A stretch of DNA of 64,000 nucleotides, from IMG/VR virus record IMGVR_UViG_3300045988_047070. One strand, given 5' to 3'. The DNA comes from a virus. Positions 1 to 64,000 of this stretch are shown here, in pieces. The position numbers and the translations under genes were made by a program. How positions within the stretch are numbered: the stretch's first letter is position 1; each line of letters starts with the position of its first letter. The notes beneath the pieces were generated by a model that saw nothing but the letters and a program-made list of their open reading frames with translations, made no database searches and was not told the DNA's origin.

Positions 1-840
1 ATCACCACCAGTACCAAACATGATCATAAGTCCAAATGCTACACCATCGTGTTCTACTGATGGTCTTGCAATCTGCCATGCAGCTTTTAGTTCAGCAAAC
101 GTACCTGCCTCTTCCCAAAGTATAAGTACACCTCTTTTACCACGTACTGCATCAGGATTATCTTTTAATGATACACCAATGATTTCAGATTTATAACCTG
201 CTTCAGTTTTATTACCATAATCATCAGTAACCCACATAGATGCTCTACGTCTCATAGATGTATTTACTGCTTGACGCTTTTTACCCCATGCAGTATATTC
301 ATCAATAAAATCCATATAATCCCAAGCCTTGGTAAGGATCCCATCGTCTGTAAGATATTGTTTATTTGATGCATATACATATGATTTTGATTCTGGTATA
401 AGGAAGAAATTACGACAAAGCATAGCACCACCTTTATATGAATAACCCTTACGTCTAGCTTTTGCTACACATAAGTGTTTACCTTGTTCTTGTGCTTCCT
501 CTATTGCTTGAAAGTAATAGTAATCATAATCATAGAAATCTGGGAATGTACGTTCACTAACAGATTTCCATTCTTTTAAACCAGTTTTCCTATTAGTTAC
601 CTCCCTATATACTTGTCTTACTATAGGACAATAATTTAAATAAAAATAATGGTAGCCTGTGATAAAGTCACCATCTTCTGCAGTATAACCATATATACAT
701 TTTTCTACTTCTTGATCCCAAAAGCTATAGTATTCAGTTGTGCCTTTAGGGTAAGCACAATAAGAGCCAGTACTGATAAAGTTTAATGCAGGCTGACGAA
801 ATTTATCAGAGTTTTTGATCTTCTTATTAAAATCTATCAT
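1..840 (-). CDS. terL: terminase large subunit, N-terminal 280 aa (3' end lies beyond the window start)
   Basis: Hand translation from ATG 840-838 stays open to position 1: MIDFNKKIKNSDKF...ITGYHYFYLNYCPIV...CVAKARRKGYSYKG (Walker A-like)...GVLILWEEAGTF (Walker B-like). Absent from the ORF track because no stop falls in the window. Confidence 0.7.
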   Translation of the reverse strand, partial: MIDFNKKIKNSDKFRQPALNFISTGSYCAYPKGTTEYYSFWDQEVEKCIYGYTAEDGDFITGYHYFYLNYCPIVRQVYREVTNRKTGLKEWKSVSERTFPDFYDYDYYYFQAIEEAQEQGKHLCVAKARRKGYSYKGGAMLCRNFFLIPESKSYVYASNKQYLTDDGILTKAWDYMDFIDEYTAWGKKRQAVNTSMRRRASMWVTDDYGNKTEAGYKSEIIGVSLKDNPDAVRGKRGVLILWEEAGTFAELKAAWQIARPSVEHDGVAFGLMIMFGTGGD

Positions 841-940
841 ACTTTAGGATTTTATATAATAATACCCCACACCTTTTGAGTATGGGGTAATTTTTAATTA
901 TTGCTATTTTTGATTCTCTTATTGAAATCAATCATAATTG

Positions 941-1201
941 TTATCGATTAAACCACTGTTTGATCTTTAAACCTAGTCTCTTATACCAAGGTGCTTTAGT
1001 TGGTTTAAGATCCATAGATTTTGAATAAGCTTCTTTCTTTTCTCTATATGCAATTTCTTCAGCCAATTCGATTTCTTTTCTATCCTCATTCTCATGAGCT
1101 GGGCCAAAATCAATAATCAAATCGAACGGTTTCTCTTCAACTTTAACTAGTTTAGCCTTACTTGTTTTCTTTGTGCTAGTAGTTTTCTTTTCCTTAGTCA
1201 T
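941..1201 (-). CDS. hypothetical protein, Lys-rich N-terminus
   Basis: 86-aa ORF in a tight co-directional gene array. Confidence 0.5.
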   Translation of the reverse strand: MTKEKKTTSTKKTSKAKLVKVEEKPFDLIIDFGPAHENEDRKEIELAEEIAYREKKEAYSKSMDLKPTKAPWYKRLGLKIKQWFNR

Positions 1202-1265
1202 AGTTCTTAATTTTTAACACTGCCTGTAACGGCAGCTAGTTTTATTTTGTTTCAAATTGTATTAC

Positions 1266-1811
1266 TTATCGTACAGCTTGTCTATTTGATAGCTCATATG
1301 GATTAACTTCTACTCCACCTCTAACTCTACTACTTGCCATCTCTTCAGATCTCACAGCAGTTTCTAATGCATCAAGAGATTTAATAGTGTTACCGAGTTT
1401 TTCCATACCTGCTAATATTAATTGGACTTTCTTATCATCTAATTCATCTTGTAAAGATTCTGCATAATATCTAGATACACTATCTAACTTAAGTCTTGCA
1501 TTCTTAAGTAGTCCTAATATTAGGGTTTCATTAAAGTTAATATATGCTTGTTCTGCTTCTAATACCTCTACTGGTAACTTATAATTAGCATCTCCAAATA
1601 GTTCTTTCCTGAGTCTAGGTCCTATCTCTTCAGGACTCATACTTTGGACATATGGACTATCGTATTTGTTCTTGAGTACGATATAACTTATTTGTTTAGT
1701 GGCTATTTCTTTATCTGCTTTATCAGCATCCCATAACTTTTTAAAGCATGGGATACCTAAAGCATCATTGTGAATAATTACTTTACCACCAAGTATGTCG
1801 AATAGTTTCAT
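1266..1811 (-). CDS. hypothetical protein
   Basis: 181-aa ORF with no recognisable motif. Confidence 0.6.
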   Translation of the reverse strand: MKLFDILGGKVIIHNDALGIPCFKKLWDADKADKEIATKQISYIVLKNKYDSPYVQSMSPEEIGPRLRKELFGDANYKLPVEVLEAEQAYINFNETLILGLLKNARLKLDSVSRYYAESLQDELDDKKVQLILAGMEKLGNTIKSLDALETAVRSEEMASSRVRGGVEVNPYELSNRQAVR

Positions 1812-1820
1812 CAGTATTAA

Positions 1821-2156
1821 TTAACAATCGCTAGGAGCACATGCTTCACAACATTCATTATGTCTATTTTTCTCGTATTCGAGATTTCGCTTAAAGTTGT
1901 TATATAATTCTTCACTCTTTATAATAGCAATATCTCTATCATCATCACTTCTATTATAAGAAGCATACAGAACAAGAACAACATCCCCAGTTTTTACCTC
2001 ATACTCCTTACCGTTAAATTTAAGGATACCGTCTTCTTCAATTACCCAAGCCCAGTCGATGTTCAAATAATGATTACGAATAGAACTAACACTATTAAGA
2101 TCATTGTCTTTTACTACTAAAAGAGAGCTGTTACCAGCATAAATATATGTATTCAT
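1821..2156 (-). CDS. hypothetical protein
   Basis: 111-aa ORF with a C-terminal Cys cluster (CCEACAPSDC). Confidence 0.55.
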   Translation of the reverse strand: MNTYIYAGNSSLLVVKDNDLNSVSSIRNHYLNIDWAWVIEEDGILKFNGKEYEVKTGDVVLVLYASYNRSDDDRDIAIIKSEELYNNFKRNLEYEKNRHNECCEACAPSDC

Positions 2157-2157
2157 A

Positions 2158-2370
2158 TTAATCTAAATTTATTTTAATGTATCTATTTTTGTAATGTCTA
2201 TTCAATGCATCTACTGCTTCTTGTTGAGTATAAAATGCATTAACATACTCTGGGTTTTTACTGTACTGATTGATTATCTCCTTCAGTTGTTCCGCTTTCT
2301 CGTCCCTGTTCTGCATTCTCATTTTCTTCTTTTTTATCAGTTGAACCAAATCCACCACCACGATCTTCAC
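2158..2370 (-). CDS. hypothetical protein (start uncertain; internal Met at 2322)
   Basis: 70-aa ORF. Its 5' part overlaps the dUTPase tail in another frame. Confidence 0.4.
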   Translation of the reverse strand: MKIVVVDLVQLIKKKKMRMQNRDEKAEQLKEIINQYSKNPEYVNAFYTQQEAVDALNRHYKNRYIKINLD

Positions 2371-2764
2371 CTGCTAATTCCTCTACAATTATCGGCTCCA
2401 TCTTCGGATAAGGCATTACTACTAACTGAGCAATCTTTTCACCAGGCTGATAAATTGTAGGAAGAGCATCTGTAGTAATCTTAAACTTGAGAAGAATCTC
2501 ACCTTTATAATCACAATCTATAACAGCTACAGCATTACACATTGACATAGACTTCTGAGAAACTGATGATCTCATAAAGATTAAACCAACATGACCTTCA
2601 GGAATCTCTACGGATAAACCTGTATGATATACTAATACTAACTTACCACTCTTATCAAATTCCTGAGTAAAGGAGATTGCTGTTAAGTCTAAACCAGCAT
2701 CGTTAGGGTTAGCATAACTAGGTAATACTGCGTCTTCTTGTAATTTCTTAAATTTTAATTCCAT
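2258..2764 (-). CDS. dut: dUTP diphosphatase (trimeric dUTPase) with a ~25-aa acidic C-terminal extension
   Basis: Motifs AGLDL, GLIFMRSS, IDCDYKGEI and RGGGFGSTD. Confidence 0.85.
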   Translation of the reverse strand: MELKFKKLQEDAVLPSYANPNDAGLDLTAISFTQEFDKSGKLVLVYHTGLSVEIPEGHVGLIFMRSSVSQKSMSMCNAVAVIDCDYKGEILLKFKITTDALPTIYQPGEKIAQLVVMPYPKMEPIIVEELAGEDRGGGFGSTDKKEENENAEQGRESGTTEGDNQSVQ

Positions 2765-2765
2765 A

Positions 2766-2957
2766 TTATTTTCTTACTATATTGTGTCCTAATATTATTT
2801 CTGTTGCTTGTGCTGCTAAATTTGCAGCGTAATCTTCAAGGAATTGACTACGATTCGTGTCCTGTAGTATCTGTCTCAGATACAGCAGTATCACTTGTTG
2901 ATTCAGTAGTATCTTGTCTAGTTTTTCTTCCATGCTTTGCATAGTATAATAATGCAA
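2766..2957 (-). CDS. hypothetical protein (start uncertain)
   Basis: 63-aa ORF. Its 5' part overlaps the tail of the upstream pyrophosphohydrolase gene. Confidence 0.4.
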   Translation of the reverse strand: MHYYTMQSMEEKLDKILLNQQVILLYLRQILQDTNRSQFLEDYAANLAAQATEIILGHNIVRK

Positions 2958-3201
2958 TACTATTCCATGCTACTGCTGCTTCATGCCTTACTTTAGTTTC
3001 TGGATCAAATTCTTCATAAGTAGAAGCGTATAAGTGTCTTAATAATGCACCTTTATATCTTTCATAACCATTCTCTAGATTCTGCCAATTATTGTCACCA
3101 TACTTCTTAGCACCTTCTGTATATACTCTTGCAATGTCCTCAAGACAATCTAACGGTATTAATTCCCATCTAGTCTTATCGTCTAGTTTATCATTCTTCA
3201 T
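2848..3201 (-). CDS. MazG-like dNTP pyrophosphohydrolase (dATP/dGTP diphosphohydrolase N-terminal-type domain)
   Basis: RWELIPLDCLEDIARVYTEGAKKYGDNNW...ALLRHL signature. Start placed at the internal Met just after the upstream stop. Confidence 0.6.
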   Translation of the reverse strand: MKNDKLDDKTRWELIPLDCLEDIARVYTEGAKKYGDNNWQNLENGYERYKGALLRHLYASTYEEFDPETKVRHEAAVAWNSIALLYYAKHGRKTRQDTTESTSDTAVSETDTTGHES

Positions 3202-3577
3202 ACCCGTCTGGTCTTGGCATTTCTTCGATTCGTATTGCATCTATTTCAGTTTTATTTTCAATTATTGCTTTAACAATTCTATGGTAACCATCACATATTC
3301 TACCTAAATGATCGATTAGTATCGGATGATTTAAATCTGTATCTTGAATCCTTTTACTATGCCAAATTATGTCATCTAAGGTATTTATTTCCCAAGGTAA
3401 ATGCTCTAGATTTACTCCTGCTAACGGTAATTTGAATACAGGATAGTTCTTCTCTTTTACCCAAGAGACTAGATTTGAAGCTGCCCATATCTTCCCATCT
3501 GCTGTGTATCTATTCTCTGCTAAACCTTGTTTAGGATATGTCACTATTGGATTTTTTGGTTCTTTCTTTGCAAACAT
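3191..3577 (-). CDS. ParB-like nuclease domain protein
   Basis: HPILIDHLGRICDGYHRIVKA (the DGxHR motif of the ParB N-terminal fold). Confidence 0.55.
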   Translation of the reverse strand: MFAKKEPKNPIVTYPKQGLAENRYTADGKIWAASNLVSWVKEKNYPVFKLPLAGVNLEHLPWEINTLDDIIWHSKRIQDTDLNHPILIDHLGRICDGYHRIVKAIIENKTEIDAIRIEEMPRPDGYEE

Positions 3578-3761
3578 ATTTCTTTTTTAATTTAATCTTA
3601 AACAAATAACTAAACATAATTGGCTTAATATCTTTCTCATCTGAAATTGTATTTTGAGCAAATTTGAAAGGATGATTACAAATCACTTCTACTACTTGAT
3701 ACGGTATATTATATTTATGTGATAACTCTGTATAGATACTTGTTTTATTTTGCTGGACCAT
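3531..3761 (-). CDS. hypothetical protein
   Basis: 76-aa ORF. Confidence 0.45.
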   Translation of the reverse strand: MVQQNKTSIYTELSHKYNIPYQVVEVICNHPFKFAQNTISDEKDIKPIMFSYLFKIKLKKKYVCKERTKKSNSDIS

Positions 3762-4152
3762 AAGTTACTTTATAGTACTTATTATTAATTATATTATCCA
3801 GAGTAATAGAAGACATATCGAATGTCTCGGGTCTAACGCTATTAACTATAATACATATCTTATCTAATTCTGATGTTACATTGTCAGATGAGGTATAAAA
3901 TATAGAATTTAAAAAAGCTGTTTCAACTTTAGAGTATTGTTTTCTAGGTTCTAATATTACTACTTCTTCTTCTGATTCCTTACTAAAAGGTTCTCCACTA
4001 ATACCATATAAAATAGTCTGTGTATCACGAATTAAGATTCCATTATTATATGGTAAATTCTTACCAATAAGTTTATACCACCATCTTTTTAATTTACCAT
4101 AACTCTTCCATAGCATTATGGAACCAGGTTTAATTACTAATTGTCTCATCAT
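3745..4152 (-). CDS. hypothetical protein
   Basis: 135-aa ORF. Confidence 0.55.
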   Translation of the reverse strand: MMRQLVIKPGSIMLWKSYGKLKRWWYKLIGKNLPYNNGILIRDTQTILYGISGEPFSKESEEEVVILEPRKQYSKVETAFLNSIFYTSSDNVTSELDKICIIVNSVRPETFDMSSITLDNIINNKYYKVTYGPAK

Positions 4153-4513
4153 TTATCCTAATTATAATTGTTACTTGAACTCTGTCTCCAATGATCTCTG
4201 GTATTAGAGCTTTATTGACACTTAATTCATCTTCGGCTGGACCTGCTACTAGAATACCTTTTTGTTTAAAGGACTTGATATATCTACTTAAATTATCCTT
4301 AGTAATACCTAAGGTATTTATGATATGTTTCCTATTAGCTCTATTGGCTATATTCTTATTCTCATTTGGTTGTTTATTATAGTTAAGATCAAGTCTAATG
4401 AACTCTGCCATTAGTTCTAGTTCTCTGTCCGTAAGCCGAAGAATGCCATTAAGTGAAATTAGAAACTCTGTAACAAGATCATTTTTGTTTACAGATTTTA
4501 CTAATTTATTCAT
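4130..4513 (-). CDS. putative helix-turn-helix DNA-binding protein
   Basis: TLGITKDNLSRYIKSFKQKGIL resembles a winged-HTH recognition segment. Confidence 0.4.
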   Translation of the reverse strand: MNKLVKSVNKNDLVTEFLISLNGILRLTDRELELMAEFIRLDLNYNKQPNENKNIANRANRKHIINTLGITKDNLSRYIKSFKQKGILVAGPAEDELSVNKALIPEIIGDRVQVTIIIRINDETISN

Positions 4514-4958
4514 TTGTCTTATCTACATCTAAGATTTGTTTAACCGCCTTAATGAACTTCAGTAAGTTATAGTTTACTGTTTCAGATTCAACTTTTACAC
4601 AAGGTTGAATTTTACCATTTTTATAATCTTCATTAACCTTCTGAATATTGTCTTGATACTTCTTAGTACAATCATCTAAGAAAGCTTCAAGTGCAATCAA
4701 TTTTAATTCTGCATTAGACGGGATATACTCTTCATCTGTATTAGTTTCATCTTCAATTTCTTCACCCCATTCTTTTAGGTTACCACCATTAAGAAGTTCT
4801 AATACATAATTTGCAGTAATCATCATGTAACGTGAGTTAGTGTACTTATCATTACTATTTGTACTCTCCATTACATACTCGATACCATCTTCTGTTTTAA
4901 AGATATCATCTCTCTTTGCACAACCAAAAGGCTTAACTACTTTATATTCTGTTCTCAT
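4506..4958 (-). CDS. hypothetical protein
   Basis: 150-aa ORF. Confidence 0.55.
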   Translation of the reverse strand: MRTEYKVVKPFGCAKRDDIFKTEDGIEYVMESTNSNDKYTNSRYMMITANYVLELLNGGNLKEWGEEIEDETNTDEEYIPSNAELKLIALEAFLDDCTKKYQDNIQKVNEDYKNGKIQPCVKVESETVNYNLLKFIKAVKQILDVDKTNE

Positions 4959-4966
4959 ATTCCTTA

Positions 4967-5248
4967 TTATTTTTTAATAATTACTAGTGCTAATTTAATC
5001 CATTTGTTTATGTCAAATTCTGGATCTGACTCTTGCACTACTCTGTCTCCAATTGCATATTGCTTAGGTTGGGTTACTAAACCCATAAAATTCATAGCTT
5101 CATTCTGTGTAAGAACTACCTCGGTAGCTCCTTCTTTTGAAGGACTGTTAAGATCCTCTGGAACGAATACTTTAACAGTACCATCTTGTTGAAATTGAAT
5201 AAACTCTGAATATTTACCTAAAAGATTATTTATCATTTGTTGAATCAT
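4967..5248 (-). CDS. hypothetical protein (start moved to Met24 of the tracked ORF)
   Basis: The tracked 5' extension runs through the terminator hairpin at 5301-5325. MIQQMINN... starts downstream of it. Confidence 0.5.
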   Translation of the reverse strand: MIQQMINNLLGKYSEFIQFQQDGTVKVFVPEDLNSPSKEGATEVVLTQNEAMNFMGLVTQPKQYAIGDRVVQESDPEFDINKWIKLALVIIKK

Positions 5249-5293
5249 GACTATATAACGAACCTTATTTAATTTTGTTGTATATTTTATGCA

Positions 5294-5325
5294 ATAAAAA
5301 AGCCTATAGTTAATCACTATAGGCT
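5294..5325 (-). terminator. intrinsic terminator
   Basis: 9-bp stem AGCCTATAG/CTATAGGCT (5301-5309/5317-5325), followed on the minus strand by a U-run (plus-strand AAAAA at 5296-5300). Confidence 0.65.
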
Positions 5326-5350
5326 TATATTAAAAATCCAACTAAATCTA

Positions 5351-5767
5351 CTAAGCATTGCTTTTCTTAATAAAAGCTACTACATTGTATGGATTCACTA
5401 ATTGGCTATCTTTAAACAAGTCAAAATAAGCAGCTGCTTTAGCAGGGAAAGCTATGGTATCACCTACTTCTGGATGATTATTTTTGTCTTGCCATTCATA
5501 ACCTGAAGGAATTGCTAGAACAATGCCTTTTCTAAATGTTGTTGGTACTTTCTTTACTTCAGTTTTAGTGTCATATTTATCAACACCATCTTTGTCTTTC
5601 TTACCTGTCGCAACAGGTTCAGTAATCTCTTTTTCTACGTATTCAACTGGTAACGGTTTGATCAGAATATCCCGAGTAAACTCGAACTTTAACGCTTTCT
5701 GAATATCATCGATGATCATCTTCTCATCTACTTGTACCGAACTATCATTATTTGTATTCTCTGCCAT
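5351..5767 (-). CDS. hypothetical protein, possibly a GroES-like co-chaperonin
   Basis: ILIKPL...KGIVLAIPSG...VGDTIAFP spacing resembles Cpn10. Weak call made by eye. Confidence 0.3.
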   Translation of the reverse strand: MAENTNNDSSVQVDEKMIIDDIQKALKFEFTRDILIKPLPVEYVEKEITEPVATGKKDKDGVDKYDTKTEVKKVPTTFRKGIVLAIPSGYEWQDKNNHPEVGDTIAFPAKAAAYFDLFKDSQLVNPYNVVAFIKKSNA

Positions 5768-5817
5768 AAACTTAAATTTTTCTACTATAACGTTTATTAG
5801 TATTAAATGTTCTATTT

Positions 5818-6051
5818 TTATTTCCTTTCATGAAAAATAACGCCGCCTGTGCAGCATACTTTCTTTGCTATGGATGGACAAATTTCCATGTTATAGAAAC
5901 AGCAGCCATCACACCATCCCTGAGGCTGCTTTTCCATGTTATAAACTTTGCCATCAACTCTAATATACCCTTCTTCTAGGGCTTTATAAGCTTCTGGTTC
6001 TCCCATATTATTTGTAATAATATTTGTTATGTTCTTCAGCCTTTTGTTCAA
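5818..6051 (-). CDS. Cys-rich small protein
   Basis: 77 aa containing CDGCCFYNMEICPSIAKKVCC. Confidence 0.5.
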   Translation of the reverse strand: MNKRLKNITNIITNNMGEPEAYKALEEGYIRVDGKVYNMEKQPQGWCDGCCFYNMEICPSIAKKVCCTGGVIFHERK

Positions 6052-6220
6052 CAGTACGCTCCATGATTATTTCTTTAATCCAAATTAAAGCAGCCTCAAA
6101 TCCTGCTTTAAATGCCGATTCTTTTAACCCTTCCATCTCTTCGCACCATTGTTCAAATGCTTCACAAGATTCTTTGTCTTGATACCTTTCAATCTCGTCA
6201 ATTAAATATTGTCTAAACAT
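6008..6220 (-). CDS. hypothetical protein
   Basis: 70-aa ORF. Confidence 0.45.
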   Translation of the reverse strand: MFRQYLIDEIERYQDKESCEAFEQWCEEMEGLKESAFKAGFEAALIWIKEIIMERTVEQKAEEHNKYYYK

Positions 6221-6454
6221 ATTTGATCCCTTTCTTTTGATTAATAATTATACTGATCGTCGTCATCAGTAGGATCTAATGCATCTTCGAATTCATTAAA
6301 AAAGTAAAAGTCATCATCCATAATACTATTATTATGTATTTATATTTTATATCCAGAGTAGGAGTATATATTTTTATTATACTACTATATACTAACCTAC
6401 AAGTATGTGTAGTAACGTTACAGTATTCATTTTTGTTCTATTGTTTACTCTAGA

Positions 6455-6628
6455 TTAATGATTTTTCTTAGGTCTTAATAGATGATTTTTATTAAAAACA
6501 CATGGTAAATAACAGTGTTTACAGCCATTATCTTCTACAGTTCTATCACATTCCCTAGCCTTCTGCTTAGAGAAAAACCACCTAACAACCCATACTGGTA
6601 GCTTATAAAGATCAAAATTTTTTAACAT
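6455..6628 (-). CDS. small Cys-containing protein (57 aa, below the track cutoff)
   Basis: Hand translation: MLKNFDLYKLPVWVVRWFFSKQKARECDRTVEDNGCKHCYLPCVFNKNHLLRPKKNH. Confidence 0.35.
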   Translation of the reverse strand: MLKNFDLYKLPVWVVRWFFSKQKARECDRTVEDNGCKHCYLPCVFNKNHLLRPKKNH

Positions 6629-6650
6629 TATTTATGATTATTTAACATAT

Positions 6651-6842
6651 CTACGAGAGTTTCGTAGACAATTCATTAACTTGTTGCCTTAATTCATTTA
6701 CAAATTTAGCAGCTCCTTTAGGTCCTGTATACCCTAAATCTGGTATTTTATACATATGATCTCCAATACTATGTATACCATACACATTATTATCTTTACT
6801 TAAGATAGTTTCTACCTCTTTAACTGTTAATTCTTTTAACAT
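6651..6842 (-). CDS. hypothetical protein
   Basis: 63-aa ORF. Confidence 0.5.
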   Translation of the reverse strand: MLKELTVKEVETILSKDNNVYGIHSIGDHMYKIPDLGYTGPKGAAKFVNELRQQVNELSTKLS

Positions 6843-6855
6843 AATTTAACTATTT

Positions 6856-7125
6856 TTAACTTATCTTATAACCCAAAAGTGTTAATAATTCATAAAATTT
6901 GTTAATATCCCTGAAGTAAAGTGAATATGAAATCATCATATGAGCCATACCTTCCTCCATAGGATTCATTAATCTCAGATCTGATACTTTCAAAGCTTTA
7001 GTACCATCAGCACAATCCCATTCACTTACTCTAGCTCTTAATAGCTCAAAATCACTAAACTCGTAGTAAAGCTGGTTGTCTCTGATTTCAAACCCTTTAT
7101 CTTTTAATTCTTGTTCAAATATCAT
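6856..7125 (-). CDS. hypothetical protein
   Basis: 89-aa ORF, the first gene of the minus-strand block. Confidence 0.55.
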   Translation of the reverse strand: MIFEQELKDKGFEIRDNQLYYEFSDFELLRARVSEWDCADGTKALKVSDLRLMNPMEEGMAHMMISYSLYFRDINKFYELLTLLGYKIS

Positions 7126-7426
7126 AATATTAAGTTTTTAATGATAACGTATATAAGGGGGTATTGTTATAAAAATTTTATAAAATAAAAAATTAGGGGA
7201 TATAATTGTGAATGTAGAGAGTAGTATATATATTGTATTATATAGATTTGAGTGTAGAAACTAGTATATACAAACACCCCTCCCCCATCATGCATCAAGG
7301 AAACACCCCCGGTACTTATGCATCAAATCAATTTATCTATCAGCTGATTGTGATTAATCAAGCAGTTACAACGGAAGGCGGTTGTAATGTAGAACTACTG
7401 CTGAGGGGCAGACAGCCGAGACGACT
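7126..7426. promoter_or_regulatory. divergent intergenic control region with direct repeats
   Basis: Lies between the divergent blocks. Repeats GTAGAGAGTAGTATATATA (7214-7232) and GTAGAAACTAGTATATACA (7254-7272). Tandem AAACACCCC...ATGCATCAA units at 7272-7298 and 7301-7326. Palindrome TGATTAATCA. Confidence 0.5.
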
Positions 7427-7834
7427 ATGAAGTGTGCAATCATGAGTCTAGAAGCTAAGCAAGCAGAGAACGGTAATTGGTACGTGAACATCCTAGCACA
7501 GCCGGAAGGTGATCCGTTTGCTGAGGAGTTGAAGTATCGTATGTGGTGTAGCGAAACACTAGCTAACAAGCTAGCTGCCAACGCACCTGAGACTATCGAA
7601 CTCCAGAAGGTACGTGTAGAGGTTACTCCGTACCAGAAGGTATCTGAGGACGGTTCAATCTCAGAGAACGTATTCACCAGTCTGTCTGTTGTATGCAGGC
7701 AGTTCAAGGGAGAGTACGTGGATGAGCCACAAGCGATGGCAGACAAGCTACGCAGGAATCTGCTGCGTGATGGGCTTATCGTAGAGGTAGACGTAGACCC
7801 GTACGAGGGAGCTACAGGTGATCTACCAAACTAA
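7427..7834 (+). CDS. hypothetical protein, GC-rich; paralogue of 9005-9622
   Basis: 135 aa. The N-terminus MKCAIMSLEAKQAENGNWY parallels MKCIIIGHEFAEANTGNLY. Composition is far more GC-rich than the flanks. Confidence 0.65.
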   Translation: MKCAIMSLEAKQAENGNWYVNILAQPEGDPFAEELKYRMWCSETLANKLAANAPETIELQKVRVEVTPYQKVSEDGSISENVFTSLSVVCRQFKGEYVDEPQAMADKLRRNLLRDGLIVEVDVDPYEGATGDLPN

Positions 7835-7835
7835 A

Positions 7836-7863
7836 GGGGAAGAGCTTCGGCTCTTTCCTTTTT
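7836..7863 (+). terminator. intrinsic terminator
   Basis: GGAAGAGC-TTCG-GCTCTTTCC followed by TTTTT. Confidence 0.75.
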
Positions 7864-7872
7864 AATCCAATC

Positions 7873-7915
7873 ATGCACCAAGTTTATTTCCCTCTTAGTC
7901 GATTGTGAAGGTATA
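7873..7915 (+). repeat. copy A of a conserved post-terminator element
   Basis: ATGCACCAAGTTTATTTCCCTCTTAGTCGATTGTGAAGGTATA, compared with copy B at 8759-8803. Confidence 0.6.
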
Positions 7916-8447
7916 TTGTATTTATATTTTCATACTTATGTTTAACCCAATAGTTGTAGGCGTATATACTTTAAACCTTCAACATTATGGTAACTAGAAC
8001 ATATTCCGTTGCCGGGGTAAGACTCCTCGTAAGCCAGCGGTTGTGGAGTGCTACGGCCACGTAATCAACAGGGCAAAACCAGGCTCATTTGAGCATTAAT
8101 CTAAAAAACTCAATAACTTTCCAAGACATTGAGGACACCAGTTTCTTACAAATAGGTTTAGGACTATCCTTGTAAATACTTAGCTACTACAACATTGATT
8201 TCTAGAATCATAACGCCAGAGTAGAGAACCCCTATTTGTAAGTTTTAGGTGTAAAATGCATATTATCTATTTTAACAAAAGAAGCCATAGCTTACTATAG
8301 ATAATGTTGTCAGTGCAACACTCTATAGCGGAAAAGTATATTAAACATATATGCTATGCCACGCTTCGGTACTTTGTTATGTTGGTTCAGCAATGTAACA
8401 TCACTGAAAGTTACTGTTGTGTGTAATATTAACGGGAGCCAACCCAA

Positions 8448-8506
8448 CCATGTAGTGATACTGTATCAAAGAACTGAAAAAATACAGGAAGGCTATCACT
8501 ACATGG
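8448..8506 (+). ncRNA. long interrupted hairpin (13 + 6 bp)
   Basis: CCATGTAGTGATA (8448-8460) pairs perfectly with TATCACTACATGG (8494-8506). The inner stem is CTGTAT/ATACAG. Confidence 0.5.
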
Positions 8507-8541
8507 TCTAATTTGATTATTAATCAATAAAATTATATATT

Positions 8542-8733
8542 ATGATAGCAGTAGTAAAGTGCTATAAGCACAACATAAAACCATTAGTAGTAGAGGTATT
8601 TGAAGGTCATGATGAACAAACACAGAAGGATGCTAAAGAGTTAGCAGCTATCCTAAGTAGGAAGAATAAATGTGAGTATAAAGTACTCATTGATCTTTCT
8701 TGTGTTGCTGTTATACACGATTCAAAGGAGTAG
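8542..8733 (+). CDS. hypothetical protein
   Basis: 63-aa ORF followed directly by a terminator. Confidence 0.5.
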   Translation: MIAVVKCYKHNIKPLVVEVFEGHDEQTQKDAKELAAILSRKNKCEYKVLIDLSCVAVIHDSKE

Positions 8734-8748
8734 GCTATAGCCTATTTT
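8731..8748 (+). terminator. intrinsic terminator
   Basis: Palindrome TAGGCTATAGCCTA followed by TTTT. Confidence 0.55.
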
Positions 8749-8758
8749 CCTTTCTTAC

Positions 8759-8803
8759 AATGCACCAAGTCAAATTTCCCTTCTAGCATATTGTGAGGAG
8801 TAT
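8759..8803 (+). repeat. copy B of the conserved post-terminator element
   Basis: ATGCACCAAGTCAAATTTCCCTTCTAGCATATTGTGAGGAGTATA. Confidence 0.6.
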
Positions 8804-9004
8804 AGGATACTGCTGTGATTTATGTGTATGTAATTGATAAGAGAGTATTTGTAAGTTTGAGAATAGTTTACTCTTTTTTCAGTCTGCCCTTTAATCACAT
8901 TGCTTATAGCTGCCTTTACGCATACATATAATATATAGCGTATCCTACTCTTTGCATAAACAATCAAACAATTAAATAATCAAACAATTAAGGAGGACAA
9001 ACAA

Positions 9005-9622
9005 ATGAAATGTATTATTATTGGACACGAATTCGCAGAGGCAAACACAGGTAACTTGTATTGTAAACTAGAAGTAAGACCTGCAAATGATGAGTGGGCT
9101 GCATCTTTCAACTATGTAATGTTTATTACAGAGGCAATGAAAGAAGCCTTAGAAGCTAGATTTCCTAAAGAAATATATCTGCAAGAAATACGTATGCAAA
9201 CACCTGAGCCATTTAACAGAGTATGGGCTACAGATGGTAACAATCACATGCAAGGTGAAATAGTCTGCAACGCTAAAGGCGATCCTATCGTATTTAATGA
9301 CATCAAAGTCGTAATACGTACATTACCTGATGGCACACCTGCTAGAGGTGAAGATGCTGAGAAGCTACTAGAATCTAGCTGGCGTAGAGGTATTGAAAAT
9401 GGTACTATCTTACCAATTGGTGAAGGTACAGATGTACCAGATAACAATATTGGACAAACTGTAGGAGGAGCAGATGCATTTGCGGGAGCACAATCAGCTG
9501 GAGATCCAGAGAGTCTAGAGACATCTCAACCAGATCCACTACCTACAGGTAACGTTGTAGTGCCGGGTAACCGACCACAACGACCACAGCAACAAGCTGG
9601 AATCAGAGTACCTAGAGTATAA
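9005..9622 (+). CDS. hypothetical protein, paralogue of 7427-7834, with a P/Q-rich tail
   Basis: 205 aa, preceded by an unusually strong AAGGAGG site. Confidence 0.65.
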   Translation: MKCIIIGHEFAEANTGNLYCKLEVRPANDEWAASFNYVMFITEAMKEALEARFPKEIYLQEIRMQTPEPFNRVWATDGNNHMQGEIVCNAKGDPIVFNDIKVVIRTLPDGTPARGEDAEKLLESSWRRGIENGTILPIGEGTDVPDNNIGQTVGGADAFAGAQSAGDPESLETSQPDPLPTGNVVVPGNRPQRPQQQAGIRVPRV

Positions 9623-9656
9623 CAGGGATTTGCCGGGTAACCGGCAGACCTGTTTT
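9622..9656 (+). terminator. intrinsic terminator
   Basis: ACAGG..TGCCGG-GTAA-CCGGCA..CCTGT followed by TTTT. Confidence 0.7.
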
Positions 9657-9729
9657 AACAAAAACTCCCGAACATCTGCATATGATGTTTTGGGTTAATT
9701 AACATTATTAACTTTTAAAAACATTCATC

Positions 9730-9903
9730 ATGGAAGGAAAAGATGAAAACAAGCCAAAGATTGTGTATTTTATTCTAGCTGTGTTTATTCATGCTAATGT
9801 GTTTCTACCATTCCTATCTGAAAAGACAGGAGTGCATGGAGCGTTCATATTGTGTGATATAATACTTGCTATTATAGTATATAATCTAATGGCTCGGAAT
9901 TAG
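9730..9903 (+). CDS. small membrane protein (57 aa, below the track cutoff)
   Basis: Hand translation: MEGKDENKPKIVYFILAVFIHANVFLPFLSEKTGVHGAFILCDIILAIIVYNLMARN. Confidence 0.45.
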   Translation: MEGKDENKPKIVYFILAVFIHANVFLPFLSEKTGVHGAFILCDIILAIIVYNLMARN

Positions 9904-9909
9904 GGAGTT

Positions 9910-9936
9910 AGGGGTGGGTGAAAACTCACCCCTTTT
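9910..9936 (+). terminator. intrinsic terminator
   Basis: AGGGGTG-loop-CACCCCT followed by TTT. Confidence 0.6.
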
Positions 9937-9961
9937 ATATTATCAAACAAAAATCAATACA

Positions 9962-10411
9962 ATGAAGATTCTATTTAACTTTAAAAAATCTAGTTGTAAA
10001 CTTAACTGGATAGGAATATTGAAAGTAGTTTTTGGGTTCAACTTAAAGAAAGCTAAAGCTATTGTGGACTATGGAAGTTATACATATATTGTAAATGACT
10101 TAAAGAACCCTATAGATATGCAACAGTACTTTATTGATCTTCTTATTAGGATAAATTCTGCATGTATATCCAGTCTAGACGCAGATCAAAGAAAGGATGA
10201 ACTTAAGAAGGTAATATCCCTTCCTATATATGACGAAGATGTATCTAGCACTACTCCGGCAGTACAAACAATAAATGTACAAGATTTGGATATTGTAAAG
10301 GTGGGCTCAGTATATATCCTTACTCAGGAAAGATATGAGAAGCTTTTAAAAGCTGAACAAACATTGTCAAAGATAGAAACAGTACTTTACAAATGGAAGA
10401 ACAATGAATAA
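9962..10411 (+). CDS. hypothetical protein (start moved to ATG 9962)
   Basis: The tracked GTG start lies inside the terminator hairpin. Confidence 0.55.
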   Translation: MKILFNFKKSSCKLNWIGILKVVFGFNLKKAKAIVDYGSYTYIVNDLKNPIDMQQYFIDLLIRINSACISSLDADQRKDELKKVISLPIYDEDVSSTTPAVQTINVQDLDIVKVGSVYILTQERYEKLLKAEQTLSKIETVLYKWKNNE

Positions 10412-10616
10412 AAGAAGACAATATCACAAATCAAATTGTGATTCTATAGTTAGAGCAACCGTAACAGATGCACTAGGACGTAAAGTTATCCTAGTTGGAA
10501 AGCACGCTTTCGAATGGTCTATTATACTTGAAAAAGAAGGAAGATTAGTAATAACTACTTTTCCTAATAGAGAACAAGCAGTAGATACATTTAACAAAAA
10601 GTACAGGAATAAATGA
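10404..10616 (+). CDS. hypothetical protein
   Basis: 70-aa ORF. Confidence 0.5.
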   Translation: MNKRRQYHKSNCDSIVRATVTDALGRKVILVGKHAFEWSIILEKEGRLVITTFPNREQAVDTFNKKYRNK

Positions 10617-10766
10617 TATGTGTACGTATCCAGTGTATGAAGTGATACACAACTTTCTTATCTAATTTAATATTCTTTTGGCATAATTTCCTCAGCTAAT
10701 TATTGCGAGTAAAAGTAATTAGTTCGCTACTATCTCATACTAATAGTGAGGGAAAGTATGTGGTAA

Positions 10767-10844
10767 TTCTGTGTAGTTTAAGTGTCTAACACATGGTAGA
10801 ATCCCCTGCTAAGGGCGAATGCAGGTTCGAATCCTGCCACAGAA
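10767..10844 (+). ncRNA. tRNA-shaped RNA without an anticodon loop, with a hairpin inserted in the D-loop
   Basis: Acceptor TTCTGTG/CACAGAA (7 bp). TA-GTTT-AA[GTGTCTAACAC]ATGGTA-GAAT D arm. CCCT-GCTA-AGGG arm. T arm GCAGG-TTCGAAT-CCTGC. Confidence 0.55.
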
Positions 10845-11126
10845 ACATTAAAAATTCATTGATGGTTTTATAGAGAGTTTAAGATTCTCCATTTTAATTT
10901 AACACAGCTACTATATACCTATTGTGAAATACGTATATAGTTTCCCTAGAGTAAAAGCAACCTCATCGTAGCTAACAACAATACTTCATGCGCGTTTGGT
11001 TAATATACAAAGTTAGCGGGTTCTAGGGTCTAGTAGGTTTAAATTGTCAGACTGAACGAATGTCATGACTACCGAAGCTAATAGCTTTTAAAAACAGTAA
11101 ATATTAACAATAAAAATATCAAATTT

Positions 11127-11291
11127 ATGAAAAAAGAAATCAAAAAAGCACAAGAAGCAGTATGGTATAATACTGACTGCAAGTTATTAACTAAAGAAGA
11201 GTACGAAGAGCTATGCAGATACAAAGCGTTATACTTAGACTTAAAAGGTTCCTTAGAAGGAATCGTAAAAGATTTCAAGCAAAGCGCATAA
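11127..11291 (+). CDS. small hypothetical protein (54 aa, below the track cutoff)
   Basis: Hand translation: MKKEIKKAQEAVWYNTDCKLLTKEEYEELCRYKALYLDLKGSLEGIVKDFKQSA. Confidence 0.4.
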   Translation: MKKEIKKAQEAVWYNTDCKLLTKEEYEELCRYKALYLDLKGSLEGIVKDFKQSA

Positions 11292-11423
11292 TACTTGAAC
11301 TTTTAGAAGGAATTGGTTGGGCTATATGGTTATTGATATTACTCATATTATCATGTGGGGATACATTAATCTATCTCTTATATTTAGCGATATCTGTACC
11401 AATATTCATTCAAAAAATAAAGT

Positions 11424-11804
11424 ATGACTGTAGAAGCAATGATCGTAACTTGTGTAATAGTATGCATAATACTGTTACTACGGAAAAGGAGGAAAGAGAA
11501 GATAAGGGCACAGATACTAAATGATCTATACATTATTGATAGAGATTGTCGTATTATCAAAGGCAATATCATTAATAGTGATTTTATTGGTATTCTAACT
11601 AATCTAGCATTTTTAAGAGATTCACTAAAGAAGGAATCATTAAATGATGTGATACCTAAAAGTTTGTTAACGGATATACAAGTTCTATTAAATACGAACG
11701 AAGAGGAGATTAGTTTAGAAGATTTTAGGACAAATGTAGTCAGAATGATTAACGTTGTTCTAATAAGGTTACAAGGTATCTATAAACTTATAATCTACTC
11801 TTAA
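11424..11804 (+). CDS. membrane-anchored hypothetical protein
   Basis: 126 aa with an N-terminal TM segment, IVTCVIVCIILLL. Confidence 0.55.
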   Translation: MTVEAMIVTCVIVCIILLLRKRRKEKIRAQILNDLYIIDRDCRIIKGNIINSDFIGILTNLAFLRDSLKKESLNDVIPKSLLTDIQVLLNTNEEEISLEDFRTNVVRMINVVLIRLQGIYKLIIYS

Positions 11805-11805
11805 T

Positions 11806-12195
11806 ATGGATAGAAGTCTTCCTCATTTCTTACAAAGAATCGGATACCATCCTTACGAAATAAGTCCAAAGGATAGGATGTTTTTTTCATTAAAAGATCC
11901 TGAATTTGTGTCAGCGTATGGACCAGTATTTGTCGAATGGTTCCCAAAGTATCTAGGACCATCTGTTCCTATATTAGAGGTTAACAGAAGTCGTAATATT
12001 ATATGGGGATTACACGAAGCGGATCACCATCCGTGCCTAATTTACCCTAGACCAAATATCTTGATAGAAGGTGTATCAGAAGAATACAAAATTACAAATA
12101 AATATTCTGATACAATGATGGATAGAATAACTGCAAAGTATTCTCCTGAAGAGATATTTAGAGCGATTAGGAGTAATTTAATACTAATACTATAA
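11806..12195 (+). CDS. hypothetical protein
   Basis: 129-aa ORF. Confidence 0.6.
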   Translation: MDRSLPHFLQRIGYHPYEISPKDRMFFSLKDPEFVSAYGPVFVEWFPKYLGPSVPILEVNRSRNIIWGLHEADHHPCLIYPRPNILIEGVSEEYKITNKYSDTMMDRITAKYSPEEIFRAIRSNLILIL

Positions 12196-12232
12196 ATTTA
12201 AATCTGTTAAATTTATTTTATTCAGTAACAGT

Positions 12233-12445
12233 AAGAAAGTAGTTCAATTTCTATGGGTTACATAGAGAAAAGGTAGAATAGTTTACAACGAATGGTACAT
12301 ATTTTATTTAATAAGCTTGCCTATAAAATAATATGGAACTCTATTAGATAGGTCTTTTGATCTCTATCTAGGCAGCTCTTGAAACTTAAATAAAAAATGT
12401 AGAGTAGATGTAAAAAGATATTAAGTTCGAATCTTAATCTTTCTT
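12233..12445 (+). ncRNA. composite structured RNA with tRNA-like ends and a ~135-nt internal expansion
   Basis: 5' AAGAAAG-TA-GTTC pairs with the 3' CTTTCTT after T arm TTAAG-TTCGAAT-CTTAA. D-loop hairpin CTATG-GGTTA-CATAG, then GGTA-GAAT. Internal hairpins at 12298-12335 and TAGATAG/CTATCTA. Confidence 0.45.
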
Positions 12446-12471
12446 ATTTTTTAACTAAAAACAATATCACA

Positions 12472-12822
12472 ATGATTAGACTAATTATCAAAAAAGGTAA
12501 TGCATGGTTAAGTGTATTTACTTTAGCACAGATCTTTACAAAATATTTGAAACTAACTCGCTATGATGCTTTAAAGCTTGCATATGCGACACTACATCAG
12601 GATGTCGTTGTCCAGAGTAGTACAAATGCAGGTCTATATTATCTTCATGTAGATTTACATCGAAAGAAGTTTAATGCTGAAATCAATGACGTTCATGATT
12701 TAGCAGCACAATTAGACCTATTGAAATACGCTCCTTTTCAATGTGGAATGCATACAAGAGGAGGAAAAGTGTTATGGAAAAGTAACCCAAAAGATGACAT
12801 CTATAAGGAAATAAGAACATAG
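12472..12822 (+). CDS. hypothetical protein
   Basis: 116-aa ORF. Confidence 0.6.
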   Translation: MIRLIIKKGNAWLSVFTLAQIFTKYLKLTRYDALKLAYATLHQDVVVQSSTNAGLYYLHVDLHRKKFNAEINDVHDLAAQLDLLKYAPFQCGMHTRGGKVLWKSNPKDDIYKEIRT

Positions 12823-13120
12823 TTGAATGTGTACTTTTCAAAGAACAACTACCTAAATACCGCTGTGAAGCTCTATTTAGTAAAAGACCTATGAAAAGTG
12901 AGTTGTCAATCCAGCGTATACTAAGTAGTAGGTCTTTTTAAAAGACTATTCTTAATTATAAGTATATGGAAAACTACGGTTATTATTCTAAAGAAATTAA
13001 TGAAGACTGTTTTGTAGTATACTATTTTAGTAGACAAGCCAGATCTGTCATTTATCAAACAAGCTCTTTATTAGGAGCCTTGAGTTAACTAACATTATTA
13101 ACTTTTAAACATTCAATCAA

Positions 13121-13621
13121 ATGAGTGAGAAAGGAGATGGCACCGTAGGTGGTGTCTGGAAGGGAGTAGTATTAGTGCTGCTCACAATTGTTACACTATT
13201 ACTTTTATGTATTGTGTATCAAGGGCTAAAAGGAGAGAATCCTCTTACGAAAGTAAAGGAATCTGTTGGTTTTAGCACTGAAACTGAGGTAGCAATACCT
13301 ACAGTTCAAGAGAGACTAAACGAGTTCAATGCTGAAGTAGAAGATACTAAGGCATATGATACTTATCTCTCATTGCCTGTAGTAATAGTAGAAGGAATCC
13401 TAAATAAATTAGGGCCTGATGCAGATTACAGAGCAATAGTTAACGAGTATTATACTAATAGATCCTATTGGATTAGTACTCAAGTGTCGAATCAAATTAA
13501 ACCTGTATTAACTGGTCCTGATGCAAAGAATGTTGAAAGGGTTGAGGTGAAAACAGTTTTAAAAGAAGAAACACCGCCAGGGAATGAAGTCTCTCTTACT
13601 CCAGCTGATTCTATAAAGTAG
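13121..13621 (+). CDS. membrane-anchored hypothetical protein
   Basis: 166 aa with TM segment VVLVLLTIVTLLLLCIV. Shares its leader with 9730-9903. Confidence 0.6.
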   Translation: MSEKGDGTVGGVWKGVVLVLLTIVTLLLLCIVYQGLKGENPLTKVKESVGFSTETEVAIPTVQERLNEFNAEVEDTKAYDTYLSLPVVIVEGILNKLGPDADYRAIVNEYYTNRSYWISTQVSNQIKPVLTGPDAKNVERVEVKTVLKEETPPGNEVSLTPADSIK

Positions 13622-13651
13622 AATTCTTTTTGGTTCAGGAGTATACTTTTT

Positions 13652-13685
13652 ATATGCATTGCCTGTGAAGGTAGTGCATATTTTT
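13652..13685 (+). terminator. intrinsic terminator
   Basis: ATATGCA...TGCATAT stem followed by TTTTT. Confidence 0.55.
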
Positions 13686-14072
13686 ACTATTAGATCATCA
13701 GAAAATGACAAGCATGTGGGGCGTAAGTAGTATTTTTATGCAGGAGAAGAAGAATGGCAATTGTTCTAATTAGTACTGATAATTGCAAATACTATGATCG
13801 TGCGGACGTTAAAATCATGCCGTTAATAAGAATTGTACTGGCAATACAATTCTGCTACAACGTAAAATATGTTATATAGCCGATTATAAGAAGTTTTATG
13901 TAAGAGTTTTTTAATATTTATTTTGCAAGCATAAAACTTTACGATGACACTTGTTATTAGTTGCTCATAGTACAATATGAGTTGTTGTTAATCAACAATC
14001 GTTCAATCAAAACCCTCTCCGTAGTTGTACATACGGAGACGTCATCAAATTGTTTAACTAAAAATTATCAAA

Positions 14073-14501
14073 ATGAACAGTAAGATTAATGGAGTAGCAG
14101 TTGTAATATTGCCTCCAGGACTTTCTAAAGAGGAAGTTCAAGTGCTATTTTCTAGCATATTGAGTAAGTTAGAAACTATTAATCCTGAGTACAAACAAAA
14201 TGGAGGATTTCTAACTATCTTAGAGCCTAACGACCTGTTTAGAGTCGTAAATCCTGTTAATGCTGAAATAGCAACATTAGCAGACAATTTGGTAGTTGAA
14301 TTCGGTGAACCTACAGATCCTGTGCATTTTGCGACAAAGTTCGTATGTGCTTACTATGGTCCTAAAGACTTAGTAAACCATGACGTTGTTACAACAATTG
14401 CATCGATCAAAGAAGGTTCCCCAGAATGGGCTTACTTCGAAAGGAGAAAGCTAAAGTTCCTTATTTTTCAATGTCGCAACATTTTGCAGAATACTTTATG
14501 A
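14073..14501 (+). CDS. hypothetical protein
   Basis: 142-aa ORF. Confidence 0.6.
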   Translation: MNSKINGVAVVILPPGLSKEEVQVLFSSILSKLETINPEYKQNGGFLTILEPNDLFRVVNPVNAEIATLADNLVVEFGEPTDPVHFATKFVCAYYGPKDLVNHDVVTTIASIKEGSPEWAYFERRKLKFLIFQCRNILQNTL

Positions 14502-14620
14502 GCAAGACAAAGAAAGATTCTAAGGATTCAAAGGCTATGCGGAAATACACTCCGCATAAGCCTAAGATGACTCCTTATAAAAGAGAGTCTAAAGCACAGA
14601 GATTTCGCGAGGATAGCTAG
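14498..14620 (+). CDS. highly basic 40-aa peptide (ATGA start/stop overlap)
   Basis: MSKTKKDSKDSKAMRKYTPHKPKMTPYKRESKAQRFREDS. The tracked longer ORF starts inside the upstream gene. Confidence 0.4.
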   Translation: MSKTKKDSKDSKAMRKYTPHKPKMTPYKRESKAQRFREDS

Positions 14621-14876
14621 TTACCGCCAGTTACTAGTCCTCAAGTCTATAATTCTTAAATTGTTAAGATATGGTGGTCATTCCCCTAAAGCATGTTAAA
14701 CCTAACGCCCTAAGCCCATAAACGGTATGTGAAGATGCATACTACGGGATTGTGTACTTGTACAAATGATAATCTCACAGGAGGTTATTAATTATAAGAA
14801 GGAGAAGAGGTTCCCTCTGAATAAGAAATAGGAATAAGAGGGCATGCTTATTATTTGAAACTAACACAATTGGGAT

Positions 14877-15179
14877 ATGGAAAAAACAAAAGTAAAACAA
14901 GTAATTAGAGAGGCATTAGCTAGAGAACCAGCTATAGAATGGTATCTTAAAAGTAAGAAAATATACGGTCGCTATATATCTTTGCTAGCAGATGTTATAC
15001 TCACACATAAAAGAGTTTTAGTATGGAATGAAAGTATGTGTGAACGTACTATTAAGAATATAATAACAGGATCTAGTCCTTTATATATTCCAATGTCATT
15101 TCAATATAGGGAACGTATAAGAATTATCTCTAATCATGCATTGAATAGAGATACAATCCTAGAACTTTATCAAAATTAA
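14877..15179 (+). CDS. hypothetical protein
   Basis: 100-aa ORF. Confidence 0.55.
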   Translation: MEKTKVKQVIREALAREPAIEWYLKSKKIYGRYISLLADVILTHKRVLVWNESMCERTIKNIITGSSPLYIPMSFQYRERIRIISNHALNRDTILELYQN

Positions 15180-15212
15180 TTATTAATATCAAAAAAAAAA
15201 AAACAAAAGAAA

Positions 15213-15635
15213 ATGGAAACTAAAGACATTATCACAGAAATCACCGAAGGTAGAAAAGTAAGCGAAGACATTATCAAAGCTGCAAATGAGGACATCTTAA
15301 AAGGGCGAGAGGAGAATCTCAAACAAGAGATGATCAATACTCTACAGAATTCTGAGTACAAGATCGGTTACTCAAAATTGAGACTGAAAAGAGCTCGAGC
15401 ATTTGAAGAGATAGAGAAAGAACGTCTGACAAAAGTAGGCGAGAATATGAATCGTTTAAAAGCCGGTGGTATCACTCCAGAGGATTGGGAAAAAGAGGAT
15501 GAGAAGATTGAGAAAGAAGCATCTGATAAACTGCTTGAAAAGAAAGCAGAGTTCAGCGGCTACTTGAAGCAATTGAATCGTATCTATAACGATTGTAGCT
15601 GGAGTGTTTTGAGAGATAGCTTCGACCGCTATTAA
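15213..15635 (+). CDS. hypothetical coiled-coil-like protein
   Basis: 140 aa, rich in E and K, preceded by an A12 run. Confidence 0.55.
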   Translation: METKDIITEITEGRKVSEDIIKAANEDILKGREENLKQEMINTLQNSEYKIGYSKLRLKRARAFEEIEKERLTKVGENMNRLKAGGITPEDWEKEDEKIEKEASDKLLEKKAEFSGYLKQLNRIYNDCSWSVLRDSFDRY

Positions 15636-15975
15636 TCAGCAATTCCGCTCTGAAGAGCTATAAGCCGAAAAGAGTAGTGGGATATGAATATAGTAGTATT
15701 TCACAACGCAAGAGATATACTTGCATTGCTTAAGATCCTTTGAGACAAAAGCAGGAAGGCGAAATTAGCATCAAGACTAAAGAGTACGAGATCCATTGAG
15801 ACAGCTAGTCCTACGTACTCATATTCATTATTTTTCAGGTTTAATTAGTAGAGAGCTATAAGCCAATAATAGTTTAGTACAGTAGTAATGCCGATCATAT
15901 AAGTCTCATCGTAGCGTTGGAGTCCATTTCAGTATTAAATGATTTATTACTACTAAAGGAACCAAAAATTAGGGT

Positions 15976-16008
15976 GTAAGGAGAGAGATCTCCTTACATT
16001 CACTAAAT
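15976..16008 (+). repeat. hairpin plus an ATTCACTAAA tail (sibling of 18843-18876)
   Basis: GTAAGGAG-loop-CTCCTTAC followed by ATTCACTAAAT. Confidence 0.45.
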
Positions 16009-16219
16009 ATTCACGATATAAGAACTGTGTCGTGTCTTATTAGGTTTATTGGAAACTATTAGGACGAGGGTTCGATTAAGATGGTCGAGTTTAAATTGGG
16101 TGAATTCAGGGAACGCTAAACAAAAATGCTCAGAAATGACATTTTTGCATGCCAATCCTGAGCTAAGCATGTAGTACACTACATGAAAGTGCAGAGACTA
16201 CTGGAGAACTAAAGTGTTC

Positions 16220-16744
16220 TTAATTACCAGCTAGAGCGCCCAACCCTTCATTAGAAGGTGAAGAGATAGTCCAAGATTCACGAAACTTTTTAAGTTTCTC
16301 CTCAGAAATGAGGTTCCTATGAACCATTCTGTGGCAATTAGGACATAAAGTTATTAAGTTTGTAATTTCATTTTTACCACCGTTAGATACAGGTATAATA
16401 TGATGAACATCACAAGAAGCTTTATTCCAACCGCATATTGCACAAGGTTGTAATAATAGAAAATTGTAAAATGATCTAGTAATAGCATTATTAGATTTCA
16501 TTCTTTTACGATAATCTTTTAATTTACAAGCATTCGTACAATACTTTGCTTTGGAAGATTGCGCTTCAAATTCCTGTTCACATACAATACATTTACATTT
16601 GTATTTCTTTCTATGTAAATTTCTGTATTTAGCAGCACATGAAAGTGAACAAAATTTTGCATTTCCTCTGTTTACCTCTCGTAAATCAGCTTGGAATTCA
16701 TTATTACAACATAAACATTCTTTTTTCATACAACCATAACGCAT
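16220..16744 (-). CDS. HNH endonuclease with two N-terminal Cys4 zinc-ribbon-like repeats
   Basis: CDVHHIIPVSNGGKNEITNLITLCPNCHRMVH. The only minus-strand gene inside the plus-strand block. Confidence 0.85.
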   Translation of the reverse strand: MRYGCMKKECLCCNNEFQADLREVNRGNAKFCSLSCAAKYRNLHRKKYKCKCIVCEQEFEAQSSKAKYCTNACKLKDYRKRMKSNNAITRSFYNFLLLQPCAICGWNKASCDVHHIIPVSNGGKNEITNLITLCPNCHRMVHRNLISEEKLKKFRESWTISSPSNEGLGALAGN

Positions 16745-17017
16745 ATGGAGATAGAATGTTCTAATAACTTAAAAGAATCTGTCCCTCCAGCTCCACGCTC
16801 ATAAGAGCTACAAGGGCAAAACAAAACTAGGGTTTTTGATCGTGTTAACCGTGCGCCAAGTTTTTAAATTTTAGAACGGTTAAAAGGGGCTGCATGGTTT
16901 TGACTAGTAGTGAAAGGTAAAATAGGTTCATTGTGTGTTTAAATGGCAATAATTTTGTCACAGACTATACTCAACTAGCAGTTGCGTAAAGTCACGTGCT
17001 AACTACGAAAGTGAGGG

Positions 17018-17082
17018 ATATCTATAGTTTAACGGTAGAACACTGATTATTCAGTAGTGTAGGTTCGAATCCTACTAGATAA
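17018..17082 (+). ncRNA. tRNA-shaped RNA without an anticodon loop
   Basis: ATATCTA-TA-GTTT-AACGGTA-GAAC-ACTGA-TTAT-TCAGT-AGT-GTAGG-TTCGAAT-CCTAC-TAGATAA. A1/A72 are mismatched and C73 follows. Confidence 0.6.
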
Positions 17083-17103
17083 CATAAACTAAAAACAGTA
17101 TGG

Positions 17104-17418
17104 ATGGCAAGAGTTAGTTTTTCAGGCTATGTAGCCTATGTTAGTGAGAATCTTCCTGAATCTTGGAAAAGAGTTGGGGAGAATCATGGAGTACTTAATC
17201 AGCTGATAAGTGCAGTTGCTAAGTATTGTTACGAACACCTTTTGACAGGTCGAGAGTTAGTTATGCATTTGAAAGAGAATACACTAATTGACGCTGCAGA
17301 CTTCGAAGAAGAGCCTCAAGGGATAGATTGGTGGGTAGATTTAAGTCTAGAAGCCAATATGCTAGAATCACATGGTTGTATTCCTACATTTGCAGAAGAT
17401 GATAAGAGTACCAAGTAA
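17104..17418 (+). CDS. hypothetical protein
   Basis: 104-aa ORF. Confidence 0.55.
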   Translation: MARVSFSGYVAYVSENLPESWKRVGENHGVLNQLISAVAKYCYEHLLTGRELVMHLKENTLIDAADFEEEPQGIDWWVDLSLEANMLESHGCIPTFAEDDKSTK

Positions 17419-17818
17419 AGTAAAGTATGATCTATTTAACGTATCTTCATTTACTCAGGAATTTATATGTGCCGGAGTAAGAGATAATGTTGTTGGAATG
17501 TATAACTTTCTCAAAGAGAAAGGAGTACAGGTAAAAGACAAACAAGCTGATGATCTTAGAATTAGCAGTAGAAAAAGTATTGTGTTACTTTGCACTAACT
17601 CTAACTCTAGTAACCCATTTGGAATAATCCAATTGAAGGACTGGGGTTGGTGGAACTTCTATCATAATAAGCATAATCGTAGTAGTAAACCATTGTACTA
17701 TACGTATAACTTACCATCACAATGGCATGAAATGCTTAGGGATGGCTGTATATGGAAGGAAATGGAAGTATTTGATAAACCAGAAACGTATGAGGGTAGG
17801 AAAACGTATTTATTTTGA
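17399..17818 (+). CDS. hypothetical protein (internal Met start)
   Basis: MIRVPSKVKYD... overlaps the upstream gene by 20 nt. Confidence 0.5.
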   Translation: MIRVPSKVKYDLFNVSSFTQEFICAGVRDNVVGMYNFLKEKGVQVKDKQADDLRISSRKSIVLLCTNSNSSNPFGIIQLKDWGWWNFYHNKHNRSSKPLYYTYNLPSQWHEMLRDGCIWKEMEVFDKPETYEGRKTYLF

Positions 17819-17990
17819 AAGTCCCCAAGAGAGGAAAGAGTTCTTAGCATTGCTAAGAGATGCACAAGATGTTACAGAGATAGCAACAATCATTGCTAAA
17901 ACTTACAAAAAAGATCTAATAGAGGCAATGGATATTGCTCGAGTGTATAACGAATTTATTAGGAAGGAAAATGAAAACGTTGACAACTAG
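17790..17990 (+). CDS. hypothetical protein (internal Met start)
   Basis: MRVGKRIYFESPQERKEF... Confidence 0.4.
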   Translation: MRVGKRIYFESPQERKEFLALLRDAQDVTEIATIIAKTYKKDLIEAMDIARVYNEFIRKENENVDN

Positions 17991-18396
17991 TGGAACTTAT
18001 TTAGTAACAATCAGTGGACAAGAGTACATAGCAGTAGTAATAGGAAGCGCACCTATGCTACAGGTTGCAAGAGTGTTAAACTTAACAAAGTTCATTGATA
18101 CTGGAGAGTTAGAAATCAGTACAGAAGCAAGAACTGTATTAACTGAGAAACCGTGCGAATTTAACTTCAGACAGATCGACTTGAACATCATCAGTCCGAT
18201 GCAGGAAGTAGTACAGATACCGAAGTTACCCTACACACCTAAACAGTACAAAAAATGGTTATCATTATGTGGTGATTTAGATCGTGAAAAGTTACTTACA
18301 GATATCATGCTAACAAACCCTAGCATCAGTTACGGTGAAGCTCAAACAATCATTGATCAGTTATGGAGAGACAAAAGGAACATAGTCTCACAGTAA
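17971..18396 (+). CDS. hypothetical protein (internal Met start)
   Basis: MKTLTTSG... preceded by AGGAAGGAAA. Confidence 0.5.
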   Translation: MKTLTTSGTYLVTISGQEYIAVVIGSAPMLQVARVLNLTKFIDTGELEISTEARTVLTEKPCEFNFRQIDLNIISPMQEVVQIPKLPYTPKQYKKWLSLCGDLDREKLLTDIMLTNPSISYGEAQTIIDQLWRDKRNIVSQ

Positions 18397-18839
18397 ATTA
18401 TACAGATCTGTGTGATTATCTAAACGACCGTCTAGTCTTACCCTATCTACCTAAAGTAGGAGAAGACTGGAATTTATTTGGTCCAGTCATATCACAGACA
18501 TATGGACCAGACGGAGTATTCCCTAAGCAATATAATGATAAAGAATTACTAAAATGGATACAACACAGAATCCAAGTAAGGACATTATTATTATTTGTAC
18601 AAAGGAAACTCTTTACACACCTTGCCATGTTACACAATACAAGGGCAACGGATGCAGTTCAGATGCGTATTTTCGTATCTATGCTGAACAAGTTAGGACT
18701 ACCTAGAATTTATGCTGATGAAATATTTGATAATGTACATCTGCAGTATGACATTAGGAAACCTGTTTTCGAAGATTATTATCTTATGAAAATATTAGGT
18801 TTACCTTTTTGTTTTGAATCTAGGCCTTGTCCTTTTTAA
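18363..18839 (+). CDS. hypothetical protein
   Basis: 158-aa ORF. Confidence 0.5.
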   Translation: MERQKEHSLTVNYTDLCDYLNDRLVLPYLPKVGEDWNLFGPVISQTYGPDGVFPKQYNDKELLKWIQHRIQVRTLLLFVQRKLFTHLAMLHNTRATDAVQMRIFVSMLNKLGLPRIYADEIFDNVHLQYDIRKPVFEDYYLMKILGLPFCFESRPCPF

Positions 18840-18842
18840 GGT

Positions 18843-18876
18843 GTTAGGGGTTCGACTCCCCTAACATTCACTAAAC
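18843..18876 (+). repeat. T-arm-like hairpin plus an ATTCACTAAA tail
   Basis: GTTAGGGG-TTCGACT-CCCCTAAC followed by ATTCACTAAAC, 15 nt upstream of the sigma gene. Confidence 0.5.
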
Positions 18877-18890
18877 AAGTTAGTTTGATT

Positions 18891-19454
18891 ATGAAGAGAG
18901 AAGATGAAGACCTTCTTATTCAGCAAGCTAAGCTTGGTAAGCAAGATGCTTTTACAGAGCTTTATGATCGGCATCATAAGCTTATTCGATACATTATCTA
19001 TGATATTGTAAAGAATGAAGATGTAGCAGATGACTTATTATCTGTTACCTTCACAAAAGCATTTAGTAGATTAGAATCTTATGTAAACCCTATTTCATTT
19101 GAAATGTGGTTAAAAACTATAGCAATTAACACTGCAATAGATTATATAAGATCTTCTAAGAATGAGAAACAGAATCATTATATAGATTCTGAGGACAATT
19201 ACATTCAGTTAGATAGTAACGATCTCAGTCCTGAGGAAGTTATTATGAAACAGGAAACTGTTGAACAACTGAAAGTAGCTCTACATAAATTAAGATCTAA
19301 ATATCGTAACATATTAGAATTACGATATTTCAAAGGCTTAAGTTATGAAGAACTTGCAACTGAGCTTGGCGTGCCAATAGGAACTGTAAAAAGTGACTTA
19401 AACAAAGCTAAGAAGAGATTGCGAGAATTCTTTGACAACATTAACAATAACTAA
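18891..19454 (+). CDS. ECF-type sigma-70 family RNA polymerase sigma factor
   Basis: Region 2 (FTELYDRHHKLIRYIIYDIV...ADDLLSVTFTKAF) and region 4 HTH (LELRYFKGLSYEELATELGVPIGTVKSDLNKAKKRL). Confidence 0.85.
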   Translation: MKREDEDLLIQQAKLGKQDAFTELYDRHHKLIRYIIYDIVKNEDVADDLLSVTFTKAFSRLESYVNPISFEMWLKTIAINTAIDYIRSSKNEKQNHYIDSEDNYIQLDSNDLSPEEVIMKQETVEQLKVALHKLRSKYRNILELRYFKGLSYEELATELGVPIGTVKSDLNKAKKRLREFFDNINNN

Positions 19455-19470
19455 CAAATACTTACACATC

Positions 19471-19854
19471 ATGACAGAAGTTGCAATCATCGCAATTATA
19501 GTCATCTTAGCTGCAATCGTTATAGGGAAGGCCAACCATAGTAACGATTTAGTTTGGAGACTATTGTTCTGTTTTAGTGTTAGCGTATGTGTGTCTATAG
19601 GTTTCCTTTACATCTTTAGCAGCAAGCCAAAAGCAAAAGCAGCTAATGTTGAGGTAATTCGTAAGGCAGGAGATTCTACTGACGCCCATGTAGTATGCTT
19701 CAACCAGATAGCAATGGCTGAAGTTACCGAACAGGATATTACAGGTCAGGAGTCATTATTATCAGAATGCCTTACATGGGCACCAGTGATGAACGTGTTA
19801 CCATTGAATAGTTTAAACTATATAATGGAACACATTATCTTTGATGACTCATAG
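19471..19854 (+). CDS. two-TM membrane protein, candidate anti-sigma factor
   Basis: MTEVAIIAIIVILAAIVIG and LLFCFSVSVCVSIGFLYIF. Lies immediately downstream of the sigma gene. Function inferred from position only. Confidence 0.4.
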   Translation: MTEVAIIAIIVILAAIVIGKANHSNDLVWRLLFCFSVSVCVSIGFLYIFSSKPKAKAANVEVIRKAGDSTDAHVVCFNQIAMAEVTEQDITGQESLLSECLTWAPVMNVLPLNSLNYIMEHIIFDDS

Positions 19855-19951
19855 ATAGCGATAACACTAACAAAAACAGACAAACGAGAGAATTAGGTAC
19901 GTTCGTACCAAGTAATTAACATTTAAACACAATCTTTAAAACATTATCAAA

Positions 19952-21418
19952 ATGGCAAAGAATAAAGCAAAGAAAGGAGCTACTGCTCCGAAAGTAGAGA
20001 CAAAGGCAGCTGAGGAAGTAAAAGTACAAGCTGCTGTAGAAACTAAAGTAGAGGATAAGGCACCGAAGAAGCCTGCACCTCAACCTGATGTACAGCCGAA
20101 AGCTGACACAAAGGAACAAAAGAAACCTGATCCGACACCTGCTGCTGCACCTGCAGAAGGAGCAACAGGCGATCAACCAGCTGTAGTTCAACCAGAAGAG
20201 GTTAATAACGCAGCTATGCCTACGCAAGCAGAGATGTCGGCCGAGGTATTCAAAAATGCAGAATTACAGTCTATTCTCGGTAGTATTTCTCTTACTCCGG
20301 AAAGTACTATGGACGCTAACCACATGGTGTTGTTAACTCACGTAGCTACTGAACGGTTCAAAGGGAAAGATCCGAAGAATCCTGTAGTAATAGCAGCTAA
20401 CGAGATGGTTGATGACCTTACTTGTTACTGTATTGCTGTAGCTGGTATTAACATGGCAATTAACGGCAAGAAACTAGGTATGTCCGTACCTGTTAACGCC
20501 TTAGGAGCTTATGTACGAGCTATGGGATACTTTGGCATTGCATTACCGGCAGAGAAGGCTGTTCCGGATCCTAACAAGCCTGATCAGCTCCTAATTCCGT
20601 TTGAAGGAGCATCTCCTGAGACTGTTGAGACAGTTAAAGAAGAGATCAAGATGCAAAGAGGCACTAAGCCTACCATGGATCCAGCTTTGTGGAAGAGCGA
20701 TGAGGACGCTAAGAAAGCGCTTCTCTATATCCTGAGTGACACATTGTCTAAGGATAATCGTTTCTTAGTATCTACCTCTAAGTTACGTATGTACAAGATG
20801 CTGTCTGCAGAGAACAAGGAAGAGAAGGCTATGTGGGAATCAGCATCCAATGCAACCATATTTGACAATCTTTTGTCAATTCTTGGTACAGCTAAGTCTA
20901 CGTTCTTGAATGCAATTGGAGGACAAATTTATTCGTCCGCCGCTACACAGAAGAATCCGATTAAGAGTCATTTAACTCTTAAGCGTAACTTCCCGCAGTT
21001 ATCTGACGAAGATGCAGCTGAGATCATTAAGATCATAGTAAAGCACAAAGCAGCACAGAATAATCCTAATGAGCCGCTAGAGAATAACATCGCTTGGAAC
21101 GGCTTGAAAGACGGTAAACGTGAAGACTGCTTACTGTATCCTACTAAGACAACGGATGTAGACAAGGAGATTATGGGACGTCTCCAGAATGTCTATGCAG
21201 AACGTTTAGGTAGTCCAGCAGAAGCTGGTTATAACCTCCGTGCCACTAACTTAATTGTTACTATCATGAACTTGTATAAGACTTCTGGACAAATTGCGCA
21301 ACTTGTCGAGCAGAATTATACGGCTGAGGTAAACAAGGCATTAGAGGCAACGTCTGGTAAAACTGCTCCGCAAGAGGAGAAAAAAGACGAGAAGGAGGCA
21401 GAGAAACCGAAAAAATAA
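19952..21418 (+). CDS. hypothetical protein with a ~90-aa disordered K/A/P/E-rich N-terminus
   Basis: 488-aa ORF with GC-richer codon usage than the polymerase or structural genes. Confidence 0.7.
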   Translation: MAKNKAKKGATAPKVETKAAEEVKVQAAVETKVEDKAPKKPAPQPDVQPKADTKEQKKPDPTPAAAPAEGATGDQPAVVQPEEVNNAAMPTQAEMSAEVFKNAELQSILGSISLTPESTMDANHMVLLTHVATERFKGKDPKNPVVIAANEMVDDLTCYCIAVAGINMAINGKKLGMSVPVNALGAYVRAMGYFGIALPAEKAVPDPNKPDQLLIPFEGASPETVETVKEEIKMQRGTKPTMDPALWKSDEDAKKALLYILSDTLSKDNRFLVSTSKLRMYKMLSAENKEEKAMWESASNATIFDNLLSILGTAKSTFLNAIGGQIYSSAATQKNPIKSHLTLKRNFPQLSDEDAAEIIKIIVKHKAAQNNPNEPLENNIAWNGLKDGKREDCLLYPTKTTDVDKEIMGRLQNVYAERLGSPAEAGYNLRATNLIVTIMNLYKTSGQIAQLVEQNYTAEVNKALEATSGKTAPQEEKKDEKEAEKPKK

Positions 21419-21424
21419 TCAATC

Positions 21425-21814
21425 ATGAATCGGTTAACTGATTTCCTTTGGTGTGCATTATTTTCGTTTATAGCGATTATAACTGTCATCAAATTGAGCC
21501 CAAATGAGGCTAAAGCAGAGCAAAAAATGCCCGAGCTTACAATTCCAAAATTCAATCCTGTAGGTCAGTTTGACCTACAGATTGATTTAAACAAGGGAAC
21601 CGCAAACGTCACAAGCAGTAACGGAATAGGTAAAGCCAACGTAACAGTAAATCATCCTACGGAGGTAATTGAGGTTCCAAGTAAACCAATTATTAAAAAG
21701 GAGGTAAAGTATGAAACAAAAACTGAATATTTGGAGAAAGTAGTACTATTTTCTTTACCAGTACCTACATTTCACGTACCAAGTGTTCAGATTCCTAAAA
21801 GCGTAGAGAGATGA
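21425..21814 (+). CDS. secreted or membrane-anchored hypothetical protein
   Basis: N-terminal hydrophobic segment FLWCALFSFIAIITVI. Confidence 0.55.
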   Translation: MNRLTDFLWCALFSFIAIITVIKLSPNEAKAEQKMPELTIPKFNPVGQFDLQIDLNKGTANVTSSNGIGKANVTVNHPTEVIEVPSKPIIKKEVKYETKTEYLEKVVLFSLPVPTFHVPSVQIPKSVER

Positions 21815-21906
21815 AAGCAAAAAATAGTACATTGGATAAATTAGCATTTGTAGGCTTAATTATCTTCTTTATAATGTGTTTATTCTTTGCATGGTGTATA
21901 ACATAA
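21811..21906 (+). CDS. 31-aa single-TM peptide (ATGA overlap)
   Basis: Hand translation: MKAKNSTLDKLAFVGLIIFFIMCLFFAWCIT. Confidence 0.35.
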   Translation: MKAKNSTLDKLAFVGLIIFFIMCLFFAWCIT

Positions 21907-24271
21907 CAGTTAAAGATAAAAGCTGTCGGGTCAAACGACTCCTTACCCGTGGTAAGATGAAGGAGAGTGGTATTGTAGCTGCACACTTAAAAAGCAATAA
22001 GGCAGCGTATGTTTTATTTCGATAAGTCTGATCAACTTATGATATTACGTAGACAAAGAATACAGGATGCCGTAGGGATAGTATATATTCTCCAATATAT
22101 ACATCGAGCCAAGAGCATGATAACCTATTATGAAGTTTATTCTTTTACTTCTGAAAAGTTAATAGGAAAATGGGTCAGTGTGCAAAGCCCATAAATCTTG
22201 AGAACCGGTTGGTGAAGATTAAAAGACACGATCTAGCGCAGCAGCGACGAAGACAAACATTGCAAGGGGTTACTACATAGTAAAGAGATCCTTAAGTAAG
22301 ATCAAATGAATCCCCTTAAGAATCCGTAGGCACTATCAAGTGCGGTTTCAAGTAAGGACGAAATGTAGTTTAAAGGCAAACAAGTTCCATCTGTTTGACC
22401 TAACTTTAATAGACCGAATAGCGTCCATGACGGGTCCAAACCGTCATTAAACAAATAGCTACCTTTAGTGTTCCACTCTACAGTTGTTACTATTTTTGTA
22501 GTATAGTAATAAGGATCTAGACAACATAACATTTGGCTTAGTTATGGATGAGTGTATGAAGAAAGGGTATTTAAAATCAAGAAACTGGTAGGATATACTA
22601 AAAGCTGAGTGGCTATGGCCCATATATAATAATAGAAGAGGTAACGGACTTCTATAATTACTTATGACAGGTTATCCGGAGCAGATGCCAAGTCTGTGCT
22701 TGCAAGAGCTTATAAAGATGTTCACTAGCGTAGAAAACTAGTTAAAATAGTCTTTATAAGGGGGTACTTCAGGTGCTGGGTATTAACTACGTAGGAGTGA
22801 TACTACGTCTTTTAAGATACGCTCTAAAGGATCAGGACAGGTACGATTTTAAATAAAACTGACCGAGTTTTATGTTCAATACTAAAATCAGTATAGAGTT
22901 ATGTCAGTATAAGTCATGGAAACGAACATACGCAGGAGAATAGTGGCGAAAAGACTACCTCAACCCCTAGAGACACCGTGGCGAAGTGTATAGGGTTCGT
23001 ATAAAAAGAGAAACTCACCGCTCTGGTAAACTAAAGGTGTGAGTAAGTTTAGTTTAAGCTTTCTTTAATAGATATAACGAAAGTAGGGCTTTTTATAGTC
23101 AAGGAGCTAAATTCAAGACTAATAAAATAGTGTAATAGTAAGGGAGTATTAATAGTGCGGCTTACAATATCCTTTTGTAAGTATAAATGAACCACTTATA
23201 GTATTTATTTACTCTGGGAAGGAATTCCTATCACTGGCTCGAGAGTTAACGAGACTCTTAAACAAAAGCGGAATTAACATGTCTAACTAACGTAGGTTCA
23301 ACAACCGAATAACAAATTTGTGGATGTCCTCGCTAGGGAAACTGAATGCGACCACAACTTGGCGAATGCGATTGCTTAGTAGTATCAGGGTATAATACGC
23401 AATATTATATGTTCGAGAGAAAGCGTCTCATTGAAGCTTGTAAATCTTTAAGAGTGAACGAAAGTGAACTATTACTTATAGACCTATTTATAAGCGAGAG
23501 TAAATGAGAAGAGGTGAAAGTCCTCGATCTTCATCCAAGTAAAATAAACAAAATCCTAGTCAAGGTTACGTTGGTAGCTCTGTACTTAGTAATAAGTATA
23601 TCTAGCGTAAGAGGTAGGCGTTAGTGAATAACTATATGAGACCTATAAGTTATTACAAATAACAAAGACAAAGATGGCAATTCCTTTGATCGCCTTGCAG
23701 TTTTAGCAACGTTCTGTAAAAACGACCGGACATAACTACTTGCCCGATAAGACAGTTTTAATCATTAGTAAAGTTTATATGAATCTAGATAGGTCAATCT
23801 ATACTAGTTCTATCCCTAGGATATAGTCTTGCTAACTTATTTACTTTACTATTTTTATCTGAGTAACCAGAAAAAACGTGTTGATTATTACGGATCTTCT
23901 GTAATAGAGATTACAGAATATAGTACAGCTTGGAATCAGAACCTAGAATACTCATCGATGAGTTTCATTAGCTCTGGTCACAATGCAGTATGCGGTTCCA
24001 AAGTAAGATATGACTTAGTAAACTTATAAACCTGTCTCGTTTATAAGGAGTATACCGCAATAGCGAATTATCAAGAACGGAATTATTTTGCTTATCATAT
24101 AAATTAAAGTAAAAACATATTTGCATCTTTCCTTGCATAACTTGAATGTTACACGACCGTGGTTTTTAACCTATCTGATATAAGATGATGATAAATCGTG
24201 ACGAAACGCATAGGGAAAGATGTGAGAAAATTTTCATTAATTATTAACTTATCAAAAGGAGGAATTTAAAA
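21907..24271. other. 2.3-kb region with no credible ORF; candidate large structured RNA locus
   Basis: Stops are dense in all six frames. Only 61-76-aa ORFs are tracked. GC is visibly above the flanks, and many local hairpins are present. Confidence 0.5.
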
Positions 24272-24826
24272 ATGGCAAATGTAAATTATAATTTAGTAGT
24301 AGCATCTCAATTAGGTGCATTGTTAGGTATGAACTTGATCCGGATTAAGCGGACTAATGTGGATGCAGATTATTCGAACAAAGAGCGGGAAGGCAAGCAA
24401 CGGCTTGCAAATCCTATCTGGTTACATGGCGTAGAACGCATTCGCATCCGACAAGCAGAACTTGTTGATGTAGGTGACGGTAAAATGGTAGTCCAATTTA
24501 ACCGTGATCCTAAGCTTCAGCTTGATTTAGCAGGAGCTAAAGACATTAGTGATATTATTAAGAAACCGACAGTTCAGGAAGTAGTCTCTGCAATCGCAAG
24601 CGAGTCTACCGGTTTGCCTCAGTTCTTTACTGATGACAAAACTGCAACTGAGTTAACGATTTCATTCAATGAGCGGTCACGGAAGGAGATTAGCTCTATG
24701 ATGGAAACGTTGTCTCGCCAGGCACAAGCATTAGCTGATGCCAATCGTGCTATGGAAGATTCATGCAGATTGAACATGGCCCAATATGGTCAGTCTGTAA
24801 ACTTTCAAAGCGTTAATATTGATTGA
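24272..24826 (+). CDS. hypothetical protein
   Basis: 184 aa with a strong AAGGAGG site upstream and GC-rich codons. Confidence 0.65.
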   Translation: MANVNYNLVVASQLGALLGMNLIRIKRTNVDADYSNKEREGKQRLANPIWLHGVERIRIRQAELVDVGDGKMVVQFNRDPKLQLDLAGAKDISDIIKKPTVQEVVSAIASESTGLPQFFTDDKTATELTISFNERSRKEISSMMETLSRQAQALADANRAMEDSCRLNMAQYGQSVNFQSVNID

Positions 24827-24828
24827 AG

Positions 24829-25341
24829 ATGGAAAATCTCAGCAGATCCTCTAGATTAAATCTAGAACGAATCCTAGCTGATGAAGATATATTCAATTCC
24901 TTTTTGTTTAATGACAAAAAGCCCGGAACTAGAAGTCTAAAAGACGATGGTTCCTTTGTCATTGGTGCGACTTGCTTTGAATGGTGGAATCACTTCATAG
25001 GTTGTGAAAAGAAGTTAAGTTTCCACGATTTAGTAGTGCATCTGATAAACTTCATGGCTGGAAACGGCAAAAATAGAAATGATTTTGCATTAGACGGCTT
25101 ATATCAGGATTTCGTTAACTTTACACTTAAGCAGGATGATAAGAATCGGATGGTAGATATTCTTCTCACAGCTTACTTGTATGGTTATAAAGAGATCCAA
25201 AAGGAGGGGAAGGTTCCTTCTGAACAAACGATATTAGCAGCTGTTACTAAACAAGTGCGAAATCCCGATGGTGTAGCTGTACTTACAGCTAATGGTCCAG
25301 TCTTTTTAGGTAAAGACTTAAAATTCTACGAAATTGAGTAA
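24829..25341 (+). CDS. hypothetical protein
   Basis: ~170 aa. The ATG follows 3 nt after the upstream stop. Confidence 0.6.
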   Translation: MENLSRSSRLNLERILADEDIFNSFLFNDKKPGTRSLKDDGSFVIGATCFEWWNHFIGCEKKLSFHDLVVHLINFMAGNGKNRNDFALDGLYQDFVNFTLKQDDKNRMVDILLTAYLYGYKEIQKEGKVPSEQTILAAVTKQVRNPDGVAVLTANGPVFLGKDLKFYEIE

Positions 25342-25607
25342 GATATTATACGTTGCTTTGAATTAGGAAGGTGTAATAGTGATAGTAAATATACTTATTC
25401 TTTTAAAAAAACAAAATGTAAAGACTCAGGAAGGTTAGAGTCTTTAATGGTCACGATGTGGTGTCTATAACAAGATACTAAGTTACGGAAAGCTCTGAGA
25501 ATAAGAAAGAGATGTTACATCGATGTAAACGTGACCACTCGTTTCTACATATTGGACGCATTATCAAAATGTTCTCCCGTATAAATTATTAACTAAAAAA
25601 TTTATAT

Positions 25608-26909
25608 ATGGTAAAAGATTATAATGAACTGAAAGATATTGCTAAGAAGTTAATGTTAGAGAATAATTATGGCATTAAGGAAGAAGAACTCATCTATGTT
25701 ACAACTACAGATATTACAGATTATTACGAAAAGATTTCTTCACGAGATAAAACTGTATTATCAGAAGTATATGGAACTGAGGAACTACCACTTATACATC
25801 ATTACATCACTCGAGCAGAGGCTAGTACTAAAAAGCTTGAAATGGATGAGGATGATTATAAAAAGAATTTAATGTCTGGAGTAAAAGCATATTATGTTGA
25901 TGATAAGGTATTTTACTATGTAGTATGCCCGTCGCCAACAGATCAAGATGAAGTTTTACGCATGTATGTGTATACTCGAGATATTTACAATTATCTGTGT
26001 GAAACCGCATTAAAAGATGAACTTGAAGTAAAGTCAAACGTACCAAAGTCAGGTATCTACCGAGCACAAGCAGTAGAAACCCGATATGGAACCTATATGC
26101 GTTATAAAGAGATTACTGATATCCAAAGTAATCCAGCTATTCATCAATGTAAAGAAGAACTTATTAAAGGTGTTGACTTCTTCTTTGACAATGTTAAAAT
26201 GTTTTCAAAGTTCAATCAGAAACCGTTACGTAAATTTTTACTATGTGGTGAACCGGGTACAGGTAAAACTTCTATTTGTTACGACGTAGCTAAAAAATAT
26301 TCTGGGGATTCTCCAGTAGTATTCGTTACAGATTTTCAATCTATGGCAATGCACATTCAAGAATGTAGCCGTATTAATCGACGTACTATTGTAGTATTTG
26401 AAGACTGTGAAGCAACGTTAAGTAGTCGTAATAATTCTGCTATTCTTAACTTCCTAGATGGTATTGACCGTCCGAATATTGAGAACGGTGCTATAGTAAT
26501 GATGACAACAAATCATCCTGAACGAATTGAAGCACGTATCTCTAAGCGTCCGGGTCGAATTGACAAGATTTTCCATATCAATGCGTTGGATGGAAAATAT
26601 GCATATGATGTATTCAACTTGTATTTCGGCGACTTTATGAAAGAAAACAAGTTCGATGCTACGACTGATACAGCTCGTGAGGCTATCGAAATTATTGCAA
26701 ATGGTATGACTGGTGCACAGATTAAAGAGTTATTTAACTCTTATGTTTGTTACATGGTCTCTGAAGGTAAAGAGTTTAATTTAACGGATATTTTCGATAC
26801 TAAGGTTAAATTATTTGAATCATTTAATCAGATAGACGAAACTAATAATTCGTTAACATCAAACTTTGAAAACGCTCAAGCAGAACTTTATAAGATTCTA
26901 CGAGCATAA
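25608..26909 (+). CDS. classical AAA+ ATPase
   Basis: Walker A GEPGTGKTS, Walker B VVFEDCE, sensor MMTTNHPE and Arg-finger region RPGRIDK. Confidence 0.85.
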   Translation: MVKDYNELKDIAKKLMLENNYGIKEEELIYVTTTDITDYYEKISSRDKTVLSEVYGTEELPLIHHYITRAEASTKKLEMDEDDYKKNLMSGVKAYYVDDKVFYYVVCPSPTDQDEVLRMYVYTRDIYNYLCETALKDELEVKSNVPKSGIYRAQAVETRYGTYMRYKEITDIQSNPAIHQCKEELIKGVDFFFDNVKMFSKFNQKPLRKFLLCGEPGTGKTSICYDVAKKYSGDSPVVFVTDFQSMAMHIQECSRINRRTIVVFEDCEATLSSRNNSAILNFLDGIDRPNIENGAIVMMTTNHPERIEARISKRPGRIDKIFHINALDGKYAYDVFNLYFGDFMKENKFDATTDTAREAIEIIANGMTGAQIKELFNSYVCYMVSEGKEFNLTDIFDTKVKLFESFNQIDETNNSLTSNFENAQAELYKILRA

Positions 26910-26994
26910 AAGCTACGGGGCATTAGGTTGCCCCATAGTTACACTGGGAGTTGATGCGAAATCGAATAGTATTAATCATTTAAAATCAATTCGT

Positions 26995-27525
26995 ATGACA
27001 ACATCAACTGAAATTATAGAAAAACGTGATAAATTATCTGCAGATATAACTCGAACTTGGAATATTATTAAAATGGAAAATGTAGTTTTCCGTGGATTTA
27101 AGCGTAATTACGATATGAAAGTACTACTAGATAGTATTTTTGATAAATGTAAAGAGCGTATTGAGATTAAGCTGCAATCTCTAGCATTAAATCTTGGATT
27201 TACTGACATTAATGATCTTCCAGAAGATTCAATCTATCCTACTATCTTCGCTGTAGGCGAGCTTAAAGAGATTAAAAAGCAATTATCTCATGTTCCTACT
27301 CTGGATCCTGAGATAATTAAGAAAGTAGGAAAGAAACGCATGAAGAAGACAGAGGTATTGACCCGAGGGTTTGTTAAGAATCTGTCTGAGGCACTTACGA
27401 TAAAGATTAATACTCTTAACAAAGAGTTATTAGATTACAATGCTGTTCATTCGCTTGAAAACATTGAACGTAAGAATGCTAAAGTAATCGATATGTCTTT
27501 TAGTAAAGCAAAAGCTGCAGCGTAA
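26995..27525 (+). CDS. hypothetical protein ending in KAAA (internal Met start)
   Basis: The tracked 5' extension overlaps the ATPase gene and a hairpin at 26913-26938. Confidence 0.5.
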   Translation: MTTSTEIIEKRDKLSADITRTWNIIKMENVVFRGFKRNYDMKVLLDSIFDKCKERIEIKLQSLALNLGFTDINDLPEDSIYPTIFAVGELKEIKKQLSHVPTLDPEIIKKVGKKRMKKTEVLTRGFVKNLSEALTIKINTLNKELLDYNAVHSLENIERKNAKVIDMSFSKAKAAA

Positions 27526-27532
27526 AGAAATT

Positions 27533-27599
27533 AGTGTAATAGTTTAATGGTAGAACGTAACATTTTTGTTAAAGTGAGAGTTCGAATCTCTCTTACACA
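27533..27599 (+). ncRNA. tRNA-shaped RNA without an anticodon loop
   Basis: AGTGTAA-TA-GTTT-AATGGTA-GAAC-G-TAACA-TTTT-TGTTA-AAGT-GAGAG-TTCGAAT-CTCTC-TTACACA. A1/A72 are mismatched and C73 follows. Confidence 0.6.
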
Positions 27600-27644
27600 C
27601 TCCGTTACAAATTAACATTGTAAATTTATCAAAAATTTAAAGAA

Positions 27645-28493
27645 ATGAAAACAACAATATCAAACAAAGAGAAGACAGCAGCTCTTAAGAAAGAAGCTGC
27701 AGAGAAAGGTTTAACTTTCAAAGAAGTAGTTAAACTACACCGTAAGGAAAATCGCAAGGAACATAGAGTAAAAATAATCTCTAACGAACAGCGCTTAGTA
27801 TTACATCGCAAACGCAAACTAGCTGGTGAGTTTGCTGTAGTAAAGAAACATGTATCAGCTGAAACACGTTTTGAGCGTATCCTTAACGAGAAGATTGAAA
27901 ATCTGAATCAGTTCCGTAAACATTCCGGAAAATCTATGTCAGATGAGCAATACGAATCTGCAAAAGCATCGCTTGAAAGCAGTTCTAAACGAGAGCAACG
28001 TTTAATAGATAAACGTATTAACAGGAAACAACGTATCGAAAATCAGAAAGCTCGACAGACTGAGGAAGTCATGAAGCAGATTAAGCACTTCCTCGAATCG
28101 GAAAGTAAGCGTAAAGCTAAGAAAGAGGAGAAACGGTCTAAGTATGCTGGCAAGAAAAAGAAAGTGCCTCCTCGTAAGTTAGAACCTAAAGAGAAGGTTG
28201 TAACATATCCTTATTACATTAGTATCAATGTATTTAAGGACAAAACGCATAAAGAACGTATAGATTTGGATCCCATAGGAATGAACATTTCTCAGGATTC
28301 ATTACATAAGTGGATGAATCACTATCACAGGATGTATAGTGATCTCTATAAGGATGACTACGTAGGAACGTTTGTATATAACAATCCGACGTTAGATCAT
28401 TGCATTCTTGAGTCAATTAACAGTAAATATTATAATATTGATGGTTACTTGACAAGCCGCATAGCTTCTCAAAGAGCAGCTGCAGCAGCATAA
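27645..28493 (+). CDS. Lys/Arg-rich hypothetical protein ending in AAAAA
   Basis: 282-aa ORF. Confidence 0.65.
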   Translation: MKTTISNKEKTAALKKEAAEKGLTFKEVVKLHRKENRKEHRVKIISNEQRLVLHRKRKLAGEFAVVKKHVSAETRFERILNEKIENLNQFRKHSGKSMSDEQYESAKASLESSSKREQRLIDKRINRKQRIENQKARQTEEVMKQIKHFLESESKRKAKKEEKRSKYAGKKKKVPPRKLEPKEKVVTYPYYISINVFKDKTHKERIDLDPIGMNISQDSLHKWMNHYHRMYSDLYKDDYVGTFVYNNPTLDHCILESINSKYYNIDGYLTSRIASQRAAAAA

Positions 28494-28496
28494 AAA

Positions 28497-28514
28497 GTGC
28501 GTCGAAAGACGCAC
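28497..28514 (+). other. GAAA-tetraloop hairpin without a U-run
   Basis: GTGCGTC-GAAA-GACGCAC. Confidence 0.5.
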
Positions 28515-28518
28515 ATAA

Positions 28519-28596
28519 GGAAGAGTAATAGCCTGATAAACTATACTAGGTACTATATCGATGCAATATAGGGCAGTTCGATTCTGCACTCTTCCA
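28519..28596 (+). ncRNA. tRNA-like element with an irregular core
   Basis: Perfect 7-bp acceptor GGAAGAG/CTCTTCC. TA-ATAG-CCTGATAAA-CTAT D arm. T arm GCAG-TTCGATT-CTGC. The central hairpin CTATAT-CGATGCA-ATATAG lacks U33 and R37. Confidence 0.4.
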
Positions 28597-28615
28597 CGAG
28601 ATTAAAACCACAACC

Positions 28616-29854
28616 ATGAAAATTAGAAACAAGACAGTATTAGTATATGATATTGAGGTATTTCAAAATATCTTTCATTGCGCTGTAAAAAATACTGAAA
28701 CTAATGAAATTCATTTATTTGAAATATCTAGTAGAAAAAATCAACTAGAAGAGTTAGTTAAGTTTTTCAAACAGTTTAATAATACAGAAGGATCATGGAA
28801 CCAATCTTATACTACAGATTATCAATTTAATACAGATATAATATTTGCAGGTTATAATAATATTCATTATGATAATCCTATAGTAAACTATATGATAGAT
28901 TACTATGAAAAGCTTATACTACATCCGTATTGGAGAATTTGTAGTTCTATTTACAATTTTAGTAAAGTTATTGTAAATAGTAAAGAAGGTGAAGAAGGGT
29001 TATGGAAAGAATGGAAATATCAACAATGGTTTGAATCATTTGATATTCTAACTATGTTATATTCTACACAGTTACGAGTAGGCTTGAAAGAGATGCAAGT
29101 AACTATGCAATATCCAAATGTACAAGAATTTGTATATGATTGGAGTAAACCATTACCAGAATCCTTATTTGATGAAATGATTCAATATAATATAAATGAT
29201 GTTGAGTCAACTTCTGAGTTATTAAACAGATGCAAGAAAGATATAGATCTTCGAATTGCTATTGAAGATGAATATGGTGTAAGAGTCCTAAGTAAAGATG
29301 GCGTAAATATTGGAATGAAAATTATCACGCAGAAATACCTAGAAAAAACAGGACAAAGTTGGTGGCAGATACGTAATTTACGTTCACCAATGAACTTAAT
29401 TCCATTGAAAGATGTTATACTACCTTTTGTTAAATATAAATCTTCTATCCTAAATAAAATGCTTGAAGAAATGAAAAAACAAGTAGTTTCTCCGGGTAGA
29501 AAAGGTTATGAATATAAATTTATATTTAACAATCTACGATATTCTGTAGGAGTAGGTGGTATTCATTCAGTAAATGATCCTGAGATTATTATACCTAAAG
29601 AAGATGAAATGCTTATAGATATAGACGTTGCTTCCCTATATCCAAGTATGCTAATACAATATAAGTTTTATCCTAAACATTTAGGACCAGAGTTCCTAGA
29701 AGTCTATTCTCAAATTAGAACAGAAAGACTAGAAGCAAAAAGAAATGGGAACAAAGTGAAAAATGAAACTTTGAAACTTGCGTTAAATGGTTTAAGTGGT
29801 AATTTACAAAACGAGCATAATTTTTGTTATAGTCCATTTGCAGTAATGCAGATT
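28616..29854 (+). CDS. polB: family-B DNA polymerase, exon 1
   Basis: ExoI VYDIEVF, ExoII NNIHYDNPIV, ExoIII YNINDVES, motif A DVASLYPS and motif B KLALNGLSGNL. The frame hits a stop 7 codons after the proposed splice site. Confidence 0.85.
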
Positions 29855-30691
29855 GAATTTGGTCTGCCTATGTAGAAATGCATAGAAAAAAATTCCCTTA
29901 ACTACTGGAACATCCTTTTACATTATACGTTTTTAGTATAAAAGGACAATCAGTAACTAAGTTATATAATTATGAAATTAGCAGATAAAACATTAGAACT
30001 AGAAAACGATAAATTCAAAATAATAGAGTTTGACAATGAGCGTTACGAGAAAAACAATAGAGCTCATTTGTATTATAAAATACAATGTAAAAAATGTGGT
30101 GAGATCTTCTCTAGAAAGAAAGATTGCATTCACAATTTTGAAAATTTAAAATGCAGAAATTGTATACACAACCGTTTCGGTAAGTGCTTAAACGCTCTAT
30201 TATACAATGTATTTACTCATTACACAAATAATGCTAAGCAAAGAAATATAGACTGGAATCTATCAGAAGAAGAATTTAAACATTTAATTACGCAACCTTG
30301 TATATATTGCGGTGAAATACCTAATGTAACAAAAACATCAACATATAAGAATAAATCAGAAAAGATAACAGGTATAGATAGAATAGATCCTTCTAAAGGA
30401 TATTCTATGAATAACTGCGTTCCTTGTTGTAAAATGTGTAATATAATGAAAAACAAATTTTCTGAAGAAGAATTTATAGATAAAGTTAAGTCTATATATA
30501 ATAATTATATAAAAAGTTCAACGACTATCTCGAAAGAGAGTACACTACAAGCCAATGGTAGTGGAAACGGGGAACTTCTGACTGCCGCTTAAGGTAAAAG
30601 AAGAAGATATAGTCTAATCTATATGGTAACATATAGCAGTTCATAAGAGAACGTATATAAGAGTTGCGTCTTATATAGAAGATAATGTAGG
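29855..30691 (+). mobile_element. group I intron carrying an HNH homing-endonuclease ORF
   Basis: P1: exon GCAGATT (29848-29854) pairs with intron GGTCTGC (29861-29867), with a U.G pair at the splice site. The intron ends in G (30691). The joined exons read AVMQI|INGQ. Confidence 0.7.
29972..30592 (+). CDS. HNH-family homing endonuclease (intron-encoded)
   Basis: CIYCGE...GIDRIDPSKGYSMNNCVPCCKMCNIMK. Confidence 0.75.
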   Translation: MKLADKTLELENDKFKIIEFDNERYEKNNRAHLYYKIQCKKCGEIFSRKKDCIHNFENLKCRNCIHNRFGKCLNALLYNVFTHYTNNAKQRNIDWNLSEEEFKHLITQPCIYCGEIPNVTKTSTYKNKSEKITGIDRIDPSKGYSMNNCVPCCKMCNIMKNKFSEEEFIDKVKSIYNNYIKSSTTISKESTLQANGSGNGELLTAA

Positions 30692-31399
30692 ATTAATGGA
30701 CAGTTGCTATTACTGATGTTAGCAGAATCTCTATCCGAGTTAGGATGTAGAATAGTACAAGCAAACACAGATGGTTTATTCGTTCTTTTAAAGAAAGATA
30801 AATATCAACAGATGAAACAAGCATGTACTGAATGGGAACAACTAACTAAACTCGAACTAGAAGAAGAACGTTTTGAAGCTATGTATCAATTTGCAATTAA
30901 TGATTATATTGCAATTAAAGAAGGGTACAAAGAAACTAAAGATAGTAAACTTATTAAGAAAAAAGGTATGTTTATTACTGATGTCTTACTCGGGAAAGGT
31001 CTTAGTCCTAAGATTATACCAGAAGCAGTCATTAAGTATTTTGCAGATGGAATTCCAGTGAAAGATACTATAATGAATTGTAAAGACATTCGTAAGTTTC
31101 TACAAGCAGAAAAAACAGGTAAACAATGGACTGTAGAATATAATGGAGAAGTACAGCAGAGAGTTAACAGATTCTATGTTAGTACTGATGGTTTATATCT
31201 TTGGAAATGGAAATCTGAGAATGGTATTAAAGAATATCAGAGTATGTTGAAAGGGTATGGTGTAACTATACACAATAAATTTACTCCAGATAAATCTATT
31301 GAAGATTATAATATTAACTATCACTATTATATCCTACAAGCTACAAAGATTATTAATCAGTTAAAGCCACAACAGTTAAGTCTATGGGACTTTTCATAA
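30692..31399 (+). CDS. polB: family-B DNA polymerase, exon 2
   Basis: INGQLLLLMLAE...VQANTDGLFV (motif C). The frame is open from 30686 with no ATG at its 5' end. Confidence 0.8.
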   Translation: MNGQLLLLMLAESLSELGCRIVQANTDGLFVLLKKDKYQQMKQACTEWEQLTKLELEEERFEAMYQFAINDYIAIKEGYKETKDSKLIKKKGMFITDVLLGKGLSPKIIPEAVIKYFADGIPVKDTIMNCKDIRKFLQAEKTGKQWTVEYNGEVQQRVNRFYVSTDGLYLWKWKSENGIKEYQSMLKGYGVTIHNKFTPDKSIEDYNINYHYYILQATKIINQLKPQQLSLWDFS

Positions 31400-31457
31400 A
31401 ATATCACAGATTATCATACTCTAAGACATAGACTTCTTTTAACGAAAGGAGAAGTGT

Positions 31458-32027
31458 ATGATATTAGAACTAGATACAGAACTGCTCAGTAAAATTGAGC
31501 ATTTGACTATTAATCAGCTAGTATTTTTAAATCTTGTATTAGGCAATAATCAAGCTAATATCAAAGATGTCCTGTCACTTATCAGTCTGGTGAACGAGAC
31601 AGAAATACAAGATTTAATTGATCAAGGCTACATAGAAAAAAAGGTTTCAGACAAAGCAGTAGTTTATCTTCCGACTGAAACTCTAACATCGCTTATCGAA
31701 AGAAAAGTTACGATGTTTGATGAATTCTATGAAGCATATCCACAGGTTGTCATTAGACCGGACGGTACAAAGAGCTTCTTACGAGCCAATAAAAACAATT
31801 GTAGAAAGCGTTATAACGCTATCGTAGGCAAGAGTAGAGCAGCTCACGAACATTTGATGGAGTGTTTAAAATTCCAGCAGAATGAATTAACAATGACCGG
31901 TCGTATGGGTTATATGAAAACAATGTGGAAATGGCTTACCCAATGTGAATGGGAAGCACTTGACGAGCAAATGAAATGTAGTGTTGAACAAAATGAACAA
32001 ACATCTTATGGAACAACACTTATATAA
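31458..32027 (+). CDS. hypothetical replication-module protein
   Basis: 189-aa ORF between the polymerase and helicase genes. Confidence 0.6.
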   Translation: MILELDTELLSKIEHLTINQLVFLNLVLGNNQANIKDVLSLISLVNETEIQDLIDQGYIEKKVSDKAVVYLPTETLTSLIERKVTMFDEFYEAYPQVVIRPDGTKSFLRANKNNCRKRYNAIVGKSRAAHEHLMECLKFQQNELTMTGRMGYMKTMWKWLTQCEWEALDEQMKCSVEQNEQTSYGTTLI

Positions 32028-32964
32028 ACCATTACCATTCAAACATATATCTGAAGTAACAGAAGAAGCTTTAGAGTATATTGACATGCGTAGAAAACAT
32101 GAAATTGAACCACTTAGAACAAGGTGGAAGAAATTCAATAGATTGTGTAATGGTGGCATAGAACAAGGTTGCATCTATACAATAGTAGGTGCCTCTGGAT
32201 CAGGTAAGTCCTCATTTGCAAATATGTTAGAAACTGATTTAATTAGTCTAAATCCTAATAAGAATGTTATAGTATTATCTTTTTCATTTGAAATGTTATC
32301 AAGTAGACAAGTAGGTCGAAAAATAAGCAGTTCAATGCGAAAGACTACTGCAGAATTATATAGTTCTGAATTTGATCTTCGTGATGAAGAATTTCAGAAG
32401 ATACAGGAAGAAGCACAACAAATTGCTAAATTTCCTATCTACTATGTAGATTCTGCAGCTACAGTTGATCAGATTAAGGATACGATACAGTATTTTCAAG
32501 ACACTCTTGCTAAAGATAAATGGCTAGTAGTAATGCTAGATCATACACTGCTAGTAAGAGGTAGAAGTGATGAAAGTGCTTTAAATATTATTAGAGATTT
32601 ACAGAACTGTTTTATAAATGCAAAAAAAGTAGGTTGCACAAGTATAATTCAGCTCTCACAAATGAACAGGAATATTGAATCTCCTGATCGAATTAATAAC
32701 CCAACATGTCATTATCCAATGCGTAGTGACATTTCTTCCGCTGATGCTATCTTTCAAGGAAGTGATGTTGTACTTGTAATCGCCCGTCCAGAAACGTTAG
32801 GCTTTGCAGTGTACGGACCTCATCGACTCCCAGTACAAAACAAGATATATCTCCATATTCTAAAGAATAGGGAAGGACAATTAGCAATTCTTGATTTCGA
32901 AAATGATCTAGCACACAACAATATTATCGAAATTGAAAGAGGCATGGAACTAAACCCTACTTAG
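31993..32964 (+). CDS. DnaB-like replicative helicase (RecA-fold domain)
   Basis: Walker A GASGSGKSS, Walker B VVMLDH and QLSQMNRN. Confidence 0.75.
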   Translation: MNKHLMEQHLYKPLPFKHISEVTEEALEYIDMRRKHEIEPLRTRWKKFNRLCNGGIEQGCIYTIVGASGSGKSSFANMLETDLISLNPNKNVIVLSFSFEMLSSRQVGRKISSSMRKTTAELYSSEFDLRDEEFQKIQEEAQQIAKFPIYYVDSAATVDQIKDTIQYFQDTLAKDKWLVVMLDHTLLVRGRSDESALNIIRDLQNCFINAKKVGCTSIIQLSQMNRNIESPDRINNPTCHYPMRSDISSADAIFQGSDVVLVIARPETLGFAVYGPHRLPVQNKIYLHILKNREGQLAILDFENDLAHNNIIEIERGMELNPT

Positions 32965-32987
32965 TTCACAATTAAAAAAAGACTGAT

Positions 32988-33497
32988 ATGAAAGATTATA
33001 TATTCTCTTTTGGTAAATCCAACAACAATTCTTCTTACTTTGGAACAACAACAGGTAATAATTCTGTAAGTAGTTATACACAAAGCTTGTTTAATAAAGC
33101 AATGGGTTTAACTCCGTATTATCAGACTCCGTGTCGGAGTTCATATGATAGTTCGACTCCTTTTTATCTTCTTCCTTTTGCTGTAGAGAAGAAAAAGAGT
33201 CCGTTGTTCGATAGTAACTATCGCTATAAGAAGATTCAGCGTGATCTTGACGTATATGAAGCTTGGAAGAACGCTGTAAATCGAATGAATGCATATCGTA
33301 ATTATTATGGTAATGATAGTTATGAAGCATTGATTAACGGTATTCCGGCTAATTTCTTTAGCGATTTTGTACAGATTGGAGATACTGTTATTCCGTTTAA
33401 TGCAAACCGTAGCTTTTTTAACAGTTTGACTTCGGAGAGAAAAACAACAATTCTTAGTGTATCTATTACTATTATCGAAATTTTTGTGATCGAGTAA
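32988..33497 (+). CDS. hypothetical protein
   Basis: 169-aa ORF. Confidence 0.5.
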   Translation: MKDYIFSFGKSNNNSSYFGTTTGNNSVSSYTQSLFNKAMGLTPYYQTPCRSSYDSSTPFYLLPFAVEKKKSPLFDSNYRYKKIQRDLDVYEAWKNAVNRMNAYRNYYGNDSYEALINGIPANFFSDFVQIGDTVIPFNANRSFFNSLTSERKTTILSVSITIIEIFVIE

Positions 33498-33586
33498 TTT
33501 TTAAAAACAACATATACTTACTATTTTCAGTATTTACAAATCTTATCATATCGTATCAAATCACAGTAAGTTAATATCTATTCATT

Positions 33587-34330
33587 ATGATAGTATTACC
33601 TACTGAAAAAGTTAAAGCCAAAGTAAAGAATCCAAGATTCTTAATATTGTTTGGTAAACCAAAATCGGGCAAAACTACTATAGCAAGTCAATTAGATTCA
33701 AATTTGATTATTGACTTAGAGGGAGGAGCTGAGTTCTTAGATTCTCTCTGTGTTCAAGCTAGAAACGTAAATGACTTAGGCGAAATTGCTGCGGCTATTC
33801 GTCAAAAGAATAAAGAATGTAATGGCTTCTTCTATAAGCATATAACTATTGATAATGCAACAAGATTAGAAGAAATAACGTTAAGTTATGCTCTAACTCT
33901 TTATCAACAGACTCCAATGGGTAAATCCTATAGAGGAGATGTTCGAATGTTGCCTAATGGCGCTGGATGGTTTTATATCAGACAGGCTGTTAGAAAAGTT
34001 ATTGATATGTTTAGAGAGTTGTGTGAAGAATTTATTTTAGTAGGTCATACTAAAGATAAATTAGTCAATAAGGATGGTGAAGAACTATCTGAAATGCAGC
34101 TTGACCTTGCTGGAAGACTTAGTGATATTATCTGTGGAGAAGCAGATGCTATAGGCTATGTCTATAGAAAGAAAAACCAGACATTAATTTCGTTTCAGGG
34201 CGGAGAAAACAATATAGTAGAAGCGAGAGCGCCTCATCTTAGAGGCCAGAAAATTGTTATTGCTGAAAGTGATAACGAAGGTAAGTTAGTTACCTATTGG
34301 GATAGAATTTATTTGCCTAATAATGATTAA
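33587..34330 (+). CDS. RecA-fold P-loop ATPase (Sak4-like phage NTP-binding protein)
   Basis: Walker A GKPKSGKTT and FILVGHTKD. Confidence 0.65.
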   Translation: MIVLPTEKVKAKVKNPRFLILFGKPKSGKTTIASQLDSNLIIDLEGGAEFLDSLCVQARNVNDLGEIAAAIRQKNKECNGFFYKHITIDNATRLEEITLSYALTLYQQTPMGKSYRGDVRMLPNGAGWFYIRQAVRKVIDMFRELCEEFILVGHTKDKLVNKDGEELSEMQLDLAGRLSDIICGEADAIGYVYRKKNQTLISFQGGENNIVEARAPHLRGQKIVIAESDNEGKLVTYWDRIYLPNND

Positions 34331-34341
34331 AATATACGTAT

Positions 34342-34977
34342 ATGTACAGTTCTAGCAGAGCAAAAAAGATTGTAAAAAACGATGTAGCATTTTTAAGTGC
34401 AGGTATTCATGATAATGTCCATTTAATTGGAGTTAGATATGAGACCTCAATTCAAGATAACAGTTTTATCGAATTTAAGTTCGAAAAAGAAGGTAGGATT
34501 ATGACTCACACTGAGTGGGAACCGAGAAAGAAAACAAGTTTCGGTGAGCTTACTCAGGATGAGTTTGAGTTAAAGTGTGATAAGCAATTTTCTCGTGTAA
34601 AGCAGATTTTAGAGTGTTTTTATGACGAGGATAAGTTGCAATTTGAAGGTGAAAGCTTCAAAGAGTATGCTAAATGGGTAGTAGGACTTTTGTCTGCAGA
34701 TAATATTAAGGATAAAGCCTTAAGAGTAAAAGTTGTCTATAATGATAAAGGTTATACTACACTTCCGAAGTATGCGAAATACACGTTTATCGAGCCTATG
34801 TCTACAGTAGATGCTGGTGAATCAATGATTACTAAGTTAGGAATTGATTTATTTGAAAAGCCTATTGTAGCTGATGTCGAGAAACAAAATGCTAATCCAT
34901 TCCAAGTAGTAAATGGTACATTAGAAAGTGTTGATGTTACAACAAGTAACAATAGTGAGGATGATTTGCCTTTCTAA
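34342..34977 (+). CDS. ssb: single-stranded DNA-binding protein
   Basis: The acidic C-terminal tip SEDDLPF mimics the bacterial SSB DDDIPF tip. Sits next to the RecA-fold ATPase. Confidence 0.55.
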   Translation: MYSSSRAKKIVKNDVAFLSAGIHDNVHLIGVRYETSIQDNSFIEFKFEKEGRIMTHTEWEPRKKTSFGELTQDEFELKCDKQFSRVKQILECFYDEDKLQFEGESFKEYAKWVVGLLSADNIKDKALRVKVVYNDKGYTTLPKYAKYTFIEPMSTVDAGESMITKLGIDLFEKPIVADVEKQNANPFQVVNGTLESVDVTTSNNSEDDLPF

Positions 34978-35012
34978 AAAAGGTAGAACATTATATAACC
35001 AATTAAATTGGG

Positions 35013-35044
35013 GGGGGGGTAACAAAAGTTACTCTCCCTTTTTT
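35013..35044 (+). terminator. intrinsic terminator built on a G10 homopolymer
   Basis: GGGGGGGTAAC-AAAA-GTTACTCTCCC (11 bp, including 2 G.U pairs) followed by TTTTTT. Confidence 0.7.
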
Positions 35045-35068
35045 ATTAACCTCAAAAAGTAGTTTATT

Positions 35069-36388
35069 ATGTTAGATATTCAAGAGTTAGAATCAAAGTT
35101 AACAGATTTAAAATATTCAGTAAAAAATGGTAAGATTAGTGGTAATGCAAAAGGATATGATGACTTAGAACATCCACTTCTGCAGATGATGCAACAGTTT
35201 GTTGAAAACGGTAAACAAACTGAGTGGGAAAAAATGTTCAAACAAGCATCTGAAAAGATGTTGAATGATGAAGGGTCTGAGTCTAACGGTAGCATCGGAG
35301 ACAATCTTACTACTAAAACAAAGCCAAAAGATCTAGAGGTTGGTGATGAGTTTTTTGGTAGTATTACTACTACTATTAAAGACGAAAAAGGTAAAAATAA
35401 ACGTATAAAACCGATAGATTTTTGGAAAGTCATAGAGAAAGATACCAGTTTTGGAACTAAATACACTCTTACAAACAATAAAGGAGAGAAGTTCAAAACA
35501 TCTGCTTCTGGGATTACTATGCGTAAAGCTAGTGAGTTTCAGGATAAACTTCGTAAAGAACTTGAAAAACTTAAACAGAAGTTAGAGGAAGAAAAGAAAC
35601 GTTTAGCTGAAGAAGCTAAATATGTTGATATATCCAAAATGGAACCAGAGGAACAATTGAAGAAGATTATTGAAGCTGGTATGCGAAACATTTGGATGGT
35701 AGGTCCTGCAGGATGTGGTAAATCTACTATGGCTCGCAATGTTGCAAATGAACTTAATATTCCGTATTTATGTATTTCTTGTGGTATTGGTACTTCTGCT
35801 ACGGAATTCGTAGGGTATAAGTATCCTACTCGAGAATCTACTAAGTTTGCAGAATATTATGCTAAGCCATCTGTTATCTTGATTGATGAGATGACTGCAT
35901 TAGACCCCGCAGTAGGTCAAGTATTAAATGCTGCTCTTGCTAACGGTGAGATTGAGACTACTACTGGTTTAGTATGTCGTCACCCCGAGTGTATCATCAT
36001 TGCTACTTCTAATACGTTTGGCAATGGTGCGAGTCGACAGTATGTGGCTAATAATCAATTAGACGCATCTACTATTGACCGATTCACCGGTGGCATTATA
36101 GAAGTTAACTATTCTGTAGATTACGAAAGTCAGTATGATACTGATGTAGTAAACTACGTATGGAAACTTCGTGAGATAATCAAAGAGTGTAATCTACGCC
36201 GAGTTGCATCTACGCGTATGATTCAGTCTGGACACCTTATGAAGAAGGCTTATTTTAAGAATTGGAAAGAAATGTTGATTACTAACTGGACTGATTCTGA
36301 GAAAGAAATGGTCAATAAAGAGTTAGATTTTTCAACTCGTTTTCTACAAACATCTGAAACTAAATCCGAAATTAAAAAGGCAGCGTGA
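35069..36388 (+). CDS. AAA_5 (MoxR/CobS/NorQ-like) ATPase ending in KKAA
   Basis: Walker A GPAGCGKST, Walker B ILIDEM, IIATSNT and STIDRF. Confidence 0.75.
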   Translation: MLDIQELESKLTDLKYSVKNGKISGNAKGYDDLEHPLLQMMQQFVENGKQTEWEKMFKQASEKMLNDEGSESNGSIGDNLTTKTKPKDLEVGDEFFGSITTTIKDEKGKNKRIKPIDFWKVIEKDTSFGTKYTLTNNKGEKFKTSASGITMRKASEFQDKLRKELEKLKQKLEEEKKRLAEEAKYVDISKMEPEEQLKKIIEAGMRNIWMVGPAGCGKSTMARNVANELNIPYLCISCGIGTSATEFVGYKYPTRESTKFAEYYAKPSVILIDEMTALDPAVGQVLNAALANGEIETTTGLVCRHPECIIIATSNTFGNGASRQYVANNQLDASTIDRFTGGIIEVNYSVDYESQYDTDVVNYVWKLREIIKECNLRRVASTRMIQSGHLMKKAYFKNWKEMLITNWTDSEKEMVNKELDFSTRFLQTSETKSEIKKAA

Positions 36389-36389
36389 C

Positions 36390-37199
36390 ATGGGTAAAAA
36401 GCTGGAGACACATTTTGATAATCTCGATAAATTTTACACTGAGTGTGAAGTTCAAGAAGATACAGGTAGTCCTGATAAATATAAGGAGATTTCTAGAGTA
36501 GATGATCCTGAATGGGTAGGACTAACTAAAGAAGAGATTCAGAAGTCTAAATACTTTTATAAAGAAGGTTTAGATAAACTTGAGAAGTTAGATGAAAATC
36601 TTATATTTGGAGGATCAAAAACTAACTACAAGTATGATGAAAATGATGGAGACGATATGAATTACGATAGATTTATCGAAGGATTACCGTCTCTTAGGAA
36701 AAGACAAAGAACTGGAGGAGATAAAAACGGAAAATTTATTAAACTACATGTAGGAATATGCGAAAGTTGTATAGTATCTGCAAAAGATATGCTTTATAAG
36801 TCATATACTGCTTTAAAACTTGCAGATTATTTAGAATCTCAAGGTTATCGTGTGCAGATTTCAACATTTGCTGAAGTAGAATCGTTAGGTTATTACAAAG
36901 AAGAGCATATTGAGTATCTATTAGTAGAAGTAGTATTTAAGCGATTTGAAGACCCCTTAATATTACCTACTATGCTTACATGTGTATCTCCTTGGTTTTT
37001 TAGATATCATATGTTCAGATTTTGGACTGCCAAATTTAAATGTGGTTGGGGGCTAGGTCATGTTCCTAGACAAACTAGGAAAAGTACTAAATCTGACATT
37101 TATATCTCTTCAGGAGAGTGCCTGTGCGAAGAAGGCGCTAAAGAAAAAATTGAAGAAATTAAAAAACTTTTTGACACTGATCATGGGGATGAGGAATAG
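36390..37199 (+). CDS. hypothetical partner of the AAA_5 ATPase
   Basis: 269-aa ORF starting 2 nt after the ATPase stop. Confidence 0.55.
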   Translation: MGKKLETHFDNLDKFYTECEVQEDTGSPDKYKEISRVDDPEWVGLTKEEIQKSKYFYKEGLDKLEKLDENLIFGGSKTNYKYDENDGDDMNYDRFIEGLPSLRKRQRTGGDKNGKFIKLHVGICESCIVSAKDMLYKSYTALKLADYLESQGYRVQISTFAEVESLGYYKEEHIEYLLVEVVFKRFEDPLILPTMLTCVSPWFFRYHMFRFWTAKFKCGWGLGHVPRQTRKSTKSDIYISSGECLCEEGAKEKIEEIKKLFDTDHGDEE

Positions 37200-37279
37200 G
37201 TATTATCGCACGTAAGTGGATGTACTGTCTGGTAAAGAAATACAAAGTCTGAAAAGGACGACAGAATACCTAGATTGGA

Positions 37280-37325
37280 GCTAGTTAATATATACTAGCA
37301 TGGGGGTTCGAATCCCCCTCTCACA
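37280..37325 (+). ncRNA. tRNA 3'-half-like element (arm plus T arm; no 5' acceptor strand found)
   Basis: GCTAGT-TAATATAT-ACTAGC, then GGGGG-TTCGAAT-CCCCC-TCTCACA. Confidence 0.3.
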
Positions 37326-37330
37326 CAAAA

Positions 37331-37424
37331 AGAGAGTAAGCACATAATCCTAGTAGAGGATAAGCAGATGTGTGAATAGCCCGGTATTTTTTACCTAAGG
37401 AGAGGTGCAAGTCCTCTACTCTCA
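37331..37424 (+). ncRNA. tRNA-like element with an expanded D region and a U5-loop arm
   Basis: AGAGAGT/ACTCTCA acceptor (A1/A72 mismatch, C73). Inserted hairpin ATCCT-AGTAG-AGGAT. GGTA-TTTTT-TACC arm. T arm AGAGG-TGCAAGT-CCTCT. Confidence 0.4.
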
Positions 37425-37440
37425 CTAAAATTGCTATATT

Positions 37441-38403
37441 ATGTACGACTCTAAGAGAATTAAAAAAGAGGATCCTATTACTTTAGATTACATTCTATCT
37501 AGAGTAACAGAGTATGATATATATGCACGTTATATAGGGCAATTTAAAATAGGTTATATCTATAATAGTCCATTTAGAGAAGATAAAAATCCTTCATTTG
37601 GGATATTTAGAAGTAGGAAAACAGGTAAACTGTTATTTAAAGATCACGGTAATGGTATTTGCGGTGATGTAATTAGATTTGTGCAAGAATATACTGGCAT
37701 AACTAATTATAATGAACTACTAAAGCAGATTGTGAAAGATCTGAATATAAAAAACAACACTGTTTTAAAGAGTACTAAAGCGTATGAAAAGTCTGAAGAA
37801 ACCGTAATTGGAGTAGTAAGACAAGAATTCACTAATGTTGATAAAGAATTTTGGCAACAGTTTGGTATTACTCTAGATACATTAAAGAGATATAATGTAA
37901 GTAGTATTAAATACTATTTATGTGACGGAATCGTAAAAGGTATTTATAAAGATGAAAGTCCGATGTATGCATATAAGGTTTATGATAAATTTAAAATTTA
38001 TAGGCCTTTAGCAGATAAATACACTAAATGGCGTAATAATCTTACTGAGTACGACATTCAAGGATTAGAACAACTTCCTGAAAAGGGAGAATTATTGATT
38101 ATAACTAAATCTCTCAAAGACGTAATGTGTTTAAGAGAAATGGGTTATGATGCAATATCTCCGTCATCAGAAAGTACATTTATTCCAGTTAATATCTTAG
38201 ACATATTAAAGAAGCGTTTTAAGCGTATATTAGTATGTTTTGATAGAGATCCTGCAGGAGTCAAAAATATGCGTAAGATAAGCAAGAAAACAGGCTTAAA
38301 TGGATTTTTAGTACATAAGAAATTCCAAAGTAAAGATATTAGTGATGCCGTTAAGAATAACGGCTTTGAAGTTATTAAAAACTGGTTAAATAAAACACTA
38401 TGA
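37441..38403 (+). CDS. DNA primase (Toprim domain)
   Basis: SPFREDKNPSFGIF N-terminal motif. Toprim signatures LLIITKSLKD and VCFDRDPAG. Confidence 0.75.
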   Translation: MYDSKRIKKEDPITLDYILSRVTEYDIYARYIGQFKIGYIYNSPFREDKNPSFGIFRSRKTGKLLFKDHGNGICGDVIRFVQEYTGITNYNELLKQIVKDLNIKNNTVLKSTKAYEKSEETVIGVVRQEFTNVDKEFWQQFGITLDTLKRYNVSSIKYYLCDGIVKGIYKDESPMYAYKVYDKFKIYRPLADKYTKWRNNLTEYDIQGLEQLPEKGELLIITKSLKDVMCLREMGYDAISPSSESTFIPVNILDILKKRFKRILVCFDRDPAGVKNMRKISKKTGLNGFLVHKKFQSKDISDAVKNNGFEVIKNWLNKTL

Positions 38404-38684
38404 AAATATTAAAAAAGATTTGGAAAGGTATTCGATTCGGTATTGGTATATTATTTACTATTCCGTTTCTTATTAGCCTTTTTTGTATGTATTTGTTTGG
38501 TATTACTGTGGCTATTTTTGACTATTCGATCATTAACAAAATTGCTGAAAAATTCAGCATAGTTAATGACAAAGTTGAAAATAAACGGAATACACAAATA
38601 TTAGTAACTAAAAAAGAGTTAGAAGACTTAATTGCAGAACTTGAGAACCTAAAAAAGGAGGCACTTGATGATCGAGCTGCTTAG
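38400..38684 (+). CDS. small membrane protein ending in DRAA
   Basis: 94 aa with TM segments. Confidence 0.5.
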   Translation: MKILKKIWKGIRFGIGILFTIPFLISLFCMYLFGITVAIFDYSIINKIAEKFSIVNDKVENKRNTQILVTKKELEDLIAELENLKKEALDDRAA

Positions 38685-38856
38685 TACTACAATTACTGTT
38701 AATTTAGTGGCTTTAATATCCTTTATTGTTTTATGTTGTACTATTAGCAACATACTCAATCTTCTTTCGTTTAAGAAGTTGTTAAAACAAATTTTAGATG
38801 AAAAAGAAAAAGAGTCTAAACAAGAAAGTGATAAATGCGACTCCAACGGTCTTTGA
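38668..38856 (+). CDS. small membrane protein
   Basis: MIELLSTTITVNLVALISFIVLCCTI... Confidence 0.4.
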   Translation: MIELLSTTITVNLVALISFIVLCCTISNILNLLSFKKLLKQILDEKEKESKQESDKCDSNGL

Positions 38857-39202
38857 TAATATTAAATTTCGAAGTAAGTTAGAAGTATATACATATAAAG
38901 CACTAAAAGAAAATAAACTGAAAGCTGAGTATGAACCTATAAAATTTGAATTAGTTCCCAGCTTTCAGTTTAAAGACAAAAAGATACGTCCTATGACATA
39001 TACTCCAGATTTTGTAGGTAATAACTTTATAATTGAAGCAAAAGGTAGACCTAATGATGTCTTTCCTTATAAGTGGAAATTATTTCAGTACAACCTAGTT
39101 AAATCAGGTTTAGATGAACAGTATCATTTATTTATTGTTCATAATCATAAGGAAGTAGATGAATGTATTAAACAAATAAAACAGTTAACTGATGGAAAAT
39201 AA
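38798..39202 (+). CDS. PD-(D/E)XK nuclease (DUF1064/resolvase-like)
   Basis: FRSKLEVYTYKAL...YTPDF...IIEAKG. Confidence 0.6.
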   Translation: MKKKKSLNKKVINATPTVFDNIKFRSKLEVYTYKALKENKLKAEYEPIKFELVPSFQFKDKKIRPMTYTPDFVGNNFIIEAKGRPNDVFPYKWKLFQYNLVKSGLDEQYHLFIVHNHKEVDECIKQIKQLTDGK

Positions 39203-39284
39203 AAACGTATTAGAAGAATATGATCTGATTGTTGATCTAGGTCCAGTAAAGGACGAGGAAGAATCAGAAAATGTAGAAGAATAA
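39192..39284 (+). CDS. 30-aa acidic peptide
   Basis: Hand translation: MENKNVLEEYDLIVDLGPVKDEEESENVEE. Confidence 0.25.
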   Translation: MENKNVLEEYDLIVDLGPVKDEEESENVEE

Positions 39285-39285
39285 T

Positions 39286-40305
39286 ATGGATTTAAGTATA
39301 CCTTACTATGATGACAATTCTCGTATATCTAATAGTAATTTAGGGCAATTCTTAAAGAAAGGTCCAAAATATTTAAAAGATATGCTAGAAGGAAACGCTG
39401 AAGGTCTTAAAGCTAGTTATTTAGATAAAGGAACAATGATACACATGTATATTCTTCAACCTGAAGAATTTTGGGCACATTATCGAATACTAGATTTTGA
39501 AACTCCAAGTAGTAAACAACAACAATTATTTGCTGATAAACTAGTTGGTACTGTAGAAATTGATCCAGATTTAGCCCTTATAAAGGCTTATTCTGATGCC
39601 TATAGTACAAAAGGTAAGAGTGAAGAAAAAATACTCTTAGAAGCCAAGGAAATGGCTAAAAAGCTAGAAAACTACATAGAGTATCTTAAGACTGAACGGC
39701 AAACTGAGTTGAAATCTATTTCATTTGCTGATCTGAATATGCTAAAAACTATTAAGCAGAACATTCAGAACCACAAGAAAGCAAATGAATTATTATATAA
39801 ACAACCGCAAACTTGCGAACAAAACAACGAGTTCCACATAAATTGGGAATTTCCAAAAGCTTACGAAAACTATCATTTATCTTGTAAGTCTTTGTTAGAC
39901 AGGCTAATGATAGATCACACTCTAAAGAAGATTACATTAGTAGATTTAAAAACTACTGCTGATGTATGGAATTTTGAACATTCTATTGAAGAGTATGATT
40001 ATAGAAGACAATTAGCTTACTATTGGTTAGCAATTCATTGGTACTTTAAGTACGAACTGAATATAGATATAGATGAATATACAAAAGAAACCTATATCAT
40101 TGCTATCCAAAGTAATAATGGATATGAAGTTAGAGTTATTAACTTTACTCCAGAATGTATAGAAGAAAGACTTACAATAATATCAGAAACTATCAGAAGA
40201 ATATGCTGGCATAAACAAAACGATTTATGGGACCACTCTAGAGAGTATTACGATGGAGATGGATCAGAAGTGTATGATGGAAATGATAGTATCTCTGTTC
40301 TTTAA
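39286..40305 (+). CDS. PD-(D/E)XK exonuclease (RecB/Cas4-like fold without a Cys cluster)
   Basis: GTMIHMY...DRLMID...LVDLKTT...YRRQLAYY. Confidence 0.7.
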   Translation: MDLSIPYYDDNSRISNSNLGQFLKKGPKYLKDMLEGNAEGLKASYLDKGTMIHMYILQPEEFWAHYRILDFETPSSKQQQLFADKLVGTVEIDPDLALIKAYSDAYSTKGKSEEKILLEAKEMAKKLENYIEYLKTERQTELKSISFADLNMLKTIKQNIQNHKKANELLYKQPQTCEQNNEFHINWEFPKAYENYHLSCKSLLDRLMIDHTLKKITLVDLKTTADVWNFEHSIEEYDYRRQLAYYWLAIHWYFKYELNIDIDEYTKETYIIAIQSNNGYEVRVINFTPECIEERLTIISETIRRICWHKQNDLWDHSREYYDGDGSEVYDGNDSISVL

Positions 40306-40759
40306 TAAATGTTATTCTAATATTGTATTAAAGAAGTTATCTACCTATTTTATAAAAGAAAACCTGCACATAAGTTATGCAGGTTTATCATATACTGAAT
40401 ATATAAATTTGTGTAAATTATATAAACAGCATAATTTATATTTAGGTCACTATAGATATAAAGGAGATATAGATTATCATACCATCTTCATATTTAAAAT
40501 AAATCCGAAGCATGATAGACTAATATATACAATAAAGAATAGATATTATCATCTATTACCTCTTAAAGTAAAAGAGCACATTACTCAGTTTACTAATAAG
40601 AATGTATTTATTAGTTCAAGTGCTAGAATAAATGATAGTATTATGAAAGATGAAGTAACGTTAACAGTGAGAGAAGAACTATTTATAATGCAAATGGCTG
40701 AGCAACAAGACGTTCAAGAGCCAACATTGCTTGAAGATACAGATTGCCTTGGATTTTAG
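40253..40759 (+). CDS. hypothetical protein (start uncertain)
   Basis: 168-aa ORF. Its 5' end overlaps the upstream gene. Confidence 0.4.
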   Translation: MEMDQKCMMEMIVSLFFNKCYSNIVLKKLSTYFIKENLHISYAGLSYTEYINLCKLYKQHNLYLGHYRYKGDIDYHTIFIFKINPKHDRLIYTIKNRYYHLLPLKVKEHITQFTNKNVFISSSARINDSIMKDEVTLTVREELFIMQMAEQQDVQEPTLLEDTDCLGF

Positions 40760-40780
40760 TATCCAAAACTTAATTGTTTG

Positions 40781-40818
40781 AAAAAAGAAAGGGGTCGTTG
40801 TGAAACGATCCCTTTTTT
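40781..40818. terminator. bidirectional intrinsic terminator between convergent blocks
   Basis: A-run, GGGGTCGTT-GTGA-AACGATCCC, then TTTTTT. Confidence 0.8.
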
Positions 40819-40820
40819 GT

Positions 40821-43800
40821 TTATCCAATACGATTTATCATATCATTTAGCTTCTCTCGTGGATTCTTCATATTATAGTAGGCATTAAGTATTGGAATAA
40901 CTTTAATAAAGTCTCTTTGCCATCCCTTTAATCCTTTATAAGCACCTCTTTCAATTTCTTCATATTTTCTACTACTCAAATAAGATAACGGATTAATAAC
41001 CCTATTAACATCTACAAATGTTTGAATCAATGGAGTAATAGAATTAAGAATATCGAATACATCCATTGCATTGTATCTAGAACCAGATTCTAATGAAATC
41101 TTCTTTAATTCTAATCGTAAGAATTGAGTAAACCAATAATCATCATCGTCTGCACCCATTCCAAATAGGTTAAATATAGTTAACCAGAAGAAATATGTGA
41201 ATATTTGAGCATTAAATCTCCTAATATGTAAATCTATTTGTTTTTTTACATCTACATCAGGATATTGTTCTTGTAACTCTTTTAACTTTTCATCATTTCT
41301 TCCTGTAAGTACTCTCAATAGCTTAATAAGATTTCTATCAGAACCATATTTCCATCCGTAGAAATATGCTGATGCTGTTCCCATCGATAACTCTTTTGTC
41401 TGGTAATTCCAGTACATTGGAGATATTGTATTTTCTATATTTTTTGGAATAAAAGCACGGAACATAAGTATAGTACTAAGGGCTGGTAATAAATGAACAC
41501 CACTTTTATCTGCTTCCTCAACCATACCTTCTGCATGACTAGATATAGACCCTAACTTAGCAGTTATTTCTTCTTCTAACTCAGCAGTAACATATGGTGC
41601 ATACTTGGGTTTTACTCTAAACCCATCTTTCATTTCATATGCGTTCCATAAATTATCTTTAGCGTTTCTATATATAGCCTTACGCTCTTCTATAGACTTA
41701 TTAAGAAAATGGTTATCTAGAAAATCGTTCTCAGAAATAAAATGTAATTGCCCATCTTCTAATCGAATTAACTTATAGTTTAAATAAACTGAAACAGTAA
41801 ATGCACTATTAGGTAAAAATGACATTAATTTAAAAGCAGAGTATGGTTCTGCAGCTCTAGTAATCATTCTACCTATTCTCCATCTATTAGTATTAGATAA
41901 ATCTTCCTCCTGATTAAAAGTAAGACCATTATATTCTAATGCACCTATCAATTTATTATTAGCTTGATTCTTACCAAATTGACTAGCAACTTTCAAGCTA
42001 ATTAATTCTTTTGTTAAAATACTATTTGCAATAGTGAAATCATGCATATTATAATGCTTACGAACAAAAGCATCATTAGCATAAAAACTCCATGCAGCAA
42101 CTCCACCAGATATTGCAGAACGTAAGTTCCAAGACAAACCAATATCTCTACCCCATCTTGAAAAATGCTCAAATACTTTATCTAAAGAAATCTTATAACC
42201 TTTTAATGTTACTTCAGGTAATATATCTCGTCTACCATAAATATGATAACCTATGTAAGTATGAACTGCATCTGCTAATTTGCTGCTTGCAGCAGGCTTA
42301 GTAAAACCTTTTTGTCTAATAGAACCAGCATTAGTAATTAAACTGTCTAATAGATTTAATTGAGGGGCCACTTTCTTTTTATTCTCATAATTACAAGCCA
42401 TTCTGTAATATTTAGTAATAGCTCCAATTAAATCATTAGTACCAGAAGCAGGATCAGTAAGCATAGTAGTATACATAGTAGGCATAATATTTATTTCTGT
42501 ACCATTAGGCCTAGTTTCTACTTTTACTCCATGTATTTCATCATCTGGTTGAATACCAAATGCATTTATCATATAATTTCTTGTTCCTGTAATAAGCCCT
42601 CTATTACCCCAATAATTAAATATATTACCATTAATTTGTGGTAGCTTATAGTTATTTTTATAATTAGAGTGAGTAATTTTATCATTAGCTTCATTCATAA
42701 CATCTAGAATAACATTTCTAAGATTAACTAAAGCAGGATCTCTCATTACAGCATTGTAAGCTTTTCTATTATCGTATTCTTTAATAGATAATTTAGGTTG
42801 TTCTGTCTCTGGTATACTGTTATCATAGTTTTTATTATAGAACTTAGATTCTTCAGATGTCTCAGCCCAATTGCTATTTGGTACTCTATGCATGTACTGT
42901 TGACGTACTGGTATTACTTTGGTCATATAAGAAGCATAGTGTTTTACTCCTTTATCGTCTACCCATATATCGTCAGGTGATACAGCACTTTTACCTCCAT
43001 TTTCTTTTGCTATATCACTAAGTTCAGATTTAAATAGTCTAACACTGCTAGCAGTTTTTTTAGTACGCTTCCTAACATTATACATTGCTATATCAAGCTC
43101 TTTAATTTTATCCTTAACAGCTTGAGGCATTCTAGTATAATCTGGTTCAAATTTATCAGTTCTATATAATCTTAATAGATTGTATCTAGCTTGATATAAC
43201 CTATCATATATTTCACCATAATCTTTTTTATTTTGCCTAGATACTTTTTCTTTAAATTCATCTGTAAGTTCCCATCTAGTATTACGCTCTAACCAAGCAC
43301 TATACAATGTATTGCTTCCATCTGGAGTATATCCTTCCATGTTTTTCATTCTTTCCATTTCTTCTAGGAAAGCATCCATATCCACTTTAGATTCTAAACC
43401 TTCTTGTAGTTTAGCATATGCTTCTGTAAGTTCAGCAGCTATCTGTGCTTCTACACTACCTTCTGGTTTTAATTCTCCAGTAATAGGATCATAAGGATTT
43501 GCAAGATTCCGTTTCTTCTCTAATAACCTAATATATTTTTGATATTCATCTATTGGCATTCTTTCGAATCTAGGTTTATTAGTATTACTATCTCTGTATG
43601 GTTTTAATATATTATCTATCTCTAGGTTTACTTCAGATAGAGCCATATTAGCTTCCATACTTAGATTAGTAAAGATAGCATAAAACTCTGGTGTGTATTT
43701 TCTTTCACAATTCTCAGACTTCCAATCATTATAATCTTTTTGATATTGTATCCATAGAGAAGGATTAAGTTTAAGCTCATCAATACTGGCTAATTTATGA

Positions 43801-46112
43801 TTCTTTAGCCAATCTTTTCTAAACTTATATTTATTATTTTGATATACACCATATTTACGATCTCTAATTAAATATCCAGTCTTTTTACCATCTACATCCC
43901 TTTCAAATAAAAGGTTATGATCTCTTGTTTCTTTTGCTGCTTTATATAATTCAGCATACTTACGATAAACCTGTTTATGAGTCATAGAGTTAACATCCCC
44001 AATAACTTTTCTCAATAGTTTGATAACAAATTTAGGTGAGTTTACAGGAGTAGCAAAGAATCTATGATACCAATTTAAATCACCATCAAAAGTAAGCCAG
44101 TTCATCAGAGCTCTATCTATATTAGGATCTTTAGCTTCTTCCATTTCAGTACGCAAGAACTTTTCTACTGTTCTTCTAACTGAGTTCCCATACATGTAAC
44201 CAATGTTTTCTCTATCTATCATCTTTTTAGATGAGAATTCTCTAATCAATCCATCTACTACAGATAATATATTATCAAATTCATTAGTACCTAATATATT
44301 TTCATAAATATTCCTATTAAATTCTGTATTTAGCTCATTATAAAGTTTACGTAAATTACTCTCATGTGGGTATAAATACTCAGCACCAAAGTTATCTAAA
44401 GCAGTCCTTAGTTTAGTAAGTTCTTCAGTATCATTTGTTATCTGTGCAGTACTTATCTTTTCATCAATAGTTTTGATTACTCTTTCTGCTTCGTCCAGAC
44501 TGTATATTACATTATCTACATACTCTAGACTACCATTAAGGAAATTAGTAATGTTATTGACACCTTCTACATCTGTTATAGAATTCTGGATACTTCTAAG
44601 ACTAGATAGTAATTTGTCATTACGTAAATTTTCGTTTCTATCAAATTTATCTTCTATAACATTGTACCTTAAAGAAGCCACACGGTTCTCTGCTGTTTTA
44701 ACCATATCAGAGAATACAGATCTGAGTTTGATAGAAGCAATTTCTTCACGCTTACTGGCTGCTGGTAAAACATCGGGTATATAATCATAAGAATCTTCTC
44801 TTTGCTCTAGAGTTTGATATGCATTAAATTCAATAACATTATCTACTATTTTATTAATTAGATCTTGATGAGTAGTATTTTTACCAAACAATCTCTTAAA
44901 CCAATCAATAATCCTTTGAATTAATGTTTTTTCTCCTTTTGTAGCAGGGAAGTCAAACATATTGTGAATGACCTCAGGATTAGAAAATAGCTCTGCAGCA
45001 AACTCATATACATTCTTACTAGCATGGTCATCATGCTTTTCTGCATACTCTTTTTGAATCTTTCTAAGTTCATTCGCTGCTTCAGTATTTGAAGCTAACG
45101 AGTCTAGAGTAATAGCATGGGCTATTTCATGTAATAATACATTTTCTAATGAACCATATCTACTGAAATCACCATTTCTATTTACTACAATCGCGTTAGA
45201 TTTTCTGTCATATATAGCAGGTGTCCAGTAAGTAGCTTCAGGATACATTTCATTTAATGGTCTATCTATATATTCAATAGATACTGGCTGCATATTTATT
45301 TTACTAGCAACATCATTGAGTACAGTAGCCATTTCAGAATCCATATTATCTAATAGTTCTTTACTATTACTATAAGATTGCATAGATTCTAATTGACTTA
45401 TATTTTCTGTGTTACTATCTGCTAGATATATGTTATTCTCCTGAGTAGAGAATGTACCTTGATTATCTATTGATTTTACATTATTTGGATTATTTATAAC
45501 ATAAATATTTTGATTTAATTCTTGATTGTCATCAATACCGTGAAATATAGCAATATCTGCTTCTTCAGCTGCACGATTTATAGTTGCAGTAAAACTTTCT
45601 CCTTGTTTTTTTAAATCGTCTTTTGTACCAGTTTTTTCAATTACAGTATTAGCTTTTAAAAATACAGGAAATTTATATTCTCTATCTAAAACTGTGCCTT
45701 TTTTAGGATTTGCTGTACCAGTAAAGAATAAAGCTTTTTTCGTTCCGTTTTTGATTGTAGAAAAGTAGTTATCAAATTCTATAGAAAACTCGTTTATAGG
45801 AGAATTGGCGTGATGATATACTACTAAAGGTTCACCATTTTCATCTACTACTTTGGATTCACCAAACCATTCTTTAAAACTCTTAGAATAAGTTCTAGCT
45901 TTAGCTTGAATAGCAGCTACTCTATCACCATTATAATGCTCTAAAAGGTCTGAAAAGAGCTTAGATGGCTCCCCATTGGGAGCCTTATCTATGCCATTAC
46001 CATTGTTCTGCGACCATATATGATAAGCCGCTGCTTCACTAGTTGCATTTTTTAATTCTTCAAATTCTCTTGCAACTTCTTCATTTTTTAAATTAGGACA
46101 AATTATTTTCAT
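40821..46112 (-). CDS. giant virion/ejected polyvalent protein with a zincin-like HExxH motif
   Basis: 1763 aa. LLHEIAHAITL at aa 328-332 (45117-45131). Confidence 0.8.
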   Translation of the reverse strand: MKIICPNLKNEEVAREFEELKNATSEAAAYHIWSQNNGNGIDKAPNGEPSKLFSDLLEHYNGDRVAAIQAKARTYSKSFKEWFGESKVVDENGEPLVVYHHANSPINEFSIEFDNYFSTIKNGTKKALFFTGTANPKKGTVLDREYKFPVFLKANTVIEKTGTKDDLKKQGESFTATINRAAEEADIAIFHGIDDNQELNQNIYVINNPNNVKSIDNQGTFSTQENNIYLADSNTENISQLESMQSYSNSKELLDNMDSEMATVLNDVASKINMQPVSIEYIDRPLNEMYPEATYWTPAIYDRKSNAIVVNRNGDFSRYGSLENVLLHEIAHAITLDSLASNTEAANELRKIQKEYAEKHDDHASKNVYEFAAELFSNPEVIHNMFDFPATKGEKTLIQRIIDWFKRLFGKNTTHQDLINKIVDNVIEFNAYQTLEQREDSYDYIPDVLPAASKREEIASIKLRSVFSDMVKTAENRVASLRYNVIEDKFDRNENLRNDKLLSSLRSIQNSITDVEGVNNITNFLNGSLEYVDNVIYSLDEAERVIKTIDEKISTAQITNDTEELTKLRTALDNFGAEYLYPHESNLRKLYNELNTEFNRNIYENILGTNEFDNILSVVDGLIREFSSKKMIDRENIGYMYGNSVRRTVEKFLRTEMEEAKDPNIDRALMNWLTFDGDLNWYHRFFATPVNSPKFVIKLLRKVIGDVNSMTHKQVYRKYAELYKAAKETRDHNLLFERDVDGKKTGYLIRDRKYGVYQNNKYKFRKDWLKNHKLASIDELKLNPSLWIQYQKDYNDWKSENCERKYTPEFYAIFTNLSMEANMALSEVNLEIDNILKPYRDSNTNKPRFERMPIDEYQKYIRLLEKKRNLANPYDPITGELKPEGSVEAQIAAELTEAYAKLQEGLESKVDMDAFLEEMERMKNMEGYTPDGSNTLYSAWLERNTRWELTDEFKEKVSRQNKKDYGEIYDRLYQARYNLLRLYRTDKFEPDYTRMPQAVKDKIKELDIAMYNVRKRTKKTASSVRLFKSELSDIAKENGGKSAVSPDDIWVDDKGVKHYASYMTKVIPVRQQYMHRVPNSNWAETSEESKFYNKNYDNSIPETEQPKLSIKEYDNRKAYNAVMRDPALVNLRNVILDVMNEANDKITHSNYKNNYKLPQINGNIFNYWGNRGLITGTRNYMINAFGIQPDDEIHGVKVETRPNGTEINIMPTMYTTMLTDPASGTNDLIGAITKYYRMACNYENKKKVAPQLNLLDSLITNAGSIRQKGFTKPAASSKLADAVHTYIGYHIYGRRDILPEVTLKGYKISLDKVFEHFSRWGRDIGLSWNLRSAISGGVAAWSFYANDAFVRKHYNMHDFTIANSILTKELISLKVASQFGKNQANNKLIGALEYNGLTFNQEEDLSNTNRWRIGRMITRAAEPYSAFKLMSFLPNSAFTVSVYLNYKLIRLEDGQLHFISENDFLDNHFLNKSIEERKAIYRNAKDNLWNAYEMKDGFRVKPKYAPYVTAELEEEITAKLGSISSHAEGMVEEADKSGVHLLPALSTILMFRAFIPKNIENTISPMYWNYQTKELSMGTASAYFYGWKYGSDRNLIKLLRVLTGRNDEKLKELQEQYPDVDVKKQIDLHIRRFNAQIFTYFFWLTIFNLFGMGADDDDYWFTQFLRLELKKISLESGSRYNAMDVFDILNSITPLIQTFVDVNRVINPLSYLSSRKYEEIERGAYKGLKGWQRDFIKVIPILNAYYNMKNPREKLNDMINRIG

Positions 46113-46118
46113 ATATGA

Positions 46119-49100
46119 TTACTTTATACAATGATTCATTTCATCTGTAGGAAATTCATTCTCATTATTGAATTCATTAGTCTGTTCAGTCTGTTCAGTC
46201 TGTTCATTTTCAGAAGTAGAAGGTTGTTCAATAGTGTTTTCTACCACTTCACCATTTTCATCCATACTAGTATCTACTAATGGAGCTGAATCATTTTCAA
46301 CAGTACTAAACATATAATCAATTGTATTTCTTGAATAAAATACTCCACTTAATGGTTTACCACTTACCTTATTAGTTTGTGAATTAATTTTTGGTACAAT
46401 CTCATTGTTAATAATATCTGGAATATCTTCTAAGAAGTTATTATCATATTTAGCAAATCTTGGAGCAACATTATTACCCGGAATAATAGAGAATCTAGAT
46501 ATATATTTACTTCCAGTAGTATATGGAGATAAGTATTCAGATACAAACCCTTTACCACCTTGTCTAAATCCTTTCTTATTCACTAATATATATAATGGTT
46601 TATATGTTTTAGTTTTACCATTATCTTTAATAAATGTACCAACATATTTATATAGATTATATCCACCAGTAGCATTGTTATCTCTCATTTTAACATATGG
46701 ATGGTACAATGGAACATCAGTATCATCTTTACAAACATATCTTCTAGAAGATCCTTTAATAGCTACAGGAACTAATCTATTACCAACTTTTTCTCTATGA
46801 ATATAGATACCTTTAGTATTTGTATTTATTACAGGAACCATGTTATTATCTTGCCAGTTATTACGATAGATTTCATCTACATCATCTGGAGTGAACAGAT
46901 TAGAGAAATCATCTATATTTTTCTCTAAAGTTCTTACAGTTTCATAATAACCAAGTTCATCTAATACCCTAGTAGGTATAAAATCAAATAGAGAATTCAA
47001 GTGTTTAGTACCATGACCACTAAATACTGCATATCGAACTAAATCATAAGCTAAATCATGTAATTCTTGATTATCACTATCTAATAATTCTTGCCAGTAT
47101 TCTCTAATCTGTCTACTAGCATTAGAACTAATATCATCTGAATAATCTAAACGAACATAATCTATAGCTTTACCTGTGGTATCAGTTACACCAGTAATAC
47201 TATTAAGGAATAGATTACTAATTCTACCATTAGTGACGGAAATGATTGGATATTTACCACCTTTGGAAGCAGCATCAGAGATAATATCAGTTTTAATCCT
47301 ATTAATTCTCTTAGCAATGGTATTAGGACCAATGAATAGGTCTCTCAGCTCTTTCATACTATTAATTAATGGACTACTAGTACTATCATACAATGCATAA
47401 GCTCTCCAGTAAGAATCAATAGCATTAGTAAATGCTGTTACAGCTTGTTTATCTTTTACTTTGGAAAATCCACTAGCATTAATAAGAGATCTAAATACCC
47501 TATAGTACTCATCAGAAGATTGTATATTAATTTTACCAAGTAAATCCAATGTGAACTTGATACTATTATCTATCTTCTTTTGTAAGAATGTTTCCTTAAA
47601 GAATTTATTAATCATTTCTGATGTGAAATATGGACTAGTATAACAATCAGCAACATTCTGTAAGAAAGTTCTCATTTCAATAGAGTTCTTACCAAACTTC
47701 TTAGTATCTACTTGAGAAGCCTTTACAAGATCAGACATTGCCTGAGCCATAGGTTCTATTTCTTTGAATAACTTATATACAAGTATTTGTCCATAGTAAT
47801 AATCAAAATCTTTTTCTTTATCATTTGCTTTACGAAGAAGATTTTCTAAATAACCTAACTTTCCTTGTTCAGGAACCTCAAACAATACTTGATCTGTAAC
47901 TTGTTCATTCTTAAGCAAGAGATCAAGATTTTCTTTATCCTCATTGGATTTAGCTAAACTCTTTGCTTTAGTAACAAATTTATCATATACTGCTTTTTCC
48001 TTCTCTTGGAATCTTCTATAGAATGGTTTAGTGTTATCTATGCCATAAACTCCCCTACTCTGTATATAATCATTTGCAAGATCTTTCATGATCTCTTGTG
48101 AAACAAAATACATAGTATTCTTGCCAGCACCATTTCTTAATAAAAAGTTAGTAAGATTATAGGTAAATCCATTTACATTTAGTTTGATGATATAGTTATC
48201 CTTAGCAACGTCAACGTGAGCACTAATCAATGCAGATAACCAGTCTAGAATATGAATATCATCTACACCACTTACTTTATGCAAGTTACCTATATTCGGT
48301 AAGTACTCTGGAGATTGCATTACTAATTCAACTAACTGACCTAATACATGATGCGGGTTATTTAATGCAAATGGCCCAATACCACCTTTACTATCAGCAA
48401 AGTCTTGTTTTAAAGTATCTTGATATTCTTCTGTATACTCATATAAAGCAGCATCATTCTTTTTATCAGGGAAATACTTCTTTACAATACCGTTTTTCAT
48501 GATGTTAACAGGAACATCCAATGGTCTAGTAGTATCGTGAGTATTCTTAGAATCAAGTAATGAAGCCATAAATGTATCAATCAATAGGTTTTCTATAGCA
48601 CCCTGAGATTGTTCATTCATTGACTTATTATAATCAAATTCTGTCTTAGAAGATATATAAGGATAAACTTTATAGGTTGCGTCTGTAACATCATACACAA
48701 CATTAGAATTCTTACTTTTAAGATAATCATTAACTAATGTTGCCATATTCTGCGTTGATCTTCTTGTAACAGGCTCACCGTCTTTAATAGCTAAGATTTC
48801 ATCAGCATATTCATTAAATCCACTTAATGCTAATTCTTTTTCATCTTTAGTTGCTTCTCTTCCGGGTTTATTACTTCTACGAGAAGTATAATTATATCTT
48901 GTTAAGAATAACTTATCAATATCAAAGTCAGAACCAGTTCTTGCAGTAAACTCATCTGGTAATATAATTATATCTCCAGCTTGAGACATTACTACATCTT
49001 TAATAGTTAAAGCAGCGATAGAAGACATACCCTGAGTAGGTACACGATATGCCATTGCAGATGGTGAAGCATTTGGACCAATTATATTGTTATCCATTAA

Positions 49101-52100
49101 CCACTGCCTAGCTTGTAAGAATGACATATTTTCATATCCGGGGATTATGTGTTTCAATAGATTTATTGAAATAACACACTCCATAGATCTATCATCTGCA
49201 ATTAGTTTAAGTCTTTCACCATTATTGATTTGGTACTTAGAATATTGACCAGCTTCACTAGCTTTTACTTTATCAATGGATTTTAAACCAAAGGAAGACA
49301 TCTGTACGAATGTACCACCTGGTAGATTAATATCTACAGTTTCTTTGTTTACTGCGGATATAATCTTTGTGACTAATTGCTTAGCTACAGGAGAAGCAGA
49401 CAATGGAACTTTAAAATTACCAGTTTCATCAAGAGTAACTTGATCAATAATATCAGAATCCATATTAGATGAAATCATATCCCTTACTAATTTATCAGAT
49501 ATACCTTGCAGGTCTTTAAAAGAATATGTACCATCTTCATTCTTTTCAGCATGCAAATCCTTAAGAATTCTATTGAGTCCTCTATCTGATAAATTATCAA
49601 TAGCGTCCATTGCTAATTTAACTAGCTGTCTACCACTAACTTTCTTACCTTTTCTACCTGTAGTATCTTGGTCTACACCGCTACTAGAAGGAATAAAATA
49701 GTCTCCATCCAATCTAATATTTGAGAATACTGTCTTCATAGCCTGAGTAACCAACATACGCTTTTCAGCATCGTGGGCTTCAATAGGCATCTGATTAAGT
49801 AAGTTACCAAAATTCTGTTGTCTATATACAATAGGTTTAGAATAGGTTCCTTTATCATCCTTTTTGAATTCTTCTGTTATTTCATTTTGAGTAGCATCTG
49901 TATAGAAATCATACTCTTTGATATTACCTACTTTTACTGCGGATTTTGTAGTAAACATATCAATAGGATTATTAACATCATTCATCCTATCATACAATAC
50001 TCTTAAATCTCCAGTAGCTAGTACTTTAAATAACGGGAATATAGCCATCTTATTAAAGATAGGCATATTAATGAATTCACCGGGTATTGGTTGTAGTATT
50101 TCATTACCAAAGTATACCATCTTTTTAGGAGATAATACAGCAGATAATGTATTTACATATTTTCTGATATCACCTAAATCATCAGCATGCTGCTCTACAT
50201 AATCAATAGCTTCTTCTACTTTAGGATCTAATAAACCTTGACTAGCTAAGATAGCTTTATACATAGTAGGTGAACAGTATACAGATGCATCGGCTTGGTT
50301 AATTGGAGTTTCTTCTTCATTAACCTCAATATTACCTTCTTTATTCATCTTAATATCACCATACAATGATAAGTCACGCTCTGTACTCTCTTTAGCTTTA
50401 TCTTTGATACCTTGTGGTATACTCTCATTACTGAATAGATCACCAGATTCAAATACAGTATCAATGTATTCTTTGGTATATTTACCAGAGTTTTCCATTA
50501 ATTCCCTTACATATGCATCATAGATTGCTTTGTATAACTCTTTTGGTTGATTAGTACGCAACTCAACATCTTTTAATCCAGCCACATTATATCTACCTTG
50601 TTTATACCTAGCAACTTTATTCATTAAATGGTTAGGATCAGAGAAGTCTGTTCTAGGTCTATCACCAGTTGATAATGTACCAGCAAGACGTTTAGATACA
50701 TCAGGATAATTCTTAAAGAATGCTACATCTTTATACAGGATTTTTTCTGTTTCAAACATTGACACAAAGTTATTAACAGTAAATGTAGAAATAGCATCAT
50801 AAATAGCTATATGGTTCCTATTTAGTTCATTTTCCTTTCCTGCTAATGTAGCAATATCATTAGATAATTTATTAGCTCTGTCATTAATGGAACTTACAGG
50901 TAAGAATTTATTCTTATAATACCCATCAGTTGTTTTCTCAATTAGACCTAATCTTTGTATATAATCTAATTGTTTATCAACAAATACTCCTAATGTAGTA
51001 TTTAGATCTTCTTTCAATTGAGCAGTATTATTAAAATAATCCATTAATTCTTTATCACTCATTGAATTAAAAGATATGTATTGTACATTACCATCTCCAG
51101 TATAATGATATACACCACGAGCAATTCTAAACTTACCTCCTTTACCGTTATCCTCACCTCTTTTACCAAAGTACATGGTAGGTCTGTTGGAATCATCAAT
51201 CTTATCTTCTGCTAATTTCATTCTACGATACTGTAGAATTGCATCATATTCACTTCTGTAGTATTTATAGAATTGGTTTAATACATCATCAGAAAATCTC
51301 ATTTCAACATAATCGTCAACAGGAGTAATGTTTAAAGTACGACCTTTAAACATTTTTAATCCTTGAATTGGCATATATGTCTTTTTATCAGACATCGTAG
51401 GTAAGATAAGAATATCATTTTCAGAACATACAAATTTAGAAATAAATGTTTCTATTCTAGGAGCCGATTGATAATCTGTACCAGTATTACCAGAATTATA
51501 TTCTGTAATATTAAGTAAAGTACCTACAGTAAGCCTAGTATTAGGACTATTCTTTAATGTATTATAAACTAGTGAAGAAGAGTTAATAGGACATTTTAAT
51601 AATCTACTAACATAATTTCTATCATTATTAAGCTTCTTAATTTCCAAAGTAAGATAATTATGCTTAGATAACGGGTACACTGTAGTATTCTTAGGTCCTA
51701 ATACTTTCTCCTCTAGATTATTGTTATTAAGCTGATAATGAACAATAGCTAAGTTTAATATACTGTTTTCCCCAGTAAACACACCATCAATAGATCTTTT
51801 AATCCTATCATTAGGTTTGTCTTTAACAGGCCTACGCAAAATTTCAGGAATTGCTTTAGCTAAACTACCATCTCTATTACTAGATAATAACTCTTTAGCT
51901 GCTTGTAGTATTGTAGGCTTATTAACTGAATTGACTGACGATACCTTATCTACAATGGCTTGATACAAAGTATCAAAATTAATTGCAATACCAATCTTAT
52001 TATATATATCTACATAGCTATATAAGACTGCATTGAAATCTTCATTGCTAGTAGATTCATTCATTCTAGCTAACCTAGTATTTAATGTGTTGATATCATC

Positions 52101-55100
52101 TCTAATAGTCTTTAGTAACTCCATGTTAGGCTTACGATTACCTTCTGCATCAGTAATTACCATATTACTATTATAGAAGTTTCTATTCCAATCTGCAACT
52201 AGTCTTTTACCATTACGTAGATTAACACTACCACCTAAGTTGGCTATGTATTGAATAGTATCTGTTCCAATATTTTGGAATCCTACTGTAAGGAAGTTAT
52301 GCCTATAACCAGTAATAGTTTGAAATATTTGAGTTTGAAGATTAGAATCCTTTACTGAGGATAACTTATTATACACTGAAGCATAGAATGGATCGGTTTT
52401 TGCTAATTGAGCAGATTTCCTGATTAATCCATCATAAGTATCTTCATCAAATAATTTATCTACAATTCTTCTCCAAGCTGTAAGGAATGGTGTTACTCTA
52501 GGTATACCAGTTTCAGCATTCATATCTCTTACATAACTATCTGTAGCTTTATCGTATACACGATCTTCAATAGAAGATAAGAAAAGTTTTACAGCAGGTC
52601 TAATATTATGTAATACAGATACTTCGTAGGAAGCTTTATCATATTTATCAAAGTTTTCCTTTTCAATTTCACCACCATCTCTTTCCTCAGTTTCATCATA
52701 TTCCTGTTCTTCTTTTACTTGTCTTAAGCTTAAAGAATCAAGATAGGACTTAATATCTTTTTGGAATACATCAAAGTGCTCATATAATTCATTAGCAGCT
52801 GCTCTTTGCTCTGGTGTAGCATTATCATCATATGATAAATCCTCAAGTAGATCACGCATATCTTGGTAATCAATCTGTATTTTAGTAAGATCATCTACAA
52901 AAGATTGAGAACTTAATGATTGATTAATATAAGATATTGCAAAGAATTCTACAGCCTGATTATAGTTATCAAGAGATTTTATGTTTTGGAAAGTGTACCC
53001 ATGTTGAGTAAAGTTTACCCTATTTCTATAAGCTTTCTCAAATCTATCTTTAGCTTCTTGGCTTACTGGGATATTAGCATACTTACCTTCATATATGCCT
53101 CTAAAGATTTTAGTAGGAGTAGTTCTACCAAATAAAGACATAATGAAGTCTCGTAGTTTTTCAAACCACTTAGTAATCCTATAAGACTTTCTTGGAGTCT
53201 TATACATCATATACCCTCTAAATTCTTCTGCTAACGCTTCTTCTACATATTTATCAGATGCATTCTTAAGATTAGGATGAATTCTACGATACTCTTCATA
53301 TACTTTGTTTCTTTCTTGATCTGATAGTAATAATAGAGATACTCTATGGTATGCTTCGTGAAATTCTACACCAGATGGATCACTATTATATAACGTAATA
53401 CTATCTTTAGTCATATAAGATAAAGCTGTTGCGGGCATATCAGAAGATACAGCTGCATCAATTATATTAATCTCTGCATCTGTCATACCTAACTTTTGTT
53501 TCAAGAAGTTTTTAGCTTGCACCTTATTCAGTTTCTCCTTAGTAGTATATTTCTTATTAGGAGTGAAGTTTATTTTAACTTCTTTTTGGCTACCACCCAT
53601 ACTAGATAAATCGCTAAATGATCTACGTCTTCTAGATGGTTTAGGCGCTTCAGATTTAGGAGCTTCTTCTATTGCTGGAGTTGCTGTAGAATCAGGTATA
53701 GTTGTAGGCATATCCTGAGTCATACCATCTGCAATTACATATGGTCTTTCATATCTTCCTGCATTAAGATTAGATTTAATCATACCATTTCTTACCATCC
53801 AAGACAATAATGTATGATTCATATCTTCTCTAGTAAATACTATACCATCAAATAATTCCAATCTACCACCTGCCTTTTCAACACTACTGGCTAATCTACC
53901 AGAAAATAATAGATTCATTTTCATGTTAACTGCTAACTTATCATTCCCTTTTGAAGGAACCTTAAAAGGCATAGAACCATTAGACAATAACCAATCTTCA
54001 AAGTGCTTTCTCTCTTGCTCTTTTTGTGCAATAGATAAACCAGCTAATGATACTTCATTAATACCATAGTGTAATACACCAAATTGCCCTTTATTATCTA
54101 TATACAATTGTTTATTACGCAAATTAGCTTTTGCAGAATCACTAATGTCAGAGTCATTATTTACAGAAGTAGGTTCACCATAGTTTAAGAACATTTCAAT
54201 AATATCAGATGCAATTAAATCTGTATTATTTATATTCTGTCCACCCTTAAATCCGCTTCTAAACACTATAGTAGAGATTGCCTCTGCTAATTTAGGATAA
54301 GAGTTGAATCTTGCTAAAGATAATTTTAATGGTAATGGTCTACCGGATAATCTTTTTTTACCATCAATAATATAATACACACCACCAGAAGTAGTACCAA
54401 TAAAACCAGTATTATCACCTTCTACGGTAAATATAGTACTTGTACCTCTAACACCAGTACTATATCCAAAGTTATTGATCTCTTCATCTAGATTACCACT
54501 AAACTGAAATACATCTTTAAATTGTTTATCATTTACTGGTATCTCTTGAGAAATAGTACCTTCAATAGCATTATGCAGTAACAATCTAGTAGGAGTTACC
54601 TTTATTCTAGTATCTACCTTATTTAGTAAAGACCCATTTGAATCTTTCATTACAAACCTAGAGATAATTTCTTGTCTACGTTCCCGTAGTTTTCTTATCA
54701 TCTCAGGATATTCTTCTGGAGTAAGATTACGAATATTATTCGGGCTTCGCATTGCAACCCAATACCTTTTATTATTTTCAGTATTAGTAATTATTAATCC
54801 TACTCTGGCATAATCATAGGTATTAGGATCATTCCATTGTACTGTCTTCTTACGAATATTATCATAGTAAGGTGCTACAGAATATTCATAAGTAAGTTTA
54901 TCTTGTTTAGTTTTAAACAGCTTAGGTAATTCAGAGTTAGGAGAGAATTGAATTCTAGCACCGCCTAATTCTATAGTTTCACCAATATTAGCAGTAGGAG
55001 TATAATGGAAAGTATTTAAAATACCTAACTCACTATTCTCTGTGAATTCAGCTAATTCTGAATCACTAATAGCATCAGGTGGAACCGAACCGGGGGTTAC

Positions 55101-58100
55101 TGGTGTAGGTATAACTCCATCTTTGGTTGCATCGTTAACTTCTTCTTCAGTTAAATCTGCTGGTTGTGGATCAAACAAATCATCTACAGTAATCTCAGCG
55201 ACTTCTGCTGGTGTTGTCATTTTACCTCTAACATTCTCTGGCATATTGTAGTATGCAGTAGAATATGCTCCCTTAATAGCATCAAAATGTTGAGATAACT
55301 TTTCTCTATCCCTACCAATAGCTTCATACATATTCAATGCTACTTCTTTGAACTTGTATGCTCCTAAGTTAAATGCTTTACCAAGCATTGTCAAGAAAGC
55401 TTTGAATATTTTTGCTTGCTTTTCAGCTTGAGCAGCAGGATCAAATGCGAACCCTAAAGTATCATCCTCAAGAAGATCAAAGAAGTTTCTTGCTGCTTCA
55501 TTAAATTCTTCTCTAGCATTTGCAGTATCCTTTTTAGCCTGCTCAGTTTTAGTTGCTTTTGGTTTAGATTCTTTAGCTTTCTTTGATGTTTTAGTAGGTT
55601 CCTCAACAGCACCACCATATTCATTAAATACATCTTCAGTTTCTACACCACCTACTCCACCAGCAAATGGATCTTCATCTGCACCTAATATTTCATTAGT
55701 AGTTTCAACAGGTTCAGTTTTTGCACTGTCATTATTTTGAGGTTGAACTTCAGGTTCAACTTGTGGTTGTTGTTTTCTTTGAGTTAAACCAATATCTTGT
55801 CCTTCTGCAGCAGCTATAATAGCTTGATCTGCTTCACTTAATTCTTGAGATGCAATATTAGCTTGAGTAGGTCTAGCTGTTCTCCTTACTTGAGGAGTAG
55901 GTTTTTGCTCAACTTCTGGCGCTGCTTGTTGCTCAGTACGCATTGGGCCGGTAGGAGCAGTGACAGGCTTAGAAGGGACAACAGGTTTAGATGCTGTTTG
56001 TTGTTCAGTAACCCCTAGTGCACCTTCTGCAGCTTCTTTACTTTCAGCTTTTTTAGTTTGATATAAATCAAACATTTCACTAATAAGAGTGCCTCCTTGA
56101 TGCTCATGGATATTTCTTAAAGCAGTAAGCCTTAACTTTTTAGATTTCTTGTAAGGTTTAGTCTTACCTAATTCTATTATATTCTCTCTTTCTACTTCTT
56201 CAGTAGGAGTAATTCTACCATTATCTATACCATGAAATGAATTTAAGATCTCTCTATTCCTTTCTAACATTAATTCTGCTAATATACTATCTTCTGTAGC
56301 TTTGTTAAGACCAGATACATGTTCATTCATAGTAACGAACTGCATAGCTGTATCTACATTATTAATAGTATTAGCATTATTCTTATACCAAGATGGCATA
56401 CTCTTTAGAATAGATTTCTTTCTAGCATTTAGACGATATTTCATATCCTCTAATTTAGCCAAAGAGTATTGATTACCTCTGAACTCAGACTCATTTTTAC
56501 TTTCGTTCAATTGATTTATTGCTGTATCAATTTCAGTAATCATATTACTCATGATATTCAAATTTCTTTGCCTATCATAAATCTCTCTTAATTCGTCTTT
56601 AGATATAATTTCATCTTGAGTAGTAGCTGTATCATTAATTTGTCTATAAGCACTATCTATAGCAATTGTTAGGCTTTCCTCTGATATAGGATCGTTTACA
56701 AATTTATTCTTAGCATTATCTAATTCTTGTCTTCTTACTCTGGCATTTTGAATAGAAGAAGTGTACTCTTTTTCTGCTTGCATTGCAAGACCAACAAGTA
56801 TACCATATTCTTCTGTATCTTCTTCAATACCCATAGTCTTAGCTAAGGATTTCATTTGTTTACTCTTAGCTAAAGAGAAAGCTCTAGATGCAAATCTAGC
56901 TTCTTCTAATGCATCCTCTCTGTTAAATCCTTCTGGTAAGTTTTCTGTTTTACCATCAGCTAACATACTCCAAGCATTTACAATCTCAGCTTCATGCCCT
57001 TTTAGTTTACCACTAGCATAAGTTATTGCTTTCTCCATCTCTTCCTTAGAATTGATTTCATTTGCAGCTAACTCATTTACTCTATCCATCCCTTGTGTAT
57101 CTTTCACAAGAGAATAAGCACCTCTGACATTAACAGTACCTTGGATTGGAGATAACAGACTTGCAGCAGCTCCTAACTTAACATTATTCCAATATTCTGT
57201 ATCATTTTCATATAATGGGTTTTGATAGCCAAATGGACTTCCTAGGATGTTAGCTACAGTTGTAGCTTTCTCTTTATATGCTCCTACTAAGGATGACGCT
57301 AATCCCTCTATATCTAAATCAGAACTATCAAAGTCCCCACGCTTATAGGCTTGACCTGTAGTATATTGTGAACCTTCCTCAATTGCTTCATTAAATGCAG
57401 TTGCAGCATTACGCAATGCTAAATCCGTTCCAACATATGCTGCTTTTGCGGCTCTATTAGCCCATTTTTTTGTTGCAACATCAATTGCATTTCTACCTAA
57501 TACATACTTGGACATTTTCTTTTTAGCTTGACTAGCTGCTAATTCTCCTAACCCTTCAATAGGGTTCATTCCAAATGCAACTGTATTAAGACTTTTCCCA
57601 ATCCAACCATCTGCAATTTTTCCAAAGTAAGGAACCATAAGAGCATCTTCCGCTAAATTGCTTGCCCATGTGATAGCCATGTTTTGGGCAAAATCTCTGT
57701 CCAGACCTTGTCTTGCTTGAGATATAGCATTACTTAAAGATTGATCCTCTATTTGAATTTGACCGTCAAGAATCTTTTCAAACAATTTATCATCAGTAAG
57801 TTTGCTGAACTCTTCTGGTAAATCTTGTGATCTAGCAGCATTAACTACAGCTTGTACAGAACTACCGCTTTGACTTAATATATTAGATACTCTATCTCTA
57901 TAATCATCTGATACGTTAGCATTAGCTTCATTCTCAGCTTGCTTATAGTTAGAATATATCATCATAGCAGCATTACCTAGATCTAATGCAATGCTTAATG
58001 CTCCTGTAGCAGCTCCAATAGCACCACCTGCAAGAGTACCAGCTCCGGGAGCTACACTACCAGCAGCAGCTCCAGTTAATGCCATAGTACCTGCTTTCAA

Positions 58101-58919
58101 TAGACTCTTAGTCATTACGCTTTTTAACACTGTAGTAGCATATGGTGCTATTTGCCACATCCAAGCAGAAGAAGAAGAACCTACAGCGGATGGTACAGAA
58201 TATATCCATTTACTTGGTTCTGTCCATTTAAATTCGCTATTCTCTTCCATACCTCTTTGGAAGCGTTCATCTACTTTATATCTAGCAATATCAGCCTCAT
58301 CTGTAGCTATATCATCATATAGCTCTTGAGCTCTATTTTTATATGACTGTAATTGCTGTTCTTGTTGTGCACGTACCTCTTGAGCATTACTTAAATCAGG
58401 TGATACACCCAATGCGCTTAATCCTTCTTTTGTCTGATTTAATTCATTATCTACTTCCTGTAATCGAATTGCTATTGCGTCTGCTTCATTACTATCCTGA
58501 GTAGTAGATAATTGATTAAGAAGAGAATTCTTCTCAGACATTAAATTGTCATATGCAGAAAATAGATTAAGATTGCTATTAAATCTGTCTATATTTGGTA
58601 ATACTTCCCTACGTAATACACCTCTAGTATTTGACAACTGTGCTTCGTTCATATCACGAAGCATTGCCTTTGCAGAATTAAATATTAATTCTGTAGTACT
58701 AAGATCATTAGAACTTTCATCTAGAGTGCTTTCTGTATCTAAATCTTTATTATAACTATCTTTGTTATAACCAGCTAAGTCTCTAAGCACCAAAGTAGGA
58801 TCTACAGTAGATCCTACTCCAATACTTGAAGCATTAGAACCATCTAGATATTTTTCGTAATTTTGTTTGCGAAGTCTAGTGGCTAATGATATATCTTGTA
58901 TATTGTTTTTACTGTCCAT
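46119..58919 (-). CDS. giant virion protein with a crAss-like virion RNA polymerase-type DxDxD motif
   Basis: 4266 aa. ARTGSDFDIDKLF (DFDID at aa 3331-3335, 48915-48929). FHEAYHRV at aa 1854-1858. A Gly/Ala-zipper segment and a P/Q/E-rich linker. Confidence 0.8.
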   Translation of the reverse strand: MDSKNNIQDISLATRLRKQNYEKYLDGSNASSIGVGSTVDPTLVLRDLAGYNKDSYNKDLDTESTLDESSNDLSTTELIFNSAKAMLRDMNEAQLSNTRGVLRREVLPNIDRFNSNLNLFSAYDNLMSEKNSLLNQLSTTQDSNEADAIAIRLQEVDNELNQTKEGLSALGVSPDLSNAQEVRAQQEQQLQSYKNRAQELYDDIATDEADIARYKVDERFQRGMEENSEFKWTEPSKWIYSVPSAVGSSSSAWMWQIAPYATTVLKSVMTKSLLKAGTMALTGAAAGSVAPGAGTLAGGAIGAATGALSIALDLGNAAMMIYSNYKQAENEANANVSDDYRDRVSNILSQSGSSVQAVVNAARSQDLPEEFSKLTDDKLFEKILDGQIQIEDQSLSNAISQARQGLDRDFAQNMAITWASNLAEDALMVPYFGKIADGWIGKSLNTVAFGMNPIEGLGELAASQAKKKMSKYVLGRNAIDVATKKWANRAAKAAYVGTDLALRNAATAFNEAIEEGSQYTTGQAYKRGDFDSSDLDIEGLASSLVGAYKEKATTVANILGSPFGYQNPLYENDTEYWNNVKLGAAASLLSPIQGTVNVRGAYSLVKDTQGMDRVNELAANEINSKEEMEKAITYASGKLKGHEAEIVNAWSMLADGKTENLPEGFNREDALEEARFASRAFSLAKSKQMKSLAKTMGIEEDTEEYGILVGLAMQAEKEYTSSIQNARVRRQELDNAKNKFVNDPISEESLTIAIDSAYRQINDTATTQDEIISKDELREIYDRQRNLNIMSNMITEIDTAINQLNESKNESEFRGNQYSLAKLEDMKYRLNARKKSILKSMPSWYKNNANTINNVDTAMQFVTMNEHVSGLNKATEDSILAELMLERNREILNSFHGIDNGRITPTEEVERENIIELGKTKPYKKSKKLRLTALRNIHEHQGGTLISEMFDLYQTKKAESKEAAEGALGVTEQQTASKPVVPSKPVTAPTGPMRTEQQAAPEVEQKPTPQVRRTARPTQANIASQELSEADQAIIAAAEGQDIGLTQRKQQPQVEPEVQPQNNDSAKTEPVETTNEILGADEDPFAGGVGGVETEDVFNEYGGAVEEPTKTSKKAKESKPKATKTEQAKKDTANAREEFNEAARNFFDLLEDDTLGFAFDPAAQAEKQAKIFKAFLTMLGKAFNLGAYKFKEVALNMYEAIGRDREKLSQHFDAIKGAYSTAYYNMPENVRGKMTTPAEVAEITVDDLFDPQPADLTEEEVNDATKDGVIPTPVTPGSVPPDAISDSELAEFTENSELGILNTFHYTPTANIGETIELGGARIQFSPNSELPKLFKTKQDKLTYEYSVAPYYDNIRKKTVQWNDPNTYDYARVGLIITNTENNKRYWVAMRSPNNIRNLTPEEYPEMIRKLRERRQEIISRFVMKDSNGSLLNKVDTRIKVTPTRLLLHNAIEGTISQEIPVNDKQFKDVFQFSGNLDEEINNFGYSTGVRGTSTIFTVEGDNTGFIGTTSGGVYYIIDGKKRLSGRPLPLKLSLARFNSYPKLAEAISTIVFRSGFKGGQNINNTDLIASDIIEMFLNYGEPTSVNNDSDISDSAKANLRNKQLYIDNKGQFGVLHYGINEVSLAGLSIAQKEQERKHFEDWLLSNGSMPFKVPSKGNDKLAVNMKMNLLFSGRLASSVEKAGGRLELFDGIVFTREDMNHTLLSWMVRNGMIKSNLNAGRYERPYVIADGMTQDMPTTIPDSTATPAIEEAPKSEAPKPSRRRRSFSDLSSMGGSQKEVKINFTPNKKYTTKEKLNKVQAKNFLKQKLGMTDAEINIIDAAVSSDMPATALSYMTKDSITLYNSDPSGVEFHEAYHRVSLLLLSDQERNKVYEEYRRIHPNLKNASDKYVEEALAEEFRGYMMYKTPRKSYRITKWFEKLRDFIMSLFGRTTPTKIFRGIYEGKYANIPVSQEAKDRFEKAYRNRVNFTQHGYTFQNIKSLDNYNQAVEFFAISYINQSLSSQSFVDDLTKIQIDYQDMRDLLEDLSYDDNATPEQRAAANELYEHFDVFQKDIKSYLDSLSLRQVKEEQEYDETEERDGGEIEKENFDKYDKASYEVSVLHNIRPAVKLFLSSIEDRVYDKATDSYVRDMNAETGIPRVTPFLTAWRRIVDKLFDEDTYDGLIRKSAQLAKTDPFYASVYNKLSSVKDSNLQTQIFQTITGYRHNFLTVGFQNIGTDTIQYIANLGGSVNLRNGKRLVADWNRNFYNSNMVITDAEGNRKPNMELLKTIRDDINTLNTRLARMNESTSNEDFNAVLYSYVDIYNKIGIAINFDTLYQAIVDKVSSVNSVNKPTILQAAKELLSSNRDGSLAKAIPEILRRPVKDKPNDRIKRSIDGVFTGENSILNLAIVHYQLNNNNLEEKVLGPKNTTVYPLSKHNYLTLEIKKLNNDRNYVSRLLKCPINSSSLVYNTLKNSPNTRLTVGTLLNITEYNSGNTGTDYQSAPRIETFISKFVCSENDILILPTMSDKKTYMPIQGLKMFKGRTLNITPVDDYVEMRFSDDVLNQFYKYYRSEYDAILQYRRMKLAEDKIDDSNRPTMYFGKRGEDNGKGGKFRIARGVYHYTGDGNVQYISFNSMSDKELMDYFNNTAQLKEDLNTTLGVFVDKQLDYIQRLGLIEKTTDGYYKNKFLPVSSINDRANKLSNDIATLAGKENELNRNHIAIYDAISTFTVNNFVSMFETEKILYKDVAFFKNYPDVSKRLAGTLSTGDRPRTDFSDPNHLMNKVARYKQGRYNVAGLKDVELRTNQPKELYKAIYDAYVRELMENSGKYTKEYIDTVFESGDLFSNESIPQGIKDKAKESTERDLSLYGDIKMNKEGNIEVNEEETPINQADASVYCSPTMYKAILASQGLLDPKVEEAIDYVEQHADDLGDIRKYVNTLSAVLSPKKMVYFGNEILQPIPGEFINMPIFNKMAIFPLFKVLATGDLRVLYDRMNDVNNPIDMFTTKSAVKVGNIKEYDFYTDATQNEITEEFKKDDKGTYSKPIVYRQQNFGNLLNQMPIEAHDAEKRMLVTQAMKTVFSNIRLDGDYFIPSSSGVDQDTTGRKGKKVSGRQLVKLAMDAIDNLSDRGLNRILKDLHAEKNEDGTYSFKDLQGISDKLVRDMISSNMDSDIIDQVTLDETGNFKVPLSASPVAKQLVTKIISAVNKETVDINLPGGTFVQMSSFGLKSIDKVKASEAGQYSKYQINNGERLKLIADDRSMECVISINLLKHIIPGYENMSFLQARQWLMDNNIIGPNASPSAMAYRVPTQGMSSIAALTIKDVVMSQAGDIIILPDEFTARTGSDFDIDKLFLTRYNYTSRRSNKPGREATKDEKELALSGFNEYADEILAIKDGEPVTRRSTQNMATLVNDYLKSKNSNVVYDVTDATYKVYPYISSKTEFDYNKSMNEQSQGAIENLLIDTFMASLLDSKNTHDTTRPLDVPVNIMKNGIVKKYFPDKKNDAALYEYTEEYQDTLKQDFADSKGGIGPFALNNPHHVLGQLVELVMQSPEYLPNIGNLHKVSGVDDIHILDWLSALISAHVDVAKDNYIIKLNVNGFTYNLTNFLLRNGAGKNTMYFVSQEIMKDLANDYIQSRGVYGIDNTKPFYRRFQEKEKAVYDKFVTKAKSLAKSNEDKENLDLLLKNEQVTDQVLFEVPEQGKLGYLENLLRKANDKEKDFDYYYGQILVYKLFKEIEPMAQAMSDLVKASQVDTKKFGKNSIEMRTFLQNVADCYTSPYFTSEMINKFFKETFLQKKIDNSIKFTLDLLGKINIQSSDEYYRVFRSLINASGFSKVKDKQAVTAFTNAIDSYWRAYALYDSTSSPLINSMKELRDLFIGPNTIAKRINRIKTDIISDAASKGGKYPIISVTNGRISNLFLNSITGVTDTTGKAIDYVRLDYSDDISSNASRQIREYWQELLDSDNQELHDLAYDLVRYAVFSGHGTKHLNSLFDFIPTRVLDELGYYETVRTLEKNIDDFSNLFTPDDVDEIYRNNWQDNNMVPVINTNTKGIYIHREKVGNRLVPVAIKGSSRRYVCKDDTDVPLYHPYVKMRDNNATGGYNLYKYVGTFIKDNGKTKTYKPLYILVNKKGFRQGGKGFVSEYLSPYTTGSKYISRFSIIPGNNVAPRFAKYDNNFLEDIPDIINNEIVPKINSQTNKVSGKPLSGVFYSRNTIDYMFSTVENDSAPLVDTSMDENGEVVENTIEQPSTSENEQTEQTEQTNEFNNENEFPTDEMNHCIK

Positions 58920-60693
58920 AGATTAATTCTTCATTATCTCCTCTGTAAGCAGCATTTAATTTAGAACCCATTTTAGTATACTGGAATTCTTCCAAATTAG
59001 CTCTTTCCCTAGTTTGCTGATTATTAAGTACTTGACGCATAACAGGTACCTCTACATAAATACCATCATACTGAATAGCTGCAGCATACTGAGGATCTGA
59101 TAACCATCCACTACTTTGTATCTCTCTATATGCAGCATTTTTATCACTACCAAATTTGATATTAGGTTTCTTAACAATGTCTCCAGAAGGACTAGGTAAT
59201 CTACCATTTAATGTTGATAAGAACTTATTAAAGTCTTCATTTTTAATTAGCTTTTCAGGATCAGTTTCTCCAAAGTCGTAGCCATTATCAATGAAGTATT
59301 GTACTGGAACATACGCTTTGTATTCTTGAGTGAATTGTTCATCACCGGGAATACCATTTTCAATAAGTACTTTATTAGTAGGTGTAACTCCCACATTAGG
59401 AATATTACCAGCAATAAGGTCTCTTTCAAATTTAACTCGATTTGGGTTCCAGTTAGCTTCATTAACGCTTAAACCAAACTTAGAGTTGATATATTGTTCA
59501 GGTGTCATCATTCCATAAACGCTATTACCAGAATAAATTGGAGCACCTGCTAATCCTCTAACCATAGAGGATTTATCAAGCATAGCATCATTAATAAAGT
59601 TCGCTTGTGAACCAATATCTGTAGATAGTCTTGACATAATACCATATGCACTCTTATTTCTATTTAAAGGTAATTGAGTACCGTTTTCATCTACTCTATT
59701 AATATAAATGTCTCTATATTTACTATCAGGAGCAAATGTCTTCTGGATTCTATCAAATTGTGAATTATAAGTTAATTTGTTTCCTTCTTCAGATGTTTGA
59801 GGACCATATGGCCTATTCATAAGTGTAGCAGCAAGCTTAGTAGTAAATTGTACTGGAGATCCTTGAGCATTTTCTGCAGCTTTTAATTGCCTACGATACG
59901 CTTGCTCAGCAGCCATCTTAGCATACTGGTTAAGCTCTCTTGTTGGTCTAATAGTCCTGTCAATATTGGAATCAATAATTTGTTGTCTAAACCAAGATTG
60001 AGCCTCTTCATCTGTAGCCCCAGTTCTTTGTTTAAATAACTGCATATGCTTTTGTGCTTCTGGAGTACTAACAATATCATTAAAATGAGCATCTGCTACA
60101 GCTTGAATATCTTCCATTGAATTTCCAAAGTAGTCATAACCACCTTTAGTGTATAGATATCCTCTTTGCAATTTAGCATAATATGGATCGGATAACTCTC
60201 TAACATCCTTATATGCTAAAGGAGATACATCATTATAAATTCCAGAAGTAAGTGTATCGTAGTTAGCAAAATCAACTCCATGCCACATTTCATTAAATTT
60301 ACCGGCAGCTGCTAACTTCTGATTCATTTCCATTCTTTGTAGCATACCCTCTCTACTTTGCTTTAAAGTAGCCAATTTATATCTATCCACATTATTGATT
60401 AAAGAATTAATCTGAGCTCTACCTTCTGGAGTTTTAAGAGAATCGATATTTTGTGCTAATTTATCAATAATAGGTTTAGCTTTACCCATTGTCTCATCGT
60501 ACCAAGCCTTAGTATCTTTTTCTGATGGTGATCTAAAATCAGACCATTTATCCAGAGCACCAGATAAATCTGCAATAGCTTTATCTACTCTAGCATTTGC
60601 TTCTTTACCTAGAGTATATAATTGCTGGAATGGTAGAGGAACATATGTATTTATGAACTGCGCTTCTGCAGGACGATCATATCTATTTACCAT
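58909..60693 (-). CDS. virion-module hypothetical protein
   Basis: 594-aa ORF translationally coupled to its neighbours. Confidence 0.7.
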   Translation of the reverse strand: MVNRYDRPAEAQFINTYVPLPFQQLYTLGKEANARVDKAIADLSGALDKWSDFRSPSEKDTKAWYDETMGKAKPIIDKLAQNIDSLKTPEGRAQINSLINNVDRYKLATLKQSREGMLQRMEMNQKLAAAGKFNEMWHGVDFANYDTLTSGIYNDVSPLAYKDVRELSDPYYAKLQRGYLYTKGGYDYFGNSMEDIQAVADAHFNDIVSTPEAQKHMQLFKQRTGATDEEAQSWFRQQIIDSNIDRTIRPTRELNQYAKMAAEQAYRRQLKAAENAQGSPVQFTTKLAATLMNRPYGPQTSEEGNKLTYNSQFDRIQKTFAPDSKYRDIYINRVDENGTQLPLNRNKSAYGIMSRLSTDIGSQANFINDAMLDKSSMVRGLAGAPIYSGNSVYGMMTPEQYINSKFGLSVNEANWNPNRVKFERDLIAGNIPNVGVTPTNKVLIENGIPGDEQFTQEYKAYVPVQYFIDNGYDFGETDPEKLIKNEDFNKFLSTLNGRLPSPSGDIVKKPNIKFGSDKNAAYREIQSSGWLSDPQYAAAIQYDGIYVEVPVMRQVLNNQQTRERANLEEFQYTKMGSKLNAAYRGDNEELIYGQ

Positions 60694-60695
60694 AA

Positions 60696-62795
60696 TTATC
60701 TTTTATAATATTGTCTATTCATCTGTTGAATTAACTCTGTAGGATTACCATATGCTAAGAAATTAGCTAGATATGGATAAATCATGTTATCTCTTGCTGC
60801 TTGATTCTTCATCTGTCTGTTTACTTGAGACCATTGTCCTAATTGACTAACAGCAGCAGTACCAAAGCTTCTAGCAGCTGCTCTATTTTTAGCATTTAAA
60901 TCATTTGCAAGAGTTCTACTTTGAACAAATTGCTGACCTAAATTATTTAAAGTATTAGCGTATTCACCTAAGTAAGCATTATCTGCATTTTGTTTAGTAG
61001 CATACATATTAGCATTAGCAGCATATTCATCAACAGCGGCTTGAGTTCTTGCTGCTAAATTAGAACCAGTATTAGCATTAATATTTGCTAAGTTATAATT
61101 TGAAATAGCCCTTGATCTACTGTTGGCTAATCTTGCAGGTTCTATATTCATTCTACGTCTAGCCATAGTATTAGTAATAGCACCTGTGTAAGGATTTAAA
61201 ACAGTTTGTTCATACTCTGGATTACGTAAAGATTGTAAAGCATTATATACGGTAGGAGCTAATGACAACCAGTCTGGAGAATAATCAATAACCCCAGCTT
61301 TATCTTTTGGACTCTTTTTATTACCTACCGTATTTGATATAGGAGATAAATCCGGTTTTGCTGCAACTGGTTTCTTAGGCGCTTCTAAAGATTGAGTATA
61401 AGCATCATTGAAACCAATAACTGGTTCTTCAATATCAAGCATTGGAGCATCTACAAAGTTATAATTAGGAACCGTTTTAGTTGAGATTGTACTTGGAGTT
61501 TTTGTAGTACTTTTACTTGGTACACTTTTAGTTGTATTTACTGCAGGAGTAGGCGATACAGGTTTAGTTGGTACAACAGGTGTATCAACAGAAATCGGCT
61601 CATCATTAGCATATGTAATAGCGTCTATACCATCTCCTGTTACAGGAGCATAAAAAGCAGGAGCACTACCATATGTTTGAATTATACGCTTATTTGGATT
61701 TAATTGGATATTTGATCTAGATTTATCTCTATCACTAGCCGCACCTAATACTGAAGACCAATATGGATCCCATTGCTGAACGTGTCTCATATATGCAGGA
61801 GTAGCAGGTGCTTTAGCGGTCACCTCTACATCTGGTAACTGATCAGCATAATATAAATCATTATTCCTCCAATACTCTTTTCTATTCTCCAGTAATTGTA
61901 CAGGATCTATAGGCTTACTTAATTTATCCTTAGTTCTAGTCTTAGCATTTTTTGGTGTTTCTACTGGAACATAATGTAAAGCTTCATCTAGTGCTTCTGT
62001 GTATATATTTGGACGTCGAAGACTATACCCTTTTTCATAAGCAGGAATACCTTTCTTTTTAGGTTTAATTCCTTTTTTAGCTTTTACTTCCTCCTGTTCT
62101 GATAATAGATTATCATATGCAAAGTTAGCATTTCGTTTATTTAACATATTTGTATTATCAGCAAATATATCTTTACCTTTACTTGGCTTCGTCATTCTAG
62201 TAAGTTTTTTACCTTCTTGTGCAAAAGTTTTATTTGTTCCCGGTCTTTTAATTTTGTCAGATAATACTGACTCTAAATTAGACGCATCAATTAAATGATT
62301 ATCTGTACCGGGTCTATTATTAGGAATTTGCATAATAGTTCCATCGTCCCCTCTGATAACCTCATTATTGTCTACATAGGCTAAATCAGGAAGTATACCA
62401 CCATTCTCATAAGTATATGCTAACACATTATCATCCCAATATTCTGCTGTTTGATTTGCTGCAGCATTCATACCTAGTTGAGTTTTATTCATGGTTTCTT
62501 TTCTGCGCCGCATTTGTTCCATCTGTTTTTTGCGTCTTCTAGATCCAATCCAACCAAAAGCCGCTCCTAATACTCCACCAGCAGCAGCACCAATTGGCCC
62601 TCCAATACTAAAACCTGTTCCAGCTAAAGAAGCAGCACTACCTAATGTACTACCTATAGCATCACCTGTAGAACCTTCTCCTGATAAACCAGAAATGGCA
62701 GAGCCAAGAACATTAGCTCCACCAAGGTAATTAGGCAGTTGATCCATGCCAAATGCATATGCTGGTACGTTTTTCTTATTAATTTTCTTTTTCAT
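60696..62795 (-). CDS. virion-module protein with an N-terminal glycine-zipper segment
   Basis: 699 aa. GSAISGLSGEGSTGDAIGSTLGSAASLAGTGFSIGGPIGAAAGGVLGAAFGWIG. Confidence 0.7.
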   Translation of the reverse strand: MKKKINKKNVPAYAFGMDQLPNYLGGANVLGSAISGLSGEGSTGDAIGSTLGSAASLAGTGFSIGGPIGAAAGGVLGAAFGWIGSRRRKKQMEQMRRRKETMNKTQLGMNAAANQTAEYWDDNVLAYTYENGGILPDLAYVDNNEVIRGDDGTIMQIPNNRPGTDNHLIDASNLESVLSDKIKRPGTNKTFAQEGKKLTRMTKPSKGKDIFADNTNMLNKRNANFAYDNLLSEQEEVKAKKGIKPKKKGIPAYEKGYSLRRPNIYTEALDEALHYVPVETPKNAKTRTKDKLSKPIDPVQLLENRKEYWRNNDLYYADQLPDVEVTAKAPATPAYMRHVQQWDPYWSSVLGAASDRDKSRSNIQLNPNKRIIQTYGSAPAFYAPVTGDGIDAITYANDEPISVDTPVVPTKPVSPTPAVNTTKSVPSKSTTKTPSTISTKTVPNYNFVDAPMLDIEEPVIGFNDAYTQSLEAPKKPVAAKPDLSPISNTVGNKKSPKDKAGVIDYSPDWLSLAPTVYNALQSLRNPEYEQTVLNPYTGAITNTMARRRMNIEPARLANSRSRAISNYNLANINANTGSNLAARTQAAVDEYAANANMYATKQNADNAYLGEYANTLNNLGQQFVQSRTLANDLNAKNRAAARSFGTAAVSQLGQWSQVNRQMKNQAARDNMIYPYLANFLAYGNPTELIQQMNRQYYKR

Positions 62796-62796
62796 A

Positions 62797-64000
62797 TTAT
62801 ATCATTGAGTATCTATAAGCTGTACTAATATAAGGTACTTTAAATTCATTACCACCATTACAATCATACTTATAATTACAGATGAGATATTTTCCCTTCA
62901 TTCTGTCCTTATAAGACTTATTAGCTAGCTGTTCTACTTCATTTAGCTTTAATGCATTACGAGGAATTGCAAATTTATAAGTATCCTCTCTGTAATCAAT
63001 GTCTTCACTAGTTAATGTTTCACTAGTTTGCCTTTTCGTAGTAAATAGTATCAAATCAAAATTAGTATCTGTAGTAAAATCACCACCATATTCAACATTA
63101 TCAAATGTTTTAGTTTGTGGATAATCTTTGTTAACTACAAATTCTATTTCAGATACCTTTGCTTTGTCAGAATCTAAATCAGCTTGTTCACCACCATTAT
63201 ATTTAAACAGTTTCAATGATTTAAATAAATATAGTTTATCACTAAATTCTGCATAATAGTCTGGATTGTAGTTATAGAATGAAGTAAATACTCCTAGTTG
63301 TTCATTAAACGCTAGTGTTTTATCTCCTAGAGTAAACAGAACTTCATTGTATTTCTTATCATATACTGCAATAGGATCTTTTTTAAATAAGTCTTTATTC
63401 TTATTCAAATAAGATTGAACCCCTTTTAATTTAGATACTGTTTGTAACTGACCATTAAAACCACATATCTCATTACGTTTACTATCATACCAGTACACAG
63501 TGCTATCTGATTGAGTATTTGCTCTTAATTGGTTTGGACTTTCACCATTCATTGTAGTAAAGTAGTCATATCTGTCTAGTATACCACCAGTACCTAGAGT
63601 AAGAGCACCTGGATTATTATCAGTTATAATAGAACGTTCATTCACTGCAACTGTGCCAAAAGCGTCTGTTTGCCAGAATACTAAATTATTTTTAAACAGT
63701 TTCATATCATTAATTGGACCAAATCTAGTATCTACATCAAGATAATTAGCTACTTTAAATTTTGTCCACGAATCAGTAACTTCATTATTTGTTTTCAGTT
63801 CTGAAGATATGATACGAGTATCTGTTAATAGATTATCTATATTATAGATAGATTTAGCTACAAATTTCTTTGCATTAGGCTGAGCAGAATATGCGTCATT
63901 GTATGCATATGATGGAGTATTTTGAGTGTATAAATCTCCAACAGTAACTATATCATCTTCTACGAAATGATTAGCATATCCATCACCAGCTTGATAAGTT
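62797..64000 (-). CDS. structural-module protein, C-terminal part (5' end beyond the window)
   Basis: Hand translation shows the frame of the tracked 302-aa ORF stays open upstream of its Met, all the way to position 64000. Confidence 0.65.
   Translation of the reverse strand, partial: TYQAGDGYANHFVEDDIVTVGDLYTQNTPSYAYNDAYSAQPNAKKFVAKSIYNIDNLLTDTRIISSELKTNNEVTDSWTKFKVANYLDVDTRFGPINDMKLFKNNLVFWQTDAFGTVAVNERSIITDNNPGALTLGTGGILDRYDYFTTMNGESPNQLRANTQSDSTVYWYDSKRNEICGFNGQLQTVSKLKGVQSYLNKNKDLFKKDPIAVYDKKYNEVLFTLGDKTLAFNEQLGVFTSFYNYNPDYYAEFSDKLYLFKSLKLFKYNGGEQADLDSDKAKVSEIEFVVNKDYPQTKTFDNVEYGGDFTTDTNFDLILFTTKRQTSETLTSEDIDYREDTYKFAIPRNALKLNEVEQLANKSYKDRMKGKYLICNYKYDCNGGNEFKVPYISTAYRYSMI

What the first reader, a model, noticed from the sequence alone, without database searches (positions are those of the whole stretch)
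10767..10844. Third family member, with an 11-nt hairpin inserted in the D-loop
The acceptor TTCTGTG/CACAGAA is perfect (7 bp) and the T arm is GCAGG-TTCGAAT-CCTGC. The short arm is CCCT-GCTA-AGGG, a tetraloop. The D arm reads GTTT-AA[GTGT-CTA-ACAC]ATGGTA-GAAT. That is the AATGGTA D-loop of the 27533 copy interrupted by a self-complementary insert. D-loop hairpin insertions also appear at 12233-12445 and 37331-37424. This suggests a modular expansion site at the tRNA elbow.
Basis: seen in the sequence. Interest (0 to 1): 0.68.

Follow-up and report, generated by a model that had tools for sequence, protein, structure and literature searches.

The report
Anticodon-less phage tRNA-like with D-loop hairpin
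A crAss-like gut phage carries a conserved tRNA-shaped RNA that has no usable anticodon arm and an extra hairpin in its D-loop; it is one of several such elements at fixed spots between genes, and they most likely act as cutting signals for the host's tRNA-processing enzymes rather than as decoders.

Summary
Window 10767-10845 (+) is a tRNA-like element: a perfect 7-bp acceptor, a canonical T arm, and a D arm with A14, G18G19 and A21. A 12-nt insert (an 11-nt hairpin plus A) interrupts the D-loop, and the "anticodon" arm is only 12 nt long. Rfam's tRNA model scores it 37.3 bits (cut-off 29). ARAGORN does not call it.

The window is a crAss-like phage, 94% identical to cr10_1 (Suoliviridae). 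Across 13 distinct variants from about 50 contigs, every stem substitution keeps pairing. This includes one compensatory G-C to A-U change inside the inserted hairpin.

D-loop hairpins at the same site recur in 12233-12446 and in the 37331 family, where inserts range from 0 to 62 nt. One also occurs in an unrelated phage contig.

The slots upstream of the DNA polymerase and primase genes hold a tRNA or tRNA-like element ending 14-28 nt before the ATG in nearly all related phages examined, with interchangeable occupants. The sibling at 17018 directly follows a phage tmRNA gene.

Best reading: a non-decoding, tRNA-derived module used in cis as an RNase P/RNase Z processing handle. The fold is shown; the function is inferred. 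I found no published description.

The parts
10767..10845 (+). The whole tRNA-like element, 79 nt including the discriminator A10845
   Evidence: Rfam RF00005 scores 37.3 bits against a cut-off of 29. The minimum-energy fold has z = -2.71. The element is conserved in about 50 contigs as 13 variants, with 100% of stem cells paired.
10767..10773 (+). Acceptor stem 5' strand TTCTGTG, which pairs with 10838-10844
   Evidence: Seven Watson-Crick pairs. One variant has U-A changed to U.G, at A10839G.
10776..10802 (+). D arm: stem GTTT/GAAT and a 19-nt loop, with A14 A15 (10780-81) and G18 G19 (10795-96)
   Evidence: Apart from the insert and the last D-stem base (T, where the siblings have C), it matches the D arms of 27533 and 17018. 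The stem never varies.
10782..10792 (+). Inserted hairpin GTGT-CTA-ACAC in the 5' part of the D-loop (A10793 completes the 12-nt insert)
   Evidence: Present in the minimum-energy fold. G10784-C10790 changes to A-U in two distinct variants, and G10782-C10792 changes to G.U in three. Removing the insert lets ARAGORN call the element.
10804..10815 (+). Truncated 'anticodon' arm CCCT-GCTA-AGGG. It could also be read as CCC/GGG with loop CUGCUAA.
   Evidence: The loop varies (GCTA or GTTA) in one genome.
10821..10837 (+). T arm GCAGG-TTCGAAT-CCTGC
   Evidence: C10822T gives a U.G pair. G10829A keeps a purine at position 57.
10838..10844 (+). Acceptor stem 3' strand CACAGAA. The discriminator at 10845 is A or T among relatives, and no CCA is encoded.
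17018..17083 (+). Sibling tRNA-like element: 5-bp arm with a 4-nt loop and an A1.A72 mismatch. It begins 28 nt after the stop codon of the tmRNA tag frame.
   Evidence: Rfam tRNA 46.9 bits. Arm variants include A-U changing to G-C through G.U. tmRNA context.
27533..27600 (+). Sibling tRNA-like element: TAACA-TTTT-TGTTA arm. It starts 7 nt after the upstream stop codon and ends 44 nt before the next ATG.
   Evidence: Rfam tRNA 54.1 bits. ARAGORN reports 'tRNA-??? (tt)'.
12233..12446 (+). tRNA-like element with a 20-nt D-loop hairpin (12249-12268) and a rod of about 130 nt in place of the anticodon arm
   Evidence: T-stem compensatory changes among relatives, ATTAAG/CTTAAT to ACTAAG/CTTAGT. ARAGORN calls it once both inserts are removed in silico.
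28519..28598 (+). tRNA-like element 17 nt upstream of the DNA polymerase ATG, preceded by a GAAA-capped hairpin at 28497-28514
   Evidence: z = -2.83. The slot is filled in 81 of 81 related loci.
37331..37424 (+). tRNA-like element 16 nt upstream of the primase ATG, with a 15-nt D-loop hairpin (ATCCTAGTAGAGGAT)
   Evidence: The insert is hypervariable among relatives.

Best explanation
The element is a tRNA-derived RNA that no longer decodes. It lies in an early/middle, plus-strand transcription block of a crAss-like phage (Suoliviridae, close to Canhaevirus cr10_1).

It keeps the half of a tRNA that processing enzymes read. That half is the acceptor stem stacked on the T arm, plus the D-loop/T-loop elbow (U8, A14, G18G19, U54-U55-C56, A15 and U48). 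The anticodon arm is cut down to 12 nt, and a 4-bp hairpin protrudes from the exposed 5' part of the D-loop (positions 16/17).

Proposed mechanism, which is inferred. The element acts in cis as a handle for host RNase P (cutting at 10766/10767) and RNase Z or 3' exonucleases (cutting after 10845). These cuts divide the long phage transcript and free the structured RNAs and mRNAs on either side. This is the same logic as tRNA punctuation in mitochondria, plant mitochondrial t-elements, MALAT1-mascRNA and the MHV68 tRNA-miRNA units.

On this reading the D-loop hairpin is a tolerated expansion at a surface position. It is either neutral or an accessory binding site.
For: Shown:
- The fold and its conservation.
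- No canonical anticodon arm is possible.
- The discriminator base (A or T) and the pseudo-anticodon (GCTA or GTTA) vary among near-identical copies. This argues against aminoacylation or decoding constraints.
- The complete cr10_1 genome yields only two Rfam tRNA-model hits, both truncated-arm elements. Neither Rfam nor ARAGORN finds a tRNA with a normal anticodon loop.
- The tRNA-like elements at 10767, 12233, 17018, 27533, 28519 and 37331 are all on the coding strand, in intergenic gaps of the plus-strand block. Five of these six end 16-45 nt before the next ATG.

Position is conserved while sequence is not:
- Upstream of the DNA polymerase gene, 81 of 81 loci (polymerase identity 74-100%) have a T arm plus a 7-bp acceptor ending 14-28 nt before the ATG.
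- The occupants there range from a real tRNA-Arg or tRNA-Glu to elements with 3-nt or GAAA-capped arms. ARAGORN fails to of them.
- Upstream of primase, 46 of 49 loci with a canonical T-loop have a spacing of 14-24 nt, across primase identities of 55-99% and at least 8 different occupants.
- At the 10767 slot, cr50_1 carries a different tRNA-like element that ends 19 nt before the next gene.

Context:
- The sibling at 17018 starts 28 nt after the tag stop codon of a genuine two-piece tmRNA. That RNA needs a defined 3' end.
- Neighbouring gaps hold a Hatchet self-cleaving ribozyme and RAGATH-9.
- A stable hairpin directly precedes both the Hatchet ribozyme (13652-13681) and the 28519 element (28497-14).
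- An unrelated phage contig (L290) has the same design, stop codon, 7 nt, element, 16 nt, ATG. It also has a Hatchet-like hit in the same operon.
Against: - No cleavage or transcript-end data exist.
- Short spacing to the next ATG could simply reflect genome compaction.
- The 10767 element itself lies 281 nt from the next ORF. It sits among other covarying hairpins, so it may be one domain of a larger RNA.
- A possible 10-bp helix (10756-10765 with 10909-10918) would end 1 nt before the acceptor stem. That would leave almost no single-stranded leader for RNase P.
- Two siblings have an A1.A72 mismatch, which is unusual for RNase P substrates.
- Whether a 19-nt D-loop is compatible with elbow recognition has not been tested.
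- Covariation for this element rests on very few events within one genus.
Confidence: 0.45

Rival explanations
1. The excised element is a stable, trans-acting tRNA mimic. It would carry CCA added by the host enzyme and would bind or titrate a host tRNA-binding factor. Candidates are a tRNA-targeting defence nuclease or toxin, a modification enzyme, EF-Tu, or the partner of Rsr/Y-RNA. Alternatively it could be a natural 'tRNA scaffold' that stabilises and displays the inserted hairpins.
For: - The L-shape core nucleotides are conserved.
- The siblings look like derivatives of tRNA-Lys(UUU), with T-rich shrunken loops and the cr55_1 homologue annotated as tRNA-Lys. From memory, tRNA-Lys is the target of known anticodon nucleases.
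- D-loop inserts in the 37331 family are hypervariable between near-identical phages, as expected under an arms race.
- Bacteroidota chromosomes carry tRNA-like modules without an anticodon arm that share the same D-arm (GGTAGAAY) and T-loop (GGTTCGAATCC) motifs. One lies near a TROVE/Ro60 gene.
- Truncated-arm tRNA-likes sit inside the large tRNA arrays of other phages.
Against: - The occupant sequence at a given slot is replaceable while the position is fixed. That fits a cis signal better than a sequence-specific trans factor.
- The anticodon loop, the usual target of anticodon nucleases, is missing, so binding to such enzymes is doubtful.
- No partner protein is encoded nearby; the flanking ORFs have no family hits.
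- This reading is compatible with processing and does not exclude it.
Confidence: 0.22
2. The element is one domain of a larger structured non-coding RNA spanning roughly 10619-10939 or more. It does not function on its own. The acceptor stem may alternate with a long-range pairing, acting as a conformational switch.
For: - RNAalifold on 14 relatives of 10617-11130 finds covarying structures on both sides of the element. These are a three-way junction at 10687-10754, a long hairpin at 10943-11028 and a hairpin at 11046-11070 with 3-5 compensatory pairs.
- It also finds long-range helices: 10619-29 with 10929-39, and 10756-65 with 10909-18.
- It further finds an alternative pairing of CTGTGT (10769-74) with ACACAG (10902-07).
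- These long-range helices are 100% paired, with 5 one-sided changes.
Against: - The long-range helices show no double compensatory change, and the shuffle control is uninformative.
- One helix rests on the palindrome TACGTA.
- The ACACAG segment is deleted in some genomes that keep the tRNA-like element intact (L008).
- cr50_1 has a tRNA-like element at this slot without the surrounding structures.
- No Rfam family matches the region.
Confidence: 0.12
3. The element is a decaying tRNA pseudogene with no present function. Its conservation only reflects the short divergence time within one phage genus.
For: - All roughly 50 copies come from genomes that are 94-99% identical.
- Some flanking non-coding stretches are as conserved as the element itself.
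- crAss-phage annotators routinely dismiss such hits as tRNA pseudogenes.
Against: - Every stem substitution preserves pairing, and the only disruptive type (G to A) is compensated.
- The truncated arm is neatly capped rather than randomly degraded.
- The same architecture recurs in an unrelated phage.
- tRNA-shaped occupants are maintained at fixed slots across primase identities down to 55%.
Confidence: 0.12
4. The element is a working but aberrant tRNA-Ser(GCU), or another decoder, with a 3-bp anticodon stem and an expanded D-loop.
For: - A CU-GCU-AA heptaloop with U33 and A37 can be drawn.
- ARAGORN calls tRNA-Ser(gct) once the D-loop insert is removed in silico.
Against: - That fold has only 3 Watson-Crick pairs plus 2 mismatches in the anticodon stem, and it sacrifices the D stem.
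- Only 18 nt lie between the D and T stems, and there is no long variable arm. From established tRNA identity rules, bacterial SerRS needs that arm.
- The native sequence is not called by ARAGORN. At 80% of the threshold it becomes 'tRNA-Phe(gaa)' with A33 and U37, among 34 mostly spurious calls.
- The middle base of the pseudo-anticodon and the discriminator base both vary.
- The siblings have 4-6-nt loops.
Confidence: 0.04

Closest known systems
Canonical bacterial/phage tRNA (Rfam RF00005)
   Same: 7-bp acceptor stem. 5-bp T stem with a UUCGAAU loop. D stem with A14, G18G19 and A21. U8. A compatible A15/U48 pair. It scores above the Rfam gathering threshold.
   Different: There is no 5-bp/7-nt anticodon arm and no position 26. 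The D-loop is 19 nt and contains an internal hairpin. No CCA is encoded. ARAGORN does not call it.
tRNA-like processing signals: mitochondrial tRNA punctuation, plant mitochondrial t-elements, MALAT1 mascRNA, and MHV68 viral tRNA-like/pre-miRNA units (TMERs). These are cited from established knowledge and were not re-read here.
   Same: They are non-decoding tRNA-shaped modules embedded in longer transcripts. They retain the acceptor/T-arm/elbow and have reduced anticodon arms. They are used by RNase P and RNase Z to release neighbouring RNAs. The phage elements sit between cistrons or next to other structured RNAs, including a tmRNA.
   Different: Those systems are eukaryotic, organellar or herpesviral. 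No equivalent has been described for a tailed phage as far as my searches reached. Cleavage has not been demonstrated here. None of those systems, to my knowledge, has a D-loop hairpin expansion.
tmRNA tRNA-like domain
   Same: It is a tRNA mimic without an anticodon. A genuine two-piece tmRNA is encoded 28 nt upstream of the sibling element at 17018.
   Different: The tmRNA domain has G3:U70 and no D stem, and its anticodon arm is replaced by helix P2. The 10767 element has C3-G70, a full D stem and a capped short arm.
Bacterial Y RNA YrlA tRNA-like module
   Same: It has D-arm and T-arm mimicry and lacks an anticodon arm. Bacteroidota chromosomes contain modules with the same GGTAGAAY D-arm and GGTTCGAATCC T-loop motifs. 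One lies 2.4 kb from a TROVE/Ro60 gene.
   Different: The topology is reversed: in those modules the acceptor-like stems are closed hairpins and the ends lie elsewhere. No Ro60/TROVE hit was found among the window proteins I scanned.
Archaeal tRNAs with non-canonical D-loop introns
   Same: Extra sequence is inserted in the D-loop of a tRNA-shaped gene.
   Different: Archaeal introns are flanked by a bulge-helix-bulge motif and removed by the splicing endonuclease. Here the insert is a plain 4-bp hairpin with no such motif, in a phage whose relatives come from human faeces, so presumably of gut bacteria, and it covaries as a retained RNA helix.

Membership tests
Decoding tRNA | 7-bp acceptor stem with an unpaired discriminator base | tested here: met
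   TTCTGTG/CACAGAA followed by A10845. All 13 variants are paired.
Decoding tRNA | T arm: 5-bp stem and a 7-nt loop of the form U54-U55-C56-R57-A58 | tested here: met
   GCAGG-TTCGAAT-CCTGC. The G57A variant keeps a purine.
Decoding tRNA | D arm with a 7-11-nt loop carrying A14, G18G19 and A21 | tested here: inconclusive
   The stem and the conserved bases are present, but the loop is 19 nt and contains an internal 4-bp hairpin.
Decoding tRNA | Anticodon arm: 5-bp stem and a 7-nt loop with U33 and a purine at 37 | tested here: not met
   Only 18 nt lie between the D and T stems. The best alternatives have a 3-bp stem, or have A33 and U37.
Decoding tRNA | Called by standard tRNA detectors | tested here: inconclusive
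   Rfam scores 37.3 bits against 29 (met). ARAGORN at its default threshold does not call it.
Decoding tRNA | Aminoacylation and ribosomal decoding | not testable with these tools
   Indirect evidence only: the discriminator and the pseudo-anticodon vary among near-identical copies.
tRNA-like RNase P/RNase Z processing signal (mascRNA, t-element, TMER type) | Acceptor/T-arm coaxial helix plus a D/T-loop elbow, embedded in a longer transcript on the sense strand | tested here: met
   The element is intergenic, on the coding strand, and flanked by ORFs and structured RNAs.
tRNA-like RNase P/RNase Z processing signal (mascRNA, t-element, TMER type) | Endonucleolytic cleavage at position +1 and after the discriminator | not testable with these tools
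   This needs end-mapping or in vitro cleavage.
tmRNA tRNA-like domain | G3:U70 alanine identity pair, no D stem, and helix P2 in place of the anticodon arm | tested here: not met
   C3-G70, a 4-bp D stem and a capped short arm.
YrlA / Y RNA | RNA termini form the Ro-binding stem, and an rsr (TROVE) gene lies nearby | tested here: not met
   The termini form the acceptor stem. No TROVE hit was found among the window proteins scanned.
Archaeal-type tRNA intron | Bulge-helix-bulge motif at the insert boundaries | tested here: not met
   AA[GTGT-CTA-ACAC]AT has no 3-nt bulges flanking a 4-bp helix.

The most novel reading that the evidence does not exclude
In crAss-like phages the tRNA fold has been repurposed as a processing-competent scaffold. 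Its two surface positions, the D-loop 16/17 pocket and the anticodon-arm stump, would act as insertion sites for interchangeable RNA hairpins. These range from 0 to 62 nt, some are GC-rich, and they differ between near-identical phages. The hairpins would be functional payloads, such as decoys or aptamers against host factors, evolving under an arms race. This would be a natural counterpart of the engineered 'tRNA scaffold'.
Probability: 0.12. Interest if true: 0.85.

Novelty: new variant of a known kind. Interest (0 to 1): 0.62.

Why it matters
tRNA-like hits in phage genomes are usually discarded as pseudogenes or mis-annotated. The homologues here are either unannotated or labelled 'tRNA-Cys', 'tRNA-Lys' or part of a 'tmRNA'.

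The data show a maintained class of anticodon-less tRNA shapes in one of the most abundant groups of human-gut phages. They sit at fixed positions in front of replication genes and next to a phage tmRNA and self-cleaving ribozymes.

If they are RNase P/Z punctuation marks, crAss-like phages organise their early and middle transcripts much as mitochondria do. That would also give an experimentally tractable explanation for why ribozymes and tRNA-like elements cluster in phage intergenic regions.

The D-loop expansion shows that the tRNA elbow tolerates, or exploits, large insertions at positions 16/17. This matters for RNase P recognition rules and for RNA engineering.

Tried and rejected
- Canonical tRNA-Ser(GCU) or tRNA-Phe(GAA) folds were rejected. 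They need mismatched stems and loss of the D stem, and appear only at relaxed ARAGORN thresholds or after in-silico deletion.
- Rfam's own alignment uses GTTT/TAAC as the D stem and treats 22 nt as an anticodon-arm insert. It is less parsimonious than homology with the TGGTAGAAY of the siblings.
- The motif AGTGAGGG upstream of both 10767 and 17018 is not enriched: 2 copies against 0.98 expected.
- ATACGTAT as a repeated operator or long-range pairing motif is not enriched.
- Searching for insert-less orthologues of 10767 in IMG/VR and JGI metagenomes by its T-arm/acceptor sequence found only copies with the same-length insert.
- The signature combining the D-loop insert and the short arm is absent from 185,579 bacterial and archaeal species genomes.
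- Six literature searches found no description of these elements. One crAss preprint mentions 'ambiguous tRNA-like' pseudogenes in passing.
- Pfam and PHROG searches of flanking and other plus-strand ORFs found no tRNA-processing, tRNA-binding, RNA-ligase or TROVE proteins.
- Rfam with lax filters finds nothing else in 10600-12480.
- The protein-structure tools and the large protein searches were not used, because no protein bears directly on the element.
Full report
WHAT THE WINDOW IS

Window 9000-19000 is 94% identical, over 92% of its length, to uncultured crAss-like phage cr10_1. That phage is NC_055875: Crassvirales, Suoliviridae, Boorivirinae, Canhaevirus, from human faeces.

Genes run on the minus strand at 1-7 kb and 41-64 kb; the latter block includes ORFs of 1,763 and 4,266 aa. 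Between about 8.5 and 40.7 kb they run on the plus strand. The plus-strand block holds small ORFs with no family matches. It also holds an ECF-type sigma factor, a DnaB-like helicase, AAA ATPases, the DNA polymerase and the primase.

CHECKING THE OBSERVATION

In order: TTCTGTG (10767-73), TA, GTTT, AA, the hairpin [GTGT-CTA-ACAC] (10782-92), ATGGTA, GAAT, C, CCCT-GCTA-AGGG (10804-15), CGAAT, GCAGG-TTCGAAT-CCTGC (10821-37), CACAGAA (10838-44), A.

Compared with the D-loop AATGGTA of the 27533 copy, the insert is 12 nt: the 11-nt hairpin plus one A.

- Rfam's tRNA covariance model scores the element 37.3 bits against a gathering score of 29. It scores the two siblings at 17018-17083 and 27533-27600 at 46.9 and 54.1 bits. 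All three are aligned with a shortened anticodon arm.
- ARAGORN calls only 27533, as 'tRNA-??? (tt)'.
- RNAfold's minimum-energy structure for 10767-10845 contains the acceptor, the inserted hairpin, the short arm and the T arm (-23.6 kcal/mol, z = -2.71).
- No ORF longer than 28 aa overlaps the element.
- The octamer GTTCGAAT occurs 7 times in the window against 1.25 expected.

CONSERVATION AND COVARIATION

I collected the element from IMG/VR contigs, JGI/ENA metagenome contigs and cr10_1. All copies carry an insert of the same length. There are 13 distinct variants.

With the cloverleaf-plus-hairpin structure imposed, all 24 pairs are paired in all variants.
- In the inserted hairpin, G10784-C10790 becomes A-U in two distinct variants (six contigs). 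These occur on two different T-stem backgrounds.
- G10782-C10792 becomes G.U in three variants.
- One acceptor pair changes from U-A to U.G, and one T-stem pair from C-G to U.G.
- The only substitution type that would break a pair (G to A) is the one that is compensated.

Loop positions vary freely. The pseudo-anticodon is GCTA or GTTA. Position 57 is G or A, a purine in both cases. The discriminator is A or T.

The support is real but thin, because it rests on few events within one genus. Parts of the flanking non-coding DNA are equally conserved.

One linked double change, U10794C with A10819G, appears in two genomes. It would keep a Watson-Crick pair between the D-loop and the variable loop. 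I regard this as only suggestive, because the 17018 family varies at the equivalent D-loop base with no partner change.

ALTERNATIVE FOLDS

Only 18 nt separate the D stem from the T stem. A canonical tRNA needs at least 22.

- A CU-GCU-AA heptaloop can be drawn on a CCC/GGG stem. When I delete the 12-nt insert in silico, ARAGORN calls 'tRNA-Ser(gct)'. That call has two mismatches in the anticodon stem, a degraded D stem and no long variable arm.
- At 80% of its threshold, ARAGORN calls the native sequence 'tRNA-Phe(gaa)'. That fold has A33 and U37, a mismatched stem and a 3-bp D stem. It is one of 34 mostly spurious calls in the window.

Neither alternative scores better or has covariation of its own. 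Whether the short arm is 4 bp plus a tetraloop or 3 bp plus a 6-7-nt loop cannot be decided from sequence.

THE D-LOOP AS AN EXPANSION SITE

- The element at 12233-12446 has an acceptor of AAGAAAG/CTTTCTT and a T arm of ATTAAG-TTCGAAT-CTTAAT, which covaries among relatives (ACTAAG/CTTAGT). Its D arm is GTTC-AAT[TTCTATG-GGTTA-CATAGAG-A]AAAGGTA-GAAT, and a rod of about 130 nt replaces the anticodon arm. ARAGORN recognises it only after both inserts are removed.
- The element at 37331-37424 belongs to a family found upstream of primase. In that family the D-loop insert is absent (L163) or 13, 18, 20, 54 or 62 nt longer. Every insert folds as a hairpin. Several forms differ between phages whose primases are 98-99% identical (window, L100, L102, L104).
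- A scan of IMG/VR for the D-arm signature with a long D-loop found one further, unrelated case, L290, on a 99-kb contig. It reads GGGCCCT TA GTTT AA[AGTCT-CAATGA-AGAC]AAGGTA GAAC CTCAAA-CTTA-TTTGAG AAAT GGGAG-TTCGAAT-CTCCC AGGGCCC T. Rfam scores it 42.5 bits and ARAGORN finds nothing. Its 14.5-kb locus has no nucleotide or protein similarity to the window.

In every case the insert follows A14-A15(-N). In a tRNA this is the exposed 16/17 part of the D-loop at the outer corner of the L. That placement comes from established tRNA structure and was not tested here.

WHAT THESE ELEMENTS ARE: CONTEXT

Almost every intergenic gap of the plus-strand block holds a structured RNA:
- tRNA-like elements at 10767, 12233, 17018, 27533, 28519 and 37331;
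- a possible further one at about 37190-37330;
- a T-arm-like hairpin at 18843-18866, just before the sigma-factor gene;
- a Hatchet ribozyme at 13694-13820;
- RAGATH-9 at 14674-14852;
- a group I intron.

Of the six tRNA-like elements at 10767, 12233, 17018, 27533, 28519 and 37331, five end 16-45 nt before the next ATG: 12446 to 12472, 17083 to 17104, 27600 to 27645, 28598 to 28616, and 37424 to 37441.

The complete cr10_1 genome yields only two Rfam tRNA hits, both of the truncated kind. ARAGORN finds no tRNA with a normal anticodon loop.

SLOT CONSERVATION

Upstream of the DNA polymerase gene:
- In all 81 sequences examined (polymerase identity 74-100%), a T arm with a 7-bp acceptor partner ends 14-28 nt before the ATG.
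- The occupants differ. They include a canonical tRNA-Arg(UCU) and tRNA-Glu(UUC), elements with a 3-nt loop or a GAAA-capped stump, and the window type with variable internal hairpins.
- ARAGORN calls none in 39 of the 81.

Upstream of primase:
- Among 80 loci (primase identity 54-99%), 46 of the 49 with a canonical T-loop have a spacing of 14-24 nt.
- The remainder mostly carry a mini element (GCAATGT-CTAATGGTTAG-ATTC-GTGGGG-ATCGTTA-CCCCAC-ATTGC) at the same distance.
- ARAGORN recognises only 2 of the 79 loci tested.

At the 10767 slot, cr50_1 (genus Cohcovirus) has a different tRNA-like element. It is annotated 'tRNA-Cys(aca)', has a 9-nt loop and no D-loop insert, and ends 19 nt before the next gene.

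So position and shape are kept, while sequence and anticodon are not. That pattern points to a cis-acting structural signal.

THE 17018 SIBLING AND THE tmRNA

In cr10_1, the 264 nt before the 17018-type element match Rfam's permuted tmRNA model (49.6 bits against 47). The match includes several typical tmRNA features:
- GGACGAGGGUUCGACUCCCUCCAGCUCCAC, the T arm plus the 3' acceptor strand;
- GGGGCUG...UUGGAUUUGAC, the 5' acceptor strand plus the D-loop analogue;
- a G3:U70 pair;
- the tag reading frame GNNFVTDYTQLAVA*.

The window has the same gene, but its T-loop is split by the group I intron. The 5' exon ends ...GGGTTCGAT at 16076. The intron spans 16077-16781 and ends in G. It carries an HNH ORF on the minus strand (Pfam HNH, E = 2.8e-13). 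The 3' exon begins at 16782 with TCCCTCCAGCTCCAC.

The tag stop codon is at 16987-16989, and the tRNA-like element begins at 17018. A tRNA-shaped RNase P substrate placed there would define the 3' end of the tmRNA coding piece.

The homologous element in cr55_1 (annotated tRNA-Lys) has a 5-nt TTTTA loop. cr50_1 has ATTTTA, and the window has TTAT and TTTT. This suggests descent from tRNA-Lys(UUU) with progressive loss of the anticodon loop.

MECHANISM PROPOSED

Shown: the fold, its maintenance, the loss of a decoding-competent arm, and the positional pattern.

Inferred: host RNase P and RNase Z (or 3' exonucleases) recognise the acceptor/T-arm helix and the elbow. From established enzymology, neither enzyme needs the anticodon arm. 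They would cut the phage transcript at both borders of the element.

This fits four further observations.
- The elements co-reside with a self-cleaving Hatchet ribozyme.
- Stable hairpins lie immediately upstream of both the Hatchet ribozyme (13652-13681) and the 28519 element (GTGCGTC-GAAA-GACGCAC, 28497-28514). Such hairpins would protect the 3' end of the upstream fragment.
- The discriminator base is free to vary.
- L290 repeats the design in an unrelated phage that also has a Hatchet-like hit (49.8 bits).

On this reading the D-loop hairpin is a tolerated surface expansion.

WEAK POINTS

There are no end-mapping data. Short spacers could reflect compaction alone.

The 10767 element differs from its siblings. 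It lies in a 510-nt ORF-free stretch (10617-11126), 281 nt from the next ORF, among other covarying structures:
- a three-way junction at 10687-10754;
- a hairpin at 10943-11028;
- a hairpin at 11046-11070, with 3-5 compensatory pairs;
- a terminator-like hairpin at 11075-11095.

RNAalifold even prefers long-range helices that enclose the element or compete with its acceptor stem. Those helices are fully paired but show only one-sided changes. One partner segment is deleted in genomes that keep the element (L008). I therefore keep 'domain of a larger RNA' as a rival.

COMPARISON WITH KNOWN SYSTEMS

The element works most like tRNA-shaped processing signals: mitochondrial punctuation, plant t-elements, mascRNA and the MHV68 TMERs. 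Those comparisons come from established knowledge, not from papers re-read here.

It is not a member of several other families.
- Decoding tRNA: the anticodon arm was tested and the requirement is not met.
- tmRNA tRNA-like domain: there is no G3:U70, and a D stem is present.
- YrlA: the topology is wrong and no TROVE gene was found.
- Archaeal intron-containing tRNA: there is no bulge-helix-bulge motif.

The short-arm signature alone hits at least 120 bacterial contigs, mostly Bacteroidota (Pedobacter, Sphingobacterium, Chryseobacterium). There, tRNA-like modules without an anticodon arm lie directly next to a second T-arm hairpin (Rfam tRNA 30-44 bits). In one Chryseobacterium locus a TROVE/Ro60 gene lies 2.4 kb away. 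These look like Y-RNA-type tRNA mimics. They show that anticodon-less tRNA shapes also exist in Bacteroidota, the phylum generally taken to host crAss-like phages (from general knowledge; the host was not determined here).

The combined signature of D-loop insert plus short arm is absent from 185,579 species genomes.

In other phages, truncated-arm tRNA-likes sit inside large tRNA arrays.

NOVELTY AND VERDICT

I found no description of these elements in the searchable literature. RefSeq leaves the 10767 homologue unannotated.

I classify this as a new variant of a known kind: a tRNA-like structural RNA. Two features are unusual. One is a recurrent D-loop expansion site. The other is the maintenance of interchangeable occupants at fixed slots in crAss-like phages.

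- Confidence that the element is a maintained, non-decoding tRNA-like RNA: about 0.85.
- Confidence in the processing-signal mechanism: about 0.45.
- Interest: 0.62.

Noticed in passing
window 16030-16990: A phage-encoded two-piece (permuted) tmRNA gene with tag GNNFVTDYTQLAVA* (GGC at 16945, TAA at 16987-89) and 5' acceptor strand GGGGCTG at 16886-92. Its T-loop is interrupted by a 705-nt group I intron (16077-16781) that carries an HNH endonuclease ORF on the opposite strand (16220-16744). cr10_1 has the intron-less gene (Rfam RF04321, 49.6 bits). The intron, HNH ORF and downstream tRNA-like element are 91-92% identical to cr55_1 and cr1_1, while the flanks do not match, which suggests a mobile cassette.
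   Followed up: yes
window 12233-12446: A tRNA-like element with a 20-nt D-loop hairpin (12249-12268) and an AT-rich rod of about 130 nt where the anticodon arm should be. Rfam does not recognise it. The T stem covaries among relatives.
   Followed up: partly
window 37190-37424 and loci L100-L165: Two tandem tRNA-like elements lie upstream of primase. In relatives, the D-loop insert of the second ranges from none to 62 nt beyond the shortest form. It includes a GC-rich module of about 55 nt (for example L102: ...GGCGGGCTGCTTTGCAGTCGGCGTACGGTGGGTGGAGG...) in a genome of about 33% GC. Forms differ between phages with 98-99% identical primase.
   Followed up: partly
window 28497-28598; loci L210-L289: A GAAA-capped 7-bp GC hairpin lies 4 nt before the tRNA-like element upstream of the DNA polymerase gene. 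Other lineages have an analogous GC hairpin in front of their own occupant. The slot is filled in 81 of 81 loci.
   Followed up: yes
window 10617-11126: A 510-nt ORF-free region around the finding contains further covarying RNA structures: a three-way junction at 10687-10754, a long hairpin at 10943-11028, a hairpin at 11046-11070 (3-5 compensatory pairs) and a terminator-like hairpin at 11075-11095. Possible long-range helices are 10619-29 with 10929-39 and 10756-65 with 10909-18. None matches an Rfam family.
   Followed up: partly
window 10794 and 10819: A linked double change, U to C and A to G, in two genomes (L011/L094 and L202). It would preserve a Watson-Crick pair between the D-loop base before G18 and the variable loop. 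It may be a tertiary pair or a coincidence.
   Followed up: no
window 13652-13820 and 14674-14852: A Hatchet ribozyme (102.7 bits) is preceded by a 13-bp hairpin with a T run. A RAGATH-9 RNA (94.8 bits) lies in the next intergenic gap. Both are conserved in cr10_1.
   Followed up: no
window 18843-18866: A T-arm-like hairpin, TTAGGGG-TTCGACT-CCCCTAA, with a 7-bp stem. It lies 18 nt upstream of the start codon of the ECF-type sigma-factor gene (18885-19454) and is conserved in relatives. No acceptor partner was identified.
   Followed up: no
window 29854-30700: The DNA polymerase gene is a single 650-aa ORF in cr10_1. In the window it is interrupted after about 29853 by an insert that contains ORF 29972-30592. 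The insert matches cr53_1, where an HNH endonuclease is annotated. It is probably a second intron or homing element.
   Followed up: partly
window 22533-23828: A 1.3-kb stretch without ORFs of 60 aa or more, in the middle of the plus-strand block. It has no Rfam hit and was not examined.
   Followed up: no
L290 1563-1647 (-) and 6310-6421 (-): An unrelated 99-kb phage contig (IMGVR_UViG_3300013132_000033) has a tRNA-like element with the same D-loop hairpin position and a tetraloop-capped 6-bp arm. It is packed as stop codon, 7 nt, element, 16 nt, ATG. A Hatchet-like hit (49.8 bits, just under the cut-off of 51) lies 4.7 kb away on the same strand.
   Followed up: partly
L292-L411 (bacterial genomes), e.g. 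L297 4858-4920, L310 2475-2617: Bacteroidota chromosomes (Pedobacter, Sphingobacterium, Chryseobacterium, Flavobacterium) carry tRNA-like modules without an anticodon arm, each next to a second T-arm hairpin and with hairpin-closed acceptor-like stems. In L310 a TROVE/Ro60 gene lies 2.4 kb downstream. These are probably YrlA-type Y RNAs that the Rfam YrlA model does not capture.
   Followed up: partly
cr10_1 record 64930-65970 (outside the window): The reference phage encodes a reverse transcriptase annotated as retron-type, possibly part of a diversity-generating retroelement. Any relation to the tRNA-like elements is unknown.
   Followed up: no

What the first reader, a model, noticed from the sequence alone, without database searches (positions are those of the whole stretch)
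12233..12445. 213-nt structured RNA whose two ends form a tRNA acceptor, D and T scaffold
The 5' end AAGAAAG-TA-GTTC-AAT... and the 3' end TTAAG-TTCGAAT-CTTAA-(T)CTTTCTT form an acceptor stem, a D-arm start and a T arm. The D-loop carries hairpin CTATG-GGTTA-CATAG before GGTA-GAAT. About 135 nt are inserted where the anticodon and variable region should be. They include a long AU-rich hairpin (12298-12335) and TAGATAG-(12 nt)-CTATCTA. The insert is too short for a typical group I intron and has no ORF. It could be a tRNA gene with an unusual intron, or a tRNA-scaffolded RNA. It ends 26 nt before ORF 12472.
Basis: seen in the sequence. Interest (0 to 1): 0.62.

Follow-up and report, generated by a model that had tools for sequence, protein, structure and literature searches.

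The report
Long-armed tRNA-shaped RNA in crAss-like phage
Between two early genes of a gut crAss-like phage lies a real, conserved 213-base RNA that keeps the top half of a tRNA but has a 135-base folded arm in place of the anticodon arm; it cannot decode, and most likely it is cut out by the host's tRNA-trimming enzymes, which would split the phage message.

Summary
Window 12233-12445 (+) has a 7-bp acceptor stem, U8-A9, a D stem, a D-loop that keeps GG and carries an inserted hairpin, and a TTCGAAT T arm. A 135-nt arm stands where the anticodon arm should be.

It is not an intron-bearing tRNA, tmRNA, YrlA or any Rfam family. Across 27 distinct variants, 99% of the proposed pairs form. Compensatory changes occur in the T stem and in the long-range helices of the arm, so the insert is a continuous rod growing out of the tRNA core.

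The element is orthologous in three Suoliviridae lineages, always between the same two genes and 25-28 nt before the second start codon. The stems differ completely but stay complementary. The arm is 18-31, about 81 or 135 nt.

Most likely it is a non-decoding tRNA-like element that RNase P and RNase Z excise from the early polycistronic transcript. That would give ORF 12472 a short AU-rich leader and release a stable tRNA-scaffolded RNA. No RNA data could be obtained.

The proximal arm is conserved, including a loop that resembles a GAA/AGUA S-turn, which hints at a second job. The scan has already noted the short anticodon-less relatives in this genome and tRNA-shaped RNAs with replaced anticodon arms in other phages.

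The parts
12233..12239 (+). Acceptor stem, 5' strand (AAGAAAG).
   Evidence: Pairs 7/7 with 12439-12445. Invariant in 27 variants. Orthologues carry different but complementary sequences: AGATACA/TGTATCT and GTAAATG/CATTTAC.
12240..12279 (+). U8-A9 and an expanded D arm. D stem GTTC (12242-12245) pairs with GAAT (12276-12279). The 30-nt D-loop carries an inserted hairpin (12250-12266) and keeps GG (12272-12273).
   Evidence: the hairpin's 5 core pairs never vary and its closing pair is U-A or U.G. The cr1_1 clade has a hairpin at the same place with compensatory changes, ACACTAT/TAGTGT versus GCACT/AGTGC.
12281..12415 (+). 135-nt arm in place of the anticodon arm.
   Evidence: Long-range helices are supported by covariation. 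No Rfam match. No ORF.
12282..12289 (+). Arm helix P1, 5' strand. It pairs with 12407-12414.
   Evidence: pair 55:177 is AU in 24 variants and GC in 3. Pair 57:175 is CG in 17, UG in 8 and UA in 2. No mismatches.
12290..12293 (+). Near-invariant internal loop: GAAU (12290-12293) opposite AGUA (12403-12406). It resembles the sarcin-ricin / loop E S-turn consensus.
   Evidence: GAAU is invariant in all 27 variants, and AGUA changes only at its last base (A174 to G, one variant, L258), while neighbouring positions vary. A similar GAA/AGUA pair flanked by covarying helices is in the L177/L182 arm. The match to the S-turn consensus is from memory and was not tested by any tool.
12296..12311 (+). 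Arm helix P2, 5' strand. It pairs with 12386-12401 (15 pairs and one A.A mismatch).
   Evidence: pair 66:167 is CG in 15 variants, UA in 10 and UG in 2, with none broken. The blastn self-hit also shows this inverted repeat.
12378..12385 (+). Nearly invariant 8-nt bulge CUUGAAAC on the 3' side of the arm.
   Evidence: Seven of its 8 positions are invariant in 27 variants; the last (C153) is A in three (L162, L015, L266). It is retained even in the deletion variants L160 and L248. No complementary target was found in the window.
12314..12377 (+). Distal domain: helix P3 (12314-12321 with 12371-12377) and two hairpins (12333-12344 and 12345-12370).
   Evidence: The small hairpin covaries (GC, GU and AU). 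The whole distal part is variable, and contigs L160 and L248 have lost 24 and 29 nt of it. It is therefore dispensable or decaying.
12420..12438 (+). T arm: 6-bp stem ATTAAG/CTTAAT and loop TTCGAAT.
   Evidence: pair 189:205 is CG in 15 variants and UA in 12, and pair 190:204 is UA in 23 and UG in 4. The sixth pair covaries between L177 and L182.
12439..12446 (+). Acceptor stem, 3' strand (CTTTCTT), and discriminator A. No CCA is encoded, and UUUUUU follows.
   Evidence: The predicted RNase Z site is after 12446.
12447..12471 (+). 25-nt AU-rich leader of ORF 12472-12822.
   Evidence: Orthologous elements end 27-28 nt before the homologous ORF. In Suoliviridae loci, 73% of 101 distinct tRNA-shaped elements end 15-60 nt before an ORF start, against 5.7% for random positions.

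Best explanation
This is a non-decoding, tRNA-shaped element of the phage's early polycistronic transcript. It belongs to the same family as the three short anticodon-less tRNA-like elements in this window.

It keeps the parts of a tRNA that RNase P, RNase Z and the CCA-adding enzyme recognise: the acceptor/T-arm stack and the D-loop/T-loop elbow.

Inferred mechanism:
1. Host RNase P cuts at 12232/12233.
2. RNase Z cuts after the discriminator at 12446.
3. This separates the ORF 11806 message from the ORF 12472 message.
4. ORF 12472 is left with a 25-nt unstructured AU-rich leader.
5. A stable RNA of about 214 nt is released.

The anticodon arm has become a free expansion site, grown here to a 135-nt rod. 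The structure, conservation, synteny and spacing to the ORF are shown. The cleavages and the stability of the released RNA are inferred.
For: - Context. The window is a crAss-like phage, 96% identical to cr10_1 (Suoliviridae).
- Core features. They match tRNA consensus positions, and the D-arm and T-loop sequences are shared with the elements at 10767, 17018 and 27533, which Rfam scores as tRNA.
- Covariation. In 27 variants, 99.2% of cells pair, against 34-51% when partners are slid. Compensatory changes occur in the T stem and in arm helices P1 and P2.
- Strand. U.G intermediates are valid only on the + strand.
- Orthology. The element sits between homologues of the same two ORFs in three lineages. 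The stems are fully different yet complementary, and the arm is 135, about 81 or 18-31 nt.
- Model search. A covariance model of the target finds the L177 and L182 elements end to end (E = 1.4e-5 and 1.2e-4).
- Spacing. The 3' end lies 25-28 nt before the start codon in all three lineages. Family-wide, 73% of elements lie 15-60 nt upstream of an ORF, against 5.7% for random positions.
- Neighbours. Adjacent intergenic gaps hold a self-cleaving Hatchet ribozyme and a RAGATH-9 RNA, a class found near self-cleaving ribozymes, which ends 24 nt before its ORF. This suggests, but does not show, that the operon is processed at its gene boundaries.
- Terminators. No terminator-like site adjoins the element; sigma-70-like promoter matches there are no more frequent than in shuffled sequence, and that scan does not cover Bacteroidota-type promoters.
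- Precedent. Plant mitochondrial t-elements are tRNA-like structures most likely cut by RNase P and Z, and they define mRNA ends (PMC1920247).
Against: - No RNA evidence.
- The acceptor plus T stack is 13 bp (7+6) instead of 12. Leader and trailer can extend the acceptor pairing (T12232-A12446, G.T, A-T), which could shift or hinder RNase P cleavage.
- A plain processing signal does not need a 135-nt arm. Yet the proximal arm, its GAAU/AGUA loop and the CUUGAAAC bulge are nearly invariant, which suggests an additional function.
- The paralogue at 10767 lies 281 nt from the next ORF, so the spacing rule is not universal.
- The 101 elements include true tRNAs and related variants, so they are not independent.
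- The folding z-score is only -1.36.
Confidence: 0.5

Rival explanations
1. The tRNA body is mainly a delivery and stabilising scaffold, and the arm is the working part. After excision, and perhaps CCA addition, the 135-nt arm binds a host or phage protein or RNA through its S-turn-like loop and the CUUGAAAC bulge, acting as a regulator or decoy. This overlaps with the best explanation and differs in what selection acts on.
For: - The proximal arm (P1, the GAAU/AGUA loop, P2) and the 8-nt bulge are retained in all 27 variants and are nearly invariant, including the two deletion variants.
- A GAA/AGUA loop with covarying flanks recurs in the otherwise unrelated 81-nt arm of L177/L182.
- The scan has noted tRNA-shaped phage RNAs with variable 'cargo' arms in many other genomes (AI notes, unchecked).
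- T4 RNAC and RNAD are stable phage RNAs of unknown function (PMC9697503).
Against: - The cr1_1 clade does without a long arm at the same locus. Its arm is an 18-31-nt hairpin, in one case 7 bp with a tetraloop.
- The distal third of the arm is deleted in two contigs.
- The S-turn sits at different distances from the core in the two lineages, and one flanking pair is mismatched in L182, so the recurrence could be chance.
- No complementary target for the bulge was found in the window.
Confidence: 0.25
2. The element is an uncut cis-acting 5'-UTR structure. It stays on the ORF 12472 mRNA, or on the 3' end of the ORF 11806 mRNA. There it would act as a stabiliser against exonucleases, as an insulator that keeps the start region unstructured, or as a translation enhancer.
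For: - The distance to the start codon is fixed at 20-45 nt across paralogues and orthologues.
- Extended leader-trailer pairing could block RNase P.
- RAGATH-9 also ends 24 nt before its ORF.
Against: - Conserving the elbow residues (GG, TTCGAAT, U8, A14) is unnecessary for a mere roadblock hairpin.
- These are exactly the determinants used by tRNA-processing enzymes.
Confidence: 0.12
3. It is a tRNA gene interrupted by a small self-splicing or enzyme-removed intron, which yields a decoding tRNA after splicing.
For: - The intact acceptor, D and T arms.
- A genuine group I intron is nearby at 16009-16292.
Against: - No intron family match, even at E<=10.
- ARAGORN intron mode finds nothing at default settings.
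- 135 nt is below known group I sizes (from memory).
- The insert flanks give no U33 or 7-nt loop.
- The covarying helices run continuously from the core into the insert.
- Orthologues without the long insert still lack an anticodon loop.
Confidence: 0.03
4. It is a YrlA-like Y RNA that tethers Ro60 (Rsr), or a miniature tmRNA.
For: - The tRNA-like domain plus a long stem.
- Bacteroides thetaiotaomicron, one of the search's control genomes (the host of this phage is not known), has a TROVE protein (controls).
- Related phage records carry ARAGORN 'tmRNA' annotations elsewhere in the early region.
Against: - No YrlA, Y RNA or tmRNA hit in Rfam at E<=10.
- ARAGORN tmRNA mode finds none.
- No TROVE gene in the cr10_1 genome.
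- The RNA ends lie in the acceptor stem, whereas YrlA ends lie in the Ro-binding stem (from memory).
- The element has G3-C70, not the G3.U70 alanine identity, and it has no tag reading frame.
Confidence: 0.03
5. It is a decaying tRNA pseudogene with no function.
For: - The arm length is unstable.
- Deletions occur in the distal arm.
Against: - The core is invariant apart from compensatory changes.
- The element is kept at the same site in three lineages whose flanking proteins are only 33-60% identical.
- 99% of pairs are maintained.
Confidence: 0.03

Closest known systems
Anticodon-less tRNA-like elements of the same phage (window 10767-10845, 17018-17083, 27533-27600)
   Same: - Same strand.
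- Same U8-A9-G10 and GTTY D stem, GG in the D-loop, and TTCGAAT T-loop.
- A 7-bp acceptor stem.
- No anticodon loop.
- They lie between early genes.
- The 10767 copy also has a hairpin inserted in the D-loop.
   Different: - The arm is 135 nt here, against 12-14 nt.
- The T stem is 6 bp, so the stack is 13 bp.
- The element falls below every Rfam tRNA threshold.
t-elements of plant mitochondria (Forner et al. 2007, PMC1920247), and the tRNA punctuation of mitochondrial transcripts
   Same: They are non-canonical tRNA-like structures with a conserved T arm. They lie at mRNA boundaries, and their ends coincide with mRNA 5' and 3' ends, most likely through RNase P and RNase Z.
   Different: - This element is in a phage of gut bacteria.
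- It has a large structured arm.
- Cleavage has not been shown here.
Engineered 'tRNA scaffold' for recombinant RNA (Ponchon and Dardel), and mascRNA from MALAT1 (both from memory)
   Same: An RNA of interest replaces the anticodon arm. The tRNA body ensures processing and stability.
   Different: - This is a natural phage element.
- The function of the cargo is unknown.
Phage T4 stable RNAs RNAC and RNAD (species 1 and 2)
   Same: They are phage-encoded stable RNAs of unknown function (PMC9697503). From memory, they are encoded with the tRNA cluster and have tRNA-like ends.
   Different: - No sequence relation was tested.
- The T4 RNAs lie in a tRNA cluster, not in front of protein genes.
YrlA-type bacterial Y RNAs
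   Same: A tRNA-like module joined to a long protein-binding stem.
   Different: - The topology is permuted, since YrlA ends lie in the stem (from memory).
- No Rfam hit.
- No Ro60 gene in the phage.

Membership tests
tRNA (Rfam RF00005) | 7-bp acceptor stem, D arm, and T arm with a T-Psi-C-type loop. | tested here: met
   The D-loop carries an inserted hairpin and the T stem is 6 bp.
tRNA (Rfam RF00005) | Anticodon stem with a 7-nt loop carrying U33 and an anticodon. | tested here: not met
   A 135-nt arm occupies the position, and no 7-nt loop can be formed from its flanks.
tRNA (Rfam RF00005) | Scores at or above the family's gathering threshold, or is called by ARAGORN. | tested here: not met
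   No tRNA hit even at E<=10. ARAGORN makes no call.
tRNA with group I intron | The insert matches the group I intron model, and the exons rebuild an anticodon loop. | tested here: not met
   Orthologues with short arms have no anticodon loop.
tmRNA | G3.U70 alanine identity, a tag reading frame, and an Rfam or ARAGORN tmRNA call. | tested here: not met
   The element has G3-C70. ARAGORN -m finds none. No Rfam hit.
YrlA / Y RNA | Rfam family match and an associated Ro60 (TROVE) gene. | tested here: not met
   No match. No TROVE gene in the cr10_1 genome.
t-element-like tRNA-like processing signal | An acceptor/T-arm minihelix with a conserved T-loop and elbow, non-decoding, placed at a boundary between messages. 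| tested here: met
   The element starts 37 nt after the upstream stop codon, and its discriminator base lies 25 nt before the next start codon.
t-element-like tRNA-like processing signal | RNA ends produced by RNase P and RNase Z at the element's borders. | not testable with these tools
Suoliviridae anticodon-less tRNA-like family (this genome) | A shared core sequence (UAGUUYAA...GGUAGAAY, GUUCGAAUC) and an orthologous position in related phages. | tested here: met
Sarcin-ricin / loop E S-turn motif (in the arm) | 5'-AGUA-3' opposite 5'-GAA-3', closed by a Watson-Crick pair. | tested here: inconclusive
   The sequence pattern is present and nearly invariant: C57-G175 closes GAA (58-60) opposite AGUA (171-174). 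The consensus was recalled from memory.

The most novel reading that the evidence does not exclude
CrAss-like phages may use the tRNA body as a natural expression and processing scaffold. Its anticodon-arm position would then be a swappable slot for functional RNA modules. Here the module would be a 135-nt arm with an S-turn-like protein-binding loop, released as a stable RNA that acts on a host or phage factor during early infection.
Probability: 0.28. Interest if true: 0.75.

Novelty: new variant of a known kind. Interest (0 to 1): 0.58.

Why it matters
If the cleavages occur, the early operon of an abundant family of human-gut phages would be punctuated by degenerate tRNAs, much as mitochondrial transcripts are, and alongside self-cleaving ribozymes. 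That would show how these phages turn long transcripts into translatable units in hosts that lack Shine-Dalgarno-driven initiation.

The long-armed member shows that the anticodon-arm position tolerates, and keeps under selection, a large structured insert. That is the natural counterpart of the engineered tRNA scaffold.

It also matters for annotation. Rfam, ARAGORN and the GenBank record of cr10_1 all leave this element unannotated.

Tried and rejected
- Rfam at gathering and at E<=10, including on the element alone: no family.
- ARAGORN with introns and in tmRNA mode: nothing at default settings, and only noise at a 70% threshold.
- blastn of the element against the window: no paralogue of the arm.
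- Distant blastn against phage records: only cr10_1.
- Homologues of ORF 12472 by protein search: only close relatives.
- PHROGs on the flanking ORFs: no family.
- Antisense targets of the conserved bulge and loops in the window: none.
- Sigma-70 promoter and terminator scan: no terminator-like site next to the element, and promoter-like matches no more frequent than in shuffled sequence.
- Literature searches for crAss-like, tRNA-like, Hatchet or RAGATH: no description of this element in the held library.

Full report
**Context.** The window is a crAss-like phage. Bases 11000-15000 are 96% identical to uncultured phage cr10_1 (MT774382; Crassvirales, Suoliviridae, Canhaevirus), whose record annotates nothing at this position. 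The element lies in a run of small + strand ORFs of unknown function. The gaps between these ORFs hold structured RNAs:
- a Hatchet ribozyme (13694-13820);
- RAGATH-9 (14674-14852);
- a group I intron (16009-16292);
- three matches to the Rfam tRNA model (10767, 17018, 27533), whose anticodon arm is a short stem with a tetraloop.

**The observation.** Counting the element from 12233 as position 1:

| Feature | Positions |
|---|---|
| Acceptor stem | 1-7 / 207-213 |
| U8, A9 | 8-9 |
| D stem | 10-13 / 44-47 |
| D-loop (30 nt) | 14-43 |
| Hairpin inside the D-loop | 18-34 |
| GG of the D-loop | 40-41 |
| Position-26 equivalent | A48 |
| Arm (135 nt) | 49-183 |
| Variable region (4 nt) | 184-187 |
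| T stem | 188-193 / 201-206 |
| T-loop UUCGAAU | 194-200 |
| Discriminator | A214 |

No ORF of 40 aa or more overlaps the element.

A simple scan looked for a TTCRANY loop on a 5-bp stem, followed by a 7-mer that pairs with an upstream 7-mer followed by T.G. It finds 5 such scaffolds on the + strand and none on the - strand. In 200 Markov simulations, 0.35 are expected for both strands together. The single-sequence folding energy is not unusual (z = -1.36).

**Relatives within the clade.** Relatives came from an IMG/VR pattern search, loci anchored on the flanking proteins, contigs that encode diverged copies of ORF 12472, and one metagenome scan. Together they gave 27 distinct variants, 81-99.5% identical.

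On this alignment my structure has 99.2% of cells paired. With the 3' partners slid by 1-3 columns, only 34-51% pair. The structure was derived from these sequences, so that contrast is partly built in. The informative part is the covariation:

| Pair | Location | Pair types (number of variants) |
|---|---|---|
| 189:205 | T stem | C-G 15, U-A 12 |
| 190:204 | T stem | U-A 23, U.G 4 |
| 55:177 | arm P1 | A-U 24, G-C 3 |
| 57:175 | arm P1 | C-G 17, U.G 8, U-A 2 |
| 61:170 | arm | U.G 26, U-A 1 |
| 66:167 | arm P2 | C-G 15, U-A 10, U.G 2 |

None of these pairs has a mismatched cell. The U.G intermediates fix the strand as +.

The arm is therefore a continuous, selected rod that starts where the anticodon stem would start. 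From the core outward it consists of:
- helix P1;
- a nearly invariant internal loop, G58-A-A-U61 opposite A171-G-U-A174;
- helix P2 (64-79 / 154-169);
- a nearly invariant 8-nt bulge, CUUGAAAC (146-153; only its last base varies, in three variants);
- helix P3;
- two distal hairpins.

The distal part is the most variable, and two contigs (L160 and L248) have lost 24 and 29 nt of it.

Most of its pairs are compatible with the alignment, but its closing pair is broken in 4 of 14 variants. I prefer P2, without excluding a second conformation.

**Orthologues in other lineages.** I anchored on the phage sigma factor and then on the two flanking ORFs. The same gene order (an ORF 11806 homologue, then a tRNA-shaped element, then an ORF 12472 homologue) appears in three lineages:

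| Lineage | Element | Acceptor | D stem | T stem | Arm |
|---|---|---|---|---|---|
| Target clade | 213 nt | AAGAAAG/CTTTCTT | GTTC/GAAT | ATTAAG/CTTAAT (6 bp) | 135 nt |
| L177 / L182 (flanking proteins 59% and 42-44% identical) | 143 / 142 nt | AGATACA/TGTATCT | GTTT/AAAC | ACAAAG/CTTTGT in L177, GTAAAG/CTTTAC in L182 (6 bp) | about 81 nt |
| cr1_1 clade (Culoivirus; proteins 51% and 33% identical) | 86-99 nt | GTAAATG/CATTTAC | GTTT/GAAA | AAGAG/CTCTT (5 bp) | 18-31 nt hairpin |

The two T stems of L177 and L182 differ by two compensatory pairs, one of which is the sixth pair. The cr1_1 clade has a D-loop hairpin, and both that hairpin and its short arm show compensatory changes within the clade.

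In short, every stem of the core differs between lineages yet stays complementary, and the T-loop stays TTCGARU. A covariance model built from the target clade recovers the L177 and L182 elements end to end as the best foreign hits (E = 1.4e-5 and 1.2e-4).

**What it is not.**
- Not any Rfam family, even at E<=10 with only the element as input.
- Not an ARAGORN tRNA, intron-bearing tRNA or tmRNA at default settings.
- Not an intron. The helices covary across the supposed exon-intron borders, the flanks cannot give a U33-containing 7-nt loop, and the short-armed orthologues have plain hairpins, in one case 7 bp with a tetraloop.
- Not tmRNA-like. Pair 3:70 is G-C, and there is no tag reading frame.
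- Not YrlA-like. There is no family hit, the RNA ends lie in the acceptor stem, and the cr10_1 genome has no TROVE/Ro60 gene.

**How it most likely works.** The element keeps the acceptor/T-arm stack and the D-loop/T-loop elbow (GG with UUCGAAU). From established knowledge of tRNA maturation, these are what RNase P, RNase Z and the CCA-adding enzyme read. No CCA is encoded, which fits RNase Z.

In all three lineages the element ends 25-28 nt before the start codon of the same gene. The paralogues at 17018 and 27533 end 20 and 45 nt before their ORFs. Among 101 distinct tRNA-shaped elements in sigma-anchored Suoliviridae loci, 73% end 15-60 nt upstream of an ATG ORF of at least 50 aa. For random positions the figure is 5.7%. 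These elements include true tRNAs and are related to one another, so the counts are not independent.

I infer that the host's tRNA-processing enzymes excise the element. That would cut the early transcript between ORF 11806 and ORF 12472, and leave the downstream message with a short AU-rich leader. The Hatchet ribozyme, which is self-cleaving, lies in a neighbouring gap, as does the RAGATH-9 RNA. The closest documented precedent is the plant mitochondrial t-element (PMC1920247).

**The arm.** A processing signal does not need 135 nt, and the cr1_1 clade manages with a hairpin. So the arm is either a tolerated expansion or a second function.

In favour of a second function:
- The proximal rod and the CUUGAAAC bulge are nearly invariant, even in the deletion variants.
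- The GAAU/AGUA internal loop, closed by C57-G175, matches the sarcin-ricin / loop E S-turn consensus as I recall it.
- A GAA/AGUA loop with covarying flanking helices (UGG/CCG against CAU/CUG, and UAC/GUU against UAU/AUU) recurs in the otherwise dissimilar L177/L182 arm.

Against it:
- That loop sits at a different distance from the core in the two lineages.
- One flanking pair is mismatched in L182.
- I found the motif after the fact, so chance recurrence is plausible.
- No antisense target of the bulge exists in the window.

**Oddities that could matter.**
- The acceptor plus T stack is 13 bp in the two long-armed lineages.
- The leader and trailer can extend the acceptor helix (T12232-A12446, then G.T, then A-T).
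- Either feature could shift or damp RNase P cleavage.

**Verdict.** The element is real, selected and orthologous across genera. It is a long-armed member of the phage's family of non-decoding tRNA-like elements. Rfam has no family for it, the cr10_1 record does not annotate it, and the held literature does not describe it.

The scan had already noted the short members in this genome and tRNA-shaped RNAs with replaced anticodon arms in about 38 other genomes. Those are unchecked AI notes that I used only as leads. I tested the YrlA/Ro60 lead here and it failed.

I class it as a new variant of a known kind (tRNA-like processing elements and tRNA-scaffolded RNAs), of moderate to high interest.

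Noticed in passing
window 16870-17017 (also L183 7930-8057, L225 and L231 about 8350-8530): A conserved stretch of about 150 nt lies directly upstream of the 17018 tRNA-like element. It begins GGGGCTGCATGGTTTTGAC, which resembles a tmRNA 5' end. Related phage records annotate ARAGORN 'tmRNA' features in the same area. It may be part of a larger composite RNA.
   Followed up: partly
window 16009-16744: The group I intron match (16009-16292, +) overlaps the end of a - strand ORF (16220-16744) that is an HNH endonuclease (PHROG 1271, E = 2.5e-23). No obvious host gene for the intron is annotated, and the cr10_1 record calls this stretch 'tmRNA'.
   Followed up: partly
window 18846-18862 and 37302-37318: Two T-arm-only motifs (AGGGG-TTCGACT-CCCCT and GGGGG-TTCGAAT-CCCCC) have no matching acceptor 5' strand within 3 kb. 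The first sits 22 nt before the sigma-factor ORF, and the same motif precedes sigma in about 20 related contigs.
   Followed up: partly
window 10680-10766 and 16960-17017: The tRNA-like elements at 10767 and 17018 are both preceded by a shared motif: CTCA, a stem, TTGCG(A)GTAAA(A)G, the stem's partner, then GTGAGGG. It matches no Rfam family.
   Followed up: no
L177 3738-3848 and L182 3680-3790: In the sister lineage, a further 111-nt tRNA-shaped element (acceptor CCGCGAA/TTCGCGG, with an AU-rich arm) sits 23 nt upstream of the ORF 11806 homologue. The window has no gap at that position, so these elements are gained and lost.
   Followed up: no
window 14674-14852: RAGATH-9 ends 24 nt before ORF 14877, much the same spacing as the tRNA-like elements have to their ORFs.
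   Followed up: no
window 28519-28596: A weak hit of the element's covariance model (E = 0.47) suggests another tRNA-shaped element on the + strand.
   Followed up: no
L041 8001-8302 (cr1_1): The cr1_1 homologue of ORF 12472 is unannotated in GenBank and matches in two tblastn pieces. It may be frameshifted or misassembled there.
   Followed up: no

Follow-up and report, generated by a model that had tools for sequence, protein, structure and literature searches.

Large, ornate non-coding RNAs (ncRNAs) are rare, and each one found so far (rRNA, RNase P, group II introns, OLE, GOLLD, and ROOL) has given new RNA biology. Conserved domains combined with covarying helices and expansion segments form an architecture typical of rRNA, RNase P, group II introns, and GOLLD. 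GOLLD members are ~800 nt long and occur sporadically, in phages of Firmicutes and Actinobacteria and in marine samples. Homo-oligomers have been observed for both GOLLD and ROOL. The Hatchet and RAGATH-type RNAs of the Breaker laboratory were discovered only via comparative analysis of gut metagenomes. The Suoliviridae count among the crAss-like phages that abound in the human gut, and the majority of their early genes lack a known function. GOLLD is a very large structured ncRNA of phages and prophages that often lies near tRNA genes and contains conserved and variable parts, and ROOL, another large and ornate RNA of phages and prophages, occurs near tRNA islands and has no known protein partner (PMC12286853).

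The window analyzed here is a 64,000-nucleotide stretch (IMG/VR record IMGVR_UViG_3300045988_047070) of the crAss-like gut phage cr10_1, a member of the Suoliviridae, for which an initial annotation had proposed a large structured RNA at 21907–24271. The proposal is supported by strong conservation of sequence and structure in relatives and by the lack of an ORF in other codes. We consider it likely that the + strand from ~21907 to ~24100–24270 specifies a very large (2.1–2.4 kb), modular, base-paired ncRNA that would be a hallmark of Suoliviridae. That a functional structured RNA of some kind resides at the locus is, on the comparative evidence, very probable; whether it would be one contiguous RNA or several is an even call.

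Like GOLLD, the locus sits in a part of a phage genome where RNA genes and tRNAs abound, and it combines conserved domains with variable segments; unlike GOLLD, which is sporadic and about one-third as long, it occupies a fixed syntenic place in every Suoliviridae genome examined. Its full length would be some three times that of the largest ncRNAs known from phages. Like ROOL, it would be a large phage RNA in a neighborhood containing tRNAs, but ROOL is several-fold shorter and its pseudoknotted architecture is not evidenced here. We retain the GOLLD/ROOL comparison of the initial annotation only as an analogy. Conserved cores, multi-helix junctions, conserved terminal loops (GNRA-like and T-loop-like), long-range closing helices, and expansion segments at fixed points recall group II introns, RNase P, and rRNA, from which the locus differs in having no model match, flanking exons, or intron-encoded protein and no recognized catalytic motif; catalytic activity of its RNA would be pure speculation. 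The Breaker-lab RNAs (Hatchet, RAGATH-9, RAGATH-7-associated, and RAGATH-20) occur in the same early region of Suoliviridae and on the same strand, but they are motifs of 100–180 nt, none overlaps the gap, and no RAGATH match beyond noise lies inside it.

The element matches no described RNA family. When the whole window was scanned with Rfam 15, no family reached its gathering score in the gap, and a search of 21300–24900 at E ≤ 10 with permissive filters gave nothing beyond noise there. No Rfam model matched the gaps of 12 relatives, and ARAGORN found nothing in the gap. The outcome was thus negative for GOLLD, ROOL, HEARO, introns, RNase P, tmRNA, and ribozymes, the families that the initial annotation had named for such a scan. 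Membership in GOLLD (RF01998) is rejected by the lack of a covariance-model match in the window, in 21300–24900 at E ≤ 10, or in the gaps of the 12 relatives, and the same three regions contain no match to ROOL (RF03087). The models Intron_gpI, Intron_gpII, and group-II-D1D4 have no match in the gap at E ≤ 10, although the same scan detected a real group I intron at 16009–16292. Neither an RNase P RNA, a tmRNA, nor an rRNA model matched; the scan is able to detect such RNAs, as it found a permuted tmRNA in a relative (L060, 3420–3688). A HEARO/omega RNA is likewise rejected, there being no model match and no Pfam or PHROG transposon-nuclease domain in the neighbors, as is the template RNA of a reverse transcriptase (UG/Abi or DRT-like; an idea taken from PMC9226505), for there is no reverse transcriptase gene nearby. 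Full-text literature searches found no published description of the element.

Coding status and genomic setting

The stretch 21907–24271 is non-coding under any genetic code (Table 1). Across six frames in the standard code, the longest stop-free run is 79 codons, and exactly three ORFs of at least 60 aa are present, which bears out the coding desert of the initial annotation. Its claim that recoding opens no ORF is also upheld, as the longest runs with one stop read through are 102 (TGA), 95 (TAG), and 142 (TAA) codons. Codon periodicity was absent at p < 0.01 from every 180-nt window between 21632 and 24211 and was present in all four flanking genes. Substitution rates at the three codon positions hardly differ in the gap (0.37/0.41/0.36); the four flanking genes give 0.47/0.34/0.76, 0.50/0.39/0.67, 0.44/0.29/0.76, and 0.39/0.24/0.70.

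Table 1 Features in and around the non-coding locus, in window coordinates. Helices and domains are predictions from aligned sequences.
Feature	Position	Strand	Evidence or content
Conserved 31-aa hydrophobic micro-ORF (MKAKNSTLDKLAFVGLIIFFIMCLFFAWCIT)	21811–21906	+	Translations conserved as protein in three lineages
Whole ORF-free locus, candidate giant structured RNA or RNA cluster	21907–24271 (2365 nt)	+	ORF, codon, synteny, and alifold evidence
Two 5'-terminal hairpins (ACAGU/GCUGU; CGGGU...ACCCG), directly after the micro-ORF stop	21906–21949	+	Compensatory changes
ORF, 61 aa	22009–22194	+	
5' domain (model R1)	22118–22262	+	Covariance matches, compensatory pairs
R1 helix, 7 bp	22124–30/22160–66	+	
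R1 hairpin AUGGG/CCCAU	22170–74/22188–92	+	
R1 hairpin with asymmetric internal loop 5'-GAGAA/NG-3', closed by CC-GNNU-GG	22195–22219	+	
ORF, 76 aa	22302–22532	-	
Hairpin with conserved GUCCAAA loop	22427–22447	+	5/6 pairs covary
Middle domain (model R3)	22598–22712	+	AGCU-GAGU-GGCU hairpin; helix 22615–25/22662–75; hairpin GGAGCAGAU-GCCAA-GUCUGUGCU
Expansion segment, lineages A–C only (absent from D–F)	22711–22847	+	E-INS-i alignment
Highly conserved central block	23058–23310	+	Invariant runs, covarying helices
Hairpin GCUUUCUU/AACGAAAGU	23058–65/23076–84	+	Central block
Helix GAGCUA/UGGCUC around variable insert	23104–09/23235–40	+	Central block
Invariant hairpin GAGAGU-UAACGAG-ACUCUU	23241–59	+	Central block
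Hairpin UUGUGG...CCACAA	23318–23357	+	5/6 pairs compensatory, zero exceptions
Core multi-helix junction (model R2)	23358–23545	+	8 helices, 45 pairs, closed by CUUGG/CCAAG
3' region, covarying but less conserved hairpins	23700–24090	+	23727–46, 23789–802, 23858–71, 23960–74, 24073–87
ORF, 66 aa	23829–24029	+	
Block conserved in lineages A–C (CTTGAATG...ACGACCGTGGTTTTTAACCTATCTGATATAAGATGATG...), upstream of next gene	24141–24200	+	Alignment
Shine-Dalgarno AAGGAGG (24256–62) and syntenic 184-aa gene (24272–24826)	24256–24826	+	3' boundary; strong codon periodicity

Two compositional claims were not confirmed. The GC content had been described as clearly higher than in the surroundings; it is 0.357, within one standard deviation (0.026, for stretches of the same size) of the window mean of 0.332, and lies between the values for the left (0.377) and right (0.343) flanks. 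Short direct repeats do exist as two-copy matches (12–30 nt, 70–92% identity), but they have no tandem or iteron-like organization.

The proposed start at 21907 is exact, as the conserved micro-ORF that forms the 5' boundary of the non-coding locus terminates at 21906; it overlaps the stop of an upstream 129-aa gene (ATGA). At the other end, the AAGGAGG noted ahead of the downstream gene was located as tabulated, with the ATG at 24272. The flanking genes are complete ORFs, each with its own stop, ribosome-binding site (RBS), and start, and their direction and the GC skew agree with the + strand. The co-syntenic genes around the locus encode proteins of 488, 129, 184, and 172 aa. Searches of the neighboring proteins against Pfam and PHROG gave matches only for an ECF sigma factor and a replication-type AAA+ ATPase (25608–26909; clamp-loader or DnaC-like matches). 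The 184-aa protein has no Pfam, PHROG, or fold match, and Foldseek comparison of its AlphaFold model (pLDDT 73.7) with the PDB returned nothing below E 1. A profile of the 488-aa family had no match below E 0.03 among PDB sequences, and a homolog search with a flanking protein recovered close relatives only.

The block is shared with tRNA-type elements, as the initial annotation had stated: the nearest tRNAs are at 17018 (4.8 kb upstream) and 27533 (3.3 kb downstream), and a Hatchet ribozyme, RAGATH-9, and the group I intron are also present. Small RNA genes near the locus in the same genomes comprise Hatchet, RAGATH-9, RAGATH-7-associated, RAGATH-20, and permuted tmRNA. Scans of the + strand for intrinsic terminators, sigma-70-like promoters, and the Bacteroidetes -7 box (TAnnTTTG) were uninformative, with none marking the ends of the locus, and no promoter or terminator was found on the + strand within it. 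Since it appears to have neither of its own, we infer that the RNA would share a transcript with the rightward-running early/middle genes around it.

Conservation across Suoliviridae

A gap of 1.9–2.5 kb lies between the same genes in all five subfamilies (Boorivirinae, Oafivirinae, Loutivirinae, Bearivirinae, and Uncouvirinae), in genomes whose sources include humans, macaques, pigs, and a lemur. Searches with nhmmer and blastn between Boorivirinae and Oafivirinae gaps found only the 17-nt GAGAACCG motif, and homology across subfamilies was seen only with covariance models. Models of the 5' domain (R1) and the core junction (R2), trained on Boorivirinae only, gave their top match within the gap in relatives from the other four subfamilies, with the + strand and the order preserved, and reached best scores of 77 bits for R1 (E 1e-11) and 46.5 bits for R2 (E 8e-9); these E-values are rough, as calibration was short. 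Among 10 relatives from the other four subfamilies, R1 matched nine at E ≤ 0.05 and R2 matched eight at E ≤ 0.003. The weak spots are cr118_1, which R2 misses, Bohxovirus, in which R2 is weak, and cr7_1, in which R1 is weak. One R2 match was found in each of the 37 IMG/VR loci tested, all reached through the sigma-factor gene, and the negative control crAss001 (100 kb) gave no R1 match and a best R2 E-value of 0.36. The middle-domain model R3 matched Loutivirinae at E 1e-4 and, weakly, Bearivirinae at E 0.087, its matches lying in order, and it had no match in Oafivirinae. The R1-to-R2 spacing is 986–1240 nt across subfamilies, and the R2 core lies 681–727 nt from the downstream gene in 9 of 10 genomes.

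Among lineages A, B, and C, only 9–15% of columns vary in 23315–23614, a smaller share than at the second codon positions in the neighboring genes, and the substitution rate in the R2 core is 0.09–0.15. Flanking proteins are 24–31% identical between lineages whose RNA blocks are near-identical; the downstream protein evolves fast, with 29–32% identity, next to a nearly invariant RNA core. Less conserved are the middle domain and the 3' 500–600 nt. These comparisons indicate purifying selection at the locus that is stronger than on the neighboring proteins, and we read the element as an ancestral, vertically inherited hallmark of Suoliviridae.

Comparative evidence for RNA structure

The initial annotation had seen many local helices in the single sequence; in energy terms these do not exceed chance, as minimum free energy z-scores against dinucleotide shuffles were -0.60 and +0.61. 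With z-scores near zero, thermodynamic stability was not used as evidence, and the structure signal is comparative only. The 13 sequences aligned with E-INS-i (MAFFT L-INS-i misaligned 22450–22900 between lineages) gave an RNAalifold energy of -431.4 kcal/mol, versus -234 ± 11 for column shuffles, and 163 covarying pairs (86 without exception), versus 59 ± 6 (11 ± 3). Twenty-one helices spanning 21978–24087 are well supported, each with at least 4 bp, at least two covarying pairs, and at most 8% exceptions. In the R2 domain, 97.7% of cells are paired among seven Boorivirinae sequences, with 15 compensatory pairs, and 94.3% among 18 sequences, with 35 of 44 pairs compensatory; in R1, the figures for 15 sequences are 98.1% and 16 of 18. 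For all three domain tests, 0 of 500 shuffles reached the observed value and slid controls gave 29–54%, the shuffle controls being liberal because the sequences share descent and alignments A6 and A12 were fitted to the models. The compensatory changes indicate that pairing at the locus is maintained.

Of four hairpins that had been quoted as examples, three stand by compensatory changes: 22427–22447, and, within lineages A–C only, 22789–22808 and 23014–23045. The fourth, at 22854–22872, does not, and covariation there sits in a competing helix (22858–63/22903–08). The kilobase-range helices that would join the domains show little covariation, which leaves room for several adjacent RNAs; the helix 22224–28/23280–84, with a span of ~1 kb, has almost none.

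The + strand is favored as the functional strand. The forward fold is better than the reverse by 51 kcal/mol, and departures on a strand-neutral structure without GU pairs comprise 100 G:U and 54 A:C (p = 2.6e-4). The score of the reverse strand is likewise far higher than that of shuffles, as Watson-Crick covariation is symmetric, and the strand call therefore rests on these modest asymmetries.

At the 5' end, the CGGGU/ACCCG hairpin has the variants CAGGU/ACCUG and CGGGG/CCCCG. Within R1, GAGAACCG (22200–22207) is invariant in Boorivirinae and near-invariant across the family. The window sequence UCUU-GAGAACC/GGUGA-AGA resembles Kt-7, but a canonical k-turn, with a 3-nt bulge and then tandem sheared G.A/A.G pairs in fixed register, is rejected at this loop since the would-be L1 and 1n positions covary as a Watson-Crick pair (U-A in six and C-G in three sequences; 11 and 4 in a larger set). 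The alignments thus identify the GAGAACCG motif as a 5-nt/2-nt asymmetric internal loop and not a k-turn in a Kt-7-like register. The stem at 22427–22447 varies among UGACGG/CCGUCA, GGGUGU/GCAUCC, and GGUAGU/GCUACC. Loops of the GYCAA type recur, as GCCAA at 22687–22691 and GUCAAA at 21932–21937.

The expansion segment of lineages A–C contains the ACGUAG...CUACGU hairpin (22789–22808), and lineages D–F have different extra segments after 22445. Invariant stretches of the central block include AAAAGCG and UAACAUGU. The stem of the adjoining hairpin at 23318–23357 occurs as UUGUGG/CCACAA, CCAGGG/CCUUGG, and AUCGAG/CUCGAU, and the R2 hairpin GAGG-UGAAAGU-CCUC (23511–25) has a 7-nt loop that resembles a T-loop. 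The block at 24141–24200, the position of which is occupied in lineages D–F by a different conserved hairpin, may act in regulation or as a promoter, or it could form the 3' terminus of the RNA.

Proposed function and alternative explanations

We propose that the locus acts as a folded RNA with two universal parts, a 5' domain bearing the invariant GAGAACCG loop and, 1.0–1.24 kb downstream, a central multi-helix junction, between which covarying helices and lineage-specific expansion segments would lie. It may serve during infection as a trans-acting structural RNA or ribonucleoprotein scaffold in the manner of GOLLD and ROOL; a scaffold or assembly role specifically is a tentative suggestion drawn from that analogy. 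The recurrent hairpin loops (GYCAA type and T-loop-like) could provide tertiary or partner-binding contacts. A stronger form, in which the whole 2.1–2.4 kb is one globally folded RNA, a ribozyme or a self-assembling or RNP machine needed for host takeover that might contact ribosomes, tRNAs, or RNA-processing enzymes, strikes us as somewhat doubtful; if true, no larger structured ncRNA apart from rRNA would be known in any bacterium or phage, and a whole family of abundant human-gut phages would have it as a core 'RNA gene'. In contrast to GOLLD and ROOL, the element behaves as a core gene, with a fixed position in five subfamilies and parts that evolve more slowly than neighboring proteins. 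It would offer a testable handle on the infection biology of Suoliviridae and would give structural studies of RNA, by cryo-EM for example, a new target, and the R1 and R2 models could be used as a specific marker of the family. It would also account for a systematic hole in the annotation of dozens of reference genomes, together with some of their spurious ORF calls.

The same data can be read as a tandem cluster of independent smaller structured RNAs of 100–400 nt each, with the 5' domain, the middle domain, and the core junction as examples, which would have stayed side by side by chance, like other RNA genes in the region. Helices with the best support are local or span at most 500 nt, the ~1-kb helix is nearly devoid of covariation, the three domain models behave independently, with R3 undetected in Oafivirinae, and many small RNA genes lie nearby in the same genomes. 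We nevertheless think such a cluster rather unlikely, given that order and spacing are kept across five subfamilies, that the + strand has no internal promoters or terminators, and that covarying helices run throughout, with only the lineage-specific insertions, which resemble expansion segments, left unconstrained. Quite improbable, in our estimate, is a giant cis-acting UTR that controls an mRNA, either as the structured 5' leader of the operon of the 184-aa gene or as the 3' UTR of the upstream operon. The shared strand of both neighbors, the lack of a detected promoter or terminator, and the conserved elements right before the downstream RBS (the 24141–24200 block in A–C and the hairpin in D–F) would suit a UTR, but the length of 2.1–2.4 kb, the more than 20 covarying helices, and the multi-helix junctions would not; to our knowledge, size and complexity here far exceed those of any bacterial or phage leader. 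The most conserved core, moreover, lies ~730 nt from the downstream start codon, and a nearly invariant RNA beside so divergent a protein is the opposite of what a mere gene regulator would give.

Very improbable is an element that acts as DNA, be it a replication origin, a packaging site, or a single-stranded DNA structure, with hairpins that would form in the DNA. Compensatory changes would also preserve pairing in DNA hairpins, and a large conserved non-coding region near an AAA+ ATPase might suggest an origin, but cumulative GC skew is monotonic through the region with no inflection, iterons, tandem repeats, and an AT-rich unwinding element are lacking (GC is at or above the window mean), and the excess of G:U over A:C suggests that only one of the strands is functional. 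We know of no origin with multi-helix junctions and conserved loops over 2 kb. Hardly credible is decayed or disguised coding or mobile sequence, whether a pseudogene, a gene in another code or split by introns, or a group I/II intron remnant, even though introns are reportedly abundant in Suoliviridae (PMC10136315), the group I intron lies 5.6 kb upstream, and some database records annotate ORFs in homologous gaps. Codon periodicity is absent from the gap, recoding leaves every frame closed, intron models find no match there even at E ≤ 10, and length and blocks are conserved across five subfamilies, unlike in decay. The minus-strand ORF annotated in cr7_1 needs two TAG read-throughs and bears only a weak resemblance to the Bohxovirus ORF.

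Coding status of the gap

The window region aligns in reverse orientation to the uncultured crAss-like phage cr10_1 (MT774382; Crassvirales, Suoliviridae, Boorivirinae, Canhaevirus) with 99.4% identity, and the annotation of MT774382 places a single 61-aa hypothetical CDS in the gap at 21907-24271 (+). The initial annotation had described a coding desert with three short ORFs that recoding does not rescue, and both statements were borne out: the longest open frame in any frame is at most 79 codons, the only ORFs of at least 60 aa measure 61, 66, and 76 aa, and stop read-through yields at most 102 (TGA), 95 (TAG), or 142 (TAA) codons. Its start coordinate is exact, as a conserved micro-ORF, kept as protein in cr50_1 and cr1_1, terminates at 21906. 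The elevated GC content that it reported did not stand up, with 0.357 in the gap versus a window mean of 0.332 (SD of 0.026 for same-size windows) and 0.377 in the left flank.

In an alignment of three lineages (~27% divergent), variable columns were tallied modulo 3; the fractions by codon position in the four flanking genes were 0.47/0.34/0.76, 0.50/0.39/0.67, 0.44/0.29/0.76, and 0.39/0.24/0.70, versus a flat 0.37/0.41/0.36 in the gap. None of the 180-nt windows across 21632-24211 deviates from flat at p<0.01; most such windows inside the flanking genes do. The gap is non-coding in any genetic code. Within it, only 9-15% of the columns at 23315-23614 vary among the three lineages, below the second codon positions of neighboring genes, which points to strong purifying selection on non-coding sequence. 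GenBank lists minus-strand CDSs in the corresponding gaps of cr7_1 and Bohxovirus; these are probably spurious calls antisense to the RNA, since the one in cr7_1 has two in-frame TAG codons that would have to be read through and the two proteins share only 31% identity over 67 aa.

Features of the candidate RNA locus, its surroundings, and its counterparts in relatives (L-numbers denote loci of relatives)
Feature	Coordinates	Strand	Details
Hatchet ribozyme	13694-13820	+	102.7 bits
RAGATH-9 RNA	14674-14852	+	94.8 bits
Group I intron	16009-16292	+	65 bits
ECF-type sigma factor	18885-19454		Sigma70_r2, r4, and ECF domains; 2.5 kb upstream of RNA locus
31-aa hydrophobic micro-ORF	21811-21906		After 129-aa gene, overlapping its stop (ATGA); unannotated
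GUCCAAA-loop hairpin	22427-47		Among supported helices
Compensatory helix	23318-57		UUGUGG/CCACAA, CCAGGG/CCUUGG, AUCGAG/CUCGAU
Compensatory helix	23358-62/23535-39		CUUGG/CCAAG, CAAGC/GCUUG
GenBank CDSs, 160-168 aa	L111 (cr7_1) 3079-3561; L112 (Bohxovirus) 2907-3413	-	Inside homologous gaps
RNA genes, relatives' early regions	L060 3420-3688; L114 2091-2216, 3826-3979, 5219-5321; L115 325-443, 1876-2021, 3158-3279, 3317-3576; L116 1514-1637, 3690-3828, 5250-5429
Hairpin CCGUnGGUGGAAUCAACCACGGAAUCAA, lineages D-F	L003 ~6440-6470; L002 ~6470-6500; L102	- (L102)	Columns 2828-2856 of alignment A3

Conservation of sequence and base-pairing

An ORF-free gap of 2262-2514 nt lies between the same ~130-aa and ~180-aa genes in 26 Boorivirinae-type genomes or contigs; a further 48 human-gut contigs and a sixth deep lineage came from a metagenome scan. 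Among the six lineages (A-F) the gaps are 55-75% identical and share invariant blocks including GAGAACCG, UUAUCCGGA, CGAGAGUUAACG, and AGAAAGCGU, despite flanking proteins that are only 24-31% identical. The gene order (ECF sigma factor; genes of ~140, ~470, and 130-190 aa; a gap of 1.9-2.5 kb; genes of ~200 and ~190 aa) recurs in Oafivirinae (cr130_1, cr131_1, cr272_1, cr7_1, and Bohxovirus, and alongside these the unclassified lemur virus Dulem virus 42), Loutivirinae (cr52_1), Bearivirinae (cr6_1), and Uncouvirinae (cr115_1 and cr118_1). The sigma factor is conserved across Suoliviridae, with relatives encoded by 467 IMG/VR contigs, and its gene served as the anchor for retrieving the RNA locus from IMG/VR.

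The whole gap was folded with RNAalifold from an E-INS-i alignment of 13 sequences, using as control eight column shuffles that kept gap pattern and conservation. The predicted energy was -431.4 kcal/mol for the + strand and -380.4 kcal/mol for the reverse complement, versus -234 +/- 11 kcal/mol for the shuffles, and 163 pairs covaried (86 exception-free) versus 59 +/- 6 (11 +/- 3); an earlier, poorer alignment agreed. Both sequence and base-pairing are conserved among relatives, a comparison that the initial annotation had proposed. A strict filter (at least 4 bp, at least two compensatory pairs, and at most 8% exceptions) retained 21 helices distributed over 21978-24087. Three of the four hairpins initially picked out by eye are comparatively supported; the stability of the single sequence does not exceed that of dinucleotide shuffles (z = -0.60 and +0.61), and the short direct repeats noted alongside them are weak two-copy matches. 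Departures from a structure predicted without G:U pairs were more often G:U than A:C (100 vs 54, p = 2.6e-4), and the orientation of all neighboring genes and the GC skew agree with the + strand, which is moderately but not decisively favored by these features together with fold energy.

Conserved hairpin loops GUCCAAA, GCCAA, and GUCAAA recur, as do T-loop-like UGAAAGU and UAACGGA hairpins; all are candidate tertiary or partner contacts. The window sequence resembles a Kt-7 kink-turn at GAGAACCG, an assignment ruled out by U-A versus C-G covariation at the critical position, which indicates a 5-nt/2-nt asymmetric internal loop instead. An extra segment of ~135 nt (22711-22847) is present in lineages A-C, with other inserts in D-F, matching the expansion-segment pattern of large RNAs.

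Domain models and searches beyond Boorivirinae

In the core junction (23358-23545; 8 helices, 45 pairs), 97.7% of cells are paired and 15 pairs are compensatory; none of 500 shuffles was as good, and slid partners were 37-54% paired. Covariance models of the 5' domain (R1, 22118-22262) and of this core (R2), trained on Boorivirinae only, were run with filters off on ten loci representing the other four subfamilies. In every one of these loci the best R1 match was on the + strand within the gap, scoring between 77 bits (E 1e-11) and 17 bits (E 0.5), with E <=0.05 in nine. For R2 this was so in 9/10 loci (E <=0.003 in eight; top match 46.5 bits, E 8e-9), always 986-1240 nt downstream of the R1 match and, in nine of the ten genomes, ending 681-727 nt before the next gene. 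Alignment of the hits of five subfamilies gave 98.1% pairing with 16/18 pairs compensatory for the 5' domain and 94.3% with 35/44 for the core, values that lean towards the models because the alignments were fitted to them. A single R2 match, at the expected distance, is present in each of the 37 tested IMG/VR loci, which had been retrieved independently by way of the sigma-factor gene. The 100-kb genome of crAss001 (Steigviridae), used as a specificity control, gave no R1 match and no R2 match better than E 0.36. A middle-domain model (R3, 22598-22712) matched Loutivirinae in order (E 1e-4) and Bearivirinae weakly, with no match in Oafivirinae.

Identity and surroundings of the locus

In the Rfam scan that the initial annotation had suggested, no Rfam 15 family matched the gap at gathering score, and a permissive scan (E <=10) returned only seven noise matches (~15-23 bits versus gathering scores of 37-85). 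The gaps of 12 relatives were equally empty in scans that detected Hatchet, RAGATH-9, RAGATH-7-associated, and RAGATH-20 RNAs, a group I intron, permuted tmRNA, and tRNAs nearby; GOLLD, ROOL, HEARO, introns, RNase P, and tmRNA are thereby excluded as identities of the locus. A replication origin is disfavored, as the gap shows neither a GC-skew inflection nor iterons. The element is not mentioned in the literature covered by a full-text search, which included a review and the principal genomics papers on crAss-like phages.

The locus, a constrained non-coding gap with conserved pairing, a family-wide domain order, and no match to a described family, is most likely a new, very large, modular structured RNA at a fixed position, ancestral to Suoliviridae. 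Weak covariation in kilobase-range helices leaves room for several adjacent RNAs; the conserved order and spacing of the domains favor one unit. Because no promoter or terminator of its own was found, this RNA would be transcribed together with the rightward early/middle genes, and it presumably acts as a folded RNA. Our best guess, by analogy with GOLLD and ROOL, is a trans-acting structural or ribonucleoprotein RNA; no hint of function came from the flanking orphan proteins. GOLLD and ROOL, whose function is unknown, have their genes close to tRNA genes, and self-assembly into cages was recently demonstrated for both (PMC12286853); the locus is about three times the size of GOLLD. Large ornate phage non-coding RNAs are a known kind of element, and what is new is this family, its size, and its core-gene behavior in an abundant gut-phage family.

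Upstream of the RNA locus, the Hatchet, RAGATH-9, and group I intron matches all lie within 2.6 kb of one another. Overlapping the intron match in its 3' part is a 174-aa ORF (16220-16744, -), a possible homing endonuclease. Other Suoliviridae likewise have an RNA-gene hotspot in their early region, with every RNA on the strand of the RNA locus: a permuted tmRNA, as many as two Hatchet ribozymes at one locus, RAGATH-9, RAGATH-7-associated, and RAGATH-20 RNAs, a group I intron, and tRNAs. GenBank annotations add tmRNAs in cr52_1 and cr115_1. Rfam tRNA matches in the window at 27533-27600 (54.1 bits; 'tRNA-???' with a two-base anticodon, tt, in ARAGORN) and at 10767-10845 and 17018-17083 (not reported by ARAGORN) could represent tRNAs of an unusual or suppressor type. 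A conserved hairpin, CCGUnGGUGGAAUCAACCACGGAAUCAA, is common to lineages D, E, and F immediately ahead of the downstream gene's RBS; in its place, lineages A-C have the block ACGACCGUGGUUUUUAACCUAUCUGAUAUAAGAUGAUG (window 24141-24200), and these could be alternative regulatory, promoter, or 3'-end elements. The minus-strand giant ORFs of 4266 aa (46119-58919) and then 1763 aa (40821-46112) probably correspond, judging by position and size, to the giant RNA-polymerase-type virion proteins of crAss-like phages. In crAss001, an unannotated gap of ~900 nt (L199 43266-44170; record 95965-96869) adjoins gp96, a TROVE (Ro60-like) domain protein, and might be the site of a Y-RNA-like partner.
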